This document shows, one piece after another, positions 1 through 64,000 of a DNA stretch of 64,000 nt. Origin of the DNA: an uncultured Candidatus Saccharibacteria bacterium (GTDB lineage Bacteria; Patescibacteriota; Minisyncoccia; Phycocordibacterales; G965230995); NCBI GenBank assembly GCA_965230995.1, contig OZ246398.1, positions 73,868-137,867 of the forward strand. The letters are read 5' to 3'. A program made the position numbers and the translations under genes. The notes beneath the pieces were generated by a model. The model was not told where the DNA came from. It did no database searches and saw only the letters and a list, made by a program, of their open reading frames with translations. The first letter of the stretch is position 1, and each line of letters opens with the position of its first letter.

Positions 1-77
1 GAATTTTTGGCGGGAATGCGTTTGTGTCGGCGCTTCGCGCCGACCCCATTTCGGCTTCCAATTCCGATTTTCAATTT

Positions 78-170
78 TGGCGGAGAGTGTGGGATTCGAA
101 CCCACGAGGCCGTTTAACGGGCCTACCTCGTTAGCAGTGAGGCGCTTTCGGCCAGCTCAGCCAACTCTCC
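78..170 (-). tRNA. tRNA-Ser (anticodon GCU), class II with long variable arm, CCA encoded
   Basis: Reverse complement folds as cloverleaf: acceptor GGAGAGU/ACUCUCC, 3-bp D stem, anticodon loop CUGCUAA (GCU), long variable hairpin GGCC..GGCC, T arm GUGGG-UUCGAAU-CCCAC, 3' GCCA. Confidence 0.75.
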
Positions 171-312
171 ATTCGTACAACTATAATCTAATAATGTGAT
201 ATCTTCAAGCGCCGACAGTGTTGTAATTTTTTAAACTTAAGACTTTGTAAAATATATATTGATACATAATAAAGACTTTGGTGTATAATATTGAGAGATA
301 AAAAATATTTAT

Positions 313-990
313 ATGAACAAAAATGCACTCGTTATTGTAATCGTAATCATCGCCCTCGTGGTTTTGGGTTATTTTGCATATTTTGCAACAACAAAGACAA
401 ACCTTGAGGCAAAATCTTTTTTAACTTCTAAAGAAAATATAAATACGCAACCTATAAATACCGCACCAATAGTAACGACAAGAACTACAAGAACTTCGAC
501 CGCTAAATCTACTCCAAAAACATCTAGCACAAACACGAGCAAGCAGACTACTCCAGCCCCCAAACTTACTGCACCAAAAGCAACAACCACCCCACCGACA
601 CCACCAGTATCTCCGGACGCAAAATTACCAGACCTAATTGTTGAAAACATAACCATTTCTCCTGCTACTCCAACGATAAACAATAGTAATGTTGAGATAA
701 CAGTTACAATTAAAAATACAGGACAAGGCACTCTAACAAATACAGATCCAGTTTCTGTTACCATAGAATCAGACACAGGTTTCTTTACCGAAAAATCTCT
801 GTCGACAACACTTGCACCTGGCAAAACTGCTCAAGTAAAATACAAACCATTTCTAGACCTCGAAGAACCATTTGAACCGGGAGAATCAGTGATTAGCGCC
901 TATATAAATATTGATGCAATGGTTGAAGAAGAAGACTACGACAATAACGATAAAACCGTAACTGTAGAATTTCTAGAGGAGACAGAATAA
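313..990 (+). CDS. secreted/membrane-anchored protein with N-terminal TM helix, Thr/Pro-rich linker and CARDB-like beta-sandwich domain
   Basis: ORF 225 aa; hydrophobic N-terminus, TTRTTRTSTAKSTPKTSS linker, motif PDLIVENITISP...VTIKNTGQG typical of CARDB domains; TTGATA-N17-TATAAT promoter upstream (~260-295). Confidence 0.5.
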   Translation: MNKNALVIVIVIIALVVLGYFAYFATTKTNLEAKSFLTSKENINTQPINTAPIVTTRTTRTSTAKSTPKTSSTNTSKQTTPAPKLTAPKATTTPPTPPVSPDAKLPDLIVENITISPATPTINNSNVEITVTIKNTGQGTLTNTDPVSVTIESDTGFFTEKSLSTTLAPGKTAQVKYKPFLDLEEPFEPGESVISAYINIDAMVEEEDYDNNDKTVTVEFLEETE

Positions 991-991
991 T

Positions 992-3148
992 ATGGAACTT
1001 TCTGACGAGATAATAAAATACCATAAGCTGACCGAGATTCAGATAAAAGCTTTGAAAAGACTCGGACTCAAAAAAGTCCGAGATCTTTTATATTATTTCC
1101 CCACTCGTTATGGAAATACTTTTGCGATAAAAATGATACAGGATTTAACTGCCGGCGAAGAAGCTGAAGTCTACGGCACGATTAAAAAACTTAAAACAGG
1201 AAAGACATTTAAAACCAGAATGCCTTTTGCCGAAGCGGTTTTATATGATGAAACAGGCTCTATTTCTCTAAAATGGTTTAACCAACCATATATGGCAAAA
1301 CTGATTTCCGAAGGAAAAGTCGTAAAAGTAAGCGGAAAAATTAATCAGGACAAAAAAGGCCATCTTTCATTTTTAAATCCACATACAGAAGCAGTCAGCG
1401 ATGTCCCAATTGCAGTTGGTGATTCTTTATTTACAACAAGCGAAACTTCTTTGGGGATGCCTGTATATCCAGAAACAAAAGGCATTACATCGACATGGAT
1501 ACACCATGCAATAGTGAGAGCTTTCAAAAATGGAGCTTTAGATAAAATAAAAGATCCAATTCCAAAAGAAATTTTGACAAGATACAGTTTGCCATCACTG
1601 CGAACTGCATTGATTTGGATACATAACCCGAGAAAAAATGAAGACGCCGAATCAGCGAGGAAACGTTTTGCTTTTGAAGAAATATTTTTTGTACAACTAA
1701 AGAAACAACAAGAAAGAAAATTACACGAAGAAAGTGGGGCTTTCGTAATTGAACCAAACAACAAACACGTACAAGAGTTCATAAAGAGGTTCCCTTTCAA
1801 AGCGACAGATTCACAGATAAAAGCTATTGATCATATACTCAGTGATTTTAAAAAAGGTCACGCAATGTCTAGACTGCTCGAGGGTGATGTGGGTTCCGGA
1901 AAGACAGCAGTGGCTGCGGTCACAGCATTTGCTGTAGTCACAACCCCACCGCCAGACAACAAATATGGGAATTTGCAGGTGGCATATATGGCACCGACAG
2001 AAATTCTTGCGAACCAACATTTCGAAAGTTTTATAAAATTTTTCTCTTATCTCGGTGTCCAGGTCGGTCTCATTACTGGTAGTGGTTGCAAAAAATTTCC
2101 ATCAAAAACAAACCCGGGTCAATCAACTCCGATCTCAAAAGCTCAACTTTTGCGATGGGTGAAAAGTGGTGAAATACCGATCTTGGTCGGAACACACGCT
2201 CTCATTTCTAAAAATGTCGAATTTAAAAATTTGGCTTATATAGTAATTGACGAACAACACAAATTCGGGACAAAACAAAGACAAAAATTGCGAAACAAGG
2301 ACGACATTGTCCCCCATCTGTTATCGATGACAGCTACACCAATCCCGAGAACACTCGCTCTCACATTATATGGCGACCTTGACCTAACACTACTTGATAC
2401 AATGCCAGCAGGAAGAAAAAAGACAGAGACATTTATTGTCCGCCCAAAGGAAAGACAAAATATGTACGAAGAAATTAGAAACAGGCTCGAAGCCGGAAGA
2501 CAGTTGTATGTTATATGCCCTAGAATTTCCGAACCAGACCCAGACAAACAAACTGCCCTTCTTGTCGCATCAGCAGAGGCAGAAGCAAAAAGATTAAAAT
2601 CTGATGTTTTTCCAGAATTTGAAATTGGTTTATTGCACGGAAAGATGACTCCAAAAGAAAAAGACAAAGCAATGAAAGATTTTGAAAATAACAAAACACA
2701 AATATTGGTTTCAACATCTGTAGTCGAAGTCGGCGTAAACGTTCCGAATGCCACGATGATTATAATAGAAGGAGCAGAAAGATTTGGTCTGGCACAATTA
2801 CATCAATTGCGTGGCCGGGTTGCGAGAAGCAGTCATGATTCATATTGTTTTGTTTTTAGTGATTCAGAAAGAGAAAAAACAATTGAAAGATTAGAGAGCC
2901 TAATCAAAGCAAAAAATGGTTTCGAGCTTGCCGAATTTGATTTGAAACAAAGAGGACCGGGTGAACTATCTGGCCTCAGACAATGGGGAATTTCAGATAT
3001 AGCAATGGAAGCCATCAAGAATATCAAAATGGTAGAGGCAGCTAGAATTGAAGCAAAAAATATAATCGAAAGCGACAGAGAATTAAATAATATACCAATC
3101 ACAAAAGCCGAGTTCATTTATAGAACAGAGCATTTGCATATGGAATAG
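992..3148 (+). CDS. recG: ATP-dependent DNA helicase RecG
   Basis: 718 aa; Walker A GDVGSGKT, DEQH box (VIDEQHKFG), helicase C motifs (QLHQLRGRVAR), N-terminal wedge-like region. Confidence 0.9.
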   Translation: MELSDEIIKYHKLTEIQIKALKRLGLKKVRDLLYYFPTRYGNTFAIKMIQDLTAGEEAEVYGTIKKLKTGKTFKTRMPFAEAVLYDETGSISLKWFNQPYMAKLISEGKVVKVSGKINQDKKGHLSFLNPHTEAVSDVPIAVGDSLFTTSETSLGMPVYPETKGITSTWIHHAIVRAFKNGALDKIKDPIPKEILTRYSLPSLRTALIWIHNPRKNEDAESARKRFAFEEIFFVQLKKQQERKLHEESGAFVIEPNNKHVQEFIKRFPFKATDSQIKAIDHILSDFKKGHAMSRLLEGDVGSGKTAVAAVTAFAVVTTPPPDNKYGNLQVAYMAPTEILANQHFESFIKFFSYLGVQVGLITGSGCKKFPSKTNPGQSTPISKAQLLRWVKSGEIPILVGTHALISKNVEFKNLAYIVIDEQHKFGTKQRQKLRNKDDIVPHLLSMTATPIPRTLALTLYGDLDLTLLDTMPAGRKKTETFIVRPKERQNMYEEIRNRLEAGRQLYVICPRISEPDPDKQTALLVASAEAEAKRLKSDVFPEFEIGLLHGKMTPKEKDKAMKDFENNKTQILVSTSVVEVGVNVPNATMIIIEGAERFGLAQLHQLRGRVARSSHDSYCFVFSDSEREKTIERLESLIKAKNGFELAEFDLKQRGPGELSGLRQWGISDIAMEAIKNIKMVEAARIEAKNIIESDRELNNIPITKAEFIYRTEHLHME

Positions 3149-3151
3149 TTT

Positions 3152-4141
3152 TTAATTCGATAGATATTTTTTACCGACTGAAACTGAGATATATCCAAGA
3201 CCGATGAATATGAACCCAAGTATTATCACTAGAAATGGCCAGGCTATCGAATCTGCAAAATACTTGAATGTAATATAAGAAGAATATCCTATAAAGAATA
3301 GCGATGTGGCAACAAGAGCACTTATACTCTTTATTTTTGTTGATATTGCAAAACAGATGAAGATGACTATGAAATATAGAGCTTCACCTAAACCAGTTTT
3401 AAGTATTTCTGCAATAAGTACACCGGAAAGTATTCCTATGCTTCCGAAAAAATACAAAAGACCAGATAATCTTTTATTCCTTCCCAAAGCAAATGTCCTA
3501 CCTAGCATTAGATAAGAGATACCGACAAGTACAGTCAGGTAGCCAAACAGACTTTCCGTTCCGTTCAAACCAAATAGACCTTCAGTACCGTTCATGTCAT
3601 TTATGAACGCTCCAAGCAATGCAAAGACGAATACGGTACCATGAACAATAGAGAAAAATGATAGGATTGGGTGTTTGTGAATATAATCAAGTATCAGATA
3701 AACTACAAACAAAATAGCAAATGTAACCGCCCCCTGCCACAAAGAAGGAATAGCTGACGTCGTCTCGAATAAAGTAACAAGCGCCCCAATAGGAACAAGA
3801 ACACCTGAAATTGTATGAAATACTGCTCCAATTTGTTCGCCTGGTTTTTTGACAAATAACACAGAACCAATAGAAGCAAATACAATCCCAAGACCTAGAG
3901 TTGAGATTATTCTACCGAAAGACCCGATATCTTCCCAAATGAGCATCATAAAAAATATTATTCCGATTACAACAATTAGTGTACCAATAGAATATAATAT
4001 TTTATTTACAGTAAGCATACCTTTGGTTACAGATTGGCTATTTGCATTAGAAATACCAAAAATATTTGTTATTTCATCCTGGCGAATTTCCCCACTCTCT
4101 AATTTGCTTTTTAGCAAAGATAATAATTGTTCTTTTTCCAT
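3152..4141 (-). CDS. integral membrane protein (multi-TM, N-terminal soluble segment)
   Basis: 329 aa ORF, 8+ hydrophobic segments, no recognisable catalytic motif. Confidence 0.45.
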   Translation of the reverse strand: MEKEQLLSLLKSKLESGEIRQDEITNIFGISNANSQSVTKGMLTVNKILYSIGTLIVVIGIIFFMMLIWEDIGSFGRIISTLGLGIVFASIGSVLFVKKPGEQIGAVFHTISGVLVPIGALVTLFETTSAIPSLWQGAVTFAILFVVYLILDYIHKHPILSFFSIVHGTVFVFALLGAFINDMNGTEGLFGLNGTESLFGYLTVLVGISYLMLGRTFALGRNKRLSGLLYFFGSIGILSGVLIAEILKTGLGEALYFIVIFICFAISTKIKSISALVATSLFFIGYSSYITFKYFADSIAWPFLVIILGFIFIGLGYISVSVGKKYLSN

Positions 4142-4156
4142 TTTTTAATTATTAAT

Positions 4157-4711
4157 TTATAGCACCCAACCGATTAGCTTAAAATTGTTGTCGTTATAAT
4201 AGCTATCTGGCGATGAAATAGTATTCATCTTCATTTTTTTGCCGTCTTTCATTAGATAGTAACCTGATTCTGATCTGCCACCATCAAAAAACAAGAAGTC
4301 ACCTGAGCCTTCGTAGCTCCATTTGAGCATCACACCATCTGGAGATTGAACAAGGTCGCTAAGTTCATTTTTTTCTACTTCTGCAAGTGTAATTTCCTTA
4401 CTAATATTTTTTTCTGTATCGTGTTTAAAAATTCTGACTTTTTTACCTTTTGCAAAATTTTCAAAATCACTTCCCGCTTCTGGTTCTGTATAAGTAAGTT
4501 TTTTGTCTGCAACCTTGTAGTGAGCATTTATGAATTCGAGACAATTTGTCTTTTCATAATAGTATGATCCTCCATCGCAAGTAGCATATACAAAATCATA
4601 ATCAGTTTCGACCACCCTATTTGGAACGTAAACATACAAAGCAACCACAGCAAGGAATATAATTGGAATCAAAATTGCAATAGCAACTATATTTTTTCTT
4701 ATAAAATCCAT
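4157..4711 (-). CDS. hypothetical membrane-anchored protein (single N-terminal TM)
   Basis: ORF track gives 4157..4786. The first 25 codons translate the upstream terminator hairpin, so the start was moved to the internal Met (MDFIRKNIVAIAIL...). Confidence 0.4.
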   Translation of the reverse strand: MDFIRKNIVAIAILIPIIFLAVVALYVYVPNRVVETDYDFVYATCDGGSYYYEKTNCLEFINAHYKVADKKLTYTEPEAGSDFENFAKGKKVRIFKHDTEKNISKEITLAEVEKNELSDLVQSPDGVMLKWSYEGSGDFLFFDGGRSESGYYLMKDGKKMKMNTISSPDSYYNDNNFKLIGWVL

Positions 4712-4752
4712 AATAAGTTTTTTAATTTGTAATGTTTTTATTATAACACAAA

Positions 4753-4780
4753 ACAGCCCCGCCGTAGGCGGGGCTGTTTT
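4753..4780 (-). terminator. rho-independent terminator (bidirectional hairpin) after 4790..6196 gene
   Basis: AAAACAGCCCCGCC-GUAG-GCGGGGCUGUUUU perfect GC-rich stem flanked by A/T runs. Confidence 0.75.
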
Positions 4781-4789
4781 AATCAATTG

Positions 4790-6196
4790 TTATCTAAACA
4801 AATCTAGTAATATATCTAGTATTCCTCTTGATGATTCTCCAACTGATGCAACTGAAGAATCTGAGTCTTCAGAAGCTACTGCGGGAGCAACTATATTGAC
4901 ACCTTCTACTTTTGCAACAACTGGAGCTGACGCCTCGTCTCCTGAGTATGTAATTCTGACAGTATAGTTTTCTGATACAGGTGCATTTTTAGGAATTCTA
5001 ATCAACTGCTTTCCATCATTTGTAGAAACATCGTAAGCATAAGCGATTCCATCTTTAATTAATTCAACCAAAACTTTTTCTGAAGTCTTTAGAGATACAG
5101 ACGCCCAAGTCACAGTCATTGTTCCGCCAATTGCTGACAATACAGAATCGCTATTTGGTGACGTTATCAATATAGCCGGAGCAGGAACAGCAAGAACTTT
5201 AAACGCATCACTCTTATCCTCTGTCACCACTTCACCCTTTGTGTGAGTTACTTTGAAAAAATAGTCTGATCCAGGAACAGCATCCGCTGGGATTTTAAAT
5301 AGTTTTGATTTTATATTTGATACAAAGCTAGAAACTAGAACAGCAGATGAGTCTGTCGAGTTTACATCCCCTTTATATAGTTCAACTTTGTATGAACCGC
5401 CAACTATATTTTCAGTTGTCCATTTAACCTGTATATTTTTCCCAACCGTAACTTCTACACCAGCTGTTGGTTCAACTACAGTAATTGCAGGGAGCTTTAC
5501 TTCTGGAGCTGTGATACTAAATACACCTGACTCTGCTGACAGTGCAGCTGTTGTATTAGATTCAGCAACAACGCTGACCCTTACCTTATAATCATTTCCG
5601 GCTACCAAGGTTTTTTCTGTCTTTACTTGAAAACTCTTTGTATTAGAAATATCTTGACTTGATACAACTACTGAGCCTTTTACGAGTTCAACCTTGAGTT
5701 TCTGTGCAGCAAGCATATTTGTTGTCTTCCATATTGCTTTTATGTTTGTTCCAGCAACAAATGTTGCTCCAGCAATAGGAGCGGTGACTGTGATGGTTGG
5801 ATCTGTTGGTTTTACTCCCAAACATGAAACTTCTTTTATCTTTGCCCTAGTCAAAGGACCTGTCTTTCCATATTCTACAGATTCAGTACTTGTGTCCTTT
5901 GTTACTACTCCCACTTTCTTTTGCCAAGCGAGGAGGGCCTTTGTTGTCAAAGTTCCAAAGTACCCATATTGTCCTTCTGGAACATTAAGTGTTCCATAGT
6001 CCGTAAGGAATAGCTGAAGTTTAGTAACATCACCAACACCTGAAGCAACGCCCGCTACATCTACATCAACATCTCCTTCCCTTAAGAATTTAGTAATATT
6101 TACACATGTTGCGCTTTCTGCCTGAGCCGAAACCCCAGCGATATTAGCAGAAAATGCTAAAGCGATTACGAGAATTGTTAATAAATATTTTTTCAT
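4790..6196 (-). CDS. secreted protein: signal peptide, peptidoglycan-binding (PG_binding_1-like) domain, three tandem ~100-aa Ig-like Ser/Thr-rich repeats
   Basis: 468 aa; signal peptide MKKYLLTILVIALAFSANIAGVSA; LQLFLTDYG...GYFGTLTTKALLAWQKKVGV resembles PG-binding domain; repeats KVELVKGSVV.. / KVELYKGDV.. Confidence 0.55.
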   Translation of the reverse strand: MKKYLLTILVIALAFSANIAGVSAQAESATCVNITKFLREGDVDVDVAGVASGVGDVTKLQLFLTDYGTLNVPEGQYGYFGTLTTKALLAWQKKVGVVTKDTSTESVEYGKTGPLTRAKIKEVSCLGVKPTDPTITVTAPIAGATFVAGTNIKAIWKTTNMLAAQKLKVELVKGSVVVSSQDISNTKSFQVKTEKTLVAGNDYKVRVSVVAESNTTAALSAESGVFSITAPEVKLPAITVVEPTAGVEVTVGKNIQVKWTTENIVGGSYKVELYKGDVNSTDSSAVLVSSFVSNIKSKLFKIPADAVPGSDYFFKVTHTKGEVVTEDKSDAFKVLAVPAPAILITSPNSDSVLSAIGGTMTVTWASVSLKTSEKVLVELIKDGIAYAYDVSTNDGKQLIRIPKNAPVSENYTVRITYSGDEASAPVVAKVEGVNIVAPAVASEDSDSSVASVGESSRGILDILLDLFR

Positions 6197-6295
6197 AATT
6201 TTTTTAATAATAACTAATAGTTCAATTGACCTAATTGAATACTTAAATATTATACTATTCTTTCGTTAAAAGAAGAAATTAGTTATCAACAAAAA

Positions 6296-6893
6296 AACGA
6301 CTTCGTTATTTTGTGCGCGCGGGAGGACTCGGTCACTCTCGTGGCTTTTTATTTCGTCCATTTGATGTTCCAGGACTCGGTCACGAATCACTAAGTCTGC
6401 TCATATTGCAAAGCAATATTGCGCGGACTAAGTGTTCGCGACCCCGCCTCACTTCTGAATTCTTTTTGGCAAAAAAGAATTCAGACTCCGCTTCGCTCCG
6501 TGCGTTCCGGCCTTCTCGTCCTGTCTCGAAACACCGGACAACAAAAAAGTGTACTAAGCGTACACTTTTTTGTTGTCAGTGCGCGTGCCAGGACTCGAAC
6601 CTTACAGGTTCAGTACCCCGATTGGATAATTACTTCGTCCTAGACGGACTCGTAATTATGCTCAATCGGGCTTCGAGTCCTGGACGAAAAGTCCCCCGGA
6701 CTTTTCTCACCAGCACAAAACAACTTCGTTATTTTGTGCGCGTGCCAGGACTCGAACCTTACAGGTTCAGTACCCCGATTGGATAATTACTTCGTCCTAG
6801 ACGGACTCGTAATTATGCTCAATCGGGCTTCGAGTCCTGGACGAAAAGTCCCCCGGACTTTTCTCACCAGCACAAAACAACTTCGTTATTTTG
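6296..6893 (-). repeat. tandem repeat array downstream of tRNA-Ile: two identical 157-bp units (6579-6735, 6736-6892) each ending in the 3' 22 nt of tRNA-Ile, plus degenerate older copies and long hairpins (6296-6578)
   Basis: Period 157 bp read directly from sequence (GTGCGCGTGCCAGGACTCGAACC recurs at 6579, 6736, 6893); degenerate GTGACCGAGTCCTCCCGCGCGCACAAAATAACGAAGTCG at ~6296-6330; 18-bp perfect hairpin 6541-6580; 14-bp palindrome 6456-6490. Confidence 0.85.
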
Positions 6894-6966
6894 TGCGCGT
6901 GCCAGGACTCGAACCTGGGACCACGGAGGTATAAGCTCCGCACTCTACCAACTGAGCTACACGCGC
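6894..6966 (-). tRNA. tRNA-Ile (anticodon UAU), no encoded CCA
   Basis: Reverse complement GCGCGUG-UA-GCUC-AGUUGGUA-GAGU-G-CGGAG-CUUAUAC-CUCCG-UGGUC-CCAGG-UUCGAGU-CCUGG-CACGCGC-A; canonical cloverleaf, U33, A37, anticodon UAU. Confidence 0.7.
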
Positions 6967-7056
6967 ATTTGTATCGAAATACTATCGCAAACTTTAAAAT
7001 ACAGCAAATATTGTAAAAAAGTCCATATTGCAATAAAATTAAGTTTTGAAAAACAT

Positions 7057-8409
7057 ATGAAAATCTCTTTATCATCAATACTGGTATTTTTAATATCAGC
7101 ACCGTTTATTTTACAAGCCAATATCAATTCAGAAAACACGATTAATTATTCGTTAATTTTTATCTGGATTGTAGTGATCCTATTATCAGCAAAAATTTCT
7201 AGTCTTATAGAAAAAGTCGGTATGCCTTCTGTCCTCGGTGAACTTTGTGTTGGTATTGCACTAGGAAATCTAGCGATATTTGGCTTTCCGTATCTTGAAG
7301 GTATTAAAGGAAACGAAATAATCTCCTTCCTAGCACAACTGGGTGTTGTAATTCTCCTATTTCAAATTGGGCTTGAGTCAAACATTTCAAAATTACTTGG
7401 CGTCGGTATTCGGGCAATCGGCGTAGCGTTTGCAGGAGTGCTCGCAACCTTTCTATTAATATGGGTTGCTCTTCCTTTTGTCTTTCCAAACCTATCACCC
7501 CTTGCATATATATTTTTCGCATCAACTTTTGTATCAACGTCAGTAGGTATTTCTGCAAGAGTTTTTAAAGATTTAAAAAAATCAGACAGTGAAGAATCAC
7601 GGCTCGTTCTCAGCTCTGCTGTTTTAGACGACGTCTTGGGTCTAATTGTTCTTGCAATTGCAACAGCCCTTGTGACGAACGGCAATATAAGCACCTTTGC
7701 AATTTCTACTATAGCTCTCAAGGCTATTGCATTTTTGGTTTTGTCTATAGTCATCGGACATTTCACAGCGCCAGCATTTGGAAAAGTTTTTTCAAAAATA
7801 CACACAGGAGTCGGAATGAAATTTACAATTGCAATATCATTTGCACTCGTTTTTGCTTTTTTTGCAGAGAAACTTGGACTTGCTCCGATAATCGGCGCAT
7901 TTGCTGCCGGTTTGGTTTTGGACCCTGTCCATTTTGAATCATTTAGAAAACCTAGAATCGTTAGAAAATTTGAAGAAGTTCTCGGGCAATGTAGTGAAGA
8001 TGTAAAAAGACACGTCTTTGATGCAATAGATCATCACAAAACACACGACATCGAAGACCTCGTCGAACCTCTCGGTCTTTTTCTAATTCCAATATTTTTT
8101 GTACTAACTGGAATGGCGGTTGATCTTAAAACCTTTACTGATCCAAAAATATTTTTGATTTCTTTAATTCTTACTGCACTAGCAATTGCAGGAAAGCTAA
8201 TTGCTGGACTAATTGCAAAAAAGGGTCAGAGAGTATCTGTCGGCTGGGGACTTGTACCTCGTGGCGAAGTCCAGCTTATATTTGCTACTGTTGGTTTATC
8301 GCTCGGTATTTTAAATGAACAAATGTACACCACTGTTGTTCTTGTCGTTTTGCTCACATCTCTTATCACGCCAATAGTTTTGCCGTTTACTCTCAAAAAG
8401 AAAATCTAG
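7057..8409 (+). CDS. cation:proton antiporter (CPA1/CPA2 family Na+/H+ or K+/H+ exchanger)
   Basis: 450 aa, ~12 TM segments, GLESNISKLLGVGIRAIGVAFAGVLATF region typical of Na_H_Exchanger fold; cytosolic insertion between TM blocks. Confidence 0.65.
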   Translation: MKISLSSILVFLISAPFILQANINSENTINYSLIFIWIVVILLSAKISSLIEKVGMPSVLGELCVGIALGNLAIFGFPYLEGIKGNEIISFLAQLGVVILLFQIGLESNISKLLGVGIRAIGVAFAGVLATFLLIWVALPFVFPNLSPLAYIFFASTFVSTSVGISARVFKDLKKSDSEESRLVLSSAVLDDVLGLIVLAIATALVTNGNISTFAISTIALKAIAFLVLSIVIGHFTAPAFGKVFSKIHTGVGMKFTIAISFALVFAFFAEKLGLAPIIGAFAAGLVLDPVHFESFRKPRIVRKFEEVLGQCSEDVKRHVFDAIDHHKTHDIEDLVEPLGLFLIPIFFVLTGMAVDLKTFTDPKIFLISLILTALAIAGKLIAGLIAKKGQRVSVGWGLVPRGEVQLIFATVGLSLGILNEQMYTTVVLVVLLTSLITPIVLPFTLKKKI

Positions 8410-8422
8410 ACTGCAAACCAAA

Positions 8423-9118
8423 ATGTTTAAACAACAAATATCCCCTTCCTTTTCTATAAATCATTTTGATTCTCTGGAACAAACTGTTTTGGAAGCAAAA
8501 AAATATCTTTCTAATTTACTCGAAAAATATACAAAAGAAAATGTACCTGTTCTTTTTTGTGTCTCGGGCGGTTCGGCATTGTCCATAATACAAGATATAA
8601 CTTTCGATAAATTGGTCACAATAATCGCTCTCGACGAGAGATTTACAACTGATGAAAAAAATAACAATTCTATTTTAATTAAAGAAAGGATAGGTAATCA
8701 AAATAACCTAATACAGACCATCCCAAAACAAAACGAGACTCTAAATGAATTTGGAAAAAGATACGAGAGAGAAATATTCAAATGGATAGAAAATAATCCT
8801 CAAGGAAAAATAGTTGCAACAATGGGTATGGGAAACGACGGTCATACCGCTGGCATAATGCCATTTGAAAATATCAATAATTTTTCAAATGAAAATTTTG
8901 TTTACGTATACGAAACAGACAAAAGCGAACACAGACAAAGAGCAACGACGACTTTCACTTTTCTCAAAAAAATAGATAAAGCAATAATGTTTATTTCAGA
9001 TAAAACAAAAAAGCAGGAGGCTTTTAATAAATTAATATCAAAAGATGGAAATCTATCTGAGACTCCAGCGAGAATAATTTATGAAATGAAAGACGTCTCT
9101 GTATTTGTTGATTTTTAA
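8423..9118 (+). CDS. 6-phosphogluconolactonase-like (glucosamine-6-P isomerase/6PGL superfamily)
   Basis: 231 aa; motifs VSGGSALSI, ALDERF, GMGNDGHTAGIMP match the 6PGL signature (GxGxDGHTAS) rather than NagB. Confidence 0.55.
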   Translation: MFKQQISPSFSINHFDSLEQTVLEAKKYLSNLLEKYTKENVPVLFCVSGGSALSIIQDITFDKLVTIIALDERFTTDEKNNNSILIKERIGNQNNLIQTIPKQNETLNEFGKRYEREIFKWIENNPQGKIVATMGMGNDGHTAGIMPFENINNFSNENFVYVYETDKSEHRQRATTTFTFLKKIDKAIMFISDKTKKQEAFNKLISKDGNLSETPARIIYEMKDVSVFVDF

Positions 9119-9123
9119 TATAA

Positions 9124-9150
9124 AAGCGTCCCGCCGTAGGCGGGACGCTT
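9124..9150. terminator. bidirectional rho-independent terminator between convergent pgl-like gene and ftsH
   Basis: AAAAGCGUCCCGCC-GUAG-GCGGGACGCUUUUU. Confidence 0.75.
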
Positions 9151-9156
9151 TTTATA

Positions 9157-11088
9157 TTAATTCTGATGTTCTATGTCTTCTTTTTTCTTTAATTCAATTC
9201 CGTTTGCAACTATTATTCTTTCGTATTCGTCCTTTTCTATCGTCTCAACTTCAATCAGTCTCTTTGCAATTATGTCGAGCAACTTTCTGTTTTCTATGAT
9301 CAGCTTTTCTGCTTTTGCTTGCGACTCTGACATTATCTTTTTTACTTCACTGTCTATTTTAGCATTGACCTCTGGAGAATATTGTTTGTCATCAACCCCC
9401 CTTCCAAATAGCGCTCTGCCGTTTGATTCGAGAGCAACCGGACCGATATCATCAGACATACCATACAACGTGACCATATCCCGAGCGAGAGCAGTCGAAA
9501 CTTGCAAATCATTCGATGGTCCTGTTGTGAGATCACCAAAGACAATTTTTTCTGTAACATATCCACCAAGCGAAACAACAATATCATCGAGAAACTCTTT
9601 CTTTGATTGTAGCTTTTTATCTTCAATCGGCAATTTCAAAGTATATCCCGCAGCACGCCCTCTCGAGATAACAGATATCTTGTGAACAGGATCAGCAAAA
9701 GGAAGAAGTGAAGCCAAGATAGCATGACCTGCTTCGTGATATGCGGTTAGCTCTTTTCCTTTTTTTGAAAGCACGTGGCTTTTTCGCTCGGGGCCGAGCA
9801 TTACTTTTTCTATTGATCTAATCAAATCAAATTGCGAAACTGTTTTTCTGTCTTCTCTCGCTGCCAAAATTGCAGCCTCGTTCATAAGAGAATACAAATC
9901 AGCTCCAGAAAATCCCGGTGTCCTTTCTGCAATCAAAGAAATATTTACATCTTCTGCCAAAGGTTTTTTTCTTGCGTGTATTTTTAATATTTCCTCTCTG
10001 TCTTTTCTGTCGGGAATATCTATTGTGACTCTTCTGTCGAATCTTCCCGGACGAAGAAGTGCTGGATCGAGAACGTCTGGTCTGTTCGTTGCCGCCATTA
10101 CGATAACCTTTTCATTTGGCTCAAAGCCATCCATTTCAACCAATATCTGGTTTAAAGTCTGTTCCCTTTCATCATTTCCGCCACCGACACCTGTACCGCG
10201 AACTCGCCCAACGGCATCAATCTCGTCGACAAAAATAATTGCTGGCGAAGATGATTTTGCTAATTTAAATAAATCTCGCACACGAGAAGCACCGACTCCA
10301 ACAAACATTTCAACGAATTCAGAACCTGAAATAGAAAAGAAATTTACTCCAGCTTCCCCTGCAACCGCCCTTGCAAGTAATGTCTTTCCAGTACCGGGAG
10401 CACCCATAAGCAAAATACCTTTTGGAATACGAGCACCGATCTCAAGGAATTTTTTTGGATTTCGGAGAAAATCAACAACTTCGGCGAGCTCTTCTTTTGC
10501 TTCTTTAGCACCTGCAACATCTTTGAAGGTGATTTTATTTCTCTTGTCGTTTGGATCAGTAATTCGCGCTCTTGATTGCCCAAAAGTAAATGCTTGCGCC
10601 CCCGCACCTTTTACCTGTCTCGTTAAAAACCATACAAAGAAAAGAATAAACAGAAGAGGTATCAGGATGGGAGATAATTGGATGAGCCAATAAAAGAAAC
10701 CGCTCTCGCCTTTTATTTCTGTCTTTACCGCATTAATTGCTTCTTGTGATACACCATAAGCATCCAAAGTTTCAACAACGCCGACCCCAGATTCTTTTTT
10801 GGTAAAGTATTCAGCGCCATCTTTGTATTTAATATTTAGATCATCGCCTTTTACGACAATATCGCTAACCTTGCCTTCTGAGACAGCAGTTGCGAGTTCA
10901 GAAATAGCAATTTGTTTTGGATTATTTGTCCCTTCTGTAAACATTGTGTACAGAGCAACAATCAAAACAAATATAAAAAGTATGTTAATAAAATTTCCAA
11001 ACATACCACTACCGCCCTTGCCTATTTTAGGAATTATCCTCAGCTTGAGAGGTTTCCTTTCTTTTTTCTTTTTTTCTTTTTGTGTCAT
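9157..11088 (-). CDS. ftsH: ATP-dependent zinc metalloprotease FtsH
   Basis: 643 aa; N-terminal TM, AAA Walker A GAPGTGKT, Walker [13 protein letters not shown], zinc motif HEAGHAI. Confidence 0.95.
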
Positions 11089-11165
11089 ACGGATATTATA
11101 CCGAAATTGACTATAAATAAAAGGCGTTCTCTAACTGACCGTTTATTTAAAACACCTATTCTGTT

Positions 11166-11618
11166 ATGATGCTTTATATGGATTTAGCAAGAAACAAAAA
11201 AGCCACATTTGATTATGAAATACTCGAAAAATTCGAAGCGGGTATCGAGCTTTTTGGACATGAAGTAAAATCTACAAGAAACAAAGGAGTGACGCTTGAT
11301 GGTAGCCGAATAACAGTCCGCGGAGGTGAAGCATATATAATTGGTATGACCATAAGACCCTACCAGCAGGCAAACATAAAAGAAGCATACGAACCAACAC
11401 GCAACCGCCGTTTACTTTTACACAAAAAAGAACTCGGAAAACTCGCCACGGCAGAAGATACTAAAGGATTGACAATCATCCCAATAGCGTTGTATAATAA
11501 AGGAACGAACATCAAGGTTTCAATTGGAATAGCACGCGGAAAGAAACAGTTCGACAAAAGAGAAAGTATAAAAAAACGAGATCTCGAAAGAGATATGGGT
11601 AGAAAATTCAAACGATAG
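11166..11618 (+). CDS. smpB: SsrA-binding protein SmpB
   Basis: 150 aa; FDYEILEKFEAGIELFGHEVKS...GLTIIPIALYNKGTNIKVSIGIARGKK conserved SmpB core; directly upstream of tmRNA. True start may be the internal MDLARN. Confidence 0.9.
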   Translation: MMLYMDLARNKKATFDYEILEKFEAGIELFGHEVKSTRNKGVTLDGSRITVRGGEAYIIGMTIRPYQQANIKEAYEPTRNRRLLLHKKELGKLATAEDTKGLTIIPIALYNKGTNIKVSIGIARGKKQFDKRESIKKRDLERDMGRKFKR

Positions 11619-11670
11619 TTTTTTGACAACAACGATCATTCGCGTAGAGCCCACCTTTGGCTGGTTCTAT

Positions 11671-12054
11671 GGGGATGATCGGCTTCGACAAGAAGTTCAA
11701 TATATATGCGCAAAGTGAAGCTCCAGCAACTTCTTAAAAGGCTGGAAAAACATAAGTGCAGACAATTCTGCAGCAACTCCTTCTCCATATTTTGGAACAA
11801 AGGATTTTGCTTTCGCTCTAGCTTAATAGCGGGCGCGCCCAGCCACCTCTCGTCTCGTGAGATGGTCTTGGGTGTCATTTTCAGAGACTCGGTGTTTGCA
11901 TTTCTCTAGGCTAACACTTAAACAAAAGAGATCGGTATAGAATTGTTTTGTTATTTTCAAAGGTTCTATATCTAAATCATAAAAAATAACTAAACTTTGT
12001 AGACACATATACATTTCCTTCTCTGGACGGGGGTTCGATTCCCCCCATCTCCAC
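11671..12054 (+). ncRNA. ssrA: tmRNA (SsrA)
   Basis: 5' GGGGAUGAUCGGCUUCGACA and 3' GGACGGGGGUUCGAUUCCCCCCAUCUCCAC form the tRNA-like acceptor/T arm; internal tag frame ...GTKDFAFALA followed by UAA UAG (11824-11829); terminator hairpin 12061-12090. Confidence 0.85.
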
Positions 12055-12252
12055 ATTTCAAAAATCAGCCCTTTGGGGCGATTTTTGTTATGTGGAGATG
12101 AGAAAGGTCTGGGAGACCTTTTGTGGGGGAATCGAAAGGCTTTTGTGTTGATTTTAGAGTTCGAGGAATGAGAACGAATAAAATCACCAAAAGGCATACT
12201 GTTCATGTAATGAGAGATTCCCCCATCTCTATCACAAAATGAAATACCCTTA

Positions 12253-14310
12253 CTATGAAACAGCTTGATCAAAATCAATTAGATAGAGCCTAGGTGTCCT
12301 TGTCATATCTAATTCTCCATCTTCATCTCTAAAGAAACGTAGACAAAAATTAGCATCGTGAGTATGCCCATGCTTAATATGTAACTTATCAAGCATAGCA
12401 ATGATTCTATCTCTTTGTTCCACTAGATCTGGCGTAAATAGTGTAGTTGAAATCCTCTGCCATGAGGCTAAATCTAAATCAAGGACACCACTATATACAT
12501 CGACTAATCCATTCTCTTTTAAACTATATGATTGAATTGGTTCAATTGGTACATAATCAAAACCGGCCTCCTTCCACTCCTGATGATTTTCATATAATTT
12601 TTGCCACGTTAAAAAAGAAGTTGAATTAATGTGTCTTATAATTATTTTGTCTTTTAATGGACCCCCGACCAGCGTCGTCTCAGATCCTGTTTTTTCAAAT
12701 TTCTTTCTCGAGAATGATTCCGTATTTAAATCTGGATGTTTGTTGTATAAGGGAGCAAATATAACATATTTTAGTAATTTATTTTCTAGAAGAACGTCAA
12801 ATATTTTTTTCCTCTCTGCTTCTGAAACAGACCGAATCATTAGAGCACCTATCCTTTGAATAATAGGATCATTACTTTCGAGCGCTTGTTCAATGAGTGA
12901 AAATCTTTTTTTTACTGGAAGATACTCAATCATTTGAGCACCAATCTTTCGGACTAAAGGATTATTACTTTTGAGTGTTTGCTCGATGAGTGAGATCATT
13001 TCTTCATCCGATACAGACAGAATCATTTCGGCACCGATCTCTTGGACTAGAGGATCATTACTTTCAAGAGCCTGCTTAACAAGTAATGATCTTTCATCTT
13101 CTGGCACATACCAAATCATCCGCATGGCTTCTTTTTGGACATTTGGATCATCACTTTCAAGGAGACGTTGAATTTTTTCAGTGACTATTTGCAATAAAAC
13201 GTCTCTTTCATTTAGTGGAGCATACTTAATCATTTCGGCACCAATCTTTTGAACTGCGTAGTTATTACTTTCAAAGATTTGTCGTATTTTCTTAGTTATT
13301 GTTTTTCTAAGTGAATCTTCTTCTTCATTTCCTGAAACAAACATGGTCATTTCGGCACCAATCTTTTGGACATTTGGATCATCACTTTCAAGGAGACTTT
13401 GAATTTTTTCAGTGACTATTTGCCATAAAGAATCCCTTTCATTTAGCGGAGCAGACCGAACTGTTTGAGCACCGATCTCTTGGACTAGAGGATCATTACT
13501 TTCAAGAGCCTGCTTAACAAGTAATGATCTTTCATTTTCTCGTGCATACTCAATCATTTGAGCACCAACCTCTTGGACTTTAGGGTCTTTACTTTCAAGA
13601 GCCTGCTTGATGAGTAATGACATTTCTTTTACAGGAACAAAACGAATCATTCCAGCACCAATCCTTTGAATCGCAAGGTCATCACTTTCAAGGAGACGTT
13701 GAATTTTTTCAGTGACTATTTTTCTAAGTAAAGATCTTTCTTCATCTTCTGAAGCAGACCGAATTATTTCAGCACCGATCTCTTGAACTAAAGGATCATT
13801 ACTTTCAAGAGCTTGCTTGATGAGCGAAAATCTTTTGTGTGCTGGAGCACACCAAAACAATCCTGCGCTTATCTTTCGAACTTCAGGGTTTTTACTTTCA
13901 AGAGCCTGCTTGATGAGCGAGAACACCTCATCCACTTTAGGACAGTATCGAATCATCTTAACACCAATCTCTTGGACTTCAGGGTTTTTACTTTCAAGAG
14001 CCTGCTTGATGAGTGGATATCTTTTATCTGTTGAAAAATACTCAATCTTTTCAGCACCAATTCTCTGAATCGCAAGATTATCGCTTTCAAGAGCCTGCTT
14101 GATGAGCGAGAATATTTCATCTACAGGAGAATTATTCAATTTTCTTTCAAAATCCGCGACTAATCTTATTCTTTCATCTTGCACTTTACATCGATCATAT
14201 CTTTCGAGATCTTTCTCTGTAATCTTTCCATGACCAGAAATTTGATACATATCGACAGGAAACACCTCTTCTCTTTGTCTACCTTTCTCTGTATTTTGTA
14301 TTTTTTCCAT
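12253..14310 (-). CDS. HEAT/PBS-lyase-like repeat protein (about 13 tandem ~31-aa repeats) with C-terminal ~230-aa domain carrying kinase-like HxD..N and IDFD motifs
   Basis: Repeats of SLIKQALESNDPLVQEIGAEMIR...; C-term HIKHGHTHDANFCL...LYLIDFDQA. ORF track start at 14394 replaced by internal Met (MEKIQNTEK) because the first 28 codons look non-protein-like. Confidence 0.55.
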   Translation of the reverse strand: MEKIQNTEKGRQREEVFPVDMYQISGHGKITEKDLERYDRCKVQDERIRLVADFERKLNNSPVDEIFSLIKQALESDNLAIQRIGAEKIEYFSTDKRYPLIKQALESKNPEVQEIGVKMIRYCPKVDEVFSLIKQALESKNPEVRKISAGLFWCAPAHKRFSLIKQALESNDPLVQEIGAEIIRSASEDEERSLLRKIVTEKIQRLLESDDLAIQRIGAGMIRFVPVKEMSLLIKQALESKDPKVQEVGAQMIEYARENERSLLVKQALESNDPLVQEIGAQTVRSAPLNERDSLWQIVTEKIQSLLESDDPNVQKIGAEMTMFVSGNEEEDSLRKTITKKIRQIFESNNYAVQKIGAEMIKYAPLNERDVLLQIVTEKIQRLLESDDPNVQKEAMRMIWYVPEDERSLLVKQALESNDPLVQEIGAEMILSVSDEEMISLIEQTLKSNNPLVRKIGAQMIEYLPVKKRFSLIEQALESNDPIIQRIGALMIRSVSEAERKKIFDVLLENKLLKYVIFAPLYNKHPDLNTESFSRKKFEKTGSETTLVGGPLKDKIIIRHINSTSFLTWQKLYENHQEWKEAGFDYVPIEPIQSYSLKENGLVDVYSGVLDLDLASWQRISTTLFTPDLVEQRDRIIAMLDKLHIKHGHTHDANFCLRFFRDEDGELDMTRTPRLYLIDFDQAVS

Positions 14311-14408
14311 TATTGATAAATAATATAACGTCTTAATAAAAAATAAAACCCGTTTAAAATCCCATTGCCTATTGCGAGGGTAAACAACAATCACTAATAC
14401 TTAACCAA

Positions 14409-14454
14409 TTGACACCACTAAATAAATACATAGTCTTTAAATCAGGCCAAGGAG
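14409..14454 (+). promoter_or_regulatory. promoter and RBS of GC-rich island 1 (TTGACA ... AAGGAGG)
   Basis: TTGACA at 14409-14414, AT-rich -10 region, AAGGAGG 14448-14454 followed by GTG 14461. Confidence 0.4.
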
Positions 14455-14460
14455 GAATTG

Positions 14461-14750
14461 TGACATTAGTACAAGTCCTTGCGGTTCAGAAACAGAGCGA
14501 ACAACCGCTAACCAAAGGAATGCTCCCAGGGATCATTGCAGAATGCCACAGGTGGCCATGGCCCGGCAGAACATCTGTTCGGTATACCGCCACAAACGGC
14601 AACACCATTGTGGCAACCATGCTACAGATTAACGGTAGCCACACTGTCACGAGCATGCAAAATGCCGTACAGCTTATGCTCACCAGGGGAGAATCTGAAT
14701 TCGTAACCAAAGAAAACGGGGGGCTCATTCTATGGACTGTCGTTCCGTAA
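14461..14750 (+). CDS. hypothetical protein encoded in GC-rich island 1
   Basis: 96 aa from GTG after AAGGAGG (the ORF track uses a longer frame from 14409). Codon usage and G+C are clearly higher than neighbours. No recognisable motifs. Confidence 0.35.
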
Positions 14751-14777
14751 TGCCGGAAGACCTCCGACAGAACGGAG

Positions 14778-14804
14778 AAGGCGCGCCACGGGCGCGCCTT
14801 TCCT
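14778..14804 (+). terminator. rho-independent terminator (GGCGCGCC palindrome hairpin) ending island 1
   Basis: AAGGCGCGCC-ACG-GGCGCGCCUU then UCCUCAUUU. Confidence 0.6.
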
Positions 14805-14811
14805 CATTTAT

Positions 14812-15939
14812 CTACACCCCTTTCTCCAAAATCAAATCCCATTTTGTTCTGAGAATTCTCTCTACTGATTCGTTTATTCTATCCTCACTAATCTCACCAT
14901 TATCTACCGCCTCTAATATCCTTTCGTATATTTGTTTTTGAATGTCTCTCGAATATGTACTGATTATAATATCAACACCGGATAGAATTGCTTTCAGACT
15001 ATTTTCGGCAATGTTTCCACCTACAGAAACCATTTCCATATCATCGGAAATGATCACACCCTTAAAACCAAGCTCTCCTCTCAAAATATCAACCAAGAAT
15101 TTTTCTGAAAGCGTAGCCGGTTTATCATCGACAATTGGCACGACAATATGAGCCGTCATAATCGGAACATAAGGATATTTTTCTATTACTTTTTTAAATG
15201 GCAAAATATTATTTTCCAAATCCTCTTTTGAAATTGAAATCGAAACACCTTTTTTGTGTGGATCAAGAGAAATATTTCCATATCCTGGAAAATGTTTTGC
15301 AACTGGAATAACACCCGAAGATTCATATCCTTTTATCATTTCAATTCCAAGCTCTGATATTTTTTCTGGTGTCGTACCAAAAGTCCTTTTGTATAGATAA
15401 GAATTCCTATCGGTTACATAATCCAAAACCGGAGCAAAATTCATATTTACGCCAATAGAAGAAAGCTCCTCCCCTCTTTTCTTTGAAATTTTAAAAGCAT
15501 CCTCTGTATTTTTAATTTCAACCTGTTGTGTTAATTCAGAGAAAAAATTAAAACGAATTACATCTCCCCCTTCTTGATCGGTAGCGATAAATAGAGGAAT
15601 ATTTGCAAAGTTTTGCATTTGAGAAATCAAATCTCGGGACTGACTCTCATCTAAAATATTTCTACCGAGCAAATTAAAACCTCCAACATTATAATCCTTT
15701 ATCATTTCTATAGTATCGGGATCGAGATTTTTTCCTGGAAGACCGATAATGAGCATCTGACCAATCTTTTCTTTTATCGTCATGGATGACAATTTCTTCT
15801 CTATTTCTACCGAAACAGTATCTTCTTTTGTCTCAATATTGTTATTTTCTATGTCGACATTTTTTTCATTTTTTAAATATACAAAAGAAAAAACTAGAGC
15901 AAGGACAATTACGAGGATTACAAAAAGTTTTTTAAACAT
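14812..15939 (-). CDS. glycoside hydrolase family 3 N-terminal domain protein (beta-N-acetylhexosaminidase NagZ-like), membrane anchored
   Basis: 375 aa; N-terminal TM; KHFPGYG motif and GH3 fold order (IATDQEGG, FAPVLD). Confidence 0.65.
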   Translation of the reverse strand: MFKKLFVILVIVLALVFSFVYLKNEKNVDIENNNIETKEDTVSVEIEKKLSSMTIKEKIGQMLIIGLPGKNLDPDTIEMIKDYNVGGFNLLGRNILDESQSRDLISQMQNFANIPLFIATDQEGGDVIRFNFFSELTQQVEIKNTEDAFKISKKRGEELSSIGVNMNFAPVLDYVTDRNSYLYKRTFGTTPEKISELGIEMIKGYESSGVIPVAKHFPGYGNISLDPHKKGVSISISKEDLENNILPFKKVIEKYPYVPIMTAHIVVPIVDDKPATLSEKFLVDILRGELGFKGVIISDDMEMVSVGGNIAENSLKAILSGVDIIISTYSRDIQKQIYERILEAVDNGEISEDRINESVERILRTKWDLILEKGV

Positions 15940-15980
15940 AAAAGAAGTCTATCATGACAATATGCAAGGATTAAAGCTAT

Positions 15981-16009
15981 TTGACTTTATACACAAAGAT
16001 TGTATTATT
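15981..16009 (+). promoter_or_regulatory. sigma70-like promoter, first of three homologous promoters in GC-rich island 2 (TTGACT-N16/17-TATTAT)
   Basis: TTGACTTTATACACAAAGATTGTATTATT; near-identical copy at 16466-16496 and related copy at 16991-17019 (TTTACT-N17-TATAAT). Confidence 0.5.
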
Positions 16010-16048
16010 ATTTTGGCTTAGAGTTCCTAACACAAGCGGAGAAAAGCG

Positions 16049-16396
16049 ATGAGTGAAGTCACTGTAACCCAGCTCGTTAAACATGAGCACTTCCTGAGGG
16101 ACATCGGGTGTCTGAAGGGGTTCCTCAGTCATCTCGGCTGGCATCTTCCGGAAGATGTATTCGTGGTATGCCTACATCTTACATGGAAGGAAATCACCCT
16201 ACTCATGGTCAAGGAAACAATGGGGATCGGAGTTCCACATAAGTGCACAGTGATGGGTACCACCTCTATCACGGCGGAGAACGTTGTCCGCATGATTGAC
16301 TGGACCTTCAGACACCATTACGAACTCATCGTGAGACCTCCGGACAACAAGTTCCAGTTCCGCTTCATTCATCAACTGCAATCCCCTGGCGCCTAG
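16049..16396 (+). CDS. hypothetical protein A of GC-rich island 2
   Basis: 115 aa, GGAG RBS, GC-rich codons, followed by terminator hairpin 16424-16449. Confidence 0.4.
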   Translation: MSEVTVTQLVKHEHFLRDIGCLKGFLSHLGWHLPEDVFVVCLHLTWKEITLLMVKETMGIGVPHKCTVMGTTSITAENVVRMIDWTFRHHYELIVRPPDNKFQFRFIHQLQSPGA

Positions 16397-16537
16397 GAAG
16401 CGCCACCCTACCCACCAAGACAGCCCACCAAGGCGCGTCTGGTGGGTTTGTCATTTATGCAGAACTTTACTTTATGTATAAAGATTGTATTATAATTTTG
16501 GCTTAGAAGTTCTGAACTCACAACCGGAGACCAGGAA

Positions 16538-16900
16538 ATGGCACCCGCCACAACCAAAGATATCCACATTGGACGCGAACAATTGTATGTGTTCTTAAGT
16601 GGAAAGGATGGACACGGTGGTCTAGAGGCGCAATTCGGAGACAACGGAGTAGTCACCCTACACGTTATGCATCGAGGAGAAGGTTCTGCAAAAACCATCA
16701 CGATCCAAGTAACGATGGAGAGACGTGTTGGTTTCCAGGAAGAAAAGCTAGTGAAGGTGATCGAAGAGTTTGACGGAGAGGAAATCAATGGATGGATTTC
16801 CTCCCTGATGAAGGGAAACAACATTCCACTCTTCTTCTTACCACCCAACCGCTTCCACCTGTTCCATTTCAAAATCGATGATATACCCCCCGGCGTCTAG
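16538..16900 (+). CDS. hypothetical protein B of GC-rich island 2
   Basis: 120 aa, own promoter copy and GGAGACC RBS, followed by terminator 16928-16953 homologous to the first. Confidence 0.4.
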   Translation: MAPATTKDIHIGREQLYVFLSGKDGHGGLEAQFGDNGVVTLHVMHRGEGSAKTITIQVTMERRVGFQEEKLVKVIEEFDGEEINGWISSLMKGNNIPLFFLPPNRFHLFHFKIDDIPPGV

Positions 16901-17065
16901 GAGACGCCACCCCACCCACCAAGACAGCCCACCGAGGCACGTCTGGTGGGTTTGTCATTTATGGCTAAAATATGTGGCTTTTTTGTACTATTTACTTTTA
17001 AACGCGTTTGTTGTATAATATATGAGAAACAGTACCGTACAACAAACCAATTAGGAGACGCTACC

Positions 17066-17563
17066 ATGCGTTACTTCACCATCGTTCTATTCGCGGTCAC
17101 GATGTTCATCACCGGTAGCGGGTGCATTGCCTACTACCAGATCAACGGAAAGGAAGGAGTCCTCGCCGTTCCACCCCTTGTGGGTACGCCGGTGGTGGTT
17201 GTCGCTTCCTGCGACCGCTGTCACTACCGTCACTGCCGTTGCGAGCAGTATGAATACCGCTGGCAGTGCGAGATCTGCAACCAGTACTTTGGTCGGCTTG
17301 CCGACCAATACTGGGACGGAGGACGTCGCACCTGCCGGTGGTGCCATCATGAAAAGTGGCCCTACCGCGCGTGGCAGTGCACAGTGTGCCATGGTTACTA
17401 CTGGCCAGTGGATGTTCGCAACAACATACACCGTGGCCATAACACTTGCTGGCGGTGTCTCGTGAGAGACAACATGGAGTGCGAGCAAGGCTGTAACGAA
17501 CCAACAACACTGCCCTGTCGCAGGTGGTATCATAGCTATTTCGGACCACCTCCTCCGAAATAG
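17066..17563 (+). CDS. cysteine-rich (about 20 Cys, multiple CxxC) secreted or lipoprotein-like protein of GC-rich island 2
   Basis: Start at internal ATG after AGGAGACG RBS (ORF track starts at 16946). N-terminal TM/lipobox-like FITGSGC; CDRCHYRHCRC, CEIC, CRWC, CTVC, CWRC; terminator 17567-17615. Confidence 0.45.
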   Translation: MRYFTIVLFAVTMFITGSGCIAYYQINGKEGVLAVPPLVGTPVVVVASCDRCHYRHCRCEQYEYRWQCEICNQYFGRLADQYWDGGRRTCRWCHHEKWPYRAWQCTVCHGYYWPVDVRNNIHRGHNTCWRCLVRDNMECEQGCNEPTTLPCRRWYHSYFGPPPPK

Positions 17564-17631
17564 CCCCCCGCCAGAGAGAACCCGCCAGTACACGGCGCCT
17601 CTCTCTGGCGGGTTTTCTTTTGTCTTAAAAT

Positions 17632-18087
17632 CTATTTCTTCTTTAGATTGTTTTCGATAATAGTTTTGTATATATCACCTCTTGTGACAATACCGACTAA
17701 TTTGCCATTTTCATCCATTACGGGCATCCTGTGAATACTTCGTGCGAGCATAATTGCGCCAACTTTCATAATAGGATCATCTGGGGAAACAGAAACGACT
17801 TCACGCGACATAAATCTTTCGATTGGGTTCTTTCGTATTTCTTGTATTTTTGATTCTCTTTTTTCTGGATCAGTATAGCTCTCTGGGTTTTCGTAGAAAC
17901 TTCGGTAATAAGGGAAAAGTACTTTGTATAAATCTTTGTCAGAAATCATACCGATAACATCACCGCTTTCATTAACGACAGGACAACCTTTTATACCGCT
18001 TTTTAACAGAAAAGTGGCCGCGTCTTCATAAGTAGTATCAAAAGGTAGAGTAAGCACTGGCGAATGCATTAATTCTTTTGTTTTCAT
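17632..18087 (-). CDS. CBS-domain pair protein
   Basis: 151 aa; two CBS repeats (VMTRDV.. / GIVTRGDIYK), no fused catalytic domain. Confidence 0.7.
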   Translation of the reverse strand: MKTKELMHSPVLTLPFDTTYEDAATFLLKSGIKGCPVVNESGDVIGMISDKDLYKVLFPYYRSFYENPESYTDPEKRESKIQEIRKNPIERFMSREVVSVSPDDPIMKVGAIMLARSIHRMPVMDENGKLVGIVTRGDIYKTIIENNLKKK

Positions 18088-18185
18088 AATTATATAATAC
18101 CACTTTTAGAGAAAGTAAACATAATCTTGCAGTGTATTAAAAATAGTGCTATATTCTCTGTATTCATAAGCCTAATCACACACAA

Positions 18186-18743
18186 TTGAAACGAGACGAT
18201 CGTATCAGAATAAATGAAAGGATTCGCGCGAGAGAACTTCGCGTAGTTGATGCCGAGGGTAAAATGCTTGGTGTTTTGTCTATTGATGAAGCCTTGCGAA
18301 AATCCAGAGAAGCCGGATTAGACCTCATAGAAATATCTCCAAACGCAGTCCCTCCAGTAGCAAAAATAATGGACTACGGAAAATATCTTTACAGCGAAAA
18401 GAAAAAGGCAAAAGAAGTAAAAGCCAAAGCTCACAGTGTCGAGGTAAAAAATATACAGGTAAAAGTCGGTACCGGAGAAAACGACCTGGCCTTGAAAGCA
18501 AGAAAAGTCACCGAATGGCTATCCGAAGGAAACCGAGTAAAAATCGACTTGTTCCTACCTGGTAGACTCAAATATATGGATGAAAAATTCCTAAAAGAAA
18601 GAATTGAAAGAGTATTAAAGCTCGTCTCTGTTCCCTACAAAATTGCTGATAGTGCTAAAAAAAGCCCTAAAGGTATGACTATTGTGATAGAAAAGGACAA
18701 ATCTCAAAAGGAAAACCCTCAGGAAAAACCTGCTCAAAAATAG
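18186..18743 (+). CDS. infC: translation initiation factor IF-3 (TTG start)
   Basis: INERIRARELRVVDAEG...EALRKSREAGLDLIEISPNAVPPVAKIMDYGKYLY core. Confidence 0.9.
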   Translation: MKRDDRIRINERIRARELRVVDAEGKMLGVLSIDEALRKSREAGLDLIEISPNAVPPVAKIMDYGKYLYSEKKKAKEVKAKAHSVEVKNIQVKVGTGENDLALKARKVTEWLSEGNRVKIDLFLPGRLKYMDEKFLKERIERVLKLVSVPYKIADSAKKSPKGMTIVIEKDKSQKENPQEKPAQK

Positions 18744-18806
18744 CTAGACAAAAAGCCCGATATAGTATAGTATTTTAGCCTATACTATTTTTGGTTTAAT
18801 TATTGT

Positions 18807-19016
18807 ATGAAAACAAACAAGTCATTCACGAAGCGACTCAAAGTCACCAAAAATGGCAAGATCCTAGGCCGAAAACCAGGAAGAAGCCATTACAACGCGA
18901 AAGAAAGTCGCCGAAAGACACAGCTCGGCAAGAAAGGCCTTGTTGAAATAACCCTTGCAAGTAACAAGGTTATATCAAGATTCCTACCGGGAAAATATAT
19001 TGCAAAGAAAAAATAA
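18807..19016 (+). CDS. rpmI: 50S ribosomal protein L35
   Basis: 69 aa basic protein, KRLKVTKNGKIL..RSHYNAKESRRK pattern, infC-rpmI-rplT order. Confidence 0.8.
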   Translation: MKTNKSFTKRLKVTKNGKILGRKPGRSHYNAKESRRKTQLGKKGLVEITLASNKVISRFLPGKYIAKKK

Positions 19017-19025
19017 TACAAATTT

Positions 19026-19373
19026 ATGACACGAGTAAAAGGAGGGGTTAATGCCCTAAAAACAAGACGAAATATCCTAAAGCAGACAAAAGGATACCGA
19101 TTCGGAAGATCAACAAAAGAAGCAGATGCATACCAAGCAATAGTTCACGCTGGGGTCTATTCTTTTGCTCACCGAAGAGACAAAAAGGGAGACTTTAGAA
19201 AGCTTTGGACAGTTCGAATCAATTCTTCATTGGATGATATGGGTTATTCATACAGCAAATTCATTGGAGCTCTAAAAAAGAAAAACATCGAATTAGACCG
19301 AAAAGTACTATCTCAAATAGCGCAAGAAAACTCTGAAGTTTTCAAAAAGATCGCAGAAAAAGCAATGAATTAA
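19026..19373 (+). CDS. rplT: 50S ribosomal protein L20
   Basis: MTRVKGGVNALKTRRNILKQTKGYRFGRS...YSYSKFIGALKK matches L20. Confidence 0.9.
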   Translation: MTRVKGGVNALKTRRNILKQTKGYRFGRSTKEADAYQAIVHAGVYSFAHRRDKKGDFRKLWTVRINSSLDDMGYSYSKFIGALKKKNIELDRKVLSQIAQENSEVFKKIAEKAMN

Positions 19374-19383
19374 TTAAATAAAA

Positions 19384-19409
19384 GCCCCGCGCGAAGCGCG
19401 GGGCTTTTA
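19384..19409. terminator. bidirectional terminator after rplT
   Basis: AAAAGCCCCGCGCGAAGCGCGGGGCUUUU. Confidence 0.75.
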
Positions 19410-19411
19410 TT

Positions 19412-19714
19412 TTATTTAATACTCTCTCTCACTTTTTTGAATTCCTCTATTACTTCCCCCACTGCTCTCTTTGCTGTTTTGTCGAAATCAGGATAGATTT
19501 CTTTTATTTCAGAAAAAACTTTTTCGCCTTCTGTTTCAAACCTACTTTCTAAATCTGATAACATTTTGCTATCAATGTGATTTTTTAGGATATCAAAAAT
19601 TCTGTTATGGATAGCATTCCACACATAGCCAATTACTTCTTTTTGTTCATCTTGTGATAGTCCTGATAAGCCAATATAGGAGACAAGAAAGTCATCCAGA
19701 TTATTTGCGGTCAT
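19412..19714 (-). CDS. hypothetical small protein (start moved to MTANNLDD)
   Basis: ORF track 19412..19738. An upstream 49-aa ORF (19701..19850, minus strand, MEQKIEQLKK...) ends with its stop overlapping this start (ATGACCGCAAATAA), suggesting coupling. Confidence 0.3.
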   Translation of the reverse strand: MTANNLDDFLVSYIGLSGLSQDEQKEVIGYVWNAIHNRIFDILKNHIDSKMLSDLESRFETEGEKVFSEIKEIYPDFDKTAKRAVGEVIEEFKKVRESIK

Positions 19715-19867
19715 ATTCTTTTTCTGCAATATAAGCATTGAGAATTTCGTTTGAAAGCGCCGAGACTAGAGGAGTGTTTGCTTCTTGGTTTTCTACACCA
19801 AGTTCAGCAAATGGAGAGGCTTTTTTTAGTTGTTCAATTTTTTGTTCCATAATGTAATTATTATACT

Positions 19868-21247
19868 CTAAAGCTCAATGTCGTACATCTTGCCTTTTTC
19901 TGGATATAATGCGCTGATGTCGTATTCGTCAACAATTCTCTGTGCCAGATACAAAGAGGACTTTGGTTCACCCATAGCAACAAAAACTTTTTCTAAACTA
20001 TCTACTCCGGTACCAACAAAACCAAGCAAACCATCAGAATCTTTGTGTGACGAATATCCAAGCACACTCACAATCTCACTTTTTACTTTTACGTAATCTT
20101 CTTCGATTTTAATTTTCTTTAGTCCTTCAATTAACTGCCTCCCAACTGTGCCAACCGCCTGATAACCTACCAATATTAGAGTATTTTGTGGATCAGGTAG
20201 GTATTTTTTCTCGTGAGATTGGATCCTACCACCAGCCGACATTCCAGAACCTGCAATAATAATCTTTGCTCCTGGGATGCTATGTATAGCAGAAGAATCA
20301 ATAACGTCTTTGACTAGTTTTAGTTTTGGAAAATCAAATATATCATCACCACTTTTTATTTCTTGTTTTACAAGATTGTTAAATTGTTCTTTGTATCTGC
20401 CATAAACACCTGTGACCTTTATTGCAAGCGGAGAATCCAAAAATACAGGCACAGAAGGGATTTTATGATCTTCGACCATATTGTTTATCTCGTACAAAAT
20501 TACTTGAGTCCTTTCGAGAGAAAATGCAGGAATGAGCACCGTTCCGCCGCGTGCCAAAGTTTTCTTTATGGTCTCTTGCAATTTTCTATCTCTCTCGTCT
20601 TTTGAATCGTGATTTCTATCTCCATAGACACTCTCCATCACCAAATATTTAACTCCTTCTCCAATTGATTCTGTATCAGACAAAAGCGGTGACGGTGAAT
20701 TACCGAGATCTCCTGTAAACATAATTTTTCTGTCTTTGTTTCCGAGAGAAAATTCTACCATTACAGATCCGAGAATGTGTCCAGAATTTTTGAAAAAAAC
20801 ATTTAATTCATCAACTTTAAAATCCTTGTGATATTCTGCTTCTTTCCAAAGCGACATTGTTTTGGTCACTGCTTCTTTTTCATACAGTGGCAAGGTGCCA
20901 TATTTTTCATAGTTATATGACATTATCTTCAGCGCATCTTCAAACATAAGCCCGGCTATTTCTTTTGTTGCCGGAGTAGAATATATGTCTCCATTAAATC
21001 CCATTTCAACCAATCTAGGAATACGACCAATATGATCCATATGTGCGTGAGTCACGAAAAGTGCCGATACTTCACTTGGGTTATATTGGAAAGGTTCGTA
21101 ATTGCTTTTCTCTCCTTCGCGCCCTTCTTGGCAAAGACCACAATCAACAAGATATTTTTTACCTTGTGGTGTTGTGAGCATAAAATTAGCTCCAGTTACA
21201 CTGCCCACACCACCAAAACATGAGAGTTTTAATTTTTTTGTATCCAT
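19868..21247 (-). CDS. metallo-beta-lactamase / beta-CASP ribonuclease (RNase J-like)
   Basis: 459 aa; HAHMDHIGRIP (HxHxDH), beta-CASP order; shorter than canonical RNase J (lacks C-terminal domain). Confidence 0.55.
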   Translation of the reverse strand: MDTKKLKLSCFGGVGSVTGANFMLTTPQGKKYLVDCGLCQEGREGEKSNYEPFQYNPSEVSALFVTHAHMDHIGRIPRLVEMGFNGDIYSTPATKEIAGLMFEDALKIMSYNYEKYGTLPLYEKEAVTKTMSLWKEAEYHKDFKVDELNVFFKNSGHILGSVMVEFSLGNKDRKIMFTGDLGNSPSPLLSDTESIGEGVKYLVMESVYGDRNHDSKDERDRKLQETIKKTLARGGTVLIPAFSLERTQVILYEINNMVEDHKIPSVPVFLDSPLAIKVTGVYGRYKEQFNNLVKQEIKSGDDIFDFPKLKLVKDVIDSSAIHSIPGAKIIIAGSGMSAGGRIQSHEKKYLPDPQNTLILVGYQAVGTVGRQLIEGLKKIKIEEDYVKVKSEIVSVLGYSSHKDSDGLLGFVGTGVDSLEKVFVAMGEPKSSLYLAQRIVDEYDISALYPEKGKMYDIEL

Positions 21248-21248
21248 T

Positions 21249-21641
21249 TTATATTTTTTCTTTTTTAATTGAAATTAAAAACACAGCAAAAAATCCAACG
21301 ATGCCGCCGACTATATCCATTAGAATATCAGAGACTGTATCAGGCACATACCATTTTGTATAAGGGACGATATCAAAAACATATTCGAACACTTCCCAGC
21401 CAAGACCCACTAAAAGTGATGCTCCGATAGTATAAAAAAGTATTTCTTTAATAGAAAATTTTGTTTTATCAAACAGAAAAAGATAACCTCCAAGGGCAAT
21501 AAATAATCCCCCTAGAAAATGCATAACAATATCAGTCCAAAGAAATCTCCAATACAAAAAATAAGTCAGAGAAATATTATGAAGTATTGCAATTAAGGCA
21601 ATTAAAAAGAACAGTCCGACAATATATTTTCCTCTGGTCAT
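21249..21641 (-). CDS. small polytopic membrane protein, VanZ-like
   Basis: 130 aa, 4 TM; LLVGLGWEVFEYVFD...SDILMDIVGGIVGF resembles the VanZ family signature. Confidence 0.4.
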   Translation of the reverse strand: MTRGKYIVGLFFLIALIAILHNISLTYFLYWRFLWTDIVMHFLGGLFIALGGYLFLFDKTKFSIKEILFYTIGASLLVGLGWEVFEYVFDIVPYTKWYVPDTVSDILMDIVGGIVGFFAVFLISIKKEKI

Positions 21642-21954
21642 ACATATATTCTACCTTTTTTCTTCCAAACAAAAAACCCTTCGCAAGCGATGGGTTTTTT
21701 GTAGGGTGTCTGGTAATATTGCCCTAGATAAAATTCTAGGTGGGTGCCCTCAGCAGTCATTTCTCTGAAGAAATTAATCCTCATCGATACAAATGCAATT
21801 TGAGCTCCCTTACAATATGTTAACTAGATAATATTCCAGCTCACCCTTCTCTATTATACACCTAAATTTTTGATAGCAAAACTTTTTGCAAATTCAAAAC
21901 AAATTCCGTGGCAAGTAAAGATATATTATTATAAAAAATCCTGTACTATTTATA

Positions 21955-22252
21955 GCGGAGACTCGGTAGGGTCACTTAACTTAGTGGGAAGCAAAGGGTT
22001 ACTGACTTCTCGAGCCGAGCGAGCAACAGTCAAAACTCTTCGCCCACGGAGATAGATTTCTCTGTCTTGGGGGCTTGAGAGGCACTCATTGCGGAGGGTT
22101 TGTTCTATCTCCATCGCCGTCCTTTTTGCTTTATGGGGTAGGAACGCGTGCACAGGGATTCGCACTTGGTTTTCGCTTTTGTCCACAACACCAAGCATCC
22201 CGAACACGCCGACATGGGGAGGCTTACGCGAGTCTCCCCTGTCTTTATATAT
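21955..22252. ncRNA. candidate structured non-coding RNA of unknown class (not RNase P, not tmRNA)
   Basis: ~300-nt non-coding stretch, locally GC-rich relative to flanks, closed by a perfect 9-bp terminal helix (GGAGACUCG 21958.. / CGAGUCUCC ..22250), bracketed by hairpin terminators at 21667-21700 and 22256-22280. Strand undetermined. Confidence 0.3.
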
Positions 22253-22285
22253 ACAAAAACAGGCTTTGGGCCTGTTTCTGAAATT

Positions 22286-22891
22286 TTATTCAAGTATTCC
22301 GTCTAGGTTCACATCGTAGAGAATTTCTTCTTGCACCAATCTGTAATTTACAATTTCCCCTTCTTTAAACCAGAGATTTATTTCACCTTTTGCTTCGTCC
22401 ACTGTACCCGATGCATGAATTAGATTTCTTATTGCTCTACCAGATGTGTCGGCCATTAAATATGAATCAAGAACAAAGTCACCTCTGATAGTACCAACAT
22501 CAGATGATCTTGGTTCTGTACCTCCAGTTATTTTTCTTACTACTTCGACACTGTGCACACCCTGCCAAACCATAGCAATGACAGGCCCACTTGTAAGATA
22601 TTTTTTAAGGACTTCAACGACATTTTTTCCAACTGCAATTGGGTCATTTGATGGCGGTGTTTGTCCTTTCTTTTTGTAGCTTTCTATAGATTTTTCACCG
22701 ACTTTTCTCATCCATTCTGGATCAAGGAGATAATGCTTTTCGATCAAATCCGCTGTGGGCACAATCATTTTCATTGCAACCAGCTTTAGTCCAGCTCTTT
22801 CGTATCTTTTTATTATTTCTCCTACTAGAGTCCTTTGTATTGCATCTGGTTTAATAACGACTAAGGTTCTCTCGTTCTTTAAATTATCCAT
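22286..22891 (-). CDS. ndk: nucleoside diphosphate kinase with ~35-aa internal insertion
   Basis: ERTLVVIKPDAIQRTLVGEIIKRYE...GPVIAMVWQG...GTIRGDF..NLIHASG; insertion DPEWMRKVGEKSIESYKKKGQTPPSND. Confidence 0.85.
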   Translation of the reverse strand: MDNLKNERTLVVIKPDAIQRTLVGEIIKRYERAGLKLVAMKMIVPTADLIEKHYLLDPEWMRKVGEKSIESYKKKGQTPPSNDPIAVGKNVVEVLKKYLTSGPVIAMVWQGVHSVEVVRKITGGTEPRSSDVGTIRGDFVLDSYLMADTSGRAIRNLIHASGTVDEAKGEINLWFKEGEIVNYRLVQEEILYDVNLDGILE

Positions 22892-22953
22892 AGTAAAAAT
22901 ATTAAATTATGCCTAAAATTATGCCCGAAATAGTAAACCAACGCAATAGGACA

Positions 22954-25719
22954 CTATAGATTCTTTGTTGCCTTGTATTTTGCCATTATGGCTTCGTCGA
23001 CTTCTTTTCTGTCTTTACCATATTTTAGACCAGATAATTCTTTGAGAGGTTCGACTTTCTCTTTGTTGCCCTGTTCTGGAGGTAAAATACCTATACTAAA
23101 AGGTTTGATTGGCGTCCCATCCGACAACATTTTTATATAGGCATTTCTATTTTCAATATTCATAAGTTCCCTTGCAGTAAATACAGGTGTAAATTGTTTT
23201 TCAAGGAATTCGGCGTCTTCGGAGCCGACTCTAAAGGCGACCATCGAACCCACGTTACCAAAAACAGAATCACTAATCTTTTCATCAAGCTGTGCGATAA
23301 ATTGATGAGCAATATTTAGAGAAAGTTTATATTTTCTGGCTTCTGACAAAATTGTTGAGATAGAATCCGTGGTAATGTTCTGGAACTCGTCTATATATAG
23401 ATAGAACGGTGGCAAATCCTGACCAAAGGAATCAACACGAGAAAGTGCCGCCATAAGTATTTTACCTACAATAATGAGACCAAGAAGGTTTGCATTTATA
23501 TCACCCAGTCTTCCCTTTGAAAGGTTAACCAAAAGTATTTTCTTTTGATCCATTATTTCACGGAAATTAAAAGATGATTTTTCTTGAGCTACTATCGGAC
23601 GCATAATATCGTTCGAGAGAAAGACGTCGAATTTGCTCGTAATGTATGGCACGATGTTTTTGATATCAGCCTCACCACCAGCTTTGTCTGCGATGTCTCG
23701 CCAGTATCCAACAATTACTGGATTTTTACATCTAGAAAGTTTTAATTCTCTAAAGCCTTTGTCAGCAAGAACCCTCGAAACATCGAGTAGAGTGTTTCCA
23801 GTTTCTGGATCTTCCATCACAAGCATCACTGCATTTCTAAAATACTGTTCGAACATAGGACCACCCGCAACTTTCATATCAAACAATTTGTTGAATATAG
23901 AAAGCATTTCGTTTACCACGAAAGTTTTTTGTTCTGGAAATCTTCTGTCGTATTCAAGCATATTGAGAGAAATCGGTCTCTCAACATTACTTGGATCAAA
24001 ATAGATGACGTCTTCGTATCTTTCTTCTGGTATGGTTGCCAAAATGTCTTGGATATCCGAGCCGTGTGGATCAATCATACAAACTCCCTCTCCGTTTTTG
24101 ATATCCTGAACAACCAAATTTTTGAGGAAGGTTGATTTTCCAGTACCTGTCTGACCGATTGTGTATATGTGTCTCAATCGATCCTCTTTGGACATATATA
24201 TTGGGGTCTCAGAGCTTGAATGTCTGTTTACACCAAGCAAAATTCCCTCTTTAGTGAGCCCTGCTGGAGCCGGAGCCGTAACTAATCTATTGAATTTAAG
24301 ATTACTTGCTGTTTCTATTGCTTTTGTCTGGAAGTGCATTATTGTTGCAACCTCGGAAAGAGAAAGCGGAATATTTTGTGAAGAATTAAAAGTTCGGAAA
24401 GTAAAATTTCTAAGCATATCTGTGAGCGACCCTCGTTTTAATTCCTTCCATACAAAACTGTTGCCTTTTGTGTTTTCAAATTGATTAAAGGCAGATTCGA
24501 TGTCACCCAAAATATCTCTTGCATCTTTTTCTTCTTCTGCTGATACTACAATTCTGATATTTGTTTGAACGATCGGACTACTGATTTTCTTTTTTATTTC
24601 GTCTATAACAGTCTGATCGATTGGATCTTTTTTTTCATCTTCACCTTCTTTTTTCTTTATTGTTTTAAAAATATCTTTGGCTGTTTTGAAAAGCTCCCCT
24701 CCAATAGAATCTGGGATATCTATTGATTCGGACACGTCTTTCCCTTTCATAATTTGCTCGAGGGCATAAGAATATTTTTTTATATAATTATCACCAACTG
24801 GTTTAAAGACAAACTGTATAGATGCTCCCTCGCCTTCTTTTTTCATTTTTGAAAAAGAATTGAGTATTGCGTTTATTGGGTCATGATCAAACAAGTCATA
24901 TGTCTTTATTGGATATATTGGATTTCCACCTGATGTAGCGCAAGCTCCAACGGTGTGACCGTCTTCATTGAAAATATTATAATCGTCTCTTTTTGGTATG
25001 AGCCTTGCTGATGGATATACAGATAGAATATGTTTTTCAAATAATTCTTGTCTTGAATCTGGCATTGCAACAAAAAAAGAATATTCTTCGCCGACATTTG
25101 GCATTGCGAGCTCCATTGTAAAATATTCTAGATTTGGTTCTTTTCCTGTTTGTTGTGAGATAGACATCAAACCTGAAAATAATTGCTCCATCGAAGAAAT
25201 TAATTCTTTGAGTGGTTTTTTATCTTCGTTTTTTTGTTCGGGCAATTGTATTTCAAACAAAGTCATTTTTAATGCTTTCGTGGTCGTATCTTTCGGACTA
25301 AGCCTTGTTTCGTATCCACCTTTTACGAGAGCAACCAACATTCTATGAAAATCGTCCTCGATATGGGGATTTTTCATCTTTGAGATAACAGAAAGAGCAT
25401 TATATACACCTCTTGTTTTTACAAGTGCCATCAATTCGGAAAGTTTTGTATCGTGTTCTTCTGGAGAAATCTTCAAAACAAAACCGGATATTTCGACTTC
25501 AGTCATCTGAGATTTTGGAGCAAGAACATCGTGTGGAAGTTTTTTTCTGTGTAAATCTATTTCGGCTTTGACTAATTTTTCTGTGTCGGGAACCATACCA
25601 GCGTTTTCTGCTGTCTTTTCATGTTCGGCTACTCGTTTCCTGAGATATTCAAGTTCCTCGTAAGGAGTACTAAATTTTTTTTGTTCTTTAAAGAGATCCA
25701 TCGTCCTATTATATACCAT
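22954..25719 (-). CDS. large P-loop ATPase, VirB4/TrbE/CagE-like (type IV secretion or conjugation family, DUF87-type)
   Basis: 921 aa, no TM; Walker A IGQTGTGKST at mid-protein, Walker B LYIDEFQN, C-terminal ATPase domain. Family assignment from motif spacing only. Confidence 0.4.
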   Translation of the reverse strand: MVYNRTMDLFKEQKKFSTPYEELEYLRKRVAEHEKTAENAGMVPDTEKLVKAEIDLHRKKLPHDVLAPKSQMTEVEISGFVLKISPEEHDTKLSELMALVKTRGVYNALSVISKMKNPHIEDDFHRMLVALVKGGYETRLSPKDTTTKALKMTLFEIQLPEQKNEDKKPLKELISSMEQLFSGLMSISQQTGKEPNLEYFTMELAMPNVGEEYSFFVAMPDSRQELFEKHILSVYPSARLIPKRDDYNIFNEDGHTVGACATSGGNPIYPIKTYDLFDHDPINAILNSFSKMKKEGEGASIQFVFKPVGDNYIKKYSYALEQIMKGKDVSESIDIPDSIGGELFKTAKDIFKTIKKKEGEDEKKDPIDQTVIDEIKKKISSPIVQTNIRIVVSAEEEKDARDILGDIESAFNQFENTKGNSFVWKELKRGSLTDMLRNFTFRTFNSSQNIPLSLSEVATIMHFQTKAIETASNLKFNRLVTAPAPAGLTKEGILLGVNRHSSSETPIYMSKEDRLRHIYTIGQTGTGKSTFLKNLVVQDIKNGEGVCMIDPHGSDIQDILATIPEERYEDVIYFDPSNVERPISLNMLEYDRRFPEQKTFVVNEMLSIFNKLFDMKVAGGPMFEQYFRNAVMLVMEDPETGNTLLDVSRVLADKGFRELKLSRCKNPVIVGYWRDIADKAGGEADIKNIVPYITSKFDVFLSNDIMRPIVAQEKSSFNFREIMDQKKILLVNLSKGRLGDINANLLGLIIVGKILMAALSRVDSFGQDLPPFYLYIDEFQNITTDSISTILSEARKYKLSLNIAHQFIAQLDEKISDSVFGNVGSMVAFRVGSEDAEFLEKQFTPVFTARELMNIENRNAYIKMLSDGTPIKPFSIGILPPEQGNKEKVEPLKELSGLKYGKDRKEVDEAIMAKYKATKNL

Positions 25720-25755
25720 CTACAAAACGAAAAACATACACAGGTGTGTATGTTT

Positions 25756-26526
25756 TTATATCTTTGTTAAAACGATTGGTCCGTCTTTTGTGATCGCAAC
25801 AGTATGTTCGAAATGTGCACTTCTCTTGCCGTCTGCTGTTTTGTAAGTGTAGCCATCATCTGCCAAAATTATCTTTCCTTTTCCTTCGCAAAGCATAGGT
25901 TCTATTGCAATGACCATACCGACAGTTATTTTTTCTCCTGTTCCTTTTTTACCTTTGTTTGGAACATAAGGATCTTCGTGAACCTCGTAACCAACACCGT
26001 GACCCGATAGACCTTCGGCAACTGACAATCCTGCTTTCTTTGCAATATTTCCGATCTCGTAACCAATATCACCAATATTTCCACCAATTCTTATTGCCTT
26101 TATACCAGCTTCGAGAGATTCTCTGGTTGTTTCAACAAGCGAAACAGCCTTTGGGTCTCCACTACCTGTAATAACAGTTCTGGCAGAATCCAAAATAAAA
26201 TTTTTATGAGCAAGACCCATATCGAGACTGACAACGTCCCCATCTTTTATAATCTTTTCTTTTTCGTTGGATATGCCGTGTACGATTTCATCATTTACAG
26301 AAACACAAAGCGCTGAAGGATAAGGGCGATCTGCTCCGTGAGGAGTGTAACCCAAAAAGGCACTCGAATCGCCATAATCTTTTACCATTTTTTCCGCTTT
26401 GTCATTTAATTCTCTTGCAGTAACACCTGGCACAACCATTTTTTCAAGCTCATTTAAAATCAAGGCCAATCTCTTGCCCCCCTCTTTCATTATTTCAATT
26501 TCTTTTTCTGTTTTAAGCCTGATCAT
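25756..26526 (-). CDS. map: methionine aminopeptidase type I
   Basis: 256 aa; pita-bread fold motifs (DGDVVSLDMG, HGIG-like VHGIS, FEHTVAI). Confidence 0.9.
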   Translation of the reverse strand: MIRLKTEKEIEIMKEGGKRLALILNELEKMVVPGVTARELNDKAEKMVKDYGDSSAFLGYTPHGADRPYPSALCVSVNDEIVHGISNEKEKIIKDGDVVSLDMGLAHKNFILDSARTVITGSGDPKAVSLVETTRESLEAGIKAIRIGGNIGDIGYEIGNIAKKAGLSVAEGLSGHGVGYEVHEDPYVPNKGKKGTGEKITVGMVIAIEPMLCEGKGKIILADDGYTYKTADGKRSAHFEHTVAITKDGPIVLTKI

Positions 26527-27130
26527 TAAATAATTTTGCTTTTAATTCCGAAAAGACGCCTTCAATATCCTGATTACCATTTACTTCTATGAATCTAAAC
26601 TTATTCTTATTTCTAAAATAATCAATAGCTGGAATTACAAACTCTCTGTACCAATCCATTCTCTTTTCAACATCGCTTATGAATTGATCGTCTTTTCTGC
26701 CTTCGGTATGTGCCCGATGGAGTATTCTCCTCTTTGATTCTTCGATATCTGTGTTTATAAATACAAGTGCTGGTCTATCTATACCATAGAAATCAAAAGC
26801 TGATTCCATCAATTGCGCGTCCTCAACCCTCCTCGGAGAACCATCAATTATTATGTGCTCGTCTCCTTTTATGTTATTTACTAGATAATCAACCCAAAGC
26901 ATAACTTGAAGAAAGCTTGGCTGAAGACCACCTTTTTTGTTTATCTCTCTCGATAGGTCTGCACTAAAACCAGTTCCATCCTTCCACATAGAACGAAACA
27001 AATCTCCCATCACTAGATTAACAATCGCCGTATCAGGGTCTTGCTTTGCTAAATATTCCTTGAGCAATTTAACCTGGGTGCCCTTTCCGCATCCCGAAGG
27101 TCCAAGAAACATTAGCGCAAGTCTTTTCAT
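26513..27130 (-). CDS. adk: adenylate kinase-like NMP kinase (paralog 1, short LID, no zinc motif)
   Basis: P-loop GPSGCGKGTQ, NMP-binding GDLFRS, IIDGSPRR; position after secY as in spc operon. Confidence 0.7.
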   Translation of the reverse strand: MKRLALMFLGPSGCGKGTQVKLLKEYLAKQDPDTAIVNLVMGDLFRSMWKDGTGFSADLSREINKKGGLQPSFLQVMLWVDYLVNNIKGDEHIIIDGSPRRVEDAQLMESAFDFYGIDRPALVFINTDIEESKRRILHRAHTEGRKDDQFISDVEKRMDWYREFVIPAIDYFRNKNKFRFIEVNGNQDIEGVFSELKAKLFNDQA

Positions 27131-27727
27131 TTATATATTTATTTTGCTTATTATTTCCTTGTGCACGTCTTCAATTGGTTGCTGTCCATTTACTTCGATG
27201 AAATGATAGTCTGGATTATTTCTGTAAAAATTTACAGCGGGTAGAACCATCGTGTCATACCAATTGACTCTTTTCTTTATGGCTTCTTCGGTATCGTCTT
27301 CTCTTTTTCTTGCGAGTAGTCTTTTGTGTGATTCTTCTTTTGAAACATCAATTACAATAAAATATGGCTTTTCTCTTTTGTAGAATTTCATAGCGGAATC
27401 AAGAGATTGTGCCTCTACAAGAGTTCTTGGTGAACCATCAATAAAAATATGCTCGTCACCTTTTATATTTTTCACGAAAGCTCCTGCCCAAAGCCAAACA
27501 GCGAGAAAATTAGGCTGAAGTTCGCCTCTTTTCATTATTTCATCTGATATGGTGCTTGAATAGTTGTCTTTTTTGTCTATAAATTCTCTAAATCCGTCAC
27601 CAGAATAGTAATTAAAAATATTTTCATTAGGAAATTTTTTAACGATATATTCATTTAATAATTTCCTTTGGGTGCCCTTTCCGCATCCCGATCTTCCTGC
27701 AAATATGAATGTGTGTTTTTTATCCAT
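27131..27727 (-). CDS. adk: adenylate kinase-like NMP kinase (paralog 2)
   Basis: GRSGCGKGTQ, GDGFRE, IDGSPRT; directly abuts paralog 1 (27130/27131). Confidence 0.7.
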   Translation of the reverse strand: MDKKHTFIFAGRSGCGKGTQRKLLNEYIVKKFPNENIFNYYSGDGFREFIDKKDNYSSTISDEIMKRGELQPNFLAVWLWAGAFVKNIKGDEHIFIDGSPRTLVEAQSLDSAMKFYKREKPYFIVIDVSKEESHKRLLARKREDDTEEAIKKRVNWYDTMVLPAVNFYRNNPDYHFIEVNGQQPIEDVHKEIISKINI

Positions 27728-27786
27728 TACCTCTTATATAACCTGTTAATAATCCATTGTAACCGATTTTGGGAGCTTTTCAAAGC

Positions 27787-27808
27787 AAAAAACGCCCGAA
27801 GGCGTTTT
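27787..27808 (-). terminator. terminator after secY
   Basis: AAAAAACGCC-CGAA-GGCGUUUUUU. Confidence 0.7.
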
Positions 27809-27814
27809 TTGCTT

Positions 27815-29086
27815 TTAGTATTCTCGCATTGAGACTTGGGCATCCATTTTCTTTACCAGATCTATGACTACCGACACCACGATAAGGAGGGCTGTTCCAC
27901 CAACCATAAGCGATTGGTTTTTTGTAAGAACTTGCATAATTATAGGCAAAACGGCAATCAAACCCAGGAACAGTGCCCCAAACAATGTCAGTCTTGTTGT
28001 TATGCTGGCCAAATGGTCAACGGTTGGTTTTCCTGGTCTTACTCCTGGAATGAAGGCTCCACCCTTTTGAAGATTTTCTGCAATTTTGTTTGGATCAAAA
28101 GTTACTGCTGTATAGAAATATGTAAAGAAGAAAACCAGAACAAAATACAGACCGGCATAAATCCATTGATTCTGAAGCTGTGTAAGCAAGAATTGCGACA
28201 CGCTTGTTACGGAGCTTATATCTAGTCTACTTGCAAATGACAAGATCATCTGAGGAAATAGCAAAATGGATAGAGCAAAGATAATTGGAATAACTCCAGC
28301 CTGGTTCAATCTGATAGGAAGATATGTTGATTGACCTCCCATTGTTTTCATACCTCTAACCTGTTTTGCATAAGTTACCGGAATAGGTCTCTCTGATTCA
28401 GTTATAATCACAACAGCGTATATCACAATAACCGCAATCAACGCTCCGATAATATAAGTCGGAAGCTGTGCTGGGTCATATAATTGAAAGAATCTTATTG
28501 CTGTCTGAGGAATTGCAGAAACGATACCAGCAAAGATAATCAGAGAGACTCCGTTACCGATTCCAAATTCTGTAACCAATTCACCAACCCAAGTAAGAAG
28601 AAGTGATCCCGCAACAGCAACTGTGATAATCACTGCAATCTCAAAAGAAGTTACTTCTCCAAGAATATTTTGTGAACGAAGCAAGCTAATGAAACCAAAA
28701 CCCTGTATCACAGCGAGCGGAACAGTAAGCATTCTCGAATACTGAGTCATTTTTCTTCGTCCAGTATCGCCTTCTTCTTGGTACATAGCCTTTATCTTTG
28801 GCGACATAATTGTCGCAAGCTGCATAATGATCGAAGCTGTAATGTAAGGGCTAACACCAAGCATAATAATAGACATTTGTTTCAAACCACCTCCTGAAAA
28901 TACGTTTATCAAACCGAAAATATCGCTACTTGATAGAAAGTTTTCTAGTAGTGTTGTGTTTATACCGGGAAGCGGAATATTAGCAAAAAGCCTGAACACA
29001 AGAAGAGCACCGAGAGTAAACAAAACTCTTTTTCGCAAAACTCGGTCTTCAAATATCAGCTTTATTTTATGTAATACCTTTTTCAT
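27815..29086 (-). CDS. secY: preprotein translocase SecY
   Basis: 423 aa, 10 TM, conserved SecY segments (GVSPYITASIIMQL, GGTALLIVV). Confidence 0.95.
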   Translation of the reverse strand: MKKVLHKIKLIFEDRVLRKRVLFTLGALLVFRLFANIPLPGINTTLLENFLSSSDIFGLINVFSGGGLKQMSIIMLGVSPYITASIIMQLATIMSPKIKAMYQEEGDTGRRKMTQYSRMLTVPLAVIQGFGFISLLRSQNILGEVTSFEIAVIITVAVAGSLLLTWVGELVTEFGIGNGVSLIIFAGIVSAIPQTAIRFFQLYDPAQLPTYIIGALIAVIVIYAVVIITESERPIPVTYAKQVRGMKTMGGQSTYLPIRLNQAGVIPIIFALSILLFPQMILSFASRLDISSVTSVSQFLLTQLQNQWIYAGLYFVLVFFFTYFYTAVTFDPNKIAENLQKGGAFIPGVRPGKPTVDHLASITTRLTLFGALFLGLIAVLPIIMQVLTKNQSLMVGGTALLIVVSVVIDLVKKMDAQVSMREY

Positions 29087-29120
29087 AAAGATTGGTTAAT
29101 TAGAAAAGAAAGACGCTCGA

Positions 29121-29567
29121 TTAGTAACCGAGCACCTTTCCTCCAGCTTTAGTTATTTTTTCCAAAGCGCTTTTAGACACTTTACATTCTGCAACAGTAA
29201 TCTTTTTTGTTATTTCTCCAGTTCCGAGAATCTTTATTCTTGGTCGCTTTCCTTTTGAAATAGAAATTGCCTTTGTTGCGATTATCGTAGATGGTGTTAC
29301 TTTGTCGCCGTCTTTGAATAATTCATTTATAACAGCAAGGTTGATTGGAAACATTTTCTCATTTACAGGAGTGTTGATGTTTACACCTCGTCCTCGAAGT
29401 TTAGGAATCTTTTCGATGAATTCTCTTGCTTCTGGTCGCAATTTGCTACCAGCTCTGGCAGTCTGTCCCTTTCCTCCTCGTCCTGAGGTCTTTCCTCTCT
29501 TTCCTCCTCGTCCAATGTTCTTTGAATCCTTTAGAGGTGTTCTTCTTTTTAGTTCGTGTGTTTGCAT
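29121..29567 (-). CDS. rplO: 50S ribosomal protein L15
   Basis: Gly/Arg-rich N-terminus GRGGKRGKTSGRGGKGQ, position before secY. Confidence 0.85.
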   Translation of the reverse strand: MQTHELKRRTPLKDSKNIGRGGKRGKTSGRGGKGQTARAGSKLRPEAREFIEKIPKLRGRGVNINTPVNEKMFPINLAVINELFKDGDKVTPSTIIATKAISISKGKRPRIKILGTGEITKKITVAECKVSKSALEKITKAGGKVLGY

Positions 29568-29576
29568 ATTAGTATT

Positions 29577-30188
29577 TTATAGTTTTGCGAGCGCCTCGAT
29601 GGCAACACGAGCGTTGTTAATTTTGTTCTTTGATCTAGAAAATATTTTTGCTCCAACGTCTTTTATTCCACCTAATTCGAGCACTGTTCTAACAGATGAA
29701 CCAGCAATCAAACCTCTTTCTGGAGCTGGCATAATGAGAACTCGTGAGCTTGCGTATTTTGCTTCGACTTCTTTTGGAATTGAATTTGTCTTTGTTAATT
29801 TAACTCTGAGCATATTCTTTTCTGCATCTCTCAATGCTTTTTCAATTGCAAGAGCAGTGTCTGAAGCCTTACCCATTCCAACGCCGACTCGTCCTTTTTT
29901 GTCTCCAGCAACAATACCAACAGAGAAACTGAATCTTCGTCCACCTGAAACGACACGAGTCACTCTTCGAATACTGATTATCTTGTGTTCGAATTCTGAC
30001 TTTTGTCTTTCTGGTCGCTTTGATTGTCTTTTGTCTCCGTCTCGTCTTGGTCCGCCCTTTCCGTCTCTTCTCTGACCATTTCCACCTCTTGCCCTACCTC
30101 CAAAATCGCGTCGAGGAGGGAATTTTCGAGGCTCTGACTGTGGCTTTACCGCCTGAACTTCTTTTTTTGGTTCTTGTACGTTATCCAT
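29577..30188 (-). CDS. rpsE: 30S ribosomal protein S5 with Arg/Gly-rich N-terminal extension
   Basis: IISIRRVTRVVSGGRRFSFSVGIVAGDKKGRVGVGMGKA core. Confidence 0.9.
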   Translation of the reverse strand: MDNVQEPKKEVQAVKPQSEPRKFPPRRDFGGRARGGNGQRRDGKGGPRRDGDKRQSKRPERQKSEFEHKIISIRRVTRVVSGGRRFSFSVGIVAGDKKGRVGVGMGKASDTALAIEKALRDAEKNMLRVKLTKTNSIPKEVEAKYASSRVLIMPAPERGLIAGSSVRTVLELGGIKDVGAKIFSRSKNKINNARVAIEALAKL

Positions 30189-30198
30189 ATTGATTACA

Positions 30199-30549
30199 TT
30201 AAAATACGAGTCCGCCCTTTCGCGCTCCTTCTGCTAATTTTGCAATAACACCTGCATACGCAAATCCTCCTCTATCAAATACGACCTTTGAGATTCCTTT
30301 TTCTTTTGCTTTCTCTGCAATTTTTTGTCCTGCTTCATTCGCTCTTTCTCCAAGAGTTCCTTTCTTGATTTCCTTTGTTGATGAAGAAACGATTGTCTTT
30401 CCAGCTACGTCATCAATAACCTGCGCATAAATCGCAGTATTTGATTTAAAGATAGACAGCCTTGGTCTCTCTGCTGTACCAGACACTTTTGATCTTATTC
30501 TCTTGTGTCGTCTGTCTCTTTTTTCTGTTTTTATAGAAGTGTTTTTCAT
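30199..30549 (-). CDS. rplR: 50S ribosomal protein L18
   Basis: [18 protein letters not shown]...[26 protein letters not shown]. Confidence 0.85.
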
Positions 30550-30558
30550 ATGCGTTGA

Positions 30559-31092
30559 CTATACTGATTTCTTACCTTCTTTTCGTTTGATAACTTCATC
30601 ATCATATCGGAAACCTTTTCCTTTGTATGGTTCAGGTTTCTTTAGAGCCCGCACAGAAGCAGAGAAGCTTCCAACGAGTTCTTTGTCGATACCTGTAAAT
30701 GTAACAAGGTTTTTCTCGGCTGTTACTGTAATACCCTCTGGAATTGAAACATTTACTGGATGAGAAAATCCAAGAGCAAGCACAAGATTCTTTCCTTTTA
30801 CTTCTGATTTAAAACCAACTCCTTCGAGGATAAGTTTCTTTACGCAAGGAGTATTAACACCTTCAATCATATTTTCGATATGAGAAGCTGTTGTTCCCCA
30901 TAGAGCCTTTAGAGAACTGCTGTTTCTTGTAGGTTCAAAAGTTATTTTATTTCCATCTATTTTGATTTTTATAGCTGAATCAAACTTTCGTGTGAGTGTT
31001 CCGAGTTTACCTTTTACAGTTACGATATTTCCGTCCATTGTAACGGTAGTTCCAGCAGGGATTTCAATTTCTTTTTTTCCAATTCTTGACAT
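30559..31092 (-). CDS. rplF: 50S ribosomal protein L6
   Basis: MSRIGKKEIEIPAGTTVTMDGNIVTVKGKLG...; two L6 repeats. Confidence 0.9.
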   Translation of the reverse strand: MSRIGKKEIEIPAGTTVTMDGNIVTVKGKLGTLTRKFDSAIKIKIDGNKITFEPTRNSSSLKALWGTTASHIENMIEGVNTPCVKKLILEGVGFKSEVKGKNLVLALGFSHPVNVSIPEGITVTAEKNLVTFTGIDKELVGSFSASVRALKKPEPYKGKGFRYDDEVIKRKEGKKSV

Positions 31093-31101
31093 ATTCGTGT
31101 A

Positions 31102-31494
31102 TTACCAAACTTTTAATAGAAGTTCCCCGCCGACCTTTTGCTTTCGTGCTTCAGATCCAGACAAAATACCCTTTGGGGTAGTCATCACCAAAAGTCCAGC
31201 ACCGTTCTTTACTGGTCTTATCTCGCTAACTGAACCGTAGATTCTTTTTGAGAATTTAGAAACTTTTGATGTTCCTGTTATTTTTGGATTCTTTCCTTCG
31301 TATTTTAGAGTTATTACTATCGCTTTCTCAGAGACTTTTTTACCTTTTGTATCTACATCAGCAATGAAGCCTTCCTTTTTCAAGACTTCGCAAATCGCAA
31401 ATTTTATTTTTGAATATGGAACTTCGACGGTATCCTTTCGGACCACGCCGGCGTTCTTTATCCTTATCATCATGTCTGCTACAGAGTCGTTCAT
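31102..31494 (-). CDS. rpsH: 30S ribosomal protein S8
   Basis: DSVADMMIRIKNAG...GAGLLVMTTPKGILSGSEARKQKVGGELLLKVW. Confidence 0.9.
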   Translation of the reverse strand: MNDSVADMMIRIKNAGVVRKDTVEVPYSKIKFAICEVLKKEGFIADVDTKGKKVSEKAIVITLKYEGKNPKITGTSKVSKFSKRIYGSVSEIRPVKNGAGLLVMTTPKGILSGSEARKQKVGGELLLKVW

Positions 31495-31524
31495 AATATT
31501 ATTTCAAATTAAAGCAGGAAATTC

Positions 31525-31710
31525 CTACCACGATGACTTTTTAATACCTGGAATTACGCCTTCGTTTGCGTATTCCCTAAAACAGATTCGACACAAGTCG
31601 AAATCTCTCATAAAACCATTTGTTCGACCACATTTAAAACAACGATTTGTTCTTCGTGTGCTAAACTTTTGCTTCTTTTGCGATCTTGCAATTACTGATG
31701 TCTTTGCCAT
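31525..31710 (-). CDS. rpsN: 30S ribosomal protein S14 (zinc-binding type Z)
   Basis: 61 aa; CFKCGR...CRICFRE zinc ribbon. Confidence 0.9.
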   Translation of the reverse strand: MAKTSVIARSQKKQKFSTRRTNRCFKCGRTNGFMRDFDLCRICFREYANEGVIPGIKKSSW

Positions 31711-31879
31711 ATATGTTTTGATTGATAATTAAACAAAAATAGTCAACAAAAAGGGACTATTTTGCTTGTCTGCAATGTAGGATTGTAATCCAAACGCGCA
31801 GACTTCCCTTATGAAAGCGCCAAAACGCTTGGGTGATATACTACCATAATCAGAAAAAAGCGCAAGGAACCGCGCGCCT

Positions 31880-31902
31880 ACGGCGCGCGGTGGTTTAGGC
31901 CT
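31880..31902 (-). terminator. GC-rich hairpin terminator after inserted HExxH gene, upstream of rpsN
   Basis: ACCGCGCGCC-UAC-GGCGCGCGGU. Confidence 0.6.
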
Positions 31903-31909
31903 TAAAAAT

Positions 31910-32968
31910 CTATTCCGAAAGTAATCTTCTTACTGTTTTATGCCAGTCTTTTAGTTTCTTTAGACTTAGTAATGCAACAGCTTCTTCATTTGTATACCCA
32001 CCTTTTTTAATTAATTCATCAAATGCCTTAAAGGCAATTTCTAATTGTTTTTCATATTCACCAACAAGGGCACTGACAATTTTTTGATTTAGTTTATCGT
32101 TTTTCCCAGAGTTAATTAGACTAGCAATTTCTTCTGGAATATAAAAATAGACAGGAAGCGACCATGCAGTTTTATCAAATCTTAATAGTTTGTATATTTC
32201 TTCTGTTTCCTGATTCTCAGCCTTTTTTCTGACTAGAAACTCATCTTTTGCCTGTTCAAGCATAAATTCCTTTATGGAACGTATGTCTTTTATTGTATTT
32301 TCATCAATCTCTTTATTTATAAGTAAGGATACGGCAAGTCGAATTTTTGCTGAAAAATAATCATTAAGGGCAGCAGTACCATTTATAGCAACATAAAGCA
32401 GATAATTGCCGACGTGACCAACTTCATGAGCAACTGTAGATTGATATTCTTCTGAATCCTTATCCACGAGAAATTCTGAGACAAAAGATGGGTCTAGACG
32501 GTTGGAATTTTCTTTAATTTTCTTTGCAAGTAGTACCAATCTATCCTCGTCCTTTGTCAGTTCCTTTCGGGCAGAAAATATAACAGGTACAACGCGACCA
32601 GCAAACTCTCTAAAAACCATTAATCCTCCTCGAGATCTACCACTTGCACTATCAAAAAAAGGAGAGTCATTTTCTATATGAATATATGTAGAATGAAATG
32701 TCACTTTCGCATTTAATAATTGATTGTACTCTGCGGTTTCTGAAAGCATTCCTAATATTTCTGTTTCTGTGTATTTATTTTTTAAAAACAATAAATCAAA
32801 AAAGAATTCCTCTAGTCTACTGAACCACCTAAGCATCTTCTCTCTATCATTTTTAAACAAAAGCTTATGGTCTTCGAGATGCATAATTGCTTCAAATAAA
32901 ATACTAGAAAATTCTTCTTTTGTAACATCATCAGGAATACTATCAATGGCTTTTTCAACATCCATCAA
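31910..32968 (-). CDS. hypothetical protein with HExxH motif (possible metallopeptidase-like), inserted inside the spc ribosomal operon
   Basis: 352 aa; AHEVGHVGNY motif; no other recognisable domain. Confidence 0.4.
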   Translation of the reverse strand: MMDVEKAIDSIPDDVTKEEFSSILFEAIMHLEDHKLLFKNDREKMLRWFSRLEEFFFDLLFLKNKYTETEILGMLSETAEYNQLLNAKVTFHSTYIHIENDSPFFDSASGRSRGGLMVFREFAGRVVPVIFSARKELTKDEDRLVLLAKKIKENSNRLDPSFVSEFLVDKDSEEYQSTVAHEVGHVGNYLLYVAINGTAALNDYFSAKIRLAVSLLINKEIDENTIKDIRSIKEFMLEQAKDEFLVRKKAENQETEEIYKLLRFDKTAWSLPVYFYIPEEIASLINSGKNDKLNQKIVSALVGEYEKQLEIAFKAFDELIKKGGYTNEEAVALLSLKKLKDWHKTVRRLLSE

Positions 32969-33058
32969 AAGGGCACCAAAAACTTCTAGCTCATCATTTG
33001 CTAGTTTTACAACATCTTTTACGTGTTCTCTTCTCTCTTTTTTAGGTAGTTTTAGTAT

Positions 33059-33250
33059 TTAATTTAAAGCCTCTTTTGCTGTCATAGTATATTGAGACTT
33101 GTCTTTACTATGTAGTCGTTCAACAGTAGTGGTAATTAATTTACTTGTAGGTTTAATTGGGTTCCCTATATCTTCTTCGTCTCCAGAGGTCCTTTTTGGT
33201 CCATTCTCGCTTGTAATCTTGTTTGTTGGTATCTTGTCTAACATATACAC
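33059..33250 (-). CDS. small hypothetical ORF (63 aa) upstream of HExxH gene
   Basis: ORF only; low complexity; may be non-coding. Confidence 0.2.
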   Translation of the reverse strand: MYMLDKIPTNKITSENGPKRTSGDEEDIGNPIKPTSKLITTTVERLHSKDKSQYTMTAKEALN

Positions 33251-33270
33251 ATATTAGCATTTTAATATAC

Positions 33271-33300
33271 AAACAAAAAATACCCCGCTTTTGCGGAGTA
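33271..33300 (-). terminator. terminator after rplE
   Basis: AAAAAAUACCCCGC-UUUU-GCGGAGUAUUUUUU (one mismatch in stem). Confidence 0.55.
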
Positions 33301-33313
33301 TTTTTTGTTTTGA

Positions 33314-33859
33314 TTATTTAACTTGAGCTTTTTTGAAAGGAAAACCTAGGTGTTTAAAGAATTCGAGAGCTTGTTTTTTGTCTTTTGCTGTTGTTACGAA
33401 AGTAATTGCCATCCCGAATATATCTCTAACGTCTTCGTCTGCTGTTTCTGGGAAGATTGTATGTTCTTTGATTCCCAATGTGTAGTTTCCGATATCATCG
33501 ATTGAAGATTCAGATATTCCTCGGAAGTCTTTTGTTCGAGGAAGAGCAGTAAGAAGAAGCCTGTCAACGAAAGCCTCCATTCTTGTACCTCTCAAGGTAA
33601 CCTGATAGCCAACAATATCACCTTGTCTCAATTTGAATGTAGCAATAGACATTCTAGCTGGTCTTCCAGCTGGCTTTTGTCCTGTGATTTTTGCAAGTCT
33701 GTCCTGAATAAGCTTCATCTTGTTCTTGTCTTTTACAGAACCGACTCCAACGCTCACAATAACCTTTGAAAGTTTTGGAGCTTGCATAGGGTTCTTTAGC
33801 CCCAATGTATCTTTGAGAACTTTAAAGCTTGTATTGTTTTTTTCTTTTGTTATAGACAT
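33314..33859 (-). CDS. rplE: 50S ribosomal protein L5
   Basis: 181 aa, LKNPMQAPKLSKVIVSVGVG...ITFVTTAK conserved L5. Confidence 0.9.
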   Translation of the reverse strand: MSITKEKNNTSFKVLKDTLGLKNPMQAPKLSKVIVSVGVGSVKDKNKMKLIQDRLAKITGQKPAGRPARMSIATFKLRQGDIVGYQVTLRGTRMEAFVDRLLLTALPRTKDFRGISESSIDDIGNYTLGIKEHTIFPETADEDVRDIFGMAITFVTTAKDKKQALEFFKHLGFPFKKAQVK

Positions 33860-33873
33860 ATTCAGTTTGAAAA

Positions 33874-34179
33874 TTATATCGTTGCTGAGCTTTTCTTTGC
33901 GATTCTTTCTTTTTTGTCTCCGTTTACTTTGTAACCAATTCTAGTTCCTTTTTTTGTTTTAGGATCTACAATCATTACGTTTGAAACGTGAATAGGCATT
34001 GTCACTTCGACAATCTGGCCTTTTCCGCCTTTCTTTGTTTTTTTCTTGTGGACTTTTCTGACATTAACACCTTCGATTACTACCCTGTCTTCTTTTGGAA
34101 GTGCGTGAACAACCTTTCCAGACTTTCCTTTGTCCTTTCCGGCTATCACTATTACGTTGTCGTCTTTCTTGATTTTCAT
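33874..34179 (-). CDS. rplX: 50S ribosomal protein L24 (start at MKIKKDD; ORF track extends to 34266)
   Basis: KOW motif VIVIAGKDKGKSGKV. Confidence 0.85.
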   Translation of the reverse strand: MKIKKDDNVIVIAGKDKGKSGKVVHALPKEDRVVIEGVNVRKVHKKKTKKGGKGQIVEVTMPIHVSNVMIVDPKTKKGTRIGYKVNGDKKERIAKKSSATI

Positions 34180-34186
34180 AATGTTT

Positions 34187-34558
34187 TTATACAACCTCTG
34201 GCGCAAGGGAAATAATCTTCTGGAAACCAGCCTCTCCCACTTCTCTTGGGATTGGGCCGAAGACACGTCCTGCGATAGGTTCTTTCTTTATCTTTTCTAC
34301 CAAAACGACGGCGTTTTCATCGAATCTAACGTATGATCCGTCCTTTCGTCTGATTGGTCTCTTTGTTCGTACCACAACGGCTCGGACAACTTCTTTTTTC
34401 TTTACGCCTTTTCGTGGTTCTGCCTTTTGTATTGAAATGACTACGAGTTCACCAACTTCTGCCCATCTCTTTTTTGATGAACCAAGCACTTTGAAAATTC
34501 GTCCTATCTTGGCGCCAGAGTTGTCGGCTATTTTAACTATTGATCGTGGCTGAATCAT
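34187..34558 (-). CDS. rplN: 50S ribosomal protein L14
   Basis: MIQPRSIVKIADNSGAK... Confidence 0.95.
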   Translation of the reverse strand: MIQPRSIVKIADNSGAKIGRIFKVLGSSKKRWAEVGELVVISIQKAEPRKGVKKKEVVRAVVVRTKRPIRRKDGSYVRFDENAVVLVEKIKKEPIAGRVFGPIPREVGEAGFQKIISLAPEVV

Positions 34559-34562
34559 ATTA

Positions 34563-34823
34563 TTAAATTACTTTAAAAGTCTTTGTTTTTGAAATTGGCT
34601 TTACTTCGACAATTGTAACTGTTTCGCCAATTTTCTTTGTATTACCAGCATCGTGTGCTTTTATTCTTTTGCTTCTCTTTATGAATTTCTGATATTTTGG
34701 ATGTTTTACATATCGTCCAACTTCGACAACAATAGTGTCTTTCATTTTGTCAGAAACAACCATACCTTTGAATGTTTTCTGGCTTTTTATCTCTGTATTA
34801 TTATTTGAAGCTGTTTTTGTCAT
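34563..34823 (-). CDS. rpsQ: 30S ribosomal protein S17
   Basis: [20 protein letters not shown]...[19 protein letters not shown]. Confidence 0.9.
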
Positions 34824-34824
34824 A

Positions 34825-35007
34825 TTATGCCTTTCTTGAATTTAATTCTGTAAGAAGTCTTGCTATATCTTTTTTCAAGTTCTTGCCAAGTTTTACATTT
34901 CTAGTCTTGCTTCCAGAGAGATCAAAACGAAACTGCCTTAGTTCGGCTTTCTTATCCCTTATATCCTTTAGGATATCTTTATCTGATTTTTTGCTGATCT
35001 CTTTCAT
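34825..35007 (-). CDS. rpmC: 50S ribosomal protein L29
   Basis: 60 aa helical, [15 protein letters not shown].. Confidence 0.85.
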
Positions 35008-35050
35008 AATAAGCTACTAGACTACATTATTTATCTAAAAAACACAATGG

Positions 35051-35476
35051 TTAAGCTCTGACTACGAATTTTACCTTTACAGGGAGCTTTGCTCCTGCTT
35101 TTCGAAGCGCTTCTTTTGCAACCTCTTCAGAAACACCATCTACTTCAAACAAAACGTTTCCTGCCAAAACTGGGGCAACATAACCCTGAAGGTCTCCCTT
35201 TCCTTTTCCGAGTTTAACTTCGGCTGGCTTTTGTGTATAAGGCATATCAGGGAAAACTCTAACCCAAAGCTTTCCTGCTTTTCCGATTGTTCTTGAAACA
35301 ACCTTTCTTGCAGATTCAAGCTGGTTTGATTTTATTCGTCCCATCTCTGTTGCTTTGATACCGTATGAACCAAAAGAAACTTTTGTTCCTCTTGTGGCGT
35401 TACCAACACGGCTAGGATTTCGCCTAAATGTGTGCCACTTTCGATGTTTAACTTTCTTTGGAAAAAATTGTGACAT
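35051..35476 (-). CDS. rplP: 50S ribosomal protein L16
   Basis: KKVKHRKWHTFRRNPSRVGNATRGTKVSFG... Confidence 0.95.
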   Translation of the reverse strand: MSQFFPKKVKHRKWHTFRRNPSRVGNATRGTKVSFGSYGIKATEMGRIKSNQLESARKVVSRTIGKAGKLWVRVFPDMPYTQKPAEVKLGKGKGDLQGYVAPVLAGNVLFEVDGVSEEVAKEALRKAGAKLPVKVKFVVRA

Positions 35477-35481
35477 GGTAA

Positions 35482-36150
35482 TTAATTATTCTTTTCTTTT
35501 GCAAAAATATCACCTTTGTATATCCAAACCTTGATACCAATCACTCCATAAGGAAGGTTGGCTCGATATCTGGCAAAATCAACATTGGCTCGGATCGTTT
35601 GAAGAGGAATTCGGCCCTTTTTCATTTTTTCTGTTCTAGCCATTTCTGCTCCTCCAAGTCTTCCGCCCATTTCAAATCTAGCACCCAAGACTTCTCTGTT
35701 TGCCATTACCTTTTCAATCATTTGCTTCATTACTCTTCGGAAAGGAAGTCTTTTTTCGAGTCCTTCTGCAATCATTTCTCCTACAATTCTTGCATTTCCT
35801 TCTGGATTTCGAATTTCTTTTACATCAAGCCTAAGCTCTTCTGTTCCGAGAACATTCTTCTTTCGAAGTTCTTTTGTGATTTCGTCTCGCAATTTTTGAG
35901 CACCTTCTCCGCTTCTTCCGATAACGAGTCCCGGTCTTCCTGTTTCGATAATAATTCGAAGATATTTCTGGCTTCTTTCTATCTCGATATTACCGACGCT
36001 CATATTTCGAAGTCTCTTTTCGAGATATTCTCTTATAACAATGTCACCCCTTAGGTTCTTTTTGTAGGCATCTTTTACGCCGAACCAACGACTTTTCCAG
36101 TCTTTTATTACTCCGAGTCTATGTGAATATGGGTGAACTGTATGTGACAT
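35482..36150 (-). CDS. rpsC: 30S ribosomal protein S3
   Basis: VHPYSHRLGVIKDWKSRWFG..KH domain.. Confidence 0.95.
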   Translation of the reverse strand: MSHTVHPYSHRLGVIKDWKSRWFGVKDAYKKNLRGDIVIREYLEKRLRNMSVGNIEIERSQKYLRIIIETGRPGLVIGRSGEGAQKLRDEITKELRKKNVLGTEELRLDVKEIRNPEGNARIVGEMIAEGLEKRLPFRRVMKQMIEKVMANREVLGARFEMGGRLGGAEMARTEKMKKGRIPLQTIRANVDFARYRANLPYGVIGIKVWIYKGDIFAKEKNN

Positions 36151-36169
36151 ATTTGTTTATAATTTTCGA

Positions 36170-36625
36170 TTATTTAGTTTCTTTTTTTGCTTTTGTAGTC
36201 TTTCTTGTAGTGGTCTTTTTTACTTTTGTCGCAACTGTTTTCTTTTCTACTGTTTTCTTTTCTTTGGCTTCTGGCTTTTTTTCTTTTGGAGCCTCGGTTG
36301 ATTCAAGAGTAACTTTGAGGTGGCTTGTTCTCTTTCTGATTGGGAAAGCTCTACCTCTTGCTCTTTCCATTCGTCTCATCATTACAATTCCCTTGTCGAC
36401 TGTTAGATTCTTTACGACTAGAGATTCTTCGGAATATCCGAGTGTCTTTGCATTTGAAACCGCAGAAAGGATAAGTTTTTTAACTGGATCAGAAGCTCTC
36501 TTTGGAAGAAGAGAAAGTCTTGAGACAGCGTTTGCAATCTTTTTTCCTTTTACATAATCAGCAACAAGTCGCACCTTTCTAGGAGACTGTCTGTAGTTTT
36601 TAAGTTGTGCTGTAATATATGACAT
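36170..36625 (-). CDS. rplV: 50S ribosomal protein L22 with Lys/Thr-rich C-terminal extension
   Basis: AQLKNYRQSPRKVRLVADYVKGKKIANAV... Confidence 0.9.
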   Translation of the reverse strand: MSYITAQLKNYRQSPRKVRLVADYVKGKKIANAVSRLSLLPKRASDPVKKLILSAVSNAKTLGYSEESLVVKNLTVDKGIVMMRRMERARGRAFPIRKRTSHLKVTLESTEAPKEKKPEAKEKKTVEKKTVATKVKKTTTRKTTKAKKETK

Positions 36626-36634
36626 AATCCTTTA

Positions 36635-36973
36635 TTATTTAGATGCTGTTGTAGCCTTTGCTGATTGTGCTGCAGTAATTTCTGCCTGCTTCTTTGCGGC
36701 ATCAATTTCCTTTTGCATTTTACCTCCATGTCTGTGGAATGTTCGTGTAAGTGAAAATTCACCCAATCTGTGTCCAACCATTTCTTCTGTAACCAATACT
36801 TCGATATGAGTCTTTCCGTTGTGAACACCAAAAGTGAAACCTACCATTTCTGGAGATATTTGGCATGCTCTTGACCAAGTTTTAATAACCCCAGTTTCTC
36901 TTGGGTTCTTGCCGAGAACTTTATTTAGGACTCGTTCATCTACATATGGTCCTTTTTTTAGCGACCTAGTCAT
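36635..36973 (-). CDS. rpsS: 30S ribosomal protein S19 with C-terminal extension
   Basis: [16 protein letters not shown]...[17 protein letters not shown]. Confidence 0.9.
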
Positions 36974-37128
36974 TTGATTGCGTTTCGTAAATTAAAATGC
37001 CCCTACATAGAGCTGGGCTACATAGTAGCAAAAAATAAAAATGTGTCAAACGAAAAAACGGTTTTTTATATAAAACAGAAACACCCCACAAGGAGGAGGG
37101 GGTGTCCCTGCCCTTTTGGGGTGTAAAT

Positions 37129-37356
37129 TCACTTTTTGATTTCGAACCCGAAATCGTCTGCGAGTTTGATTACCTCGCTAGAGTCCGGGTTTTCCGCCAG
37201 CATCGCGCCAACTTTCATTGACGCATCCTTGTGGTTTGGGGAACACCCAAACACCTTTCTGAACCGCTTGAGTCGGGAATACCTCCTCGAGCGGGTGAGG
37301 CCGTAAACGGCCTGCATGAGAATCATCCCGGCAATGACAGCCAACACATAAAGCAT
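37129..37356 (-). CDS. small hypothetical protein with N-terminal TM helix, in GC-rich island 3 inserted between rpsS and rplB
   Basis: 75 aa; GC-rich codons; TATAAT promoter on minus strand (~37395-37400) and GAGGT RBS; GC hairpin downstream (~37090-37115). Confidence 0.35.
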   Translation of the reverse strand: MLYVLAVIAGMILMQAVYGLTRSRRYSRLKRFRKVFGCSPNHKDASMKVGAMLAENPDSSEVIKLADDFGFEIKK

Positions 37357-37445
37357 AGTTTACCTCGGGTTTTGGTTTCTGGCTTAGTTTCTCCGCTACA
37401 TATTATAACACACTCATTTTAAAAAAGCAACAGCGCGTAGCACTT

Positions 37446-38099
37446 CTAGTTTTCTAAAATATCTAGAAATTCCAGCTCTTTTTGAATCTTTTTCTCGTAT
37501 TCTTTTAAAAATTCTATGTAATCGACAGCAATTTGTTTTGCCTTTTCGATATGAAAAATAGGCATATAATCACGAATATTTGTCCTTATGTCATCTAAAA
37601 TGCTTTTGGGATCTGCGTATGTTGATTCTGGATTAATGCTGTATAAATAGTTATGTTCATATATGGGTAAATGGGGTGAAAATTGCCCAGATCTTATGAT
37701 TACAGAAGGTGATAGGTTTGCTAATTTATCAGAATCTTGGAGTATTTTTTGGGTCTCTGATTTATGTTCCGGAGAAATATGCGAATGCTCAAGGACTGCA
37801 AAATATATCTCTTGTTTTTCAGATTCAGAAAAATTATCTCCTGTCATTTCAATCATTTCTTTTACTTTTTTTGATACGCTATCACTCGAAACCAGTCTAT
37901 CGATAGAATGAATGAGGCCTGCGACAAAAGCAGTATTTGCAGTTTTTTCGTCACCAGCAATTTTTAGAGCATAGCTCGCAACAGAGATATCATGATCAAA
38001 GCCGTGTCCCCTATTCTTTTTTTCTGAAGTCTTGTGCAAATCTGATATCGCTTCGTATAGATTTTTGTACTTTTCCTTTAATTCTTTAAATGTGGGCAT
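37446..38099 (-). CDS. HD-domain phosphohydrolase-like protein inserted in the S10 operon between rplB and rpsS
   Basis: 217 aa; H..HD motif HGFDHDISVASYALKIA, additional His/Asp downstream. Confidence 0.55.
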   Translation of the reverse strand: MPTFKELKEKYKNLYEAISDLHKTSEKKNRGHGFDHDISVASYALKIAGDEKTANTAFVAGLIHSIDRLVSSDSVSKKVKEMIEMTGDNFSESEKQEIYFAVLEHSHISPEHKSETQKILQDSDKLANLSPSVIIRSGQFSPHLPIYEHNYLYSINPESTYADPKSILDDIRTNIRDYMPIFHIEKAKQIAVDYIEFLKEYEKKIQKELEFLDILEN

Positions 38100-38109
38100 T
38101 GATTTATTA

Positions 38110-38135
38110 TAACAAAAAGACCCCGCAGGGTCTTT
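38110..38135 (-). terminator. terminator after rplB
   Basis: AAAAGACCC-CGCA-GGGUCUUUUU. Confidence 0.7.
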
Positions 38136-38140
38136 TTGTT

Positions 38141-38980
38141 TTATTTCTTTCCAACTTTTCGTCTTCGAACAACAAGATAATTTGAGTATTTCTTTGGAGT
38201 TCTTGATTTCTGTCCTTTTCCTGTTGGTTTTCCGTAAATAGAGATTGCTCGTCTTCGTCCTCGTCCCTGTCTTCCTTCTCCACCACCATGTGGGTGATCA
38301 ACTGGGTTCATTGCAGTACCTCTAACTGTTGGTCTTATACCCTTCCATCTGCTTCTTCCGGCCTTTCCGAGATTAACCAAATGATGCTCTTCGTTTGAAA
38401 CCTGTCCGATTGATGCCCATGCTGTATCTAGAATTTTTCTTACTTCAGATGAAGGCATTTTGATATGAGCATAACCACCATCGTGAGCAATGACTTCAGC
38501 GTAGTTTCCGGCTGATCTTGCCAATTTTGCTCCACCAAGAGGTTTGACTTCGACATTGTATACAAATGTACCAACCTGAATATATTTGAGCTGTGCTCTG
38601 TTTCCTGGTTTGAGAGGGGCTTCTTTTGAGACAATCAATTCTTCACCGACTTTTACAGTCTGAGGCAAAAGGGTGTATCTCTTTTCTCCGTCTTTGTAAT
38701 TTACAAGACCGATGAAACCAGATCGGTTTGGATCGTATTCTACTGAAACAACCTTGAAAGGAATATCAATTTTGTCCATCTTGAAATCAACAAGTCGGTA
38801 TAGTTTTTTGTGTCCTGCACCCTTGTGTCTTGTGTTGATTCTACCTGTATTTCCCCTTCCTACTGATCGCTTGTAACCTTTTGTAAGAGACTTGATTGGC
38901 TCTGCCACTGTCAAAACCTTTCGGTAATTAATACCGGTCATATTTCGACGTGAAGGTGATGTTGGTTTATAGGTTTTCAT
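38141..38980 (-). CDS. rplB: 50S ribosomal protein L2
   Basis: 279 aa; GRNxxGxITxRHxGGGHK-type motifs (RHKGAGHKKLYR), C-terminal PVDHPHGGGEGR. Confidence 0.95.
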   Translation of the reverse strand: MKTYKPTSPSRRNMTGINYRKVLTVAEPIKSLTKGYKRSVGRGNTGRINTRHKGAGHKKLYRLVDFKMDKIDIPFKVVSVEYDPNRSGFIGLVNYKDGEKRYTLLPQTVKVGEELIVSKEAPLKPGNRAQLKYIQVGTFVYNVEVKPLGGAKLARSAGNYAEVIAHDGGYAHIKMPSSEVRKILDTAWASIGQVSNEEHHLVNLGKAGRSRWKGIRPTVRGTAMNPVDHPHGGGEGRQGRGRRRAISIYGKPTGKGQKSRTPKKYSNYLVVRRRKVGKK

Positions 38981-39001
38981 ATTATTTGTGGCAGTGTTTT
39001 A

Positions 39002-39358
39002 TTATACAATCTCGATTTTTTCTTTTTTATCTACATATACATAAGCTTTCTTTCCTCCTTTCTTTGTTCCCCATTTTCCTCTGATGAAAGCTGTTTTTGA
39101 TGGGACTTTTGTCACTCTGATTTTAACTGGAGTGACTTTGTATGTTTCTTTTATCGCAAGAGCAACATCGTGCTTTGTTGATTTTGTGTCTACATCAAAG
39201 ACATAAACATTTTTGTCAGCCGAAAAAGTGGCTTTTTCTGTTATTCGAGGCGCTTTGATAATTCCGCCCAATGTTCTTTCGCCCAAAGAAGCTTCTTTTG
39301 TTGTTTTAGCAACTACTTCTTCTTTTTTGTCTTCACTTTTTTTGCTGAATAATGCCAT
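39002..39358 (-). CDS. rplW: 50S ribosomal protein L23 with N-terminal extension
   Basis: ITEKATFSADKNVYVFDVDTKSTKHDVALAIKETYKVTPVKIRV. Confidence 0.85.
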   Translation of the reverse strand: MALFSKKSEDKKEEVVAKTTKEASLGERTLGGIIKAPRITEKATFSADKNVYVFDVDTKSTKHDVALAIKETYKVTPVKIRVTKVPSKTAFIRGKWGTKKGGKKAYVYVDKKEKIEIV

Positions 39359-39372
39359 ATTGGTATTTTAGA

Positions 39373-40068
39373 TTATTTTACCTTCTTTGCTAGAAGTTTC
39401 TTTGCAGAAAACATCTCTATTATTTTTTCTGGATTTTCAAAAACTACGTATTTGTTGTTTAGAACATCTAGAACATTTAGGTTTCTCGCTTCGATTGCTG
39501 AAAGATTACCAAAGTTTGCAAAACTTTTTTCTACATTGATATCTTTGCTATCAAGAGCGATTACACCAGCATTTCTTTTCTTTGATGCAAGGTATGAAAA
39601 ATTCTTTTCTGCTTTGCTAAGTGATGCGATGACTTCTTTTGCTGTCTTTGTTTTTGGAGCGTCAAAAGAAAAATCTTCTACAAAAATCACTTCGCCGTTT
39701 GTAAGTTTTCGAGAAAGCACAGTATATAGAGCCTTTGTCTTCATCTTTCTGTTTACCTTTCGGTCAAAATTCTTTTCATTTCGAGGACCGTGTGTAATAC
39801 CTCCTTTTACCCAAATAGGAGATCTAGAAGATCCGTGTCTTGCTCTACCTGTTCCCTTCTGTTGCCAAGGCTTTTTTCCACCTCCGCTCACTTCGCCTCT
39901 ATCTTTTGTGTGGGCGACAGGAGTTCTCGCGGTGCTCATCATAGAATTCGCTACTTGCGAAACTAGATCCGCGTTCCAAGACAATCCAAAGACAGCCTCT
40001 GGAAGAGTTATCTTTTTTACTTCTTTTCCTTTTTGGTTATAAACAGTTGCTTCCATAATGCTGTCCAA
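39373..40068 (-). CDS. rplD: 50S ribosomal protein L4
   Basis: 231 aa; KPWQQKGTGRARHGSSRSPIWVKGG. Confidence 0.9.
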   Translation of the reverse strand: MDSIMEATVYNQKGKEVKKITLPEAVFGLSWNADLVSQVANSMMSTARTPVAHTKDRGEVSGGGKKPWQQKGTGRARHGSSRSPIWVKGGITHGPRNEKNFDRKVNRKMKTKALYTVLSRKLTNGEVIFVEDFSFDAPKTKTAKEVIASLSKAEKNFSYLASKKRNAGVIALDSKDINVEKSFANFGNLSAIEARNLNVLDVLNNKYVVFENPEKIIEMFSAKKLLAKKVK

Positions 40069-40097
40069 TATTACTTAAAATTTATATTATGTCTAGT

Positions 40098-40706
40098 TTA
40101 GGCGGTGATTTCAACAAGAGTTCCTCTCCTTCCTGCAATTGCACCCTGAATGAAAATCTGATTATTTTCTGAATCAACTGCAACTACTTTTAGGTTCTTT
40201 GTTGTAATTCTATCTCCACCCATTCTTCCTGCCATTCTCATTCCTTTTGGTACTCGGCCTCCATTTCTAGTACCTCCAGAAATAGAACCTGGTGCGTTTT
40301 CTGAGTGTTTCTGTCCGTGTGATCTTGGGCCTCCTTTGAAACCGTGTCTTTTTATGACGCTCTGAAAACCTTTTCCTTTTGAGACTGCAGATACGGTTAC
40401 TATATCTCCAACAGCAAAAGAAGAAACATTTAGAGTATCACCGACTTTTTCTTCTCCTGCTTTTCCAAATTCGCGCACATGTGCAAAATTACCGAGATTT
40501 TTGAAATGACCTTGCTGAGCTTTGTTTATGTTTTTTACTTTTCTTTCGCCAAAGCCAACCTGCACGGCCTCGTATCCGTCCTTTTCTTTTGTTTTTATTT
40601 GTGTCACAACCACTGGCCCGGCATTTACTACCGTAGCGACGTGCACATTACCCGCATCATCGAAGATTTGGGTCATATTCAGTTTTTTTCCAAGTATGAA
40701 TTTCAT
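40098..40706 (-). CDS. rplC: 50S ribosomal protein L3
   Basis: MKFILGKKLNMTQIFDDAGNVHVATVV...FKGGPRSHGQKH. Confidence 0.9.
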   Translation of the reverse strand: MKFILGKKLNMTQIFDDAGNVHVATVVNAGPVVVTQIKTKEKDGYEAVQVGFGERKVKNINKAQQGHFKNLGNFAHVREFGKAGEEKVGDTLNVSSFAVGDIVTVSAVSKGKGFQSVIKRHGFKGGPRSHGQKHSENAPGSISGGTRNGGRVPKGMRMAGRMGGDRITTKNLKVVAVDSENNQIFIQGAIAGRRGTLVEITA

Positions 40707-40832
40707 CCCGTTTGTATTAATTTGCTATGCGCTAATTTTCATAAAGTTCACAGCCAAGTTATGAACTTTGAAACATTAATTAGCTTATTTCCGAGCCCTC
40801 TTTGAGAAGAGCTCGGATAAAGCTCGTTAATG

Positions 40833-41198
40833 CTACATCATTTTTACATCAATATTCACTCCAGAAGGAAGATTGAGGTTCGTTAGAGACTCGATCACCT
40901 TTGCGCTTGGATTGATGATATCAATTAATCGCTTGTGTGTTCGCATCTCGAATTGCTCTCGCGCGTTTTTGTAAACGAATGTTGAACGGTTAACCGTGTA
41001 CTTTTTCTTTGCAGTAGGAAGAGGGATAGGACCTAATACTTCGGCGTCGAAACGCAAAGCTGTATCCATAATCTGTTTTACTGAAAGATCAAGCACTTTG
41101 TATTCGTATGCACGAACCCTTATTCGAAGCTTGCTTCCTGTTTCCTTCTTTGTTTTTGATGTTGCCTTTGGGGCTGTTTTTGTAGCAGTTTTAGCCAT
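40833..41198 (-). CDS. rpsJ: 30S ribosomal protein S10 with N-terminal extension
   Basis: [15 protein letters not shown]...[14 protein letters not shown]. Confidence 0.9.
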
Positions 41199-41213
41199 AT
41201 TTTTTAGTTGTAT

Positions 41214-42407
<1,194 letters not shown>

Positions 42408-42640
42408 ATAAATTATTATTAATTGATTAACTAAGAGAAGTGAGCGCGCGAGAAAGGCTCAGTACTCCCAATTAATTCTGATAATTCTTATAAATTCTGT
42501 GCTTTCGTTTGAATGATAACAAACAAAAACAACGCAAAATGCGGTACCGCCCATAATAGCAGAAAGCAAGAGAGTGTCAATAGGATTAAAGGGTTTTTCT
42601 GATTTTTTTGATACTTTTGAAAATTAGAAAAATGAGCAAA

Positions 42641-42667
42641 AGAAAAAAACCGGCTTTCGCCGGTTTT
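42641..42667 (-). terminator. terminator after fusA
   Basis: AAAAAAACCGGC-UUUC-GCCGGUUUUUUU. Confidence 0.75.
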
Positions 42668-42673
42668 TTTCTT

Positions 42674-44815
42674 TTATTTTGTTCTCTTTTCAACTATTTC
42701 TTTTTCAATGTTTCCTGGAACAACTGCGTATTCTGCAAATTCCATAGTAGATGTTCCGCGACCTTCTGTCATAGAACGTAGGGCAGTAACGTATCCGAAC
42801 ATTTCAGAAAGAGGTACTTTTGCAGTGATAACCTTTAGATCGCCTCGATCACCCATACTTTCTACTTGTCCTCTTTTTGATGAAAGATTTCCAGTAATGT
42901 CACCCATGAATTTTTCTGGGACAACGACTTCGACTTTCATTATAGGTTCAAGAATAACTGGTTTTGCTCGCTTTGCCGCATCTTGGAAAGCCTGTGAAGC
43001 TGCAATCTTGTAAGCAATTTCAGAAGAGTCGACATCGTGATATGAACCAAAAGTAAGTTCTGCTGAAATATTTGTCATCTTGTATCCAGCAACAACTCCT
43101 CTTTCCATACCTTCTTTAATTCCCTTTTCAACTGCTGGGATGAATTCCTGTGGGATAACACCTCCCTTGATTGAATCGATGAATTCGAAATCAGCATATC
43201 TCTTTACGTTCTTTGGCTGTTTCTTTTCTGGATCAATAGGCGGAAGAGGTTTGATATTGATTTTAACGTGACCATATTGTCCTTTACCACCAGACTGTTT
43301 GATATATTTGTGTTCTGCTTCAGCAGTTGCCAAAATAGTTTCTTTGTAAGCAACCATTGGTTTTCCAACATTTGCTTCAACTTTGAACTCTCTTTTCATT
43401 CGGTCAACGATAATTTCAAGATGGAGTTCACCCATACCTTTGATAACAGTTTCTCCTGTCTCTGAATTAGTTTCGATTTTGAATGTTGGGTCTTCATCTG
43501 AAAGTCTCTTTAGAGCCATACCCATTTTTTCTTGGTCAGCTTTTGTCTTTGGTTCGATTCGAAGAGAGATAACTGGTTCTGGGAATTTAATTTCTTCAAG
43601 GATGATTGGATTGTTTTCATCACAGAAAGTGTGAGATGTTTTTGCTTCTTTAAGACCAACGGCAGCGGCAATTTCTCCAGCGTGTACTTCTTTTACTTCC
43701 ATTCGTTCATTTGCTTGAAGTCTCACAATTCTACCAAGTCTTTCTTTGTTTCCTGTAGTTGAGTTATACAAATATGATCCAGAAGAAACAACACCTGAAT
43801 AAACTCTAAAGAATGTAAGCTGTCCTACAAATGGATCGGCTTGCAATTTGAAAGCCAAAGCAGAGAAAGGTTCCTCGTCAGAAGCGTGTCTGACAATTTC
43901 GTTTCCTGTTTTTGGATCTATTCCTTTAATAGGAGGAACATCCAAAGGTGAAGGCAAGTAATCAACCACAGCATCCAAAACCAGTTGTACACCCTTGTTT
44001 TTCAAAGCAGATCCAGTCAAGACTGGAATAAGTTTAATATCCAAACAAGCCTTTCTAAGTGTTTTCTTTAATTCATCAACTGTGATCTCTCCTCCTTCAA
44101 AGAAACGATTCATCAGAGCTTCATCGTGTTCTACAATTTTTTCAACCAATTTTGCTCTTTCTGCTTCGGCTTCTTTTTTGTATTCTTCTGGGATTTCAGC
44201 TTCTCTGATTGCGTTTCCCATTTCTCCTTCAAAATAGAAGGCTTTCATTTTAATTAGGTCAATCACACCTTCAAATTTGTCTTCAGATCCGATAGGAAGC
44301 TGAATTTTGACAGCATTTTTGTTCAATCTGTTTAGAATTGATTGGTATGATCTTTCAAAGCTTGCTCCTGTTCGATCGAGCTTGTTTATAAAACAAATTC
44401 GTGGAACATGACTTTCGTCAGCATATCGCCAGTTAGTTTCTGATTGAGATTCAACTCCGGCAACTCCGTCGAACACGACAACAGCACCGTCGAGCACCAT
44501 AAGCGATCGCTTTACTTCTACTGTAAAGTCGATGTGTCCGGGTGTATCAATAACGTTAAATCTGTGCTTTCGAGAAAGATCCTGACCCATATAGGTAGGA
44601 TTCCAAAAACAAGTGATAGCAGCAGCGGTAATTGTAATACCTCGCTCTTTTTCCTGTTCCATCCAGTCGGTAGTTGCTTCACCATCGTGAACTTCTCCGA
44701 TTTTGTGTGATTCTCCTGTGTAATAGAGGATTCGCTCTGATGTCGTAGTTTTTCCGGCATCAATGTGAGCAATGATTCCAAAGTTACGTACTTTTTCTAA
44801 TGGATAATCTCTCAT
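42674..44815 (-). CDS. fusA: elongation factor G
   Basis: [21 protein letters not shown], 713 aa. Confidence 0.97.
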
Positions 44816-44875
44816 ATTTTTATATTAATTTTGAATTGAATAGATCTATAAAGACAAAGCGCAACGAACACAAAA

Positions 44876-45346
44876 CTACCAAGCGAAGTGTGCGAATGCT
44901 TTGTTTGCTTCTGCCATCTTGTGGACGTTTTCTCGTTTTGTAACTGCTGCTCCTTCGTTTTTGCTTGCGAGTATTATTTCATCAGAAAGCTTTTCTACCA
45001 TTGGTTTTCCCTTTCCTGACCTTGCGGCTGCGATTATCCATTTCATAGAATATTCTTCCTTTCGTTTTGGTCTGACTTCTACTGGAACCTGGTAGTTTGC
45101 TCCACCGACTCTTCTTGATCTAACTTCCATAGAAGGACCAACATTTCGGAGAGCCTGCTCGAATACTTCGATAGGATTTTCTGTTTTTGCTTTTTCTTTG
45201 ATTGACTCAAAAGCACCATAAACTATTTCCCTCGCTGTGTTTTTCTTTCCCTTCTCCATTATATAGTTAATGAACTTTTCAACTTTTTGTGAGCTGAATT
45301 TGATGTCAGGTTTTACTATATTTCGATTTTTTACCTTTCTTCGCAT
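44876..45346 (-). CDS. rpsG: 30S ribosomal protein S7
   Basis: 156 aa, conserved S7 core. Confidence 0.95.
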   Translation of the reverse strand: MRRKVKNRNIVKPDIKFSSQKVEKFINYIMEKGKKNTAREIVYGAFESIKEKAKTENPIEVFEQALRNVGPSMEVRSRRVGGANYQVPVEVRPKRKEEYSMKWIIAAARSGKGKPMVEKLSDEIILASKNEGAAVTKRENVHKMAEANKAFAHFAW

Positions 45347-45365
45347 ATTAGAAAATAGTTAAATA

Positions 45366-45779
45366 TTAAGCCTTCTTTGGCTTTTTGTTTCCGTAAAGTG
45401 ATCGACCCTTTCTTCGGCTTTCAACTCCGGCAGCATCGAGTCGTCCTCGAACCACCTTGTATCTTGTACCAACGTCTTTTGTCTTTCCACCTCGGACAAC
45501 CACCACAGAGTGTTCCTGTAGGTTGTGTCCCATTCCTGGAATATAGGCTGTAATTTCTTGTCCGTTTGTAAGACGAACTCTCGCGATTTTTCGTATAGCT
45601 GAGTTAGGTTTCTTTGGAGTTTTTGTTGTAACTTTTACACAAACACCTCTTTTAAATGGTGATGGGTAAAATGTTGGTTTGTTCTTTATGGTATTGAAAC
45701 CACGAAGCAACATTTTTGATCTCACTTTTCGTGAGACTTTCTTTCGTCCTTTTTTTACTAATTGATTTACTGTCGACAT
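45366..45779 (-). CDS. rpsL: 30S ribosomal protein S12
   Basis: [28 protein letters not shown]. Confidence 0.95.
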
Positions 45780-45913
45780 TTTATTTTAATGTTTTAACAA
45801 CTCGCTGTCCCAGCTATGAAACAGACTTTTTCTCTTTTTGTAGCATTTTAAAATTAGCCACAAAAGAAAAAACAAGTGGCAATACTTTAATACAAATTAC
45901 GTTTAAATGCAAG

Positions 45914-46528
45914 CTAAAGAAGGAGTCCTGAGATAAGCATCACAATATTTAAAAAATAGTCCCAGACAAAAAATATAAAGAAAAGTAATATTACAAAGCC
46001 ATATTTCTCTAAAATATTCTTTATGTGGCTGTATTTATATGGCAAAATAGAGAAAAGTATCTTTGAACCATCAAGAGGTGGTATCGGGACGAGGTTAAAT
46101 ATTGCCAAAATCATATTTATCATAACGATAAAACCCGTGATTTTATCGAATCCCTCATTTTGAATTCCTAAATTAGGTGCTAAATGTAGAAACACCGAGA
46201 AAACAATTGCAACACATATATTAGACAGAGGACCAGCCATAGCAACGAGTGCATCTCCCCATTTTTGATTTGATAGATTGTATGGATTATATGGAACAGG
46301 TTTTGCCCAACCAAAAACGAAATTGCCTTTTGTCGCAATTGACATAAGTAACGGGAGAATAATCGTACCAAAAGGATCGATATGCTTTACAGGATTAAGA
46401 GTTAACCTACCAGCGAGTTTTGCTGTTTTATCGCCTAGCGCAAGAGCCATATACCCATGAGAGACCTCGTGGATAATAATCGAAAAAAGTACTACTGCTA
46501 TCATTAATATCGTTTCCATAAAAAACAT
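45914..46528 (-). CDS. site-2 protease family (peptidase M50) membrane metalloprotease
   Basis: 204 aa, HEVSHG (HExxH) in TM helix, LNLVPIPPLDG motif. Confidence 0.65.
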   Translation of the reverse strand: MFFMETILMIAVVLFSIIIHEVSHGYMALALGDKTAKLAGRLTLNPVKHIDPFGTIILPLLMSIATKGNFVFGWAKPVPYNPYNLSNQKWGDALVAMAGPLSNICVAIVFSVFLHLAPNLGIQNEGFDKITGFIVMINMILAIFNLVPIPPLDGSKILFSILPYKYSHIKNILEKYGFVILLFFIFFVWDYFLNIVMLISGLLL

Positions 46529-46586
46529 TGTATCACAGAAGAAATAACTATTGCGAAAAAATATACACTATGTTAGGATAGCCCGC

Positions 46587-46829
46587 ATGGCAAAGAAATG
46601 CGCAATAACAGGAAAAGGGTCAAGAATGGCTGGTGGATACAGTAACCGAACTCGAGCCACACAATTTAACCCTACAGGAATGACAAGGAAATATCCTAAT
46701 CTTCAGAAAAAGAGGATTTATATTCCTGAACTTAAAAAGACAGTGATTCTAAACGTTTCAGCTCGCGCAATCAAAACTCTAAATAAAAACGGCGCTTACA
46801 GAACACTAAAGGAAGCTGGAATAATTTAA
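46587..46829 (+). CDS. rpmB: 50S ribosomal protein L28 (start at MAKKCAITGK; ORF track starts at 46551)
   Basis: CAITGKGSRMAGGYSNRTRATQFNPTG..VSARAIKTL. Confidence 0.75.
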   Translation: MAKKCAITGKGSRMAGGYSNRTRATQFNPTGMTRKYPNLQKKRIYIPELKKTVILNVSARAIKTLNKNGAYRTLKEAGII

Positions 46830-46842
46830 ATTAATTGTAAAA

Positions 46843-46870
46843 GCGCCCCGCCTTCGGCGGGGCGCTTTTA
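46843..46870 (+). terminator. terminator after rpmB
   Basis: AAAAGCGCCCCGCC-UUCG-GCGGGGCGCUUUU. Confidence 0.75.
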
Positions 46871-46958
46871 CTTTACTTTTACAAAAAATAATATAGGGTT
46901 TTACCCAGAGTCAGACATCCGTCTGACAAAAAAGAACCTCAAACAAAGACTGAAAGCA

Positions 46959-47570
46959 ATGGCCACAAACTGGAGAGTTCAATTCGAGAGACGTCGCGAG
47001 ATATGGGTCCACAACGGAAGCGATCACACACCGCATTTGGTGCTTCCATCCGGGCTTCACTCAGACGGCTTCTTCGATGTCGAGGGAATCAAGAACAACG
47101 ACAGTCAGCTAGCGCTCGCTTCTATTGGTCTTCTGACCAAACTTTCCGGCCACATTGACCTCTGCGAAGCAGGAGGTGTCGTTGGGCACCAACATCTCGC
47201 GGAACCACTATCGAATGACATCACCCGCCGCACGCACGGCAGTGAGAGCCTCTGGGTTTCCCCAATCGGGGAGTCAGACGAGATGTCATTTTGCGAAGAA
47301 GACGCAAAGTCACTTCTAAGGAGAACGGTCATCATCTGTGATTTCGTCGCTAGCGCTGGCCGTATCAAGTCAATGGCAGATGCTGTTCTGAGGGCTGGCG
47401 GGTTAGTACTGCCTTACGCGCTCGTCCTCCTCAACCCCATGGGCTATGCCCGAATCGACGACGACATGCTCGTCATCTCGCTCGTGAACCAGCAGATGAA
47501 CAGATGGGAGCCCCAAGACTGTCCCCTGTGCAAGATGGGGTCGTCAGCCGTCAGCACCATCGACAGTTAA
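46959..47570 (+). CDS. phosphoribosyltransferase-like (OPRTase/PyrE-like type I PRTase fold) protein with C-terminal CxxC, encoded in GC-rich island 4
   Basis: 203 aa; LPSGLHSDGFFDVEGI (PRPP-loop-like), RTVIICDFVASAGRIKSMADAV (PRTase hydrophobic-acidic motif); markedly GC-rich codons; hairpin terminator 47605-47628. Confidence 0.45.
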   Translation: MATNWRVQFERRREIWVHNGSDHTPHLVLPSGLHSDGFFDVEGIKNNDSQLALASIGLLTKLSGHIDLCEAGGVVGHQHLAEPLSNDITRRTHGSESLWVSPIGESDEMSFCEEDAKSLLRRTVIICDFVASAGRIKSMADAVLRAGGLVLPYALVLLNPMGYARIDDDMLVISLVNQQMNRWEPQDCPLCKMGSSAVSTIDS

Positions 47571-47632
47571 CCCCCTCGCCAAAAAAGAAATTGGTGAGAA
47601 CCCGGCTCCGCACACAATGCGGAGCCGAAACT

Positions 47633-48445
47633 TTAAAACTCAATTCTCCCTAATGTAATTGTGGACAAAAAAGGTATCGAGAGACTTTTTAATCTATCAA
47701 TTGTTTCTTTGCTTGGATGTCCGTATTGGTTGTTTTTGCCAGCAGAAATTATTGCAACCTTTGGTTTTACATAATTCAGAAAATCTTTTGAACTCGAAGT
47801 CTTTGAACCGTGATGCCCGAGTTTCAAAACATCACTCTGCAAATCATTTTTGAATTTAGAAATTAATTTTGCCTCTACTTTCTGTGTGGCATCCCCAGTT
47901 AAAAGAAAAGAACCTTTGTTCATTTGAACCCTTGCAACTATCGACCCCTCGTTTCCTTTTTCAACATTTTCTTTTGTAAATGGAAATAATATTTTCAAAA
48001 CTACATTATTACCTAAATCTATCACTTCCCCACTTTTGACTATTTTAACAGGAATATTCTTTGACTTTGCTTTTGATAAAAAATCGCTTGCTGTTTTTGT
48101 TGTGGTCTCCGCCCCATTTATCAAAACCAAACCAATATCATAGGAATCCAAAATATATTCAAATCCTCCAATATGATCCGCGTCAAAATGTGATGCCATA
48201 ATTACATCAATATGTTTATCTCCGTATTTCATCACTTCTCGCAATTCTGGAATAACTTCTTTCCCTCTACCCGAATCAAGCAAAAGCTGATTACCGTTTT
48301 TTGATTCAATTAAAATACTGTCCCCTTGGCCAACATCAAGAAAAACTAGTCTCTCAAAACTAACAGAAAAAGTTAGAGAATATATGAAGATAAAAATAGA
48401 AAAGAAGAAAAAAGACCAAACAGATATGACTAGATATTTCTTCAT
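47633..48445 (-). CDS. ComEC-type metallo-beta-lactamase domain protein (C-terminal half of ComEC as separate ORF with own TM anchor)
   Basis: LDVGQGDSILIE start motif of ComEC MBL domain, HFDADHIGG. Confidence 0.6.
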   Translation of the reverse strand: MKKYLVISVWSFFFFSIFIFIYSLTFSVSFERLVFLDVGQGDSILIESKNGNQLLLDSGRGKEVIPELREVMKYGDKHIDVIMASHFDADHIGGFEYILDSYDIGLVLINGAETTTKTASDFLSKAKSKNIPVKIVKSGEVIDLGNNVVLKILFPFTKENVEKGNEGSIVARVQMNKGSFLLTGDATQKVEAKLISKFKNDLQSDVLKLGHHGSKTSSSKDFLNYVKPKVAIISAGKNNQYGHPSKETIDRLKSLSIPFLSTITLGRIEF

Positions 48446-48516
48446 TCTACAATTTTAGCACCTTTTGTTTATGTGGCACCTTGTTATAATGAATACATAT
48501 AAGATAAAACAAAAAA

Positions 48517-49098
48517 ATGTACACACCAAAAACTTTTAACATTCCAAAACTTGTGGGTATTTCAGAGAAAACAATAGCCGAGCACATAAAACTTTACGAA
48601 GGTTATGTAAAAAATACAAATGGAATTATAGAAAAAATTAACGAGCTCGCAGTTGATTCAGAGAAAAATGCTTACCTGCTCGGTGAAGTCCAGCGAAGAT
48701 TCGGTTTTGAATTTGGAGGAATGAGAAATCATGAATATTATTTTGGCTCTCTTGAAAACGGACCGAAAGAAATATCAAAAGAAAGCGGTCTATATAAAAG
48801 CATAGAAAGCGAATATGATTCTTTTGAAAAATGGCTTACAAGATTTAAAGCAATCGCTCTAACGAGAGGCATTGGCTGGGCAATGCTATATAGAGATACA
48901 AAAACAAATAGACTTTTATCAACATGGATAGACGAACAACACATTGGGCATTTGGCTGGTTGCGAAATAATTCTTGCTTTGGATATGTGGGAACATTCTT
49001 TTGTTGCCGATTATATGCCGAGCGGTAAAAAGCAATATGTCGAAGATTTCTTTTCTAATTTGAATTGGGACTTTGTAACAGAAAATTACAAAGTATAG
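48517..49098 (+). CDS. Fe/Mn superoxide dismutase family protein
   Basis: 193 aa; C-terminal D-WEH-(x)4-Y motif (ALDMWEHSFVADY), conserved NH..Y; N-terminal His pair partly degenerate. Confidence 0.55.
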   Translation: MYTPKTFNIPKLVGISEKTIAEHIKLYEGYVKNTNGIIEKINELAVDSEKNAYLLGEVQRRFGFEFGGMRNHEYYFGSLENGPKEISKESGLYKSIESEYDSFEKWLTRFKAIALTRGIGWAMLYRDTKTNRLLSTWIDEQHIGHLAGCEIILALDMWEHSFVADYMPSGKKQYVEDFFSNLNWDFVTENYKV

Positions 49099-50580
49099 TT
49101 ATCTATTTTTTGAAACTATTTCATTAATATTTCTTTGGATTAATTTTACTTTCCAAAGAAAGACAAGACCATAGACAATCAAAACAAAAATGATTGAGAA
49201 ATTTTTTACGTTCAAAAATGCGAACGGTAGTTTTGCCATTATTTTTATAACAAACATTTCATACAGCAATAATACATACGCCGGAAAGCCTACAATCATT
49301 CCAAAAAAAGGAGATAGATAAGTAACCAGACCAGACAAAAATCCAAAAAGCATTGTCGGTGCAATGACAGGTAATATTAGAATATTAGATAAAATCGATA
49401 CAACAGAAACATTACCCATCTTGAGAAGAATAAAAGGAACGACAAAAATTTCTACTGCAATTGTCGAAACAACTATTTCTCTGATACCGAATTTTTTAGT
49501 AAGCCATAGAAAATATTTTTCCAAATCTACAGCTAAAATCACAAGACCGAGCGTAGCTAAAAACGAAAGCTGAAACGAAATATCATAAATAACAATAAAA
49601 GGGTTCAGCATTATCATTATGAAACCTGCAATAAGTAACGCTCTCATCGCATCATATTTTCTGCCAATATATTTTCCAAGCATAGCTAGAACTACCATTA
49701 TCGTCGCTCTCATCACTGTAGATTCCATTCCAACTGCAAGAGAAAACAACACGATTCCAGAAACAGCAAAAACGAATCTAATTTTTCTCGGGAGAAAATA
49801 TGTGATTGCCATTATCATCACGCCGACTATTGCAATATTGAAACCTGATAACACTATTATATGGCTCACACCGGCACGCCTGAACAATTCCAAATTTTCC
49901 TCACCGAGAGAACTTTTGTTTCCAACGAGCAAACCGGATAGCAGAGCTGATTCAGGAAAATTAAAAACTTTTTCTATATTTCCAATAAAACTTTTTTTGA
50001 TATCAGATAGCCTAACCAACAAACCGTTTTGTCTCTCGCCTGTTTTTTCAATCTTGGCTTTTTCAATTATGTAACCAACCTTTTGGCTCTTTAAATACCC
50101 TTTGTAATCAAAAATAATTCCAGATTCATTTTCAAAATTTTCTGGCACAGAAAGCGTTCCGTTTACGATTATTTTTTCACCAAACAAAACATCTTTTTTA
50201 TCTGCTGTTCTAATTAAAATATTTTGTTTATCGGAAGTTTTTATTTTAAAGTTTCTGTAATATTTACTGTGTGTCACATCGCTTGAAACATATCCAGATA
50301 TTTGAACCGATTGATTAACTTTAGATGAAAGGCTACTTTCATTTTCAACAAAAAATAAAACCCTTGCCATTCCAAAGGAAGAAAGGATTACAAAAAATCC
50401 TAAAGCAAAAAGATAAATTTTTTGTTTAATAAAAAAGGAAGAAGCAGTCAGCAGTATTAAACCAAAGAAAAATATAAACGTAGATGCGGAAAAATTGCTT
50501 CGCAATTTTTCCGCGACCACAATACCAAAACACAGACCAGCAACCCCTATCGAAATGATTATATTATCGCGATCTCTCAC
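49099..50580 (-). CDS. comEC: competence protein ComEC/Rec2 membrane channel portion (DUF4131 + Competence domain)
   Basis: 493 aa polytopic; AGVSHIIVLSGFNIAIV motif. Confidence 0.65.
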   Translation of the reverse strand: MRDRDNIIISIGVAGLCFGIVVAEKLRSNFSASTFIFFFGLILLTASSFFIKQKIYLFALGFFVILSSFGMARVLFFVENESSLSSKVNQSVQISGYVSSDVTHSKYYRNFKIKTSDKQNILIRTADKKDVLFGEKIIVNGTLSVPENFENESGIIFDYKGYLKSQKVGYIIEKAKIEKTGERQNGLLVRLSDIKKSFIGNIEKVFNFPESALLSGLLVGNKSSLGEENLELFRRAGVSHIIVLSGFNIAIVGVMIMAITYFLPRKIRFVFAVSGIVLFSLAVGMESTVMRATIMVVLAMLGKYIGRKYDAMRALLIAGFIMIMLNPFIVIYDISFQLSFLATLGLVILAVDLEKYFLWLTKKFGIREIVVSTIAVEIFVVPFILLKMGNVSVVSILSNILILPVIAPTMLFGFLSGLVTYLSPFFGMIVGFPAYVLLLYEMFVIKIMAKLPFAFLNVKNFSIIFVLIVYGLVFLWKVKLIQRNINEIVSKNR

Positions 50581-51277
50581 GGAAACTTTCTATTATTTGT
50601 TTCTCGTCTTCTTCAGATACAGATTTTCTATACAAAGCACCTTTGACCCCTTTCACTCTTTCTTCGCATTCTGCCCAAGTCTTGTGTATTTTTATTTCCC
50701 CATCAACCATAGATAGATACGAATAAGCCTTTGCATTTGATCTAGTTTTTTGTCCGCTCTTTGCCTCGGCTTTAATTTCGTTTATAGAAAAATCCATTAC
50801 ATTGATTCCGTAATCTCTTATTGAACCAGAATATAATTTTACATCTATCCCATCAGCAAGATCAGATGCAATTTTGTCTGCTCTTTCGTTTCCTGGAATT
50901 CCGACATGTCCCTGCAAGAGTCTCCACTCGACACTGATACCGCTAGAATTTGAGACCAATTTTTCCCAAATATCTTTATTCAAAACATCACCGCCTGTCA
51001 TTGTCTTCCATCCTTTCCTCTGCCATCCTGAAACCCATTTTGTAATTCCATTCACAAGATAGCTCGAATCTGTATAAATAATTATCGATCTGTTTTTTGA
51101 TTTTGCATATTCCAGAGCAGACAACCCCGCCATCATCTCCATTCTGTTATTTGTTGTTTTCTTTTCAAAACCACCGAACTCAGAAATACTTTCTCCAAAA
51201 ACAACTACAGATCCCCACCCACCAGGGCCGGGATTTCCTTTTGACGCCCCATCAGTAAAAGCAATAATTTTTTCCAT
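50564..51277 (-). CDS. rnhA: ribonuclease HI with C-terminal extension
   Basis: IAFTDGASKGNPGPGGWGSVV, DSSYLVNGITKW, HVGIPGNERAD. Confidence 0.8.
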   Translation of the reverse strand: MEKIIAFTDGASKGNPGPGGWGSVVVFGESISEFGGFEKKTTNNRMEMMAGLSALEYAKSKNRSIIIYTDSSYLVNGITKWVSGWQRKGWKTMTGGDVLNKDIWEKLVSNSSGISVEWRLLQGHVGIPGNERADKIASDLADGIDVKLYSGSIRDYGINVMDFSINEIKAEAKSGQKTRSNAKAYSYLSMVDGEIKIHKTWAECEERVKGVKGALYRKSVSEEDEKQIIESFRERSR

Positions 51278-51298
51278 TTTAAAATTGTAACAGCTAAA

Positions 51299-52984
51299 TT
51301 AATTTTTGAGTATATCCACCAAACGCAATCGCAATTCAATTTTCCCTCTGAAAATAGCTTTTTCCATATGAGCAATGATATTTACAATAATACCCGGCTT
51401 CAGTTCCACAGAGAAAGAATCCGGCCCCGCAAAAAATGCAATTGCTTCGGCTTTCTTTCCACTACCGTCCTGTAGTGTAAGTGAAAGATGATTTTTTTGT
51501 TTTCCAAAAAGCTTCATTCCTATTATTTCTACATTAGGAAATAGAAACAACGGCTTTCTGTTGTCTATCCCAAAAGGACTCATCATTTCAATCGTCCTGT
51601 AATTTTCTATATTTATATCCGCCAAAGACAATTTTCCGTCTAGAACTATTTCTTCAGAAATTTCTTCACGTTCAATGGTTCTGAATACTTCACATAATTT
51701 TTCTTCCATATGATGTACCGCTTCTTCAAATACTGAAAAACCTCCGGCCATTTTATGCCCGCCAAATTGTGAAAATACATCCGGAAGAGATTTCATTAGA
51801 TGGACCAAATCTGTTACTCCATCAGATCTGCAAGATCCTTTTATCATATGCTTACCCTCTCTACCCCACAAAAATACAGGGCATTTATATTCTTCTGAAA
51901 CACTGTTTGCAACCAAACCAACAAGCGAAGGTCGCCAATCTGGATTACCCATCACAATGACTTCGGGAACATCTCCCCTTGCTTTCATTCTTTTTTTTAC
52001 TTCTTTAACTATCGAAGCCACCACCCCTTTTCTTTCGTTGTTTATCTCCTCGAGTTTTCTTGCGTAAGCATCACCCTCGGCTTCATCTTTTGTTGAAAGC
52101 AAGAAAAATGCATCGGCGGGGTCACCCATTCTCGAAGCTGCATTTATTCTCGGAGCAATCATAAAACCAATATCGTCTTCAGTAATAAACCTCTGATCAA
52201 TATTTAATTTCTGTACTAGTTTTCTAATTCCCGGTCGTGGGCTTTTCCTCAAAACAAGCAAACCATATTTACCCAATATCCTATTTTCATCAACCAAAGG
52301 CACCATATCAGACAATGTTGCAATTCCAACCATATCAAGAAGCCATTTTTCTTGACCTGGTTTCAAACCAAAATCTCTAGATTGTAAAATTGCCTGCACA
52401 AGTTTCCATCCTACCCCGCTCCCACAGAGACCATCAAAAGGATAATTACAATCGTGACGTTTGGGATCAACAACAGCATATGCGGGCGGAAGTTTTTCTG
52501 GTTGTTCGTGATGATCAGTGACAATCACATCAATTCCTTTTTCGTTTGCATATGCAATTTCATCGTAATCAGCAATACCGCAATCAAGGGTGACGAGTAA
52601 ATCCACGCCATCGCGAGCAAAAGAATCTATCGCTTCACTATTTAATCCAAAACCCTCGTCGTGTCTATGGGGAATATAATTTTTTGCATTTGGATAACCA
52701 ATCAAATCAAAAAAATCCTTCATCATCACTCCAGCAGGAATTCCATCTGCATCGTAATCGCTATAAATTAAAATATTCTCACCATTATCAATTGCGCGCA
52801 GTATTCTCTCGACTGCTCTGTCCATATCACGCATTAAAAAAGGATCATGAAAGCCATCGTCAAATGACGGATTCAAAAAATCATCCGGATCTTCTATCTC
52901 CCTATTTTTTAGCAACTGGGCAAGCAAAAAATTATCTACCTGCTCCACCGCGTCTGCCAGGCGGTATCTTTTTCTCATAGACAT
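51299..52984 (-). CDS. recJ: single-stranded-DNA-specific exonuclease RecJ
   Basis: DHH motifs (DYDADG, IVTDHH), DHHA1 region, 561 aa. Confidence 0.85.
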   Translation of the reverse strand: MSMRKRYRLADAVEQVDNFLLAQLLKNREIEDPDDFLNPSFDDGFHDPFLMRDMDRAVERILRAIDNGENILIYSDYDADGIPAGVMMKDFFDLIGYPNAKNYIPHRHDEGFGLNSEAIDSFARDGVDLLVTLDCGIADYDEIAYANEKGIDVIVTDHHEQPEKLPPAYAVVDPKRHDCNYPFDGLCGSGVGWKLVQAILQSRDFGLKPGQEKWLLDMVGIATLSDMVPLVDENRILGKYGLLVLRKSPRPGIRKLVQKLNIDQRFITEDDIGFMIAPRINAASRMGDPADAFFLLSTKDEAEGDAYARKLEEINNERKGVVASIVKEVKKRMKARGDVPEVIVMGNPDWRPSLVGLVANSVSEEYKCPVFLWGREGKHMIKGSCRSDGVTDLVHLMKSLPDVFSQFGGHKMAGGFSVFEEAVHHMEEKLCEVFRTIEREEISEEIVLDGKLSLADINIENYRTIEMMSPFGIDNRKPLFLFPNVEIIGMKLFGKQKNHLSLTLQDGSGKKAEAIAFFAGPDSFSVELKPGIIVNIIAHMEKAIFRGKIELRLRLVDILKN

Positions 52985-53007
52985 ATGATAACATATAAAA
53001 ATAACTT

Positions 53008-53376
53008 TTGAACAAAAATATGGATTGTGTATTTTGCAAAATAGTAGCTGGAGAAATCCCTTGTCATAAAATCTACGAGGATGATAATTTTATTGCTTTT
53101 CTCGATATAAACCCTGTCGCACCAGGACACACACAGGTCATACCTAAAAAACATTACCGCTGGGTTTGGAATGTTCCAAACGTTGGTGAATATTTCGAAG
53201 TGGCAAGAAAAATCGCAATAGCACAAGGCAAAGCTTTTAACACAGATTTCATTCTTTCAAAAACAATCGGCAACGAAGTCCCCCACGCCCATATCTGGGT
53301 CTTTCCAAATGACACGGTTACAGGTGACAAAAAAGATTTTTCTGGCAACTCCCAAAAAATATTAGAGAATATGTAG
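53008..53376 (+). CDS. HIT family hydrolase
   Basis: CVFCKI..., histidine triad [10 protein letters not shown]. Confidence 0.8.
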
Positions 53377-53406
53377 ACAGGCATTATAAATGATATATAC
53401 GAAAAA

Positions 53407-54594
53407 ATGAAAGCTGAATCTCTCAAATCAAGTTCAGATAACAAAAAAGAGCCTGAATTTTTCGAAGACCCAGCGGTATTTAATTGGAAAGACAGTCCTT
53501 CGATTGGTGATGCCGGACTATCAGAAACAGAAATATCAATGATAAGAAATGATCTAACACCAGAGATTGCAGAGAAATTACTCCAAAAATATGATTCCGC
53601 GATAGCACAACATAAAGAATTTGTATCATATATGATTAAAGACTTCGGTCTGCAACTTGGGCAAGATTGGCTTTTAAAAAGTGGTGCATCTAGTGCAAGA
53701 TCTATGATTCTACGCATTGTATCGAGGATAAAAAAAGAAGGCTATACAAAAGAAACAGAGAGAGAAATTGAATCCATAGATGACAGAACACTTCTTATGC
53801 TTAATATAGACAAACTCTTATCAAAATTTTCCTCAAAATATACCCCCGGAAAACAGGTCGAAACCAGTAGCGAGGCATTACATACAGATATTTTTCCAGC
53901 ATCAGATCTAACAGAAAAACAATGGGAAGAAATCTTAAGGATATGCAAAGATAATTATACAGATGATAAAATATTATTGACTTATGTAACTGAAGCCCTA
54001 AAAAGGCTACGAGAAGATGCTCCGAGACTTTCAAAGACCCGTTTTCACTTAGTAAACAGTTTTGATTTGCCAATCGCTTTTTTAAGAGTAGAAGAAAGAT
54101 CCCCGGACACGGTATTTGTTGGAACATTAAATTCCAACCGCTTATATAATGGATATAATGTTGGAATTAAACTATATGAAAATGCTATAAATGAACTAGT
54201 AAAAGAAAAAGTTGTGCTTGCCGAGGCCGACCCCACTTCAGCTATTATCCTAAAATACAGTAAATCCGGTGCGTATTTCTATGACACAAAAGAAATTTTG
54301 GACAACAACGGAAATTCTCGGACACTAATATCACTCATATGGAGAAATAGACCAGAAAGAACTAGAGAATTAACAGCGGAAGAATACTCAGACGAGTACT
54401 TAAATGAAATCAAGTCAGAAGGAGAGATATTTTCCGAGAGCTGTGAAAAAAGGGAACTCCCAACGAGACTAGTAGAATTAATAAAAGAAGGAAAAGTAAT
54501 AATATATGTCTACAAAAATTCTGGTAAATTCGAAATACTTTATCAAACATTAACACCAGAACTTAAACAAAAACTACTTCAAAAGAGAGTCTAG
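53407..54594 (+). CDS. hypothetical protein
   Basis: 395 aa ORF, no recognisable motifs. Confidence 0.35.
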   Translation: MKAESLKSSSDNKKEPEFFEDPAVFNWKDSPSIGDAGLSETEISMIRNDLTPEIAEKLLQKYDSAIAQHKEFVSYMIKDFGLQLGQDWLLKSGASSARSMILRIVSRIKKEGYTKETEREIESIDDRTLLMLNIDKLLSKFSSKYTPGKQVETSSEALHTDIFPASDLTEKQWEEILRICKDNYTDDKILLTYVTEALKRLREDAPRLSKTRFHLVNSFDLPIAFLRVEERSPDTVFVGTLNSNRLYNGYNVGIKLYENAINELVKEKVVLAEADPTSAIILKYSKSGAYFYDTKEILDNNGNSRTLISLIWRNRPERTRELTAEEYSDEYLNEIKSEGEIFSESCEKRELPTRLVELIKEGKVIIYVYKNSGKFEILYQTLTPELKQKLLQKRV

Positions 54595-55341
54595 GTCCCA
54601 TATAAGATCAAAAATTGCCGTTATAGATTCCTTGATTGATATAGAATCAATTACAACACCGACAAAAACGCCTTTTCTAAAGGTTATAAATGCAACCTTG
54701 TTTTTAAATGAATATATAACTGTATCAAGCAATTTAGTAGTTTTTAATTTTACAGTTTTAAAAGTAACCCATTCATCCTTTAAAGAACTAACGAGATCTT
54801 CGTTTTCCTTTGTTTCTGGAATAATAATTCTCTTCTTAACACCTTTGTTTCTTCTAATCTTTAAGTATTCTTCATTAATCTTTGCTATTTCCCCACTAAC
54901 CGATCGCAAGTCTACAAATTGGTAAACTATTTCATCCTCACTAACATCTAGAGTTTCATCTAAAATCTTCCATATTCCTTTTTTCCCCTCAAAGAAACGT
55001 ACATTTGGCTTTCCAGAAATCAGATTAAAATCTGAAATCATTTCTCCCATTATTGCTTCCAAAGAAGATTTGGCTGTGCTTATTTTTCTAGCCCTATCAT
55101 CTACAATTTCTTCTATATGTTTTGGGTTTTTTGCAATGTATTTTAATATTTTTGAGTCTTTTACGTTCTCTATTAGATTAAGAACTAAAAGTTGCTTAAT
55201 GTTTTTGTAAACCAAAGTCCTCTCTATCCCTGTAAGGAGAGATATCCTAGCAACCTGAATAGGTCCGTTTTTTAGAACTGCTTCATATATACGGCTCTGG
55301 TCATGTGTTAAGCCTGCGTCAACTAAATATTTTTCATACAT
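54574..55341 (-). CDS. TrmB-like transcriptional regulator (winged HTH + C-terminal domain)
   Basis: N-terminal LTHDQSRIYEAVLKNGPIQVARISLLTGIERTLVYKNIKQL; C-terminal NKVAFI motif shared with three paralogs downstream. Confidence 0.5.
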   Translation of the reverse strand: MYEKYLVDAGLTHDQSRIYEAVLKNGPIQVARISLLTGIERTLVYKNIKQLLVLNLIENVKDSKILKYIAKNPKHIEEIVDDRARKISTAKSSLEAIMGEMISDFNLISGKPNVRFFEGKKGIWKILDETLDVSEDEIVYQFVDLRSVSGEIAKINEEYLKIRRNKGVKKRIIIPETKENEDLVSSLKDEWVTFKTVKLKTTKLLDTVIYSFKNKVAFITFRKGVFVGVVIDSISIKESITAIFDLIWDLDSLLK

Positions 55342-55478
55342 ACAATTTTTTATATGATTTATATACTATAATATTTTTATCTGTTATGCAAATTTCACAA
55401 AAATATTTGAAAATTTAAATATAAAAATGGCTTTTTTTATAGTTTTTTCAAGATTTAGTGATATTTAGTTATGTTTAT

Positions 55479-55513
55479 TTGACATAATTAAACGCCTAGT
55501 GTAAAGTCATGCA
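55479..55513 (+). promoter_or_regulatory. strong sigma70-like promoter of GC-rich island 5 (TTGACA-N17-TG-TAAAGT)
   Basis: TTGACATAATTAAACGCCTAGTGTAAAGT. Confidence 0.5.
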
Positions 55514-55812
55514 CAGAAAAGCCCGACAGCAATCGGGGTGAAGCACCAAAAACATTAACTGGCGGTCTAGCGTCCAAAGCAAGGACGTAGAGTGCACAAA
55601 GCCTAAGGGAAGCAAGGCAGTGCACCCCATTAGACGGGATATGGGCGTAAGTGACGCCCAGCCTACAAGTGAACTGACAGGCACTTGTTCAGCTTCCCAT
55701 GTGAAGAACTCTTTCTGTTGTGGACGGTCCAATCCCGTTGAAACAGAAGAGACGTATTGGTAGGAGAATTACCAATGTCAAAAAAATCTCCGGGCGGTTT
55801 GCTGACTGCCCG

Positions 55813-55861
55813 TCTGTCGCAGGATGGTTCCTGCCTGATGAGCCAATAATGGCGAAACAGA
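55813..55861 (+). ncRNA. hammerhead ribozyme copy 1, type III topology (closed stems I and II, open stem III), predicted cleavage after C55818
   Basis: UCUGU-C^-GCAGG-AUGGUU-CCUGC-CUGAUGA-GCCA-AUAA-UGGC-GAAAC-AGA; all catalytic-core nucleotides present. Confidence 0.8.
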
Positions 55862-56125
55862 ATATTTACCGTCGAGGACAACTCTTAACTGCTCGGGCGC
55901 ACGTGCACGATCGTAGGTCGGACGTGAACCACGCACATAAATAGAGACAACAAGGTATTGTGCTGAAAAGGCTTCGGGTAAGTGCCAGCTGTTTGCTGAG
56001 TAACTAACGGACACCCTTAGTAGGCAACCTCGCGGAGGATAGAATCTCTACTATCCCGTTGGTGTGACCATCGACAATAGTCACAAAAATTTTTGGAGAT
56101 GGTTTGCAAACACCTTCCATCTCCA

Positions 56126-56176
56126 TTCTGTCGCAGGATGGTTCCTGCCTGATGAGCCAATAATGGCGAAACAGAA
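56126..56176 (+). ncRNA. hammerhead ribozyme copy 2, type III, predicted cleavage after C56132
   Basis: 52 nt identical to copy 1 (UCUGUCGCAGGAUGGUUCCUGCCUGAUGAGCCAAUAAUGGCGAAACAGAA); stem III UUCUGU/ACAGAA. Confidence 0.8.
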
Positions 56177-56207
56177 ACAATTCCTTTGTAACTATTGGGA
56201 GGTTTGT

Positions 56208-56417
56208 ATGTTTGATTACCGAAGAGCTGAGCGTGACGCTGACATCGAAGAGCTGTACCGGGAAGACGAGCACCTCATGGTTAGTATCACAAAGCTCGAA
56301 ACCCTCAAACCCACCCCAAAAATCAAAGAAAGAATAAGTAAAATAAAGAGAAAACGTGCAGTGATACAATCACTGCTGAGGGAGGCCAAGGAAGACAGAT
56401 ACTTCCACGGCCTGTAG
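56208..56417 (+). CDS. small hypothetical protein (69 aa) downstream of hammerhead 2
   Basis: GGGAGG RBS 7 nt before ATG; charged helical MFDYRRAERDADIEELYREDEHL...; hairpin + T-run terminator ~56420-56455. The ORF-track 56064 start reads through the ribozyme and was rejected. Confidence 0.35.
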   Translation: MFDYRRAERDADIEELYREDEHLMVSITKLETLKPTPKIKERISKIKRKRAVIQSLLREAKEDRYFHGL

Positions 56418-56488
56418 CCCTCAAACCACCCGCAGGACTTAGGTCCGGGGTGTTTTTGTATTTGTGCATTATCAATTTAACCTATATT

Positions 56489-57541
56489 CTACAAAGCAAC
56501 ACATTTGTTATTTTCTACCTTTGTTAAAGTAAGATCTCTTTCAACCACCCTATCATCACCGAATTCAACTGTTCCATATAGACCATCAATTTTTGCAGTC
56601 TTTAGATATTCTCGGACTTTTTCTGGATTATCTCCGACTTTGTCTATTGCGGTTAGAAGAATCAATGTATTTTCAAAAGCAGATGTGTAGAATGTTGAAT
56701 ATTCACCACCATGACCATCAATCCATTCAACGATTTCTTTGTTTCCTACAACAGGAAACTCGTAACTTAGTGAACCTTCGAGAGAATTGGCGGTTAAAAC
56801 CCCAGGTAGAGTACAAGAAAGATAGGAAACAAACTTTTTATTGTCTATCCCAATATTATTTAAGTCTTTATAAACAGGATTGAGTGAAGAACCATATGCA
56901 ACGACAACTAATTTATCAGGATTAAACTGTTTGATTTTTGCAGCTTCAGTAGAAAAATCCTTTGCATCTCGTGCGACTGAATAGCTCGTAACTGTAATTT
57001 TATCCTTAACTGCATTACGAATATTATTTTCCCATTGTATTCCGAACTCATCATTAGTATAAATAATTGCAAGTTTTGATACTCCTGAATTCTTCATGTA
57101 TGGACCAACACCGTTTAACGAGGTAAGAAAGTTTTGAAAGAAATTATTATAGTTTCTATTAATTCCAATAGTAGTAGCGTCAGTTACCAACACAACGTCA
57201 TTTGAATTTGTGAGCGGAGCAACTGCAGCCGAGACATTACTTAATCCAATAACAGCATAATTAACACCGCTTGCAGCAAAAAGTTTCTGAGCGACAGACA
57301 CACCCACTTTTGGATCACCAACCGTATCTTCTTCGACTAGATTAACCTTAACATTGTTTTTTTCTTCAAAATATTTAACAGCGTCCCTTGCCCCTCGAAT
57401 TGACCTTTCTCCGTATGTAGAAACAGGCCCAGACTGTGCATAAAGGGCACCAATAGTTATTTCCTGTGAATCCTTCTTGATAAAGGAAATGCCCAAAATC
57501 ACCAAGACTATTACAACCAATATAATTAATTTCTTTTTCAT
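56489..57541 (-). CDS. periplasmic binding protein type 1 (LivJ/ANF-receptor-like solute-binding protein) a
   Basis: 350 aa; N-terminal TM/signal, ITIGALYAQSGPVSTYG start typical of Leu/Ile/Val-binding family. Confidence 0.65.
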   Translation of the reverse strand: MKKKLIILVVIVLVILGISFIKKDSQEITIGALYAQSGPVSTYGERSIRGARDAVKYFEEKNNVKVNLVEEDTVGDPKVGVSVAQKLFAASGVNYAVIGLSNVSAAVAPLTNSNDVVLVTDATTIGINRNYNNFFQNFLTSLNGVGPYMKNSGVSKLAIIYTNDEFGIQWENNIRNAVKDKITVTSYSVARDAKDFSTEAAKIKQFNPDKLVVVAYGSSLNPVYKDLNNIGIDNKKFVSYLSCTLPGVLTANSLEGSLSYEFPVVGNKEIVEWIDGHGGEYSTFYTSAFENTLILLTAIDKVGDNPEKVREYLKTAKIDGLYGTVEFGDDRVVERDLTLTKVENNKCVAL

Positions 57542-57695
57542 AAAATTTATTATCTACTATGTCAATAATGGTAATACAAAAAAAGAACAAGTCAACTTGT
57601 TTAGACTTTTTTTCCTTTCTACCCTTATTTTTCAACATATATAAGTTGACGTCAGTTTTATTGACACTTTTTTGTAAAAAATATATACTAAAAAT

Positions 57696-58454
57696 ATGGA
57701 AGATTTACAGAAAACATTAATAGATTCTGGTTTAAACAAAAAAGAAGCCCAAGTTTATTTAACAGCCCTAGAGCTCGGCCGTTTTAGTATGACTGCTATT
57801 TCTGCAAAATCGAGAGTAAAGAGACCGACCTGTTATCTCATACTTGAACAATTGATAAACAAAGGACTCATAAGCAAGGCTCCACAACCTAAAAAAATGA
57901 TGTATGTTGCCGAACCACCAGAAAAAATTGAGGAGGAATTAAAGAAAAAATATATCGGTTTCAGAAAGTCCCTTCCCCTACTCAAAACCCTCGGTACAAG
58001 ACAAAAGAAAAATCCAGAAATACAATTTTTTCGTGGAGCAAAGGGTGTTGAGGCAGTATATAAGCAAGTTCTCGACGACGCCCCAAAACAAGTCTGCTCT
58101 ATTTTAAATACAGATAGACTTTTTTCTGTTACGGGAAAAGAATTTTTGGATGATTGGATAAAAAAACGAACCGCAAAGGGTATCCACATTGACTCTCTGA
58201 TGACAATTCCAAATGACAAGCAATATTTTTATGAATCTGATCCAGAGATATTGCGAAAGACAACATTTTTTAAGCCAACTACAGCTCTTGGCGGTGCTTT
58301 GTGGTTTTATAATAACAAAGTAGCTTTTGTATCGAGCAAGGAAGATGATTTTAGTTTTATTGTATCAAGCGAAGAGTTCCGAAAGACAGTCCAAGGTGTC
58401 TTTGAAGTTCTAAAAGAAAAATTGGAAAAAGAAAAGACAGAGAGTGATAAATAG
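57696..58454 (+). CDS. TrmB-like transcriptional regulator a
   Basis: GLNKKEAQVYLTALELGRFSMTAISAKSRVKRPTCYLILEQLINKGLIS wHTH; divergent from the binding protein gene. Confidence 0.5.
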   Translation: MEDLQKTLIDSGLNKKEAQVYLTALELGRFSMTAISAKSRVKRPTCYLILEQLINKGLISKAPQPKKMMYVAEPPEKIEEELKKKYIGFRKSLPLLKTLGTRQKKNPEIQFFRGAKGVEAVYKQVLDDAPKQVCSILNTDRLFSVTGKEFLDDWIKKRTAKGIHIDSLMTIPNDKQYFYESDPEILRKTTFFKPTTALGGALWFYNNKVAFVSSKEDDFSFIVSSEEFRKTVQGVFEVLKEKLEKEKTESDK

Positions 58455-58520
58455 CCAAACAAAACAACCACCCCGCAGGCCTTCGGCCTGCGGGGTGGAT
58501 TTGCTTTTTAATGATCTAGA

Positions 58521-59576
58521 TTATTGCACCAGTTTTGAAATAACTACATCACTCTGAAGTATTCTGTTAGCAAATTTTGCTCCAGCATATCCCTCTGGAA
58601 TATAATTATTTGAATTAATTTTATCTATAACACAAGATGCCGACTTGGTACCACAAGATGCCAGAGCATGCCCAGTTGCCATAAGAGATTGGTACACATT
58701 AGCCATAGCAGACACCTGATCGAAAGTAGCATTCGGATACATTTGTTTTGCCTTTTCTTTAAATGCTTCACTTAGCGGTATTTCAAAGACAGTAACCTTA
58801 TTTTTTGCCGTACCCGACAGACTATTTAAATTATTTTCTGTAGCACAATCTTGCTTGTAGCAGAATACTTTTGCATTCACGCCTAATTCAACATTTTGTT
58901 TTATTAGGTTAAAAGAATCGGCTTCATACATAATGCTGAAAATATAGTCTGGGTGAAAATCCTTATTTTGAGTCAAAATAGTACGAAAATCATTACCGGT
59001 GATATTCTCGATAATCTTAATGTTTGACGTAGGTATAACTTTTTCAAGACCATTCATACAGTACGGCACAACATCAACTAATTTTGATAATATAAGTATT
59101 CTTGTGTTTGGATTTGCGTAAGCTTTTGTAAATTTTTCGCAGACCACCTCATAACCCACAAATGTTTTAACAGTATTTGGATTGTCTTCAGCAATTTTTT
59201 GATTGAACGCACTATAGACAAGCACTTTATCTGCACTTTTTGCTATAGGAGCAATGGAACTAGCCATACCAGAAAATTCGGTATAAAGCACATCCACTTT
59301 ATCTATATCAAGCATTTTTTTTGCAACTGTTGCCGCAACAGAGACATTACTTTGACTGTCTTCAACAATAATTGACACATTATTTTTGCCATACTCATTT
59401 TCCAAATCAATTCGTGCAAGGTTTATCCCCATCTTTACTCCCTCACCCCAAAAGGCACCGAAGCCGGTTTCTGGTATAGCAGCTCCTATTGAAATCATCT
59501 TTTTATCTGACGAACCAAAGAAGATTATCAATGAAACAACGACCAGAACGACTAAACTAATGATTATTTTTTTCAT
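58521..59576 (-). CDS. periplasmic binding protein type 1 (LivJ-like) b
   Basis: 351 aa, ISIGAAIPETGFGAFWG. Confidence 0.65.
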   Translation of the reverse strand: MKKIIISLVVLVVVSLIIFFGSSDKKMISIGAAIPETGFGAFWGEGVKMGINLARIDLENEYGKNNVSIIVEDSQSNVSVAATVAKKMLDIDKVDVLYTEFSGMASSIAPIAKSADKVLVYSAFNQKIAEDNPNTVKTFVGYEVVCEKFTKAYANPNTRILILSKLVDVVPYCMNGLEKVIPTSNIKIIENITGNDFRTILTQNKDFHPDYIFSIMYEADSFNLIKQNVELGVNAKVFCYKQDCATENNLNSLSGTAKNKVTVFEIPLSEAFKEKAKQMYPNATFDQVSAMANVYQSLMATGHALASCGTKSASCVIDKINSNNYIPEGYAGAKFANRILQSDVVISKLVQ

Positions 59577-59731
59577 ATGTTTAATAAATATTATTAATAG
59601 ACAATATTATATTAATAATGGCAAATTCTGTCATAACTTAATACGCATATATCTATATATGCTGTGCTATGGCTCTATATATAGATATTAATCTCTTTAC
59701 TTTCTGTCACTTTTTGTGATAGAATTGATAG

Positions 59732-60475
59732 ATGGAAAATTTAGAACAAAATCTAGAAACTTACGGCTTGGATTCAAGGGAATCTCAGATATATGTTTTC
59801 TTATTAAAAAACAAGGATATCCCAGTTACACTAATACAAAAGGAGACCGTGCTACCCAGAGCCACTATATACAAAATTCTAGATAAACTATCACACAAGG
59901 GGCTAGTTACCAGTTGGACAAAAAATAACGTCAGACATTATTCTGCAGAGTCACCTCACATCTTAGAAAAAACAATTGAAAATAGACGACTAGCACTTAA
60001 CGAAGTCATGCCAGAATTAACAAGGCTTTTTGGTATAAATACAAAAAACCCTACATCAAAGCTATACATTGGGAAAGACGGCGTAAAAACAGCATACGAA
60101 ATAATTCTAGAAAAACTAAAACAACACAGAAAGACACGCATTTTAGTTTATACCGACGGAGGATTAGTCGAAATATTGCCAAAATTTTATACAGAGTGGA
60201 AGAAAAAAAGAGATCAAACTGGAGCATTTACAGAATTACTCACACCAGCAAAACTCAGTATCGAGAGGGGCTACCAATCGGATCCTTTTCGAGAAGTTAG
60301 ATATATGCAGGGCGACCTCCCATTCAAAGGAAGTTTCAATGTTGTCGATTCATTAGTTATTTTCTTTTCATTCAAAGAAGAAAATACTTATTCGGTCGTT
60401 ATAGACTCCCCTGTCATCGCCGAAATGATGACTGGTATATTCAAATATTTCTGGAATACGCTTGGTAATAGATAA
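59732..60475 (+). CDS. TrmB-like transcriptional regulator b
   Basis: GLDSRESQIYVFLLKNKDIPVTLIQKETVLPRATIYKILDKLSHKGLV; C-terminus YSVVIDSPVIAEMMTGIFKYFWN. Confidence 0.5.
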   Translation: MENLEQNLETYGLDSRESQIYVFLLKNKDIPVTLIQKETVLPRATIYKILDKLSHKGLVTSWTKNNVRHYSAESPHILEKTIENRRLALNEVMPELTRLFGINTKNPTSKLYIGKDGVKTAYEIILEKLKQHRKTRILVYTDGGLVEILPKFYTEWKKKRDQTGAFTELLTPAKLSIERGYQSDPFREVRYMQGDLPFKGSFNVVDSLVIFFSFKEENTYSVVIDSPVIAEMMTGIFKYFWNTLGNR

Positions 60476-60527
60476 AAGTTACAATCAGTTATTGCTACAA
60501 GCAATATTCTATGATATAATATAAAAA

Positions 60528-60838
60528 CCTGTTAGATAGACGCGGGGCGTAAGCTCTGAGGAAAGTCCGAACACAGCCAAGTATTTTACTTGGAGCAAGG
60601 TAGTGGGTAACACCCATCTGTCGAAAGACACGAGGTGCGAGCAGTGACGCCAAAGGCGAAAGCCCTAGGATTCCTTTGGGAATAATTTGATAGAAATATC
60701 AAAGTGAAACGGCTAAATCCTTATCCCTGTGCAAGGCCGTGCCGGTCGCAAGATCGGAGTGCCGCTTGAGCCGGCAAGTAATTGCCGGCCTAGATTAATG
60801 GCTATCCACGACAGAATTCGGCTTACAGACAGGCATAT
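60528..60838 (+). ncRNA. rnpB: RNase P RNA (bacterial type A-like, reduced)
   Basis: P4 strands GAGGAAAGUCCGAAC (60558-) and ACAGAAUUCGGCUUAC (60811-60826); GGUAAC loop (GUGGGUAACACCCAU), GUGAAACGG, GGUGCGAGCAGUGACGCC; TATAAT at 60515-60520; P1 CCUGU/ACAGG; terminator 60841-60868. Confidence 0.8.
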
Positions 60839-60876
60839 GAAAACCGCAAGCGTTCCGCTTGCGGTTTTCTCTTTGA

Positions 60877-61995
60877 TTACAGATCAACAATCTTTCCTTT
60901 TACTATTTCTCGAAACACTGGCTTTCTATCAACTTCACAATCCTCGTTAAATGTAAGCGTTCCTGTTACCGCAGAATAATTTTCTAATTGGCTTATATAC
61001 TCTCCGACTTTCTTTGGATTATCACCAACGGCTTTTATGGCATCAAGTAATATCACGATTGGATCATAAGTAGCAACGACAAATAGAGGTGCTTCGCTTT
61101 TATATTTTTCCTGATATTTAGCTTTAAAATCTCTTGCTATATCAGAATCGCTACTCTGTATGCTCGACTGATATTCGTAATCAACAAATTTTGCATTACC
61201 AAGTAATGCTTTGTCATTCAGAGATGGATTGTTTACTGTGTAGTAATCAGTAATTATTGGCAAAACAATACCGAGTTCTCTCATTTGGTTTAACATAGGT
61301 TCAATTGTATTGGTCACTTGTGCAATTACAATGGCATCATTTTCACCCTGTCTTGCTTTTATCTTTGTGAGATTAGTTCTATAGTCACCAACAGAATTTT
61401 GTGTGTTATAAAATTCTGAAATCAATATATCCCCCTTAAATTCCTTTTTTAATTCCTCATATATTCCCCTACCATATTCATTATCTGGTAGTAGCGTTGC
61501 AATTTTTTGATATTTATTCTTTTCAAGTAGTTCAGAATATGCTGGACCAAAGTTTTTTGCAGTAAGCGCTATCCTGCATGACATATTATCTCCATCAAAA
61601 TATGCCGGCGTCGTCGGTATTCCAGTAATAATCAAATTTCCATCCTTTAATACAGTTTCTCTCAGAGAAGCAACAACAGGACTTCCGTCAGTCACAATAT
61701 ATTTAACACCGCGAAATTTCAGCTCGTTGTATGAATTAAGTGCAATTTTAGGATCATAACCTGAATCTGAAATGATTATTTCTACCGGTCTCCCATCTAT
61801 ACCGCCCTCGGCATTAATCTTTTCTTGTGCCAAATACACGGCTCTTTTCTGTGTTTCTCCCAATGCCGATGCTGGACCAGTCAAAAACAACTGAACACCA
61901 ATTTTTATTGATTCTTTATTGTCGTTTTTCAAAAACACAAAACTCACAACAACAATAACCAGAATCACTCCGAGCAGTATTTTTAATATTTTCAT
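60877..61995 (-). CDS. periplasmic binding protein type 1 (LivJ-like) c
   Basis: 372 aa, IKIGVQLFLTGPASALG. Confidence 0.65.
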   Translation of the reverse strand: MKILKILLGVILVIVVVSFVFLKNDNKESIKIGVQLFLTGPASALGETQKRAVYLAQEKINAEGGIDGRPVEIIISDSGYDPKIALNSYNELKFRGVKYIVTDGSPVVASLRETVLKDGNLIITGIPTTPAYFDGDNMSCRIALTAKNFGPAYSELLEKNKYQKIATLLPDNEYGRGIYEELKKEFKGDILISEFYNTQNSVGDYRTNLTKIKARQGENDAIVIAQVTNTIEPMLNQMRELGIVLPIITDYYTVNNPSLNDKALLGNAKFVDYEYQSSIQSSDSDIARDFKAKYQEKYKSEAPLFVVATYDPIVILLDAIKAVGDNPKKVGEYISQLENYSAVTGTLTFNEDCEVDRKPVFREIVKGKIVDL

Positions 61996-62150
61996 ATTAA
62001 TAAATCATTTATATTAATGGTCATATTATAGGTGTTTCATTGATTGACGTCATAAAATTTTACTCACAAATCACATTTTGTATATATACCCTTTATTTAA
62101 AAGGTAAAAAAGCCATTTACTTTCGTCATAAATTATGACACTATACTAGT

Positions 62151-62891
62151 ATGGATAAAATAGAGCAGAGTTTAATAAAGTATGGGCTAAGTCAAAGAGA
62201 GACCCGTGTTTATTTATTTTTGTTAAAAAATAAAGACATCGACGTAACAACCATAGGCAAATCCCTATCCTACCCTCGTGCAACTGTTTATAAAACATTA
62301 GACGATCTGAAGACTAAAAACCTTGTTTCTAGCTGGGTTAAAAACGGGATTAGACATTATTATGCTGAAAATCCAAAAACAATAGAAAAAGATGCTCAAG
62401 AAAAAATGGAGATGATCAAAGAAATAATTCCTGACCTGAGCCTTTTTTTTGGCACAGTGACAAAAAATCCAAAGATTTTTCTATACGAAGGTACAAACGG
62501 GATTAAAAATGCTTATGACATGTTGCTTGAAAAAATAAGCACAAAGAAAAATTTACGAATGTATGTCTACACCGACGGCGAACTGATTCCAAAATTACCT
62601 AGATTTTTCAAGGAATGGCGAAAAAAGAGACTTGTCGCGCCCGCAACATCACAAATAATCATACCGGAATCATTTTTGTCGTCTTCTGATTATAAAAGCG
62701 ACGCGCACAGAGAAACCCGTGTAATAAAAGGCGAGTCACCAATGGTAGGTACATTTAACATCTGTGATTCTTTGGTTTTATTTTTTTCGTATAAAGAAGG
62801 AAATATGTATTCAATTGTCATTGACTCACCTGTCATCGCCGAAATGATGACCGGAATATTCAAATATGTATGGAATAGTTTAGAGAAATAA
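62151..62891 (+). CDS. TrmB-like transcriptional regulator c
   Basis: GLSQRETRVYLFLLKNKDIDVTTIGKSLSYPRATVYKTLDDLKTKNLV; C-terminus nearly identical to regulator b. Confidence 0.5.
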   Translation: MDKIEQSLIKYGLSQRETRVYLFLLKNKDIDVTTIGKSLSYPRATVYKTLDDLKTKNLVSSWVKNGIRHYYAENPKTIEKDAQEKMEMIKEIIPDLSLFFGTVTKNPKIFLYEGTNGIKNAYDMLLEKISTKKNLRMYVYTDGELIPKLPRFFKEWRKKRLVAPATSQIIIPESFLSSSDYKSDAHRETRVIKGESPMVGTFNICDSLVLFFSYKEGNMYSIVIDSPVIAEMMTGIFKYVWNSLEK

Positions 62892-62949
62892 GAACAAAGA
62901 AAACCGCAAGCGTTCCGCTTGCGGTTTTCTTTTTGCGACAAATAATGGT

Positions 62950-64000
62950 TTATTCCAATACTTTCCACTTTCCTCCTTCTGCTTCAATCATCAACACTTC
63001 TCTGTTTGATCTTCCCTTTTCATCAAAGGTAACTAGTCCGGCAACCCCGTCATATTCTATATTCTCTACTGTCTCTGAAAAACAATCGTTATCCAGCGTA
63101 TCGTTTTTGAAACATTTTTCAAAACCAGCTTTTATAATATACATATCATCGTATGGATAGACGATAACTGGTGAGATTCCCTCTCCAAAACGTGCTTTAT
63201 ATTTTGCAATAAACTGATTTGTTTTTTCTGAATTACCAACATCGGCAAAACCATACCAAGTGCTCACAGTATTATTTTCCGAGAACAATTGCCTCATTTC
63301 TGCAGTATCGGCTACAGGGAGTGTTGGTGCAGTATATTGGAATGTTTGAGTTCCAATATGACCCATATCATTTAGCTGTTTAATGAGCAAATGTGCGTGC
63401 CTCCATGCACAAGCAATCAAAACATCGTCGTCATTTAAATCTAATTTTGTAATGCTCGTTCGCAAGTCTGTTGCATTTGATTGAAAATATTCTTGTTTTT
63501 CTACATTTATTGCAGAACCTTTTAACACTTTCTTTGCTGAATCGACATACAACTGGCAAACATCACTTTGTTCTGAAATTATTTTTACAGGACGTGAATT
63601 TCCAACACGGTTTATGACTTCGTTTGCAATTGCCACACCACTATGTTCAGTATCAAAGCTGTCTCTAAAAAATATCTCGCTTTGTTCGGCTATCCTGCCA
63701 TCGTTTGCGGAATAGAACATCGGCTTTTTTGCATCCATTACTGTTTGGCTGATTGCCTGAGTAAGATTGGTTCTACCAGAGAAAATCACATCTGCTCCAG
63801 ATAAAATGAGTTTCTGCGCAACAGATGCTGCAACTTTCGGATCACCCTGATTGTCTTCTGATATAATTTCTACTCTCTTTCCAGCAATACCTCCATTTTT
63901 GTTTATTTCTTCTGCCGCTAAAATCAGAGCATTTGTATCTGACTGCCCCAAGAAAGCAAGGCTTCCGCTCAGCGCTGAGTTATTTCCAATCTTAATTACA
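62950..64000 (-). CDS. periplasmic binding protein type 1 (LivJ-like) d, N-terminus beyond window end
   Basis: Reading frame stays open upstream of the TTG picked by the ORF track: ...VIKIGNNSALSGSLAFLGQSD continues the typical binding-protein N-terminus to position 64000. Confidence 0.6.
   Translation of the reverse strand, partial: VIKIGNNSALSGSLAFLGQSDTNALILAAEEINKNGGIAGKRVEIISEDNQGDPKVAASVAQKLILSGADVIFSGRTNLTQAISQTVMDAKKPMFYSANDGRIAEQSEIFFRDSFDTEHSGVAIANEVINRVGNSRPVKIISEQSDVCQLYVDSAKKVLKGSAINVEKQEYFQSNATDLRTSITKLDLNDDDVLIACAWRHAHLLIKQLNDMGHIGTQTFQYTAPTLPVADTAEMRQLFSENNTVSTWYGFADVGNSEKTNQFIAKYKARFGEGISPVIVYPYDDMYIIKAGFEKCFKNDTLDNDCFSETVENIEYDGVAGLVTFDEKGRSNREVLMIEAEGGKWKVLE

Follow-up and report, generated by a model that had tools for sequence, protein, structure and literature searches.

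A conserved 6S-like RNA candidate and a GC-rich orphan block in the ndk–DUF2238 gap of a Patescibacteria genome

Introduction

The gap between ndk (22286-22891, minus strand) and a gene for a DUF2238/VanZ-like membrane protein contains a conserved gene for an RNA of ~180 nt, here called unit A, which runs on the minus strand from ~21852 to 21665 with its own promoter and terminator and is shared by Patescibacteria of the Paceibacteria type. Its base-paired structure, its strand, its transcription signals, and its conservation are all borne out by the comparison of related loci. Beside it lies a GC-rich block, unit B, which has sharp boundaries and is unique to this genome among all the sequences searched. 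The gap (21650-22285) is best described as a composite of two unrelated units, because its alignment with relatives matches 21660-21922 and leaves out the GC island. Taken as a whole, that is, with unit A as a 6S-type RNA and unit B as an insertion, this explanation has in our judgment somewhat better than even chances of being right.

A preliminary description of the region, made from the sequence alone, had placed a single candidate non-coding RNA on the GC-rich segment. It was right in that the gap codes for no protein and harbors a genuine, 6S-shaped RNA, but this RNA occupies the other segment (~21665-21852) and is read from the opposite strand. The earlier reading was misplaced; unit A is made up of the very features that had been assigned to the island as its promoter and terminator.

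Genomic setting of the gap

The window, meaning the whole 64-kb stretch of DNA that was analyzed, belongs to a Patescibacteria genome of the Paceibacteria type, ~0.74 Mb in size and of low GC content (37.7%). The gap is located at the end of a cluster of ribosomal protein genes with secY, adk, and map, in which every gene is on the minus strand (Table 1). The ndk gene is followed, 6 nt past its stop at 22286, by a terminator hairpin. Elsewhere in the window, a search of its whole length with Rfam at gathering located the tmRNA at 11671-12056. The RNase P RNA is at 60524-60841, with 99.3 bits, just below its gathering score of 100.

The relatives used for comparison were the ndk loci of 58 GTDB species representatives, together with contigs carrying the closest Ndk proteins of a large protein database. 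Judged by Ndk, the closest relative is the locus L061 (84% identical), followed by L063 and L064 (78%); all three are from other species than the source of the window and not from strains of it. As far as the gene order of these relatives is concerned, the succession ndk, DUF2238, beta-CASP is retained in L061 and in L063/L064. L061 carries a different hairpin at the position matching the ndk terminator of the window. When the gap was aligned with those of L061 and L063, the conserved half was found to be 21660-21922, and the GC island was missing.

Table 1. Features of the ndk–DUF2238 gap, in window coordinates.
Feature	Position	Strand	Basis or remark
DUF2238/VanZ-like membrane protein gene	21249..21641	minus	start ~25 nt after the unit A terminator
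Unit A intrinsic terminator, AAAAAACCCAUCGCUUGCGAAGGGUUUUUU	21665..21700	minus	hairpin 21671-21700
Unit A core RNA, 143 nt	21704..21846	minus	covariance model match of 183 bits; 17 members; covariation
Unit A promoter	21853..21879	minus	-35 TTGCTA (21879-21874), 15-nt spacer, -10 TATAAT (21858-21853) preceded by TG
Possible left target-site duplication, CTATTTAT	21946..21953		read from the sequence; weak
Unit B, GC-rich orphan block, 287 bp, 54% GC	21954..22240		composition; absent from all relatives
Left terminal inverted-repeat arm, AGCGGAGACTCG	21954..21965		perfect core 21957-21965
Right terminal inverted-repeat arm, CGAGTCTCCCCT	22229..22240		perfect core 22229-22237
Possible right target-site duplication, GTCTTTAT	22241..22248		read from the sequence; weak
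ndk terminator hairpin, AAACAGGCCCAAAGCCTGTTT, with U-run	22256..22280	minus	inverted repeat; hairpin on both strands

Unit A, a conserved RNA gene

Unit A starts 6-7 nt after its TATAAT box. This -10 box is conserved in all the aligned members of the family, the 76 nt upstream of the RNA are 74% identical to the corresponding sequence of L061, and the same TTGCTA/TATAAT pair is found in front of the RNase P RNA of the window. The AT-rich stretch that the preliminary description had taken for a plus-strand promoter of the GC island is thus the promoter of the minus-strand unit A. At the other end of the gene, every member has a terminator hairpin with a sequence of its own. The two hairpins with U/A tracts which had been said to bracket the island, at 21671-21700 and 22256-22280, do exist, but the former is the terminator of unit A and not a boundary of the island.

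Searches with nhmmer, then with a covariance model (R1), retrieved unit A in 17 Paceibacteria loci, always on the strand of ndk. According to the covariance model, the 64-kb window has one copy. A further R1 match in the window, at 42585-42678, was rejected as a false positive composed of an AT-rich stretch and a terminator.

No other sequence of the locus is as well conserved as the core of unit A, which is 89.5% identical between the window and L061, as compared with 76.8% for ndk and 62.1% for DUF2238. The pattern of changes supports a base-paired RNA. In an alignment of the 17 sequences (A6), compensatory double changes are seen at 13 of the 17 consensus pairs, and 89.6% of the cells are paired, vs. 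76.8% after shuffling of the columns. The covariation score reaches 0.458, compared to 0.235 for shuffled alignments and at most 0.22 when the register is slid, and none of 500 shuffles attained the observed values. All 17 members fold with 14-33 long-range pairs in the closing stem, even though the sequences of its arms differ greatly. The folding energy also distinguishes the strands, with a z-score of -5.1 for unit A (-5.4 and -6.7 in other estimates) against -0.85 for the antisense.

Resemblance of unit A to 6S RNA

In the predicted structure, the 5' and 3' ends of unit A pair into a long rod-like closing stem, formed by GGGUGAGCUGGAAUAUU and AAUAUUACCAGACACCC. This stem encloses a large internal loop with few invariant nucleotides: on the 5' strand, the loop opens with an invariant UC, and on the 3' strand, an invariant CACCCACC leads into a small 3'-side hairpin (CCUAGA/UCUAGG). 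The apical hairpin is of variable length and is clamped by invariant G-C pairs, the GGG/CCC flanks being the same in all members.

In 6S RNA (SsrS), a long and irregular closing stem opens into a large central loop bordered by G-C pairs, beyond which lies an apical stem-loop. Because the closing stem, the large loop, the 3'-side hairpin, and the apical stem of unit A match this architecture, we consider that unit A may be the 6S-type RNA of this lineage, an assignment that rests on architecture and conservation pattern and to which we give an even chance. The likeness to 6S RNA (SsrS; RF00013) extends to several features. Both RNAs measure ~150-200 nt and are closed by a long, irregular pairing of their 5' and 3' ends. 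In either RNA, the large internal loop at the center is bordered by G-C pairs and carries a small hairpin on its 3' strand; a variable stem-loop forms the apex, and conservation is centered on the loop. The rod-like shape with a closing stem, a large bubble, and an apical stem is supported by covariation in unit A, which moreover has one copy per region searched.

There are also differences. With ~143 nt, the core of unit A falls short of the length of most 6S RNAs, and the gene ends in a canonical intrinsic terminator. In addition, unit A is not recognized by the Rfam model of 6S RNA: RF00013, whose gathering score is 46.4 bits, gave no match at E<=10 to unit A of the window or to that of L019. 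The member at L008 scored 15.8 bits with RF00013 (E 0.24), below the gathering score, this E-value being the best of all families. The match vanished once the search bounds were changed, and it was dropped as support for a 6S identity. Among the literature searched, no report linking 6S RNA to CPR/Patescibacteria was found.

If unit A is of the 6S type, it would be a stable RNA, imitate an open promoter, and bind RNA polymerase holoenzyme. A plausible start site for the product RNA would then be the invariant UC at the border between the stem and the loop. Since DUF2238 begins ~25 nt after the terminator of unit A, read-through of this terminator is probable, and unit A is probably co-transcribed with the downstream DUF2238 and beta-CASP genes. 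In E. coli, ssrS is co-transcribed with ygfA; in both cases, a co-oriented gene lies close downstream.

Leader or free-standing RNA

The linkage of unit A to DUF2238 and beta-CASP speaks against a 6S RNA insofar as it also fits a cis-acting leader. As in the window, the order unit A, DUF2238, beta-CASP is found in 11 of the 16 loci of relatives, with a spacing of 4-52 nt, and in L009 and L041 unit A precedes DUF2238/beta-CASP even though ndk is not adjacent. A serious rival, of rather low probability in our view, is therefore that unit A is a riboswitch- or attenuator-like leader controlling read-through into an operon encoding DUF2238 and the beta-CASP ribonuclease. The terminator would be well placed for such a role, being located between unit A and the start codon with no space left for a separate promoter, and the invariant nucleotides of unit A are grouped around a three-way junction, as they would be in an aptamer. 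In these respects, namely the position before a conserved operon, the three-way junction, and the terminator that follows, unit A resembles terminating riboswitch leaders.

It departs from them on several other points. With 15-33 bp, the closing stem is very stable and greatly exceeds the length of a switchable P1. The terminators of the members are unrelated in sequence and share no conserved alternative pairing with the RNA; in other words, a conserved, mutually exclusive choice between aptamer and terminator pairing, or between terminator and antiterminator, was not found among the members. No riboswitch family of Rfam matches unit A. Finally, L061, L005, L014, and L022 keep unit A without having DUF2238 next to it, a point in favor of a function in trans. 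On the question of a free-standing RNA, unit A has its own promoter and terminator and occurs in these four loci without an adjacent DUF2238, but the linkage is kept in the 11 loci mentioned above.

The probability that we leave to neither the 6S-type RNA nor the leader goes to another role in trans. One broader alternative, which we regard as unlikely, concerns both units at once. Unit A would be an undescribed RNA class of Patescibacteria that governs the DUF2238/beta-CASP operon and is not a homolog of 6S RNA, and unit B a structured RNA of recent acquisition. Under such a non-6S reading, unit A may for example be a leader responding to a protein or a metabolite, or serve the ribonuclease as substrate or partner.

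Unit B, a discrete GC-rich block

The GC-rich segment pointed out by the preliminary description (21955-22252) is indeed a sharp island, with ~52-55% GC at ~21950-22250 as compared with ~24-37% in its flanks (54% against ~31% for 21954-22240). The perfect 9-bp inverted repeat reported at its ends, GGAGACTCG/CGAGTCTCC, is also present, at 21957-21965 and 22229-22237; the window contains two exact copies of this 9-mer and no others. The repeat can be extended to 12 nt with one mismatch (11/12, 92% complementary). Among the 152 perfect 9-bp inverted-repeat pairs of the window with a spacing of 200-400 nt, this pair has the largest GC step between the inside and the flanks, +0.22, the runner-up having +0.11. 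Because its repeat brackets the largest GC step of the window, unit B is regarded as a discrete unit with defined ends.

Directly outside the repeats, CTATTTAT and GTCTTTAT agree at six of eight positions and thus form imperfect 8-bp direct repeats flanking the block. The estimated chance of such a match is ~0.015 in this register, and ~0.1 if other registers and lengths are allowed; read from the sequence, these repeats are weak evidence for a target-site duplication.

The predicted fold of unit B is multi-branched. The description of the 9-bp repeat as a terminal helix closing the segment holds for one strand: the helix closes the minimum free energy (MFE) fold on the minus strand, but on the plus strand its 3' arm is taken up by a local hairpin, the right arm pairing there with 22216-22224 in what is scored as a terminator-like site. 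The z-scores of the fold are -1.7 for the plus strand and -2.5 for the minus strand (-3.4 in another estimate). Those of the GC-rich ORF blocks of the window range from 0.0 to -3.4. Since unit B lies inside this range, its z-score is not evidence of a selected structure, and the island does not stand out statistically as a special structure.

As regards transcription signals, a TTGnnn -35 box like that of the RNase P RNA and unit A was not found for unit B on either strand, and a promoter scan detected none. The minus strand is also devoid of a proper terminator. ARAGORN reported nothing in the region, and unit B shows neither tRNA- or tmRNA-like features nor tandem repeats.

The preliminary description had seen no convincing ORF in the gap. 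One frame is in fact open across the entire island, over 98-112 codons on the minus strand, that is, on the strand of all the neighboring genes. The judgment itself is nevertheless broadly upheld by the frequency of 7.9% with which a fully open frame arises in shuffled sequences and by the lack of a ribosome-binding site ahead of either start of the candidate ORF (82-85 aa, 22198/22207 to 21950).

Search for relatives of unit B

In L061, L063, and L064, the syntenic site, which is flanked by the ndk terminator and the unit A promoter, does not contain unit B. Neither blastn nor nhmmer found anything similar in the 58 ndk loci of GTDB species representatives, nor did they find a second copy in the rest of the 64-kb window. 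No match to plasmids and phages was obtained either (blastn, 'distant' mode). The comparison with related genomes that had been suggested for the island thus shows it to be absent and the conserved part of the gap to be unit A. The Rfam search proposed at the same time gave no match to the island at gathering or at E<=10; for 21650-22285 as a whole, what appears at E<=10 is terminator-driven noise.

The open frame of unit B was searched as well. A translated multi-seed scan gave no match in JGI metagenomes or viral contigs, and a word-indexed search found no homolog among 5.8 billion predicted proteins. A full HMMER search over 1.84 billion representatives gave a single match, to a 3795-aa surface protein, which was rejected as a chance alignment to the tandem repeats of this protein. 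Pfam has no match for any small ORF of unit B, and no gene is called at this place in public assemblies.

Metagenomes were also scanned for elements having the terminal repeats of unit B. The eight matches obtained were all judged to be due to chance, and all are in contigs of uniformly high GC content.

Several GC-rich segments were considered as possible homologs and discarded. The GC islands that follow ndk in L005 and L014 correspond to an antisense tRNA and rpmB, and the gap of L061 aligns to unit A only. The other GC islands of the window were also set aside as members of a class with unit B, on the grounds that they have no sequence similarity to it and look like small genes with ribosome-binding sites. 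That this genome carries other GC-rich blocks without a recognizable family is a point in favor of unit B as an insertion.

Origin of unit B

We consider it an even bet that unit B is a lineage-specific insertion of foreign or mobile DNA. Its 287 bp, bounded by 12-nt inverted repeats, would have been inserted after the ndk terminator and before the unit A promoter, and they are most likely the relic of a laterally acquired or mobile DNA, such as a non-autonomous MITE-like element. We infer both a mobile or foreign origin and the absence of a function. Like bacterial MITEs and non-autonomous IS derivatives of the Correia, RUP, or ERIC type, unit B is small and non-coding. It also shares with them inverted repeats at the edges, a possible short duplication, presence or absence between related genomes, and an intergenic position beside a terminator. 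Its terminal inverted repeats coincide with the GC step, and its absence from L061, L063, and L064, which are different species, concerns a site that is otherwise conserved.

However, MITEs form multi-copy families, whereas only one copy of unit B is known and elements sharing its ends did not turn up; neither the window nor the pattern scan of metagenomes showed dispersed copies or an autonomous IS related to it. Its repeats are short (9-12 nt), its GC content is far above that of the host, and neither a transposase nor a parent element was seen. Besides, a high GC content in an AT-rich genome and ends able to pair would equally be expected of a young structured RNA.

A genuine lineage-specific structured small RNA, that is, an orphan ncRNA possibly acquired by lateral transfer, is indeed the first rival, though we hold it to be improbable. 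The 9-bp repeat would then be the terminal helix, and the transcript would be either a minus-strand RNA following the ndk terminator or a plus-strand RNA ending at the hairpins 22216-22239 and 22256-22280. GC enrichment is typical of the structured RNAs of this genome, RNase P RNA and tmRNA being GC islands too. The inverted repeat is located exactly at the composition boundaries, the minus-strand MFE fold is closed by the 9-bp helix, with a z-score of -3.4 or -2.5, the plus strand has terminator-like hairpins, and a coding signal was not found. Against this, the collections searched hold no relative of unit B and hence offer no covariation, and no Rfam family matches it even at E<=10. The z-score is within the range of the GC-rich ORF blocks, and the TTGCTA/TATAAT promoter of RNase P RNA and unit A is lacking, the promoter scan having come back empty. 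In a plus-strand transcript, the 3' hairpin would compete with formation of the terminal helix, and a minus-strand transcript would lack a proper terminator. The island therefore does not bear out its initial designation as an ncRNA, whether SRP, 6S, or novel, as far as Rfam and conservation in the relatives and databases searched are concerned.

Still less probable is an orphan small protein gene, or a laterally acquired gene fragment, of 82-85 aa on the minus strand, akin to the other GC-rich orphan ORFs of this genome. Such a gene would fit the frame that is open over the entire block on the strand of the neighbors, and this frame has a weak codon-position bias (GC1 0.61, GC2 0.45, purine1 0.59); moreover, the window has other GC-rich blocks that could plausibly be small genes, without any Pfam family being assigned to them. 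However, the openness of the frame is reproduced by shuffling at the frequency given above. Unlike the other small GC-rich genes of the window, which carry GAGG or AAGGAGG, the candidate has no ribosome-binding site. It is not called in public assemblies, and it has no Pfam match and, apart from the chance repeat match, no homolog in either protein collection.

The proposal that unit B might serve this genome as its long-form SRP RNA or its 6S RNA is effectively refuted. Its ~290 nt are close to the size of a long SRP RNA, and Rfam finds neither SRP RNA nor 6S RNA in the 64-kb window. However, at E<=10 neither strand is matched by an SRP or a 6S model. An essential RNA should be conserved, yet nothing similar exists in the collections searched. 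The predicted fold has several branches and does not form a rod with a central bubble, and a 6S-like RNA, unit A, already adjoins. The likeness to SRP RNA, be it 4.5S or of the long Bacillus type, is limited to the length of the long form and the pairable ends: the small and large SRP models of Rfam do not match, the helix-8 GNRA/AGCA motif could not be placed on reading the sequence, and there is no conservation in relatives.

Other identities can be dismissed. The preliminary description rightly excluded RNase P RNA and tmRNA, whose true copies are elsewhere in the window (see above). A retron ncRNA, a group I or II intron, and an omega-RNA/IS605 remnant were considered and rejected, no RT, IscB, or TnpB gene being adjacent; Rfam gives no intron or HEARO match here, and no protein remnant was found.

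Implications

Unit B calls for caution in the annotation of such genomes. A GC-rich block with pairing ends in an AT-rich genome resembles an RNA gene; here, such a block mimics one while having no relatives, right beside a real RNA gene, unit A.

Patescibacteria (CPR) have tiny genomes and, to our knowledge, very few regulatory RNAs have been described in them. Unit A appears to represent an unannotated and well-supported 6S-like RNA family of Paceibacteria. Supported by covariation, more conserved than the neighboring genes, 6S-shaped, and undetected by Rfam, it would fill a gap in annotation, and the alignment of its 17 sequences provides a seed for a new or extended family model. It would also offer a handle on the global control of transcription in organisms that are not culturable alone.

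Variable gene order around the 6S-like RNA gene

The surroundings of unit A, the conserved RNA gene of 6S-like shape lying between ndk and the DUF2238 gene, differ among relatives. In L061, the locus of the closest relative, an inserted ORF of 1175 aa (2180-5707), for which no Pfam family was found, separates unit A from DUF2238. This makes the region from ndk to DUF2238 a hotspot of lineage-specific insertions. In two other relatives' loci, L005 (4775-5139) and the same region of L014, an antisense tRNA and an rpmB (L28) gene are located in the intergenic stretch that follows ndk and unit A. Their presence accounts for the GC islands of these two loci and shows that the gene order after unit A is not fixed. 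At L063, the public call of the DUF2238 ORF (6786-7283) gives a protein of 162 aa, vs. about 130 aa elsewhere, and extends into unit A at its 3' part. As the RNA gene lacks an annotation, the start codon of this ORF has probably been placed wrongly.

On the other side of ndk, the conserved ribosomal-protein/secY/map cluster ends with a gene for a DUF8128/TraG-like ATPase and a tandem pair of adenylate kinase genes (see table), an unusual addition to this cluster.

Other features of the window

A class A RNase P RNA (60524-60841) has a textbook promoter, TTGCTA-17-TGATATAAT, and a terminator. Its score, 99.3 bits, is slightly under the Rfam gathering score of 100. The gene is overlooked by a standard annotation run.

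A perfect tandem repeat (6579-6916; 157-nt period, 2.2 copies, 100% identity) directly adjoins a tRNA (6894-6966, minus strand), and its repeat unit opens with the reverse complement of a tRNA T-arm/acceptor 3' half. This repeat could be an att-like duplication of an integrative element or else an assembly artefact.

Finally, several blocks of the window are GC-rich compared with the genome (37.7% GC). Some carry internal repeats, namely a 77-nt pair within 15980-17700 and a 50-nt pair within 55400-56470. No Pfam family was found for the ORFs of the blocks listed in the table. The ORFs of 113 and 75 aa are plausible small genes. These GC-rich blocks may have been acquired laterally.

Genes, ORFs and GC-rich blocks of the window
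Feature	Position	Strand	Remark
DUF8128/TraG-like ATPase gene	22954-25719		921 aa; cluster end, just upstream of ndk
Adenylate kinase genes, two in tandem	26513-27727		cluster end, just upstream of ndk
GC-rich block	14395-14811		50-62% GC
GC-rich block	15940-17631		50-62% GC
GC-rich block	37129-37356		50-62% GC
GC-rich block	46830-47632		50-62% GC
GC-rich block	55342-56488		50-62% GC
113-aa ORF	14409-14750	plus	clear RBS and terminator
75-aa ORF	37129-37356	minus	clear RBS and terminator; within ribosomal-protein operon

Follow-up and report, generated by a model that had tools for sequence, protein, structure and literature searches.

Fixed junctions of a Parcubacteria-like ribosomal protein gene cluster hold unrelated, fast-changing genes

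The ribosomal protein gene cluster is normally unbroken, and no gene cluster is known to be more conserved. In cyanobacteria and plastids rpsJ is joined to the str operon (tufA-rps10), apart from rplC, and in mycobacteria inserted genes separate the S10 operon from the spc operon. The leader of the E. coli S10 operon carries an attenuator at which termination is stimulated by L4 and NusA, and 5'-terminal stabiliser hairpins are also known. Oliveira, Touchon, Cury and Rocha reportedly described in 2017 hotspots of horizontal gene transfer lying between conserved core genes, with diverse and fast-changing content, many of which are said to carry no recognisable mobile-element genes. Within the translation operons the process described is inter-operon invasion, in which a few unrelated genes enter the spacers of adjacent operons, in such a way that some lineages then separate them fully, and in which terminators overlap or adjoin the promoter of the following operon (2019, PMC6735719; Brandis 2021, PMC8046335). 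The rplB gene is mentioned in neither PMC6735719 nor PMC8046335.

Genes that interrupt the cluster

The stretch of DNA analysed here, called the window, is 64,000 nucleotides long. Its str-S10-spc genes lie on the minus strand, as do all the features located below, in the order tuf (41214-42407), rpsJ, rplC, rplD, rplW, rplB, a first insert, rpsS to rplE, a second insert, and then rpsN, rpsH and the genes up to secY and adk. The rplC-rplD-rplW-rplB unit ends with rplB (L2, 38141-38980; Pfam L2 N- and C-terminal domains, E 1e-29 and 6e-49), the next unit is opened by rpsS (S19, 36635-36973; Pfam S19, E 3e-32) and closed by rplE (L5, 33314-33859; Pfam L5 domains), and the rpsN...secY unit is opened by rpsN, encoding a short zinc-ribbon S14 (31525-31710; Pfam S14, E 3.5e-21). 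The non-ribosomal DNA amounts to 1,167 bp between rplB and rpsS and to 1,603 bp between rplE and rpsN, and both inserts run in the same orientation as the ribosomal protein genes. Hence the contiguity of the E. coli/B. subtilis type, from rpsJ to rpsQ and from rplN to secY without internal terminators, is not found in the window. The two interruptions had been proposed by a sequence-only reading of this DNA, and the Pfam matches to L2, S19, L5, S14 and an HD domain bear them out.

Gene calls agree with that reading on the first insert, which holds a gene for an HD-domain protein and a GC-rich gene for a small protein with a transmembrane (TM) helix. The HD protein (37446-38099, 217 aa) matches PF01966 with 25.4 bits against a cut-off of 22, and weakly NCBIfam PRK10119. 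Its AF2 model (pLDDT 81) was aligned by Foldseek with 2pjq, 2qgs, 5dqv (YpgQ) and 3gw7 (YedJ) at a TM score of about 0.6, and the residues invariant in the HD family are present (H32, D35/H36, H64, D67, H105 and D122/D124). By motif and by its all-helical predicted fold, the protein is a putative stand-alone, YedJ/YpgQ-like metal-dependent phosphohydrolase of the PF01966 type.

The small ORF (37129-37356, 75 aa) has a predicted N-terminal TM helix. With a GC content of 0.52 and a GC3 of 0.67, against 0.22-0.33 for the GC3 of its neighbours, the gene is foreign as judged by composition. No homolog was found for it: there was no match in Pfam, NCBIfam or PADLOC, nothing matched in viral, phage or plasmid sequence sets, and its exact sequence was absent from the proteins of a 15-billion-sequence collection.

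For the second insert, the earlier reading of a 352-aa HExxH protein stood, and that of a separate small ORF before it did not. The small ORF (33062-33244), a TAA (33059-33061), 30 more codons and the 352-aa ORF (31910-32968, HEVGH at residues 181-185) follow each other in a single reading frame, and a family HMM made without the query aligns across the TAA with 7.1 bits, a score reached by none of 1000 shuffles. Because of the shared frame and of the HMM spanning the stop, we read both ORFs as the N- and C-terminal pieces of a single gene of 444 codons (31910-33244), interrupted by an in-frame stop; members of this uncharacterised family are 430-480 aa long. A domain search had been proposed for this protein, and it returned no Pfam or PDB match. 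Across 14 members of the family, H181, E182, H185, E243 (within a KDE motif) and W342 do not vary; an HExxH motif with E243 as a candidate third ligand downstream would suit a gluzincin-like zinc metallopeptidase. The AF2 model has a pLDDT of 40.6, too low for reading the fold. Two homologs on readable contigs are not adjacent to ribosomal protein genes, those contigs being short.

Predicted terminators and promoters of the window

A terminator scan of the region gave 24 sites, against 9.7 expected, and hairpins were further judged by their folding energy and z score; terminator and promoter functions are accordingly predictions. The terminators announced after rplB, rplE and the HExxH gene all correspond to strong hairpins by RNA folding. 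The one 3' of rplB (38108-38143; -19.8 kcal/mol, z -7.5) has a 13-bp stem and looks bidirectional, since A- and U-tracts flank both sides. That 3' of rplE (33271-33310; -24.4 kcal/mol, z -8.7) has 18-bp arms, and the one closing the second insert (31851-31903; -25.1 kcal/mol, z -2.9) consists of an inner GC stem (31869-31891) followed by U6. A fourth putative terminator, absent from the earlier reading, lies at the end of the small TM gene, closing the first insert (37071-37124; -26.5 kcal/mol, z -3.2), as a GC-rich hairpin followed by UUUCUGUUUU.

Promoter-like sites stand before the rpsS, tuf and rpsN units. A strong match precedes rpsS (37022-37049, TTGACA-16-TGcTACTAT), with the start codon 48 nt downstream. 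The tuf unit has a similar site (42553-42580, TTGACA-16-TGcTATTAT), which comes after the terminator of fusA (about 42644-42672). The candidate site of rpsN (31838-31865, TTGCGC-16-TGgTAGTAT) is a weaker match, with a weak -35 (3/6); it is located some 130 nt upstream of the gene, overlaps the U-tract of the terminator of the second insert and predicts a 5' UTR of about 120 nt. All three are followed by short leader hairpins: a hairpin plus U-run just after the tuf site (42552-42515), a GCCC..GGGC hairpin at 36999-37018 in the rpsS leader, followed by AUUUUAAUUU, and AAGCG..CGCUU at 31830-31815 downstream of the candidate rpsN promoter. The rpsS hairpin is weak alone (z -0.6) and is supported by its enrichment across lineages; it is homologous to the leader of the nearest relative holding the region (L089), and the rpsN leader can be aligned with those of relatives. 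No Rfam family matched these hairpins, and we know of no binding partner for them.

The inserted genes have promoter-like sites of their own. Extended -10 elements lie 6 nt upstream of the ATG of the HD gene (TGtTATAAT, 38106-38114, within the 3' arm and U-tract of the rplB terminator) and 6 nt upstream of the ATG of the HExxH gene at 33244 (TGcTAATAT, 33251-33259), a geometry that corresponds to putative leaderless mRNAs. The element TGnTAnnnT occurs 14 times in the window at 6-7 nt before the ATG of an ORF, both cassette-leading genes included, against 0-2 times at any other spacing, and this precise recurrence lends credibility to promoter predictions made for this genome. The small TM gene has a predicted promoter (37402-37430, TTGCTT-17-TGtTATAAT) and a Shine-Dalgarno sequence, GAGG (37366-37363).

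These elements bear on a reading in which the inserted genes are co-regulated members of the ribosomal operon, the HD and HExxH proteins acting on ribosomes or nucleotides and being expressed via read-through. The inserts are co-oriented with the ribosomal protein genes, as are around 73% of the ORFs of at least 100 aa in the gaps of relatives (counted from the ORF list), the spacer between the HD and small TM genes shows no convincing terminator by folding (z +1.0), and HD phosphohydrolases of the YpgQ/YedJ type presumably act on nucleotides, a role that we take from depositors' descriptions and general knowledge. Against this, strong predicted terminators stand upstream, every cassette has its own promoter-like site, the HExxH gene contains an in-frame stop, and HD homologs at 33-45% identity are located elsewhere in glycosylation clusters. 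Moreover, tblastn found no homolog of the four ORFs of the window in 160 related loci, so that the retention of the same inserts as operon members, which the sequence-only reading had named as the outcome telling against it, was not observed. The operon-member explanation, largely refuted by this non-conservation, appears to us very improbable.

Recurrent slots in related loci

The junctions were compared in 140 non-redundant related loci from a single clade (S3 identity 61-86%), a junction being taken as occupied when its gap exceeded 300 bp. Such gaps were found between rplB and rpsS in 53 of 77 loci (69%), between rplE and rpsN in 35/80 (44%) and between rpsJ and rplC in 24/58 (41%), as well as at secY/adk (12/54) and tuf/rpsJ (5/52). 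At fusA/tuf the count was 25 of 30, but the uninterrupted state there is already about 270 bp. The remaining 16 junctions combined gave one gap above the threshold, of 306 bp. Thus the same intervals are occupied in many independent lineages and the neighbouring ones are not, and these slots are hot in comparison with the other junctions of the ribosomal protein cluster. In 16 further lineages rpsN is absent for at least 2.5 kb after rplE, and around 10 lack rplB over the 3-9 kb that precede rpsS, a sign that the units are fully separated. Uninterrupted spacers at rplB/rpsS and rplE/rpsN are about 90 nt long, and those at other junctions 5-20 nt. The canonical operon boundary, rpsQ/rplN, is not a boundary in the related loci, where its spacer has a median of 10 nt, exceeds 300 bp in 0/113 and carries the promoter motif in 0%.

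As the data are all metagenome assemblies, chimeric contigs fusing fragments of the ribosomal cluster to unrelated DNA could in principle produce such gaps. The junction-specific pattern is repeated in more than 100 assemblies that are independent of one another and come from different studies, the insert borders carry intact predicted terminators and promoters, and the HD and HExxH proteins occur on 5 contigs (NCBI, Logan), the longest of 742,714 bp; an assembly or binning artefact is hardly conceivable.

The motif TTGACn-N16-18-TAnnnT, scored within 200 nt upstream of each gene, was present upstream of rpsS in 100/111 loci (90%), of rpsN in 60/80 (75%), of tuf in 25/50 (50%), of rplC in 17/66 (26%) and of rpmC in 8/111, and at 0-3% for all other genes, a background that drops to 0% when TG is required at -15/-14. 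Over the scorings used, it was conserved in 81-90% of lineages for rpsS and in 54-75% for rpsN. Uninterrupted relatives showed it, at a stricter score, in 92% for rpsS and 56% for rpsN. The motif being as frequent in loci without insertion, these putative promoters are independent of the insertions, and most likely older. The internal promoters that had been postulated as new ones for rpsS and rpsN are thus supported by matches in the window and across lineages, and so is the lineage-specific operon architecture offered as the other option: the inserts would fill pre-existing unit boundaries. The rpsJ/rplC junction is often interrupted, yet no more than about 26% of lineages have a recognisable promoter before rplC. 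Hairpins resembling terminators were seen after rplB in 17% of loci, after rplE in 29%, after rpsJ in 14% and after secY in 17%, compared with 0-8% at never-interrupted junctions; since a canonical terminator follows rplB or rplE in only 17-29% of relatives, transcription probably often reads through from one unit into the next.

Different lineages carry unrelated cargo, and it is replaced even between close relatives: 189 of the 224 ORFs in the gaps are singletons, and pairs of loci with 96-98% identity in their ribosomal proteins carry differing slot content. Pfam matches include MazF/PemK (3 toxins), SocA antitoxin, DUF559 (3), REase_MTES_1575 (2), GIY-YIG (1), TruD, 5'-nucleotidase, CHASE2 cyclase, radical SAM, methyltransferases, response regulators, PIF1 and MsrB. 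Among these, the toxin-antitoxin genes and the nucleases of the DUF559 and GIY-YIG types are of kinds that can form part of selfish elements.

A junction recognition site (terminator or promoter-leader hairpin) used by mobile elements, homing nucleases or a site-specific recombinase would explain the extreme specificity of the insertion positions, and the toxin, antitoxin, DUF559, REase_MTES_1575 and GIY-YIG genes, the foreign composition of the small TM gene and the conserved hairpin plus U-run at the right-hand border of most slots would all agree with it; the slots would then be hotspots of active integration and not just spacers that permit insertion. However, purifying selection against insertions that break co-transcription accounts equally for the specificity, and the cargo, 0.3-7.8 kb in size, has no common backbone gene. 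No transposase, integrase or recombinase family is among the Pfam matches listed for 123 gap ORFs, and the inserts of the window contain no recombinase or transposase gene by Pfam, NCBIfam or PADLOC. The window shows no flanking direct repeats, and in 103 occupied slots the longest substring shared by the two flanks is 7-8 nt long, as compared with 7 nt after shuffling. Targeted integration is therefore unlikely in our judgement. A transposon, integron or integrative element was rejected as a candidate, there being neither a recombinase gene nor flanking repeats above chance.

Proposed organisation and comparison with known systems

The explanation that we favour, and consider likely, is that the cluster of this Parcubacteria/Paceibacteria lineage, instead of forming one or two long operons, is made of shorter, separately promoted units (...fusA / tuf-rpsJ / rplC-rplD-rplW-rplB / rpsS...rplE / rpsN...secY / adk) whose spacers are permissive slots, open to accessory cassettes that are self-contained. 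Foreign or relocated genes could enter these spacers while the essential downstream genes are still expressed; insertion would be harmless to that expression, and therefore the spacers would become recurrent slots for accessory genes of quick turnover. Each cassette would sit between the terminator of the upstream unit and the promoter of the next. In the first slot (rplB/rpsS), the HD phosphohydrolase would be expressed from a leaderless-type extended -10 promoter, next to a probably recently acquired small TM gene with its own promoter, Shine-Dalgarno and terminator; in the second (rplE/rpsN), the HExxH gene, now split by the TAA, would be served by a promoter of leaderless type and by a terminator of its own. 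This supposes active promoters at the motifs and termination at the hairpins, insertions that are tolerated and not targeted, and an entry of the cargo by illegitimate recombination or by homologous exchange via the conserved flanking ribosomal protein genes. In this Parcubacteria-like bacterium of small genome the cluster is cut at fixed points bearing promoter-like and terminator-like signals, and in around 140 related lineages unrelated, fast-changing genes are found at these points.

We know of no description of variable-cargo breaks at rplB/rpsS and rplE/rpsN, and a full-text literature search gave no report of them. The slots resemble the hotspots of horizontal transfer in their fixed intervals, core-gene flanks and diverse cargo; they differ in lying inside the ribosomal cluster, in genomes below 1 Mb, and in coinciding with conserved, putatively strong promoters of ribosomal units. 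As in the E. coli S10 attenuator, a leader hairpin plus U-run comes right after the predicted promoter of a ribosomal protein operon, but here the hairpin has 4-8 bp, starts some 5-10 nt past the predicted start and is common to three units (tuf, rpsS and rpsN). The tuf-rpsJ / rplC break mirrors the cyanobacterial arrangement, which supports that the cluster can be re-partitioned. Inter-operon invasion shares with the window the overlap of terminator and promoter, predicted here at 31851-31865 and 38106-38143. The breaks here, at rplB/rpsS, rplE/rpsN and rpsJ/rplC, fall inside the E. coli/Bacillus S10 and spc operons, whereas the classical S10/spc boundary is never interrupted; occupancy is also far higher (41-69% of lineages), with turnover visible among close relatives. 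The slots would thus be a variant of inter-operon invasion, at non-canonical positions.

Gene order and interrupted junctions

The genes of the region all lie on the minus strand, in the order fusA, tuf, rpsJ, rplC, rplD, rplW and rplB, a first insert (an HD protein and a small TM ORF), rpsS, rplV, rpsC, rplP, rpmC, rpsQ, rplN, rplX and rplE, a second insert (a small ORF and a 352-aa ORF), and then rpsN, rpsH, rplF, rplR, rpsE, rplO, secY and two adk genes; rpmD is absent from this order. The genes at the four borders were confirmed by Pfam as those for L2, S19, L5 and S14. The interruption of rplB/rpsS and rplE/rpsN by non-ribosomal genes, proposed in the sequence-only reading, was borne out. 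The adenylate-kinase paralogs stand in tandem after secY (26513-27130 and 27131-27727, minus strand).

The junctions of the cluster were also surveyed in relatives. For this, 80 species-representative and 80 metagenome loci were fetched around an S3 anchor with flanks of up to 10 kb and collapsed to 140 lineages at <97% S3 nucleotide identity, the ribosomal protein genes of each locus were located by tblastn, and every spacer was measured (fusA/tuf from the EF-G C-terminus only, because EF-G hits EF-Tu). Among species representatives, Parcubacteria/Paceibacteria MAGs come closest, with S3 identities of at most 70%, and the closest metagenome fragment, 86% identical, is only 1.5 kb long. Spacers longer than 300 bp were found in 53/77 cases at rplB/rpsS (up to 7.8 kb), 35/80 at rplE/rpsN, 24/58 at rpsJ/rplC, 12/54 at secY/adk and 5/52 at tuf/rpsJ, as well as in 25/30 at fusA/tuf, where the uninterrupted state already measures around 270 bp. 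Over the remaining 16 junctions there was a single case (306 bp), and the classical S10/spc boundary, rpsQ/rplN, was interrupted in 0/113. In 16 further lineages rplE is followed by at least 2.5 kb that lack rpsN, and in about 10 the 3-9 kb preceding rpsS lack rplB; to judge from these loci, the rpsS-rplE block is fully detached in such lineages. The block stands alone in loci L080, L144, L154, L156, L075, L070 and others, with no rplB within 7.8-9.3 kb upstream, and L080, L144 and L154 additionally lack rpsN within around 7.8 kb downstream, the units being fully separate. No strong promoter match was found before rplC of the window, though rpsJ/rplC is a frequently occupied spacer in relatives; the 126-nt spacer at this junction holds a hairpin, CCGAGC-13 nt-GCUCGG, at 40791-40822 (minus strand), without a U-tract.

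Genes held in the spacers

The first gene of the rplB/rpsS insert (37446-38099, minus strand) encodes a 217-aa protein whose HD domain was confirmed by Pfam. Only five relatives, with 33-45% identity, were found among 5.8 billion clusters, and in the three read in context the gene lies amid glycosyltransferase, aminotransferase and epimerase genes, never adjoining ribosomal genes. In structure comparison, its AF2 model (pLDDT 81) matches HD phosphohydrolases of the stand-alone type, YpgQ and YedJ among them. A pair resembling a diversity-generating retroelement (reverse transcriptase and bAvd; L002 103-1652, L004 101-1652) lies around 6 kb from an HD-protein homolog, adjoining a glycosylation cluster. 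The second gene (37129-37356, minus strand) encodes 75 aa with an N-terminal hydrophobic helix, and has its own promoter-like site, a Shine-Dalgarno sequence and a predicted terminator. Its GC3 is 0.67 vs 0.22-0.33 in every neighbouring gene, and this small TM ORF was probably acquired recently, from a donor richer in GC; no homologs were found in viral contigs, phage records or plasmids.

The status of the 352-aa protein as an orphan (only itself among 5.8 billion clusters) was ruled out by an exhaustive HMMER search, which gave 22 weak relatives (E 3e-7 to 9e-4) aligned mostly to the C-terminal third, and a profile search through the word index added only two further members of the HExxH family. 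These relatives are 430-480 aa long, and H181, E182, H185, E243 and W342 are invariant in a 14-member alignment. The small ORF and the 352-aa ORF, separated by a TAA (33059-33061) and another 30 codons, share one frame of 444 codons in total (31910-33244, minus strand), in such a way that the TAA divides a family-sized gene into pieces of 61 and 352 codons. A family HMM built with the query left out runs collinearly across the stop (family 'peeELekikslpkeerkea' vs window 'AKEALN*ILKLPKKERREH'), scoring 7.1 bits over the N-terminal 125 residues (matched by 0/1000 shuffles, p<0.001) and 3.4 bits over those 92 residues that lie wholly upstream of the 352-aa ORF (matched by 7/1000). The shared frame, the total length and the alignment across the stop therefore indicate that the rplE/rpsN insert is one gene interrupted by a nonsense codon; the HExxH gene of the sequence-only reading stands, and its separate small ORF does not. 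The in-frame TAA may reflect decay, a sequencing error or read-through. A profile search of the protein against the PDB was empty, and its AF2 model (pLDDT 40.6) was unusable.

The four inserted ORFs of the window were found in 0/160 related loci, so they are not conserved operon members in these relatives. In the gaps of the first 80 loci, 224 ORFs reach 50 aa or more; for 189 of these no other gap contains a relative, and the few shared families link close relatives only. Lineage pairs with 96-98% identity over S3+L16+L14 already differ in the size of the spacer, with 238, 553 and 1115 bp at rplB/rpsS and 1448 vs 353 bp at rplE/rpsN among near-identical lineages. A Pfam survey of 123 gap ORFs of at least 100 aa found PemK/MazF, SocA and HTH proteins, the nuclease domains DUF559, GIY-YIG and REase_MTES_1575, TruD, pyrimidine 5'-nucleotidase, QueF, MsrB and MOSC, signalling proteins (CHASE2 adenylate cyclase, response regulators, a histidine kinase), radical SAM and methyltransferase domains, pilin-like proteins, PIF1 helicase and haemolysin-III. 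Two ORFs in rplB/rpsS gaps match Ribosomal_L10 (best E 8e-18), and in some lineages this position may have received a ribosomal gene that belonged to a different operon.

The toxin-antitoxin and nuclease genes of this cargo are what would be expected to favour the main rival explanation, integration targeted to these positions, but neither the borders nor recombinases gave it positive support: no repeats common to the left and right borders of occupied spacers were detected beyond chance, and no transposase or integrase is among the Pfam families listed for gap ORFs. We consider targeted integration quite improbable. PADLOC gave no defence-system matches for the four inserted ORFs of the window.

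Predicted terminators, promoter-like sites and leaders

RNA folding supported the proposed terminators, with strong hairpins after rplB (38108-38143, -19.8 kcal/mol, z -7.5) and rplE (33271-33310, -24.4 kcal/mol, z -8.7) and another hairpin after the HExxH gene (around 31851-31903, -25.1 kcal/mol, z -2.9, followed by U6), and predicted a further hairpin after the small TM gene (37071-37124, -26.5 kcal/mol, z -3.2) that had gone unlisted, all on the minus strand; no convincing terminator was obtained in the interval between the HD and small TM genes. Rfam, run over the whole window at the gathering threshold and over 31400-38300 at an E-value threshold, found no RNA family in the spacers, its sole matches there being weak terminator look-alikes.

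Consensus matches on the same strand include promoter-like sites for rpsS (TTGACA-16-TGcTACTAT, 37049-37022) and the small TM gene (TTGCTT-17-TGtTATAAT, 37430-37402). The best candidate for rpsN is TTGCGC-16-TGgTAGTAT (31865-31838), whose -35 overlaps the U-tract of the preceding predicted terminator and whose -10 and next hairpin can be aligned to the leaders of rpsN in relatives. The HD gene and the small ORF each have an extended -10 element (38114-38106 and 33259-33251, respectively) whose distance upstream of the ATG is exactly 6 nt. Across the 64-kb window, counted against the ATGs of ORFs of 50 aa or more, TGnTAnnnT occurs 14 times at 6 or 7 nt upstream; any other spacing between 0 and 15 nt has 0-2 occurrences. 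This geometry is not chance, and the counts make leaderless mRNAs from extended -10 promoters look like a normal expression mode in this genome, one that both cassettes of the window appear to use.

Across lineages, the pattern TTGACn-N16-18-TAnnnT, counted within 200 nt upstream of each gene, was found before rpsS in 100/111, rpsN in 60/80, tuf in 25/50, rplC in 17/66 and rpmC in 8/111, and before every other gene in 0-3%, a frequency that falls to 0 for every one of these when TG is required at -15/-14. Internal promoters for rpsS and rpsN, as had been proposed, are thus supported by the motif; that they would be new because of the insertion is not, since the motif is equally common in uninterrupted loci, and on a stricter 13-point score uninterrupted and interrupted loci gave 92% vs 72% for rpsS and 56% vs 51% for rpsN. 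Uninterrupted spacers at rplB/rpsS and rplE/rpsN measure around 90 nt, vs 5-20 nt elsewhere, and are laid out as stop codon, sometimes a terminator, promoter, leader and start codon. Terminator-like hairpins are enriched after rplB (17%), rplE (29%) and rpsJ (14%), vs 0-8% at never-interrupted junctions, with 17% after secY; after rplB, rplE and rpsJ they are far from universal. The promoter-bearing junctions are exactly those that accept cargo, and the promoter-like sites of rpsS and rpsN are most likely older than the inserts.

A short hairpin with a U-run, often AAGCU(C)...(G)AGCUU or ACGC...GCGU, lies within 48 nt of the -10 after 55% of the rpsS, 67% of the rpsN and 47% of the tuf promoter matches (loci L007-L166). 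The frequency is 10% at other promoter-like sites of the same 2 Mb of sequence and 2-10% in leaders after shuffling; around one third of the 37 'other' matches are themselves tuf, rpsS or rpsN with longer leaders. Support for the element comes from this enrichment over shuffles and over other promoters. It matches no Rfam family, and RNAalifold predicted no consensus structure for the rpsN leaders aligned with MAFFT, since loops of differing length put the 3' arms out of register. On the minus strand of the window, tuf (42515-42552), rpsS (36999-37018) and rpsN (31815-31830) each have a weak version. Possible roles for the element are those of a weak attenuator, of a 5' stabiliser or of a regulator-binding site shared between the genes. 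A broader reading, which we hold to be doubtful, would take the spacers and their borders as an expression architecture organised across the lineage, in which a module of TTGACn-N17-TGnTAGTAT, short AGCU-type hairpin and U-run heads tuf, rpsS and rpsN as an undescribed cis-regulatory RNA coordinating translation genes in Paceibacteria, and insulates units for accessory-gene swapping; such an RNA may act as an attenuator or a factor-binding site.

Other RNA features were observed in the window. Two identical type III hammerhead ribozyme matches, 314 nt apart (55811-55863 and 56125-56177, plus strand; 47.7 and 43.1 bits, just under the Rfam cut-off of 48.5; E 2e-8 and 4e-7), lie downstream of a promoter-like site (55479), in 1.1 kb of sequence that contains no long ORFs, and a degenerate third copy is possible at 55729-55748. 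A bacterial class A RNase P RNA (60524-60841, plus strand), missed by the default Rfam scan at 99.3 bits vs a gathering score of 100, has a TGnTATAAT promoter-like site nearby, at 60492. A tRNA-Ile with anticodon TAT (UAU), an uncommon bacterial means of reading AUA, is encoded at 6893-6966 (minus strand).

Organisation of the cluster and known systems

The S10-spc cluster is a textbook case of a gene order that became fixed before bacteria and archaea diverged, and a syntenic block used for placing CPR bacteria in the tree of life. In this clade we consider it probable that the cluster is a chain of separately promoted units, with promoters predicted from sequence, whose inter-unit spacers would be permissive slots for accessory genes; the window would then present two occupied slots holding self-contained cassettes. 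A large CPR clade would thus have its S10-spc cluster partitioned at non-canonical points, which, by comparison within the ribosomal protein cluster, would rank with the most variable sites of genomes that are minimal in other respects. The slots would offer a concrete handle on how streamlined symbionts gain and discard accessory genes, and a warning for annotators and for phylogenomic pipelines that require contiguous ribosomal protein blocks. The predicted promoters, leaderless starts and leader motif are directly testable in public metatranscriptomes.

Literature searches brought up no account of such a pattern for CPR bacteria. In Gammaproteobacteria and Bacilli, Brandis described for this cluster an 'invasion-separation' process of its inter-operon spacers, with terminator-promoter overlap among the features (PMC6735719, PMC8046335). 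The cluster of the present clade resembles it in the invasion of inter-operon spacers, including the overlap between terminator and promoter. It differs in that the invaded positions lie inside operons of model organisms, in a much higher occupancy of the slots and in their faster turnover.

Follow-up and report, generated by a model that had tools for sequence, protein, structure and literature searches.

Divergent pairs of binding-protein and TrmB-family regulator genes adjoin a Liv-type ABC importer in a Patescibacteria genome

We find that a CPR/Patescibacteria genome of 743 kb carries an array of divergent gene pairs, each consisting of a solute-binding protein (SBP) and a TrmB-family regulator, next to a Liv-type ABC importer. 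We consider it probable that the SBPs are separately regulated, terminator-insulated plug-in components for this one common importer. The window, by which we mean the whole 64-kb stretch of DNA analysed, holds four LivJ/HAAT-type SBP genes (S1–S4) and four TrmB-HTH genes (R0, Ra, Rb and Rc) at the coordinates given by the initial annotation, which also correctly recognized three divergent pairs: S1 with Ra, S2 with Rb and S3 with Rc, with spacers of 154, 155 and 155 bp, respectively. S4 is likewise divergent from a TrmB gene, Rd, that lies just outside the window. The sequence beyond the window comes from a Logan contig (L020) that is 100% identical to window positions 62901-64000 over 1,100 nt.

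54574-55341, minus strand: R0, TrmB-family regulator, 255 aa (PF01978, E = 2.3e-8)
56489-57541, minus strand: S1, HAAT/LivJ-type SBP, 350 aa (PF13458, E = 2.9e-42)
57696-58454, plus strand: Ra, TrmB-family regulator, 252 aa, divergent from S1 (PF01978, E = 3.4e-13)
58521-59576, minus strand: S2, HAAT-type SBP, 351 aa (PF13458, E = 3.9e-25)
59732-60475, plus strand: Rb, TrmB-family regulator, 247 aa, divergent from S2 (PF01978, E = 3.7e-11)
60877-61995, minus strand: S3, HAAT-type SBP, 372 aa (PF13458, E = 1.9e-35)
62151-62891, plus strand: Rc, TrmB-family regulator, 246 aa, divergent from S3 (PF01978, E = 1e-11)
62950-64000, minus strand: S4, HAAT-type SBP, cut by the window end (PF13458, Peripla_BP_6)
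62950-64113, minus strand: full S4 gene, 387 aa (from L020)
64115-64864, minus strand: SAM methyltransferase gene, co-directional with S4 (L020)
64991-65722, plus strand: Rd, TrmB gene beyond the window, divergent from S4 (L020)
65797-66891, minus strand: S5, SBP beyond the window (L020)
67014-67784, plus strand: Re, TrmB gene beyond the window (L020)
67918-69382, minus strand: livF/G-like genes (ABC_tran twice, E = 1e-24 and 7e-35)
between the livG- and livM-like genes: x, a 265-aa gene (L020)
70561-72290, minus strand: livM/H-like genes (BPD_transp_2 twice, E = 1e-43 and 2e-46)

A search of the 64-kb window found no ABC ATPase or permease, in agreement with the earlier observation that none lies between the SBP genes. 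Past S4, the contig runs through the methyltransferase gene, Rd, S5 and Re into livF-livG-x-livM-livH, a core (67918-72290 in window-extended coordinates) that begins 3.9 kb past the window. Its proteins are 33, 35, 38 and 41% identical to E. coli LivH, LivM, LivG and LivF, respectively, and the gene order is that of E. coli. Liv parts also stand beside related arrays, LivM-like in L006 and L014 (63–65% identity) and LivG-like in L009 and L028 (53–54% identity); many related arrays have no Liv gene within 10 kb.

The SBPs of the window match PF13458 (Peripla_BP_6) with Pfam E-values of 4e-25 to 3e-42, and the closest PDB entries to S3 are 4GNR (E = 1e-20) and LivJ 1Z15 (E = 5e-13). A hydrophobic anchor at the N-terminus, without a lipobox cysteine, is common to all five SBPs, S1–S5. 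Because the SBPs are only 21–29% identical to one another and the regulators 20–28% identical pairwise (Rb and Rc excepted), the term 'amplification', previously applied to this array, is misleading and, if taken as recent duplication, wrong; the paralogues are anciently diverged. In a low-identity alignment, none of the five SBPs keeps the full set of LivJ ligand-contact residues (S79, T102, Y202 and E226), and their ligands may therefore be other than amino acids.

That the regulators are true members of the TrmB family, as had been proposed, is a point on which profile, structure and DNA-recognition tyrosine agree. R0, Ra, Rb and Rc match PF01978 (Pfam, E = 2e-8 to 3e-13), and an invariant tyrosine aligns with Tyr50 of TrmB (PMC4158304). 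An AF2 model of Rc (pLDDT 87.8) shows a wHTH and a long helix, followed by a C-terminal domain that resembles PLD; in full-length Foldseek comparisons with the PDB it matches TrmBL2 (5BOX, E = 1e-13) and TrmB (3QPH, E = 2e-10), and its C-domain matches both PLD and the effector domain of TrmB (2F5T). As modelled, the architecture is TrmBL2-like. The C-terminal sugar-binding subdomain, the site of most ligand contacts in TrmB, is missing, and TrmBL2, their nearest structural relative, has no known effector (PMC4158304), so that ligand sensing by these regulators is without homology support. R0 is 23–28% identical to Ra–Re. Rb and Rc are 51% identical overall, their 3' ends are 81% identical over 112 nt of DNA and their C-termini are alike (YSVVIDSPVIAEMMTGIFKY in Rb, YSIVIDSPVIAEMMTGIFKY in Rc), as the initial annotation had seen.

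The divergent spacers contain candidate operators and promoter-like sites:

57589-57608: S1 distal palindrome, AAGTC-N10-GACTT, overlapping the -35 (TTGACT, 57595-57590) of an S1 promoter-like site
57648-57667: Ra-proximal operator-like palindrome, GACGTCAG-TTTTA-TTGACAC
59606-59645, minus strand: S2 promoter-like site, ATGACA-17-TATAAT (11/12)
59705-59721: Rb-proximal operator-like palindrome, TGTCAC-TTTTT-GTGATA
62025-62063, minus strand: S3 promoter-like site, ATGACG-17-TATAAT (10/12)
62124-62140: Rc-proximal operator-like palindrome, CGTCAT-AAATT-ATGACA, 11 nt before the Rc start codon

The palindrome TTGTCnn-N5-nnGACA recurs upstream of paired regulator genes. Of 33 paired regulators, 21 have its core, GTC-N9-GAC, no more than 70 nt upstream of the start codon, where 0.09 would be expected and 2,000 shuffles gave 2 at most, although this count of 21 overstates independent events because related loci share ancestry. 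The divergent spacer, which is 2.1% of the sequence, takes up 25 of the 60 motif copies. Sites are paired 76–77 bp apart in L005, L012 and L018 and at S2|Rb and S3|Rc of the window, where the distal sites are half-degenerate; the S1 distal palindrome is weaker evidence because its spacing is N10, not N9. Inner operator bases differ between paralogues. The best sigma70-like sites place the -35 of S2 and S3 on the distal site and overlap the proximal site for Ra and Rb. The S2 -35 carries a distal half-site, TGTCA, and the S3 -35 a distal operator-like site, GACGTCAT-AAAAT-TTTAC, each 76 bp from the proximal site of Rb or Rc. The right arm of the Ra-proximal palindrome, a site kept in the L002 orthologue, is the Ra promoter -35 (TTGACA-17-TATACT, 57661-57689), whereas the Rb-proximal palindrome sits in the Rb promoter spacer (TTTACT-18-TAGAAT, 59696-59725).

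If bound by the regulators, these sites would favour repression. A less likely, although plausible, reading of the same architecture is activation of the SBP promoters by the TrmB-like proteins, or a dual role such as that of TrmBL1/Tgr, which is a repressor or an activator depending on site position (PMC4158304). The distal sites are centred ~38–41 nt upstream of the predicted SBP starts, which is also a class II activator position. However, the S2 and S3 promoters, with near-consensus hexamers (11/12 and 10/12) and a perfect TATAAT, should not need activation, and the proximal sites fall on the -35 of the regulator genes or within the spacer of their promoters, both classic repressor positions.

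Divergent SBP/TrmB pairing is conserved. Patescibacteria loci totalling ~300 kb contain 43 regulators and 49 SBPs, among which there are 33 such pairs with a median gap of ~150 bp, and arrays reach seven. An S1 orthologue (66% identical) stands beside an Ra orthologue in L002, which has a recJ-HIT neighbourhood in common with L003; S2 orthologues (43–50% identical) each accompany an Rb-type regulator in L003, L005, L009, L011, L012 and L013; and an S3 orthologue (77% identical) lies beside an Rc orthologue (70% identical) in L022. Pairs are thus often co-inherited (Ra/S1 66%/66%, Rc/S3 70%/77%), yet regulator and SBP divergence correlate weakly (within-locus r = 0.15, orthology removed), and regulators that are 74–76% identical can adjoin SBPs that are just 23–27% identical. 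Such weak co-diversification and partner swapping argue against strict matching of regulator ligand and SBP ligand. They also lend something to a quite unlikely alternative, in which the regulators answer another signal (nutritional, host-contact or, as for chromatin-like TrmBL2, none) and pairing is mainly cassette-like inheritance. The TrmBL2-like architecture without a sugar-binding subdomain fits this as well, as do family members that face non-SBP genes (in L012, in L018 and R0). Against it, six paralogues at 20–28% identity with paralogue-specific operators are hard to reconcile with one common signal, the palindromes are specific, unlike the non-specific binding reported for TrmBL2, and co-inheritance of orthologous pairs is frequent.

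We regard as very improbable that the pairs are stand-alone ligand-sensing modules with SBPs as sensors rather than transporter components: the window has no ABC genes between SBPs, many related arrays have no Liv gene nearby and SBPs are known to feed signalling proteins in some bacteria (PMC8050422), but a complete livHMGF-like set adjoins this array, Liv parts recur next to related ones, and no signal path is evident because the SBPs are extracytoplasmic and anchored, and for the soluble TrmB proteins neither Pfam nor the Rc model shows a membrane or receiver domain. The initial annotation had proposed ligand-sensing modules rather than ordinary transporter operons. Its SBP/TrmB pair is real, conserved and repeated, but the search beyond position 64000, set beforehand as the refuting test, found ABC genes just outside the window, and sensing without a transporter therefore fails. 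With a Liv-type pump ~4 kb past the window edge, this is thus a modular transporter locus and not a transporter-free sensing system.

The array also contains RNA genes and terminators:

55479-55507, plus strand: promoter-like site divergent from R0, pointing into the hammerhead island
55510-56465, plus strand: hammerhead island, GC-rich, between R0 and S1 (fold z = -6.65)
55811-55863: type III hammerhead 1 (43.1 bits)
56125-56177: type III hammerhead 2 (47.7 bits)
56208-56417: 69-aa ORF in the hammerhead island
58468-58498, both strands: bidirectional intrinsic terminator between convergent Ra and S2 (14-pair stem, 12 GC)
60492-60520, plus strand: rnpB promoter-like site, TTGCTA-17-TATAAT, extended TG
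60524-60841, plus strand: rnpB, reduced bacterial class A RNase P RNA (RF00010, 99.3 bits, E = 3.4e-30)
60840-60870: bidirectional terminator copy 1, exact 31-nt repeat, between rnpB and S3
62900-62930: bidirectional terminator copy 2, exact 31-nt repeat, between Rc and S4

Rfam models place rnpB and two type III hammerheads inside the array, as first described, with scores just below the curated gathering thresholds (100 for RF00010, 48.5 for hammerhead III), at which they are missed. The rnpB match spans the full model (positions 1–367), and the gene sits between the Rb stop codon and terminator copy 1. The hammerhead island, which the upstream region of the partnerless R0 faces, is not part of the transporter system. 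The shared 31-nt terminator is exact in both copies, whose positions above correct the earlier coordinates by 1–2 nt; the 64 kb contain no third copy at ≤6 mismatches. A hairpin resembling the Ra–S2 terminator separates Rd from S5 in L020.

In the plug-in arrangement that we favour, one Liv/HAAT-type importer (livH-livM-x-livG-livF), 4–8 kb past the window end, would stand at the centre of the system, and five anciently diverged, membrane-anchored SBPs would most likely bring different small ligands to this single translocator, by analogy with E. coli, in which LivJ and LivK both use LivHMGF. Each SBP gene would form its own transcription unit bounded by a bidirectional intrinsic terminator, with its promoter in the ~155-bp spacer common to the divergent regulator gene. 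The regulator (wHTH, coiled-coil helix and PLD-like C-terminal domain) is predicted to sit on DNA as a dimer or dimer of dimers, its predicted targets being two TTGTCnn-N5-nnGACA palindromes ~76 bp apart, one operator in or at its own promoter and the other on the SBP promoter -35. Both genes would stay repressed as long as it is bound, and its release would be triggered by an effector, probably the ligand taken up or one of its metabolites. TrmB sets a precedent by repressing malE, the binding-protein gene of an ABC operon, through a palindrome (PMC4158304). As the inner operator bases are paralogue-specific, the modules would stay orthogonal.

TrmB of Thermococcus litoralis and Pyrococcus furiosus governs a trehalose/maltose ABC operon through a malE-promoter palindrome and Tyr50-type recognition (PMC4158304). 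Here too, a gene for a wHTH regulator belongs to an ABC-importer cluster, with a TrmB-HTH, the aligned tyrosine and palindromes at SBP promoters. The locus differs in being bacterial (CPR) rather than archaeal, in regulators of ~250 aa that lack the sugar-binding subdomain, in an importer of the HAAT/Liv rather than the CUT1 sugar class, and in pairing a regulator with each SBP gene, as a divergent module that is repeated, instead of having one per operon. Like the Thermococcales glycolytic motif of TrmBL1/Tgr, TATCAC-N5-GTGATA (PMC4158304), the candidate operators have 6-nt inverted arms and a 5-nt spacer, and the Rb site agrees with it at 11 of 12 arm positions; unlike that motif, their consensus leaves the inner bases to each paralogue, and control is predicted to act locally, on the cis-paired gene, instead of across a global regulon. 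TrmBL2 (5BOX, 5BPD), the best full-length structural match, has the same length and domains and likewise no sugar subdomain, but as an abundant protein of chromatin it binds DNA without specificity (PMC4158304), whereas specific, conserved palindromes mark the cognate promoters here, and sequence identity is 16–18%. Finally, the E. coli LivJ/LivK-LivHMGF system (HAAT, TC 3.A.1.4) also combines several LivJ-type SBPs with one core in the same gene order. In contrast to that system, there are at least five SBPs here, mutually 21–29% identical and with divergent pocket residues; each comes with a separate promoter, regulator and terminator and is membrane-anchored rather than periplasmic, regulation is predicted to be by TrmB-type proteins rather than Lrp, and a 265-aa gene splits the core.

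We conclude that this locus most likely encodes a Liv-type importer served by several receptors, each receptor gene having a nearby TrmB-type regulator of its own. The ORF map agrees with the gene coordinates of the initial annotation, and Pfam assigns TrmB and Peripla_BP_6 domains to these regulator (R) and binding-protein (S) genes:

54574-55341, minus strand: R0, PF01978 TrmB winged helix
56489-57541, minus strand: S1, PF13458 Peripla_BP_6, LivJ-type
57696-58454, plus strand: Ra, PF01978 TrmB winged helix
58521-59576, minus strand: S2, PF13458 Peripla_BP_6, LivJ-type
59732-60475, plus strand: Rb, PF01978 TrmB winged helix
60877-61995, minus strand: S3, PF13458 Peripla_BP_6, LivJ-type
62151-62891, plus strand: Rc, PF01978 TrmB winged helix
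62950 to beyond 64000, minus strand: S4, cut by the window end, PF13458 Peripla_BP_6, LivJ-type

The divergent spacers measure 154 bp (S1/Ra), 155 bp (S2/Rb) and 155 bp (S3/Rc). The array had been read as the product of amplification, but pairwise identities rule out a recent event, as the binding proteins are mutually 21-29% identical and the regulators 20-28%. Rb and Rc alone are close: they share 51% identity, the final 112 nt of their genes are 81% identical in DNA and their two modules share an identical terminator. Separately, a 395-aa ORF (53407-54594, plus strand) converges on R0 and overlaps its 3' end by 21 nt; it received no family assignment from Pfam and no match in a PHROG search. 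Ordinary housekeeping RNAs elsewhere in the window include a tmRNA (11671-12056, plus strand, 150 bits in Rfam) and two tRNAs (81-170 and 6894-6966, both minus strand).

Motif, Pfam and BLAST searches found nothing resembling an ABC ATPase or Liv permease in the 64-kb window, so the observation that no ABC genes lie between the binding proteins holds throughout it. The interpretation built on that observation, that these are not transporter operons, fails just past the window end, where Liv ATPase and permease genes occupy window-extended positions 67918-72290 (numbering continued past 64000). The continuation was found through full-length S4 (P0016, 387 aa) on a 21.7-kb Logan contig, L020, the reverse complement of which is identical to window 62901-64000 at all 1100 overlapping bases. 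Rc and S4 also lie together on one 742,714-bp NCBI contig, and an exact look-up with Rc returned only a contig of 2,088 bp, which starts and stops at the two copies of the repeated terminator. In window-extended coordinates the continuation reads:

62950-64113, minus strand: full S4 gene, 387 aa, completed on L020
64115-64864 (L020 9250-9999), minus strand: SAM-dependent methyltransferase gene, co-directional with S4
64991-65722, plus strand: Rd, TrmB, PF01978 above gathering score
65797-66891, minus strand: S5, binding protein, PF13458
67014-67784, plus strand: Re, TrmB, PF01978 above gathering score
67918-68634 and 68636-69382, minus strand: two ABC_tran ATPase genes (Pfam)
between the ATPase and permease genes on L020: 60-aa ORF, function not assigned
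69670-70467 (L020 3647-4444), minus strand: 265-aa gene between the livM-like and livG-like genes
70561-71427 and 71430-72290, minus strand: two BPD_transp_2 permease genes (Pfam)

The core follows the E. coli gene order, with 41% identity to LivF, 38% to LivG, 35% to LivM and 33% to LivH. The genes adjacent to the array are predicted to supply the cognate LivHM permeases and LivGF ATPases that characterize HAAT-family systems. The 265-aa gene, which splits the otherwise canonical livHMGF order, had no match in Pfam or PHROG. The methyltransferase gene sits directly upstream of S4 with a 1-nt gap, presumably in one transcript with it, and it, not S4, is immediately divergent from Rd. More generally, a window edge can yield a false 'orphan' reading.

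All five binding proteins match PF13458 (E 4e-25 to 3e-42), and PDB matches include 4GNR (E ~1e-20) and LivJ 1Z15 (E 5e-13). On inspection, each has an N-terminal hydrophobic segment and no lipobox cysteine, which is consistent with proteins that lie outside the membrane and are tethered to it in a cell without an outer membrane. The ligand-contact positions of LivJ are Y18, S79, T102, Y150, Y202 and E226, of which S79, T102, Y202 and E226 contact the alpha-amino and carboxylate groups. When S1-S5 were aligned by MAFFT to the E. coli proteins LivJ and LivK, at 15-23% identity and with uncertain columns, the contact positions differed among the five and none retained all six, so their ligands probably differ from one another. 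The full S79/T102/Y202/E226 set is kept in none of the five, nor is E226 kept in any, at the same 15-23% identity, an indication that these proteins lack the branched-chain amino-acid contacts of LivJ and LivK.

The regulators had been called TrmB-like from the sequence, and profile searches bear this out: PF01978 exceeds its gathering score in R0, Ra, Rb, Rc, Rd and Re, which are therefore not unrelated HTH proteins. A regulator-alignment profile (A2) matches residues 6-96 of TrmB 3QPH (E 1.2e-7); TrmB was found by profile, and phmmer with Rc alone gave no TrmB match in the PDB. All of 17 sequences have a tyrosine at the position of Rc Tyr47, which lines up with Y50 of TrmB 3QPH, and Tyr50 of TrmB is the DNA-recognition residue (PMC4158304). 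In an AF2 model (pLDDT 87.8), residues 1-72 of Rc form a winged helix, 76-100 a long helix and 105-243 an alpha/beta domain. Foldseek matched the whole model to TrmBL2 5BOX (E 1e-13) and TrmB 3QPH (E 2e-10), and the C-domain to the TrmB sugar-binding (effector) domain 2F5T (E 9e-5) and the PLD protein 7E0M (E 1e-4). As modelled, Rc would have both the long dimerization helix of TrmB and a PLD-like effector N-subdomain. The regulators, at 243-256 aa, end after the PLD-like domain, where TrmBL2 ends; the C-terminal sugar-binding subdomain of TrmB and TrmBL1 (~70-90 aa) is absent, with no PF11495 match in the Pfam scan, which places them outside the sugar-sensing TrmB sensu stricto and TrmBL1. 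Few proteins share this C-domain, and they vary little in length: at E <= 1e-3 there are 147 cluster representatives among 1.84 billion, nearly all of 245-260 aa.

Upstream of the regulators lies a palindrome with the consensus TGTTGTCnn-N5-nnGACA. Of the 33 paired regulators counted across Patescibacteria loci, 21 have its GTC-N9-GAC core no more than 70 nt from the ATG (expected 0.09; maximum 2 in 2000 shuffles), and 25 of its 60 copies in ~298 kb lie in divergent spacers, which make up 2.1% of the sequence; these counts are inflated by shared ancestry among loci, but the motif nonetheless spans different paralogue classes. Strongly enriched where it would be expected, the palindrome is a predicted operator. 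The sites in the window are:

57648-57667: Ra operator-like site, GACGTCAG-TTTTA-TTGACAC
59705-59721: Rb operator-like site, TGTCAC-TTTTT-GTGATA
62124-62140: Rc operator-like site, CGTCAT-AAATT-ATGACA

Rd has a GTC-N9-GAC site 5 nt ahead of its ATG and Re a degenerate version. The inner arm bases vary by paralogue class (CC/GT, GG/CT, AC/GT, AG/TT and AT/AT). A second palindrome lies 76-77 bp away in three related loci (L005, L012 and L018), and half-degenerate second copies are present in S2/Rb (59627-59645) and S3/Rc (62046-62063). The top-scoring sigma70-like sites here coincide exactly with the promoters that would be expected; as the total of promoter-like matches is not above that in shuffles, only their positions carry weight:

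Ra: TTGACA-17-TATACT, the -35 being the right operator arm
S2: ATGACA-17-TATAAT, the -35 on the distal palindrome
S3: ATGACG-17-TATAAT, the -35 on the distal palindrome
Rb: TTTACT-18-TAGAAT, the operator-like palindrome within the spacer
rnpB: TTGCTA-17-TATAAT

The predicted -10 hexamers of the regulators end 3-10 nt before the ATG, without a Shine-Dalgarno sequence (59696-59734, 62114-62153 and orthologous sites in L003-L017), which suggests that the regulator mRNAs are leaderless or near-leaderless.

The pairing is widespread among relatives of this organism. In a scan of GTDB species representatives with an Rb/Rc-type alignment (A3), a set that does not include the window's own genome, 15 of 15 confident relatives were Patescibacteria/CPR MAGs, at identities of up to 42%. 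These loci, together with L020 and two contigs from exact look-ups of proteins, hold 43 TrmB-like and 49 LivJ-type genes; the divergent arrangement occurs 33 times, and the gap has a median of ~150 bp. Arrays reach five pairs in L006, at least four in L009 and at least seven in L017; in L002 and L003 the pairs lie in a recJ-HIT neighbourhood, as in the window. Metagenome contigs carry further pairs, including orthologues of Rc and S3 at 70% and 77% identity. LivM-like genes beside the arrays of L006 and L014 are 63-65% identical to that of this genome, and LivG-like genes in L009 and L028 are 53-54% identical. Partners have been swapped in some cases, with regulators 74-76% identical beside binding proteins only 23-27% identical. 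Regulator and binding-protein divergence correlate overall (Mantel r 0.60, reached in 0 of 2000 permutations), whereas the within-locus correlation is 0.15, and strict co-evolution was only weakly supported when tested. In two CPR relatives a TrmB-like gene diverges from one for a ~440-465-aa protein (L012 4483-5799 and L018 3467-4864, both minus strand; N-terminus MKIVLINPAYPYGK...) that is not a binding protein; the regulator family therefore has other local targets.

At every module boundary, convergent genes are separated by a hairpin that is strong and symmetric and has runs of A and T on its two sides:

58468-58498: between Ra and S2
60840-60870: between rnpB and S3
62900-62930: between Rc and S4
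on L020: similar hairpins between Rd and S5 and between Re and livF

A repeated 31-nt terminator had been noted here; the hairpin AAAACCGCAAGCGTTCCGCTTGCGGTTTTCT indeed occurs in exactly two copies, at 60840-60870 and 62900-62930, 1-2 nt from the positions first proposed, and no further copy with six or fewer mismatches exists in the 64 kb. The embedded rnpB and hammerheads were likewise confirmed by Rfam at E-value thresholds, being invisible at gathering thresholds (48.5 for RF00008):

55811-55863, plus strand: hammerhead type III, RF00008, 43.1 bits, E 4e-7, full model span
56125-56177, plus strand: hammerhead type III, RF00008, 47.7 bits, E 2e-8, full model span
60524-60841, plus strand: rnpB, RF00010, class A, 99.3 bits, E 3.4e-30, model 1-367

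The RNase P RNA is reduced, lacking several internal segments, and scores 0.7 bit below the RF00010 gathering threshold. With its own promoter-like site it fills the 364 nt from the Rb stop codon to the terminator, a distance of 8 nt after the paralogous Rc; rnpB was either inserted into a module or captured that module's terminator (60476-60870). For the hammerheads, the covariance model predicts a catalytic core CUGAUGA...GAAA with three helices. They lie in an island of ~950 nt (55510-56465, plus strand; GC ~50% versus ~33%) and share identical 50-nt cores 314 nt apart with unrelated flanks; a 314-nt tandem repeat is ruled out, as the cores alone match. About 30 nt downstream of the second begins a 69-aa ORF (56208-56417), which has a strong Shine-Dalgarno sequence (GGGAGG-N5-ATG) and no PHROG match. 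A terminator-like hairpin closes the island, whose predicted fold is far more stable than those of shuffles (z = -6.65), and none of the 39 related loci has the hammerhead core. The island resembles a transcription unit that was acquired, is structured and cleaves itself. R0 diverges from a promoter-like TTGACA-17-TAAAGT (55479-55507, in the region 55342-55510) that reads into this island, not into a binding-protein gene, so a TrmB-type regulator may control a ribozyme-bearing unit.

The most economical reading of the modules is that each regulator would repress through two predicted operators, which a dimer of dimers may bridge as in TrmBL2, and that an intracellular effector would relieve this repression. 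In its simple form, in which a regulator senses the ligand of its own binding protein, the idea is weakened by the absence of the TrmB sugar-binding subdomain and by the swapped partners and low within-locus correlation. A bolder proposal, which we consider rather unlikely as a whole, is that the units, each a binding-protein gene and a TrmB gene diverging from a shared spacer between two terminators, are exchangeable cassettes that recombine through similar spacers and terminators and so allow ultra-small CPR cells to change which substrates a single Liv-type importer takes up; paralogue-specific operators and TrmBL2-sized regulators would then be orthogonal metabolite-responsive switches that account for a large part of transcriptional regulation in the cell and report which host-derived compounds are available.

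CPR bacteria have genomes below 1 Mb and few recognizable regulators, and rely heavily on host metabolites. Of the 743 kb of this genome, ~18 kb goes to six paralogous TrmB-type regulators and to five binding proteins grouped around a single importer, and arrays of the same module are found across Patescibacteria. If the model is true, it offers a concrete, testable picture of import choice in CPR cells and a set of small, naturally orthogonal repressor/operator pairs; bacterial TrmB-like proteins would have their first defined operator, and screens of the binding proteins and regulator C-domains would become a way to find the ligands of uncultured episymbionts.

Searches of the literature on TrmB in Patescibacteria or CPR gave no result, and those on binding-protein expansion in Patescibacteria no relevant one. 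We found no published description of bacterial TrmBL2-sized regulators that each diverge from a HAAT-type binding-protein gene, have a defined palindromic operator and recur across Patescibacteria in modules bounded by terminators. The ingredients are known: several binding proteins can share one Liv core, and a TrmB-type regulator can act at an ABC binding-protein promoter, as when TrmB represses malE, the binding-protein gene of an ABC operon, via a palindrome (PMC4158304). The best structural match of the regulators, TrmBL2, likewise has no sugar-binding subdomain, and their palindromes share the geometry of 6-nt arms and a 5-nt spacer with the archaeal TGM, TATCAC-N5-GTGATA, bound by TrmBL1/Tgr (PMC4158304).
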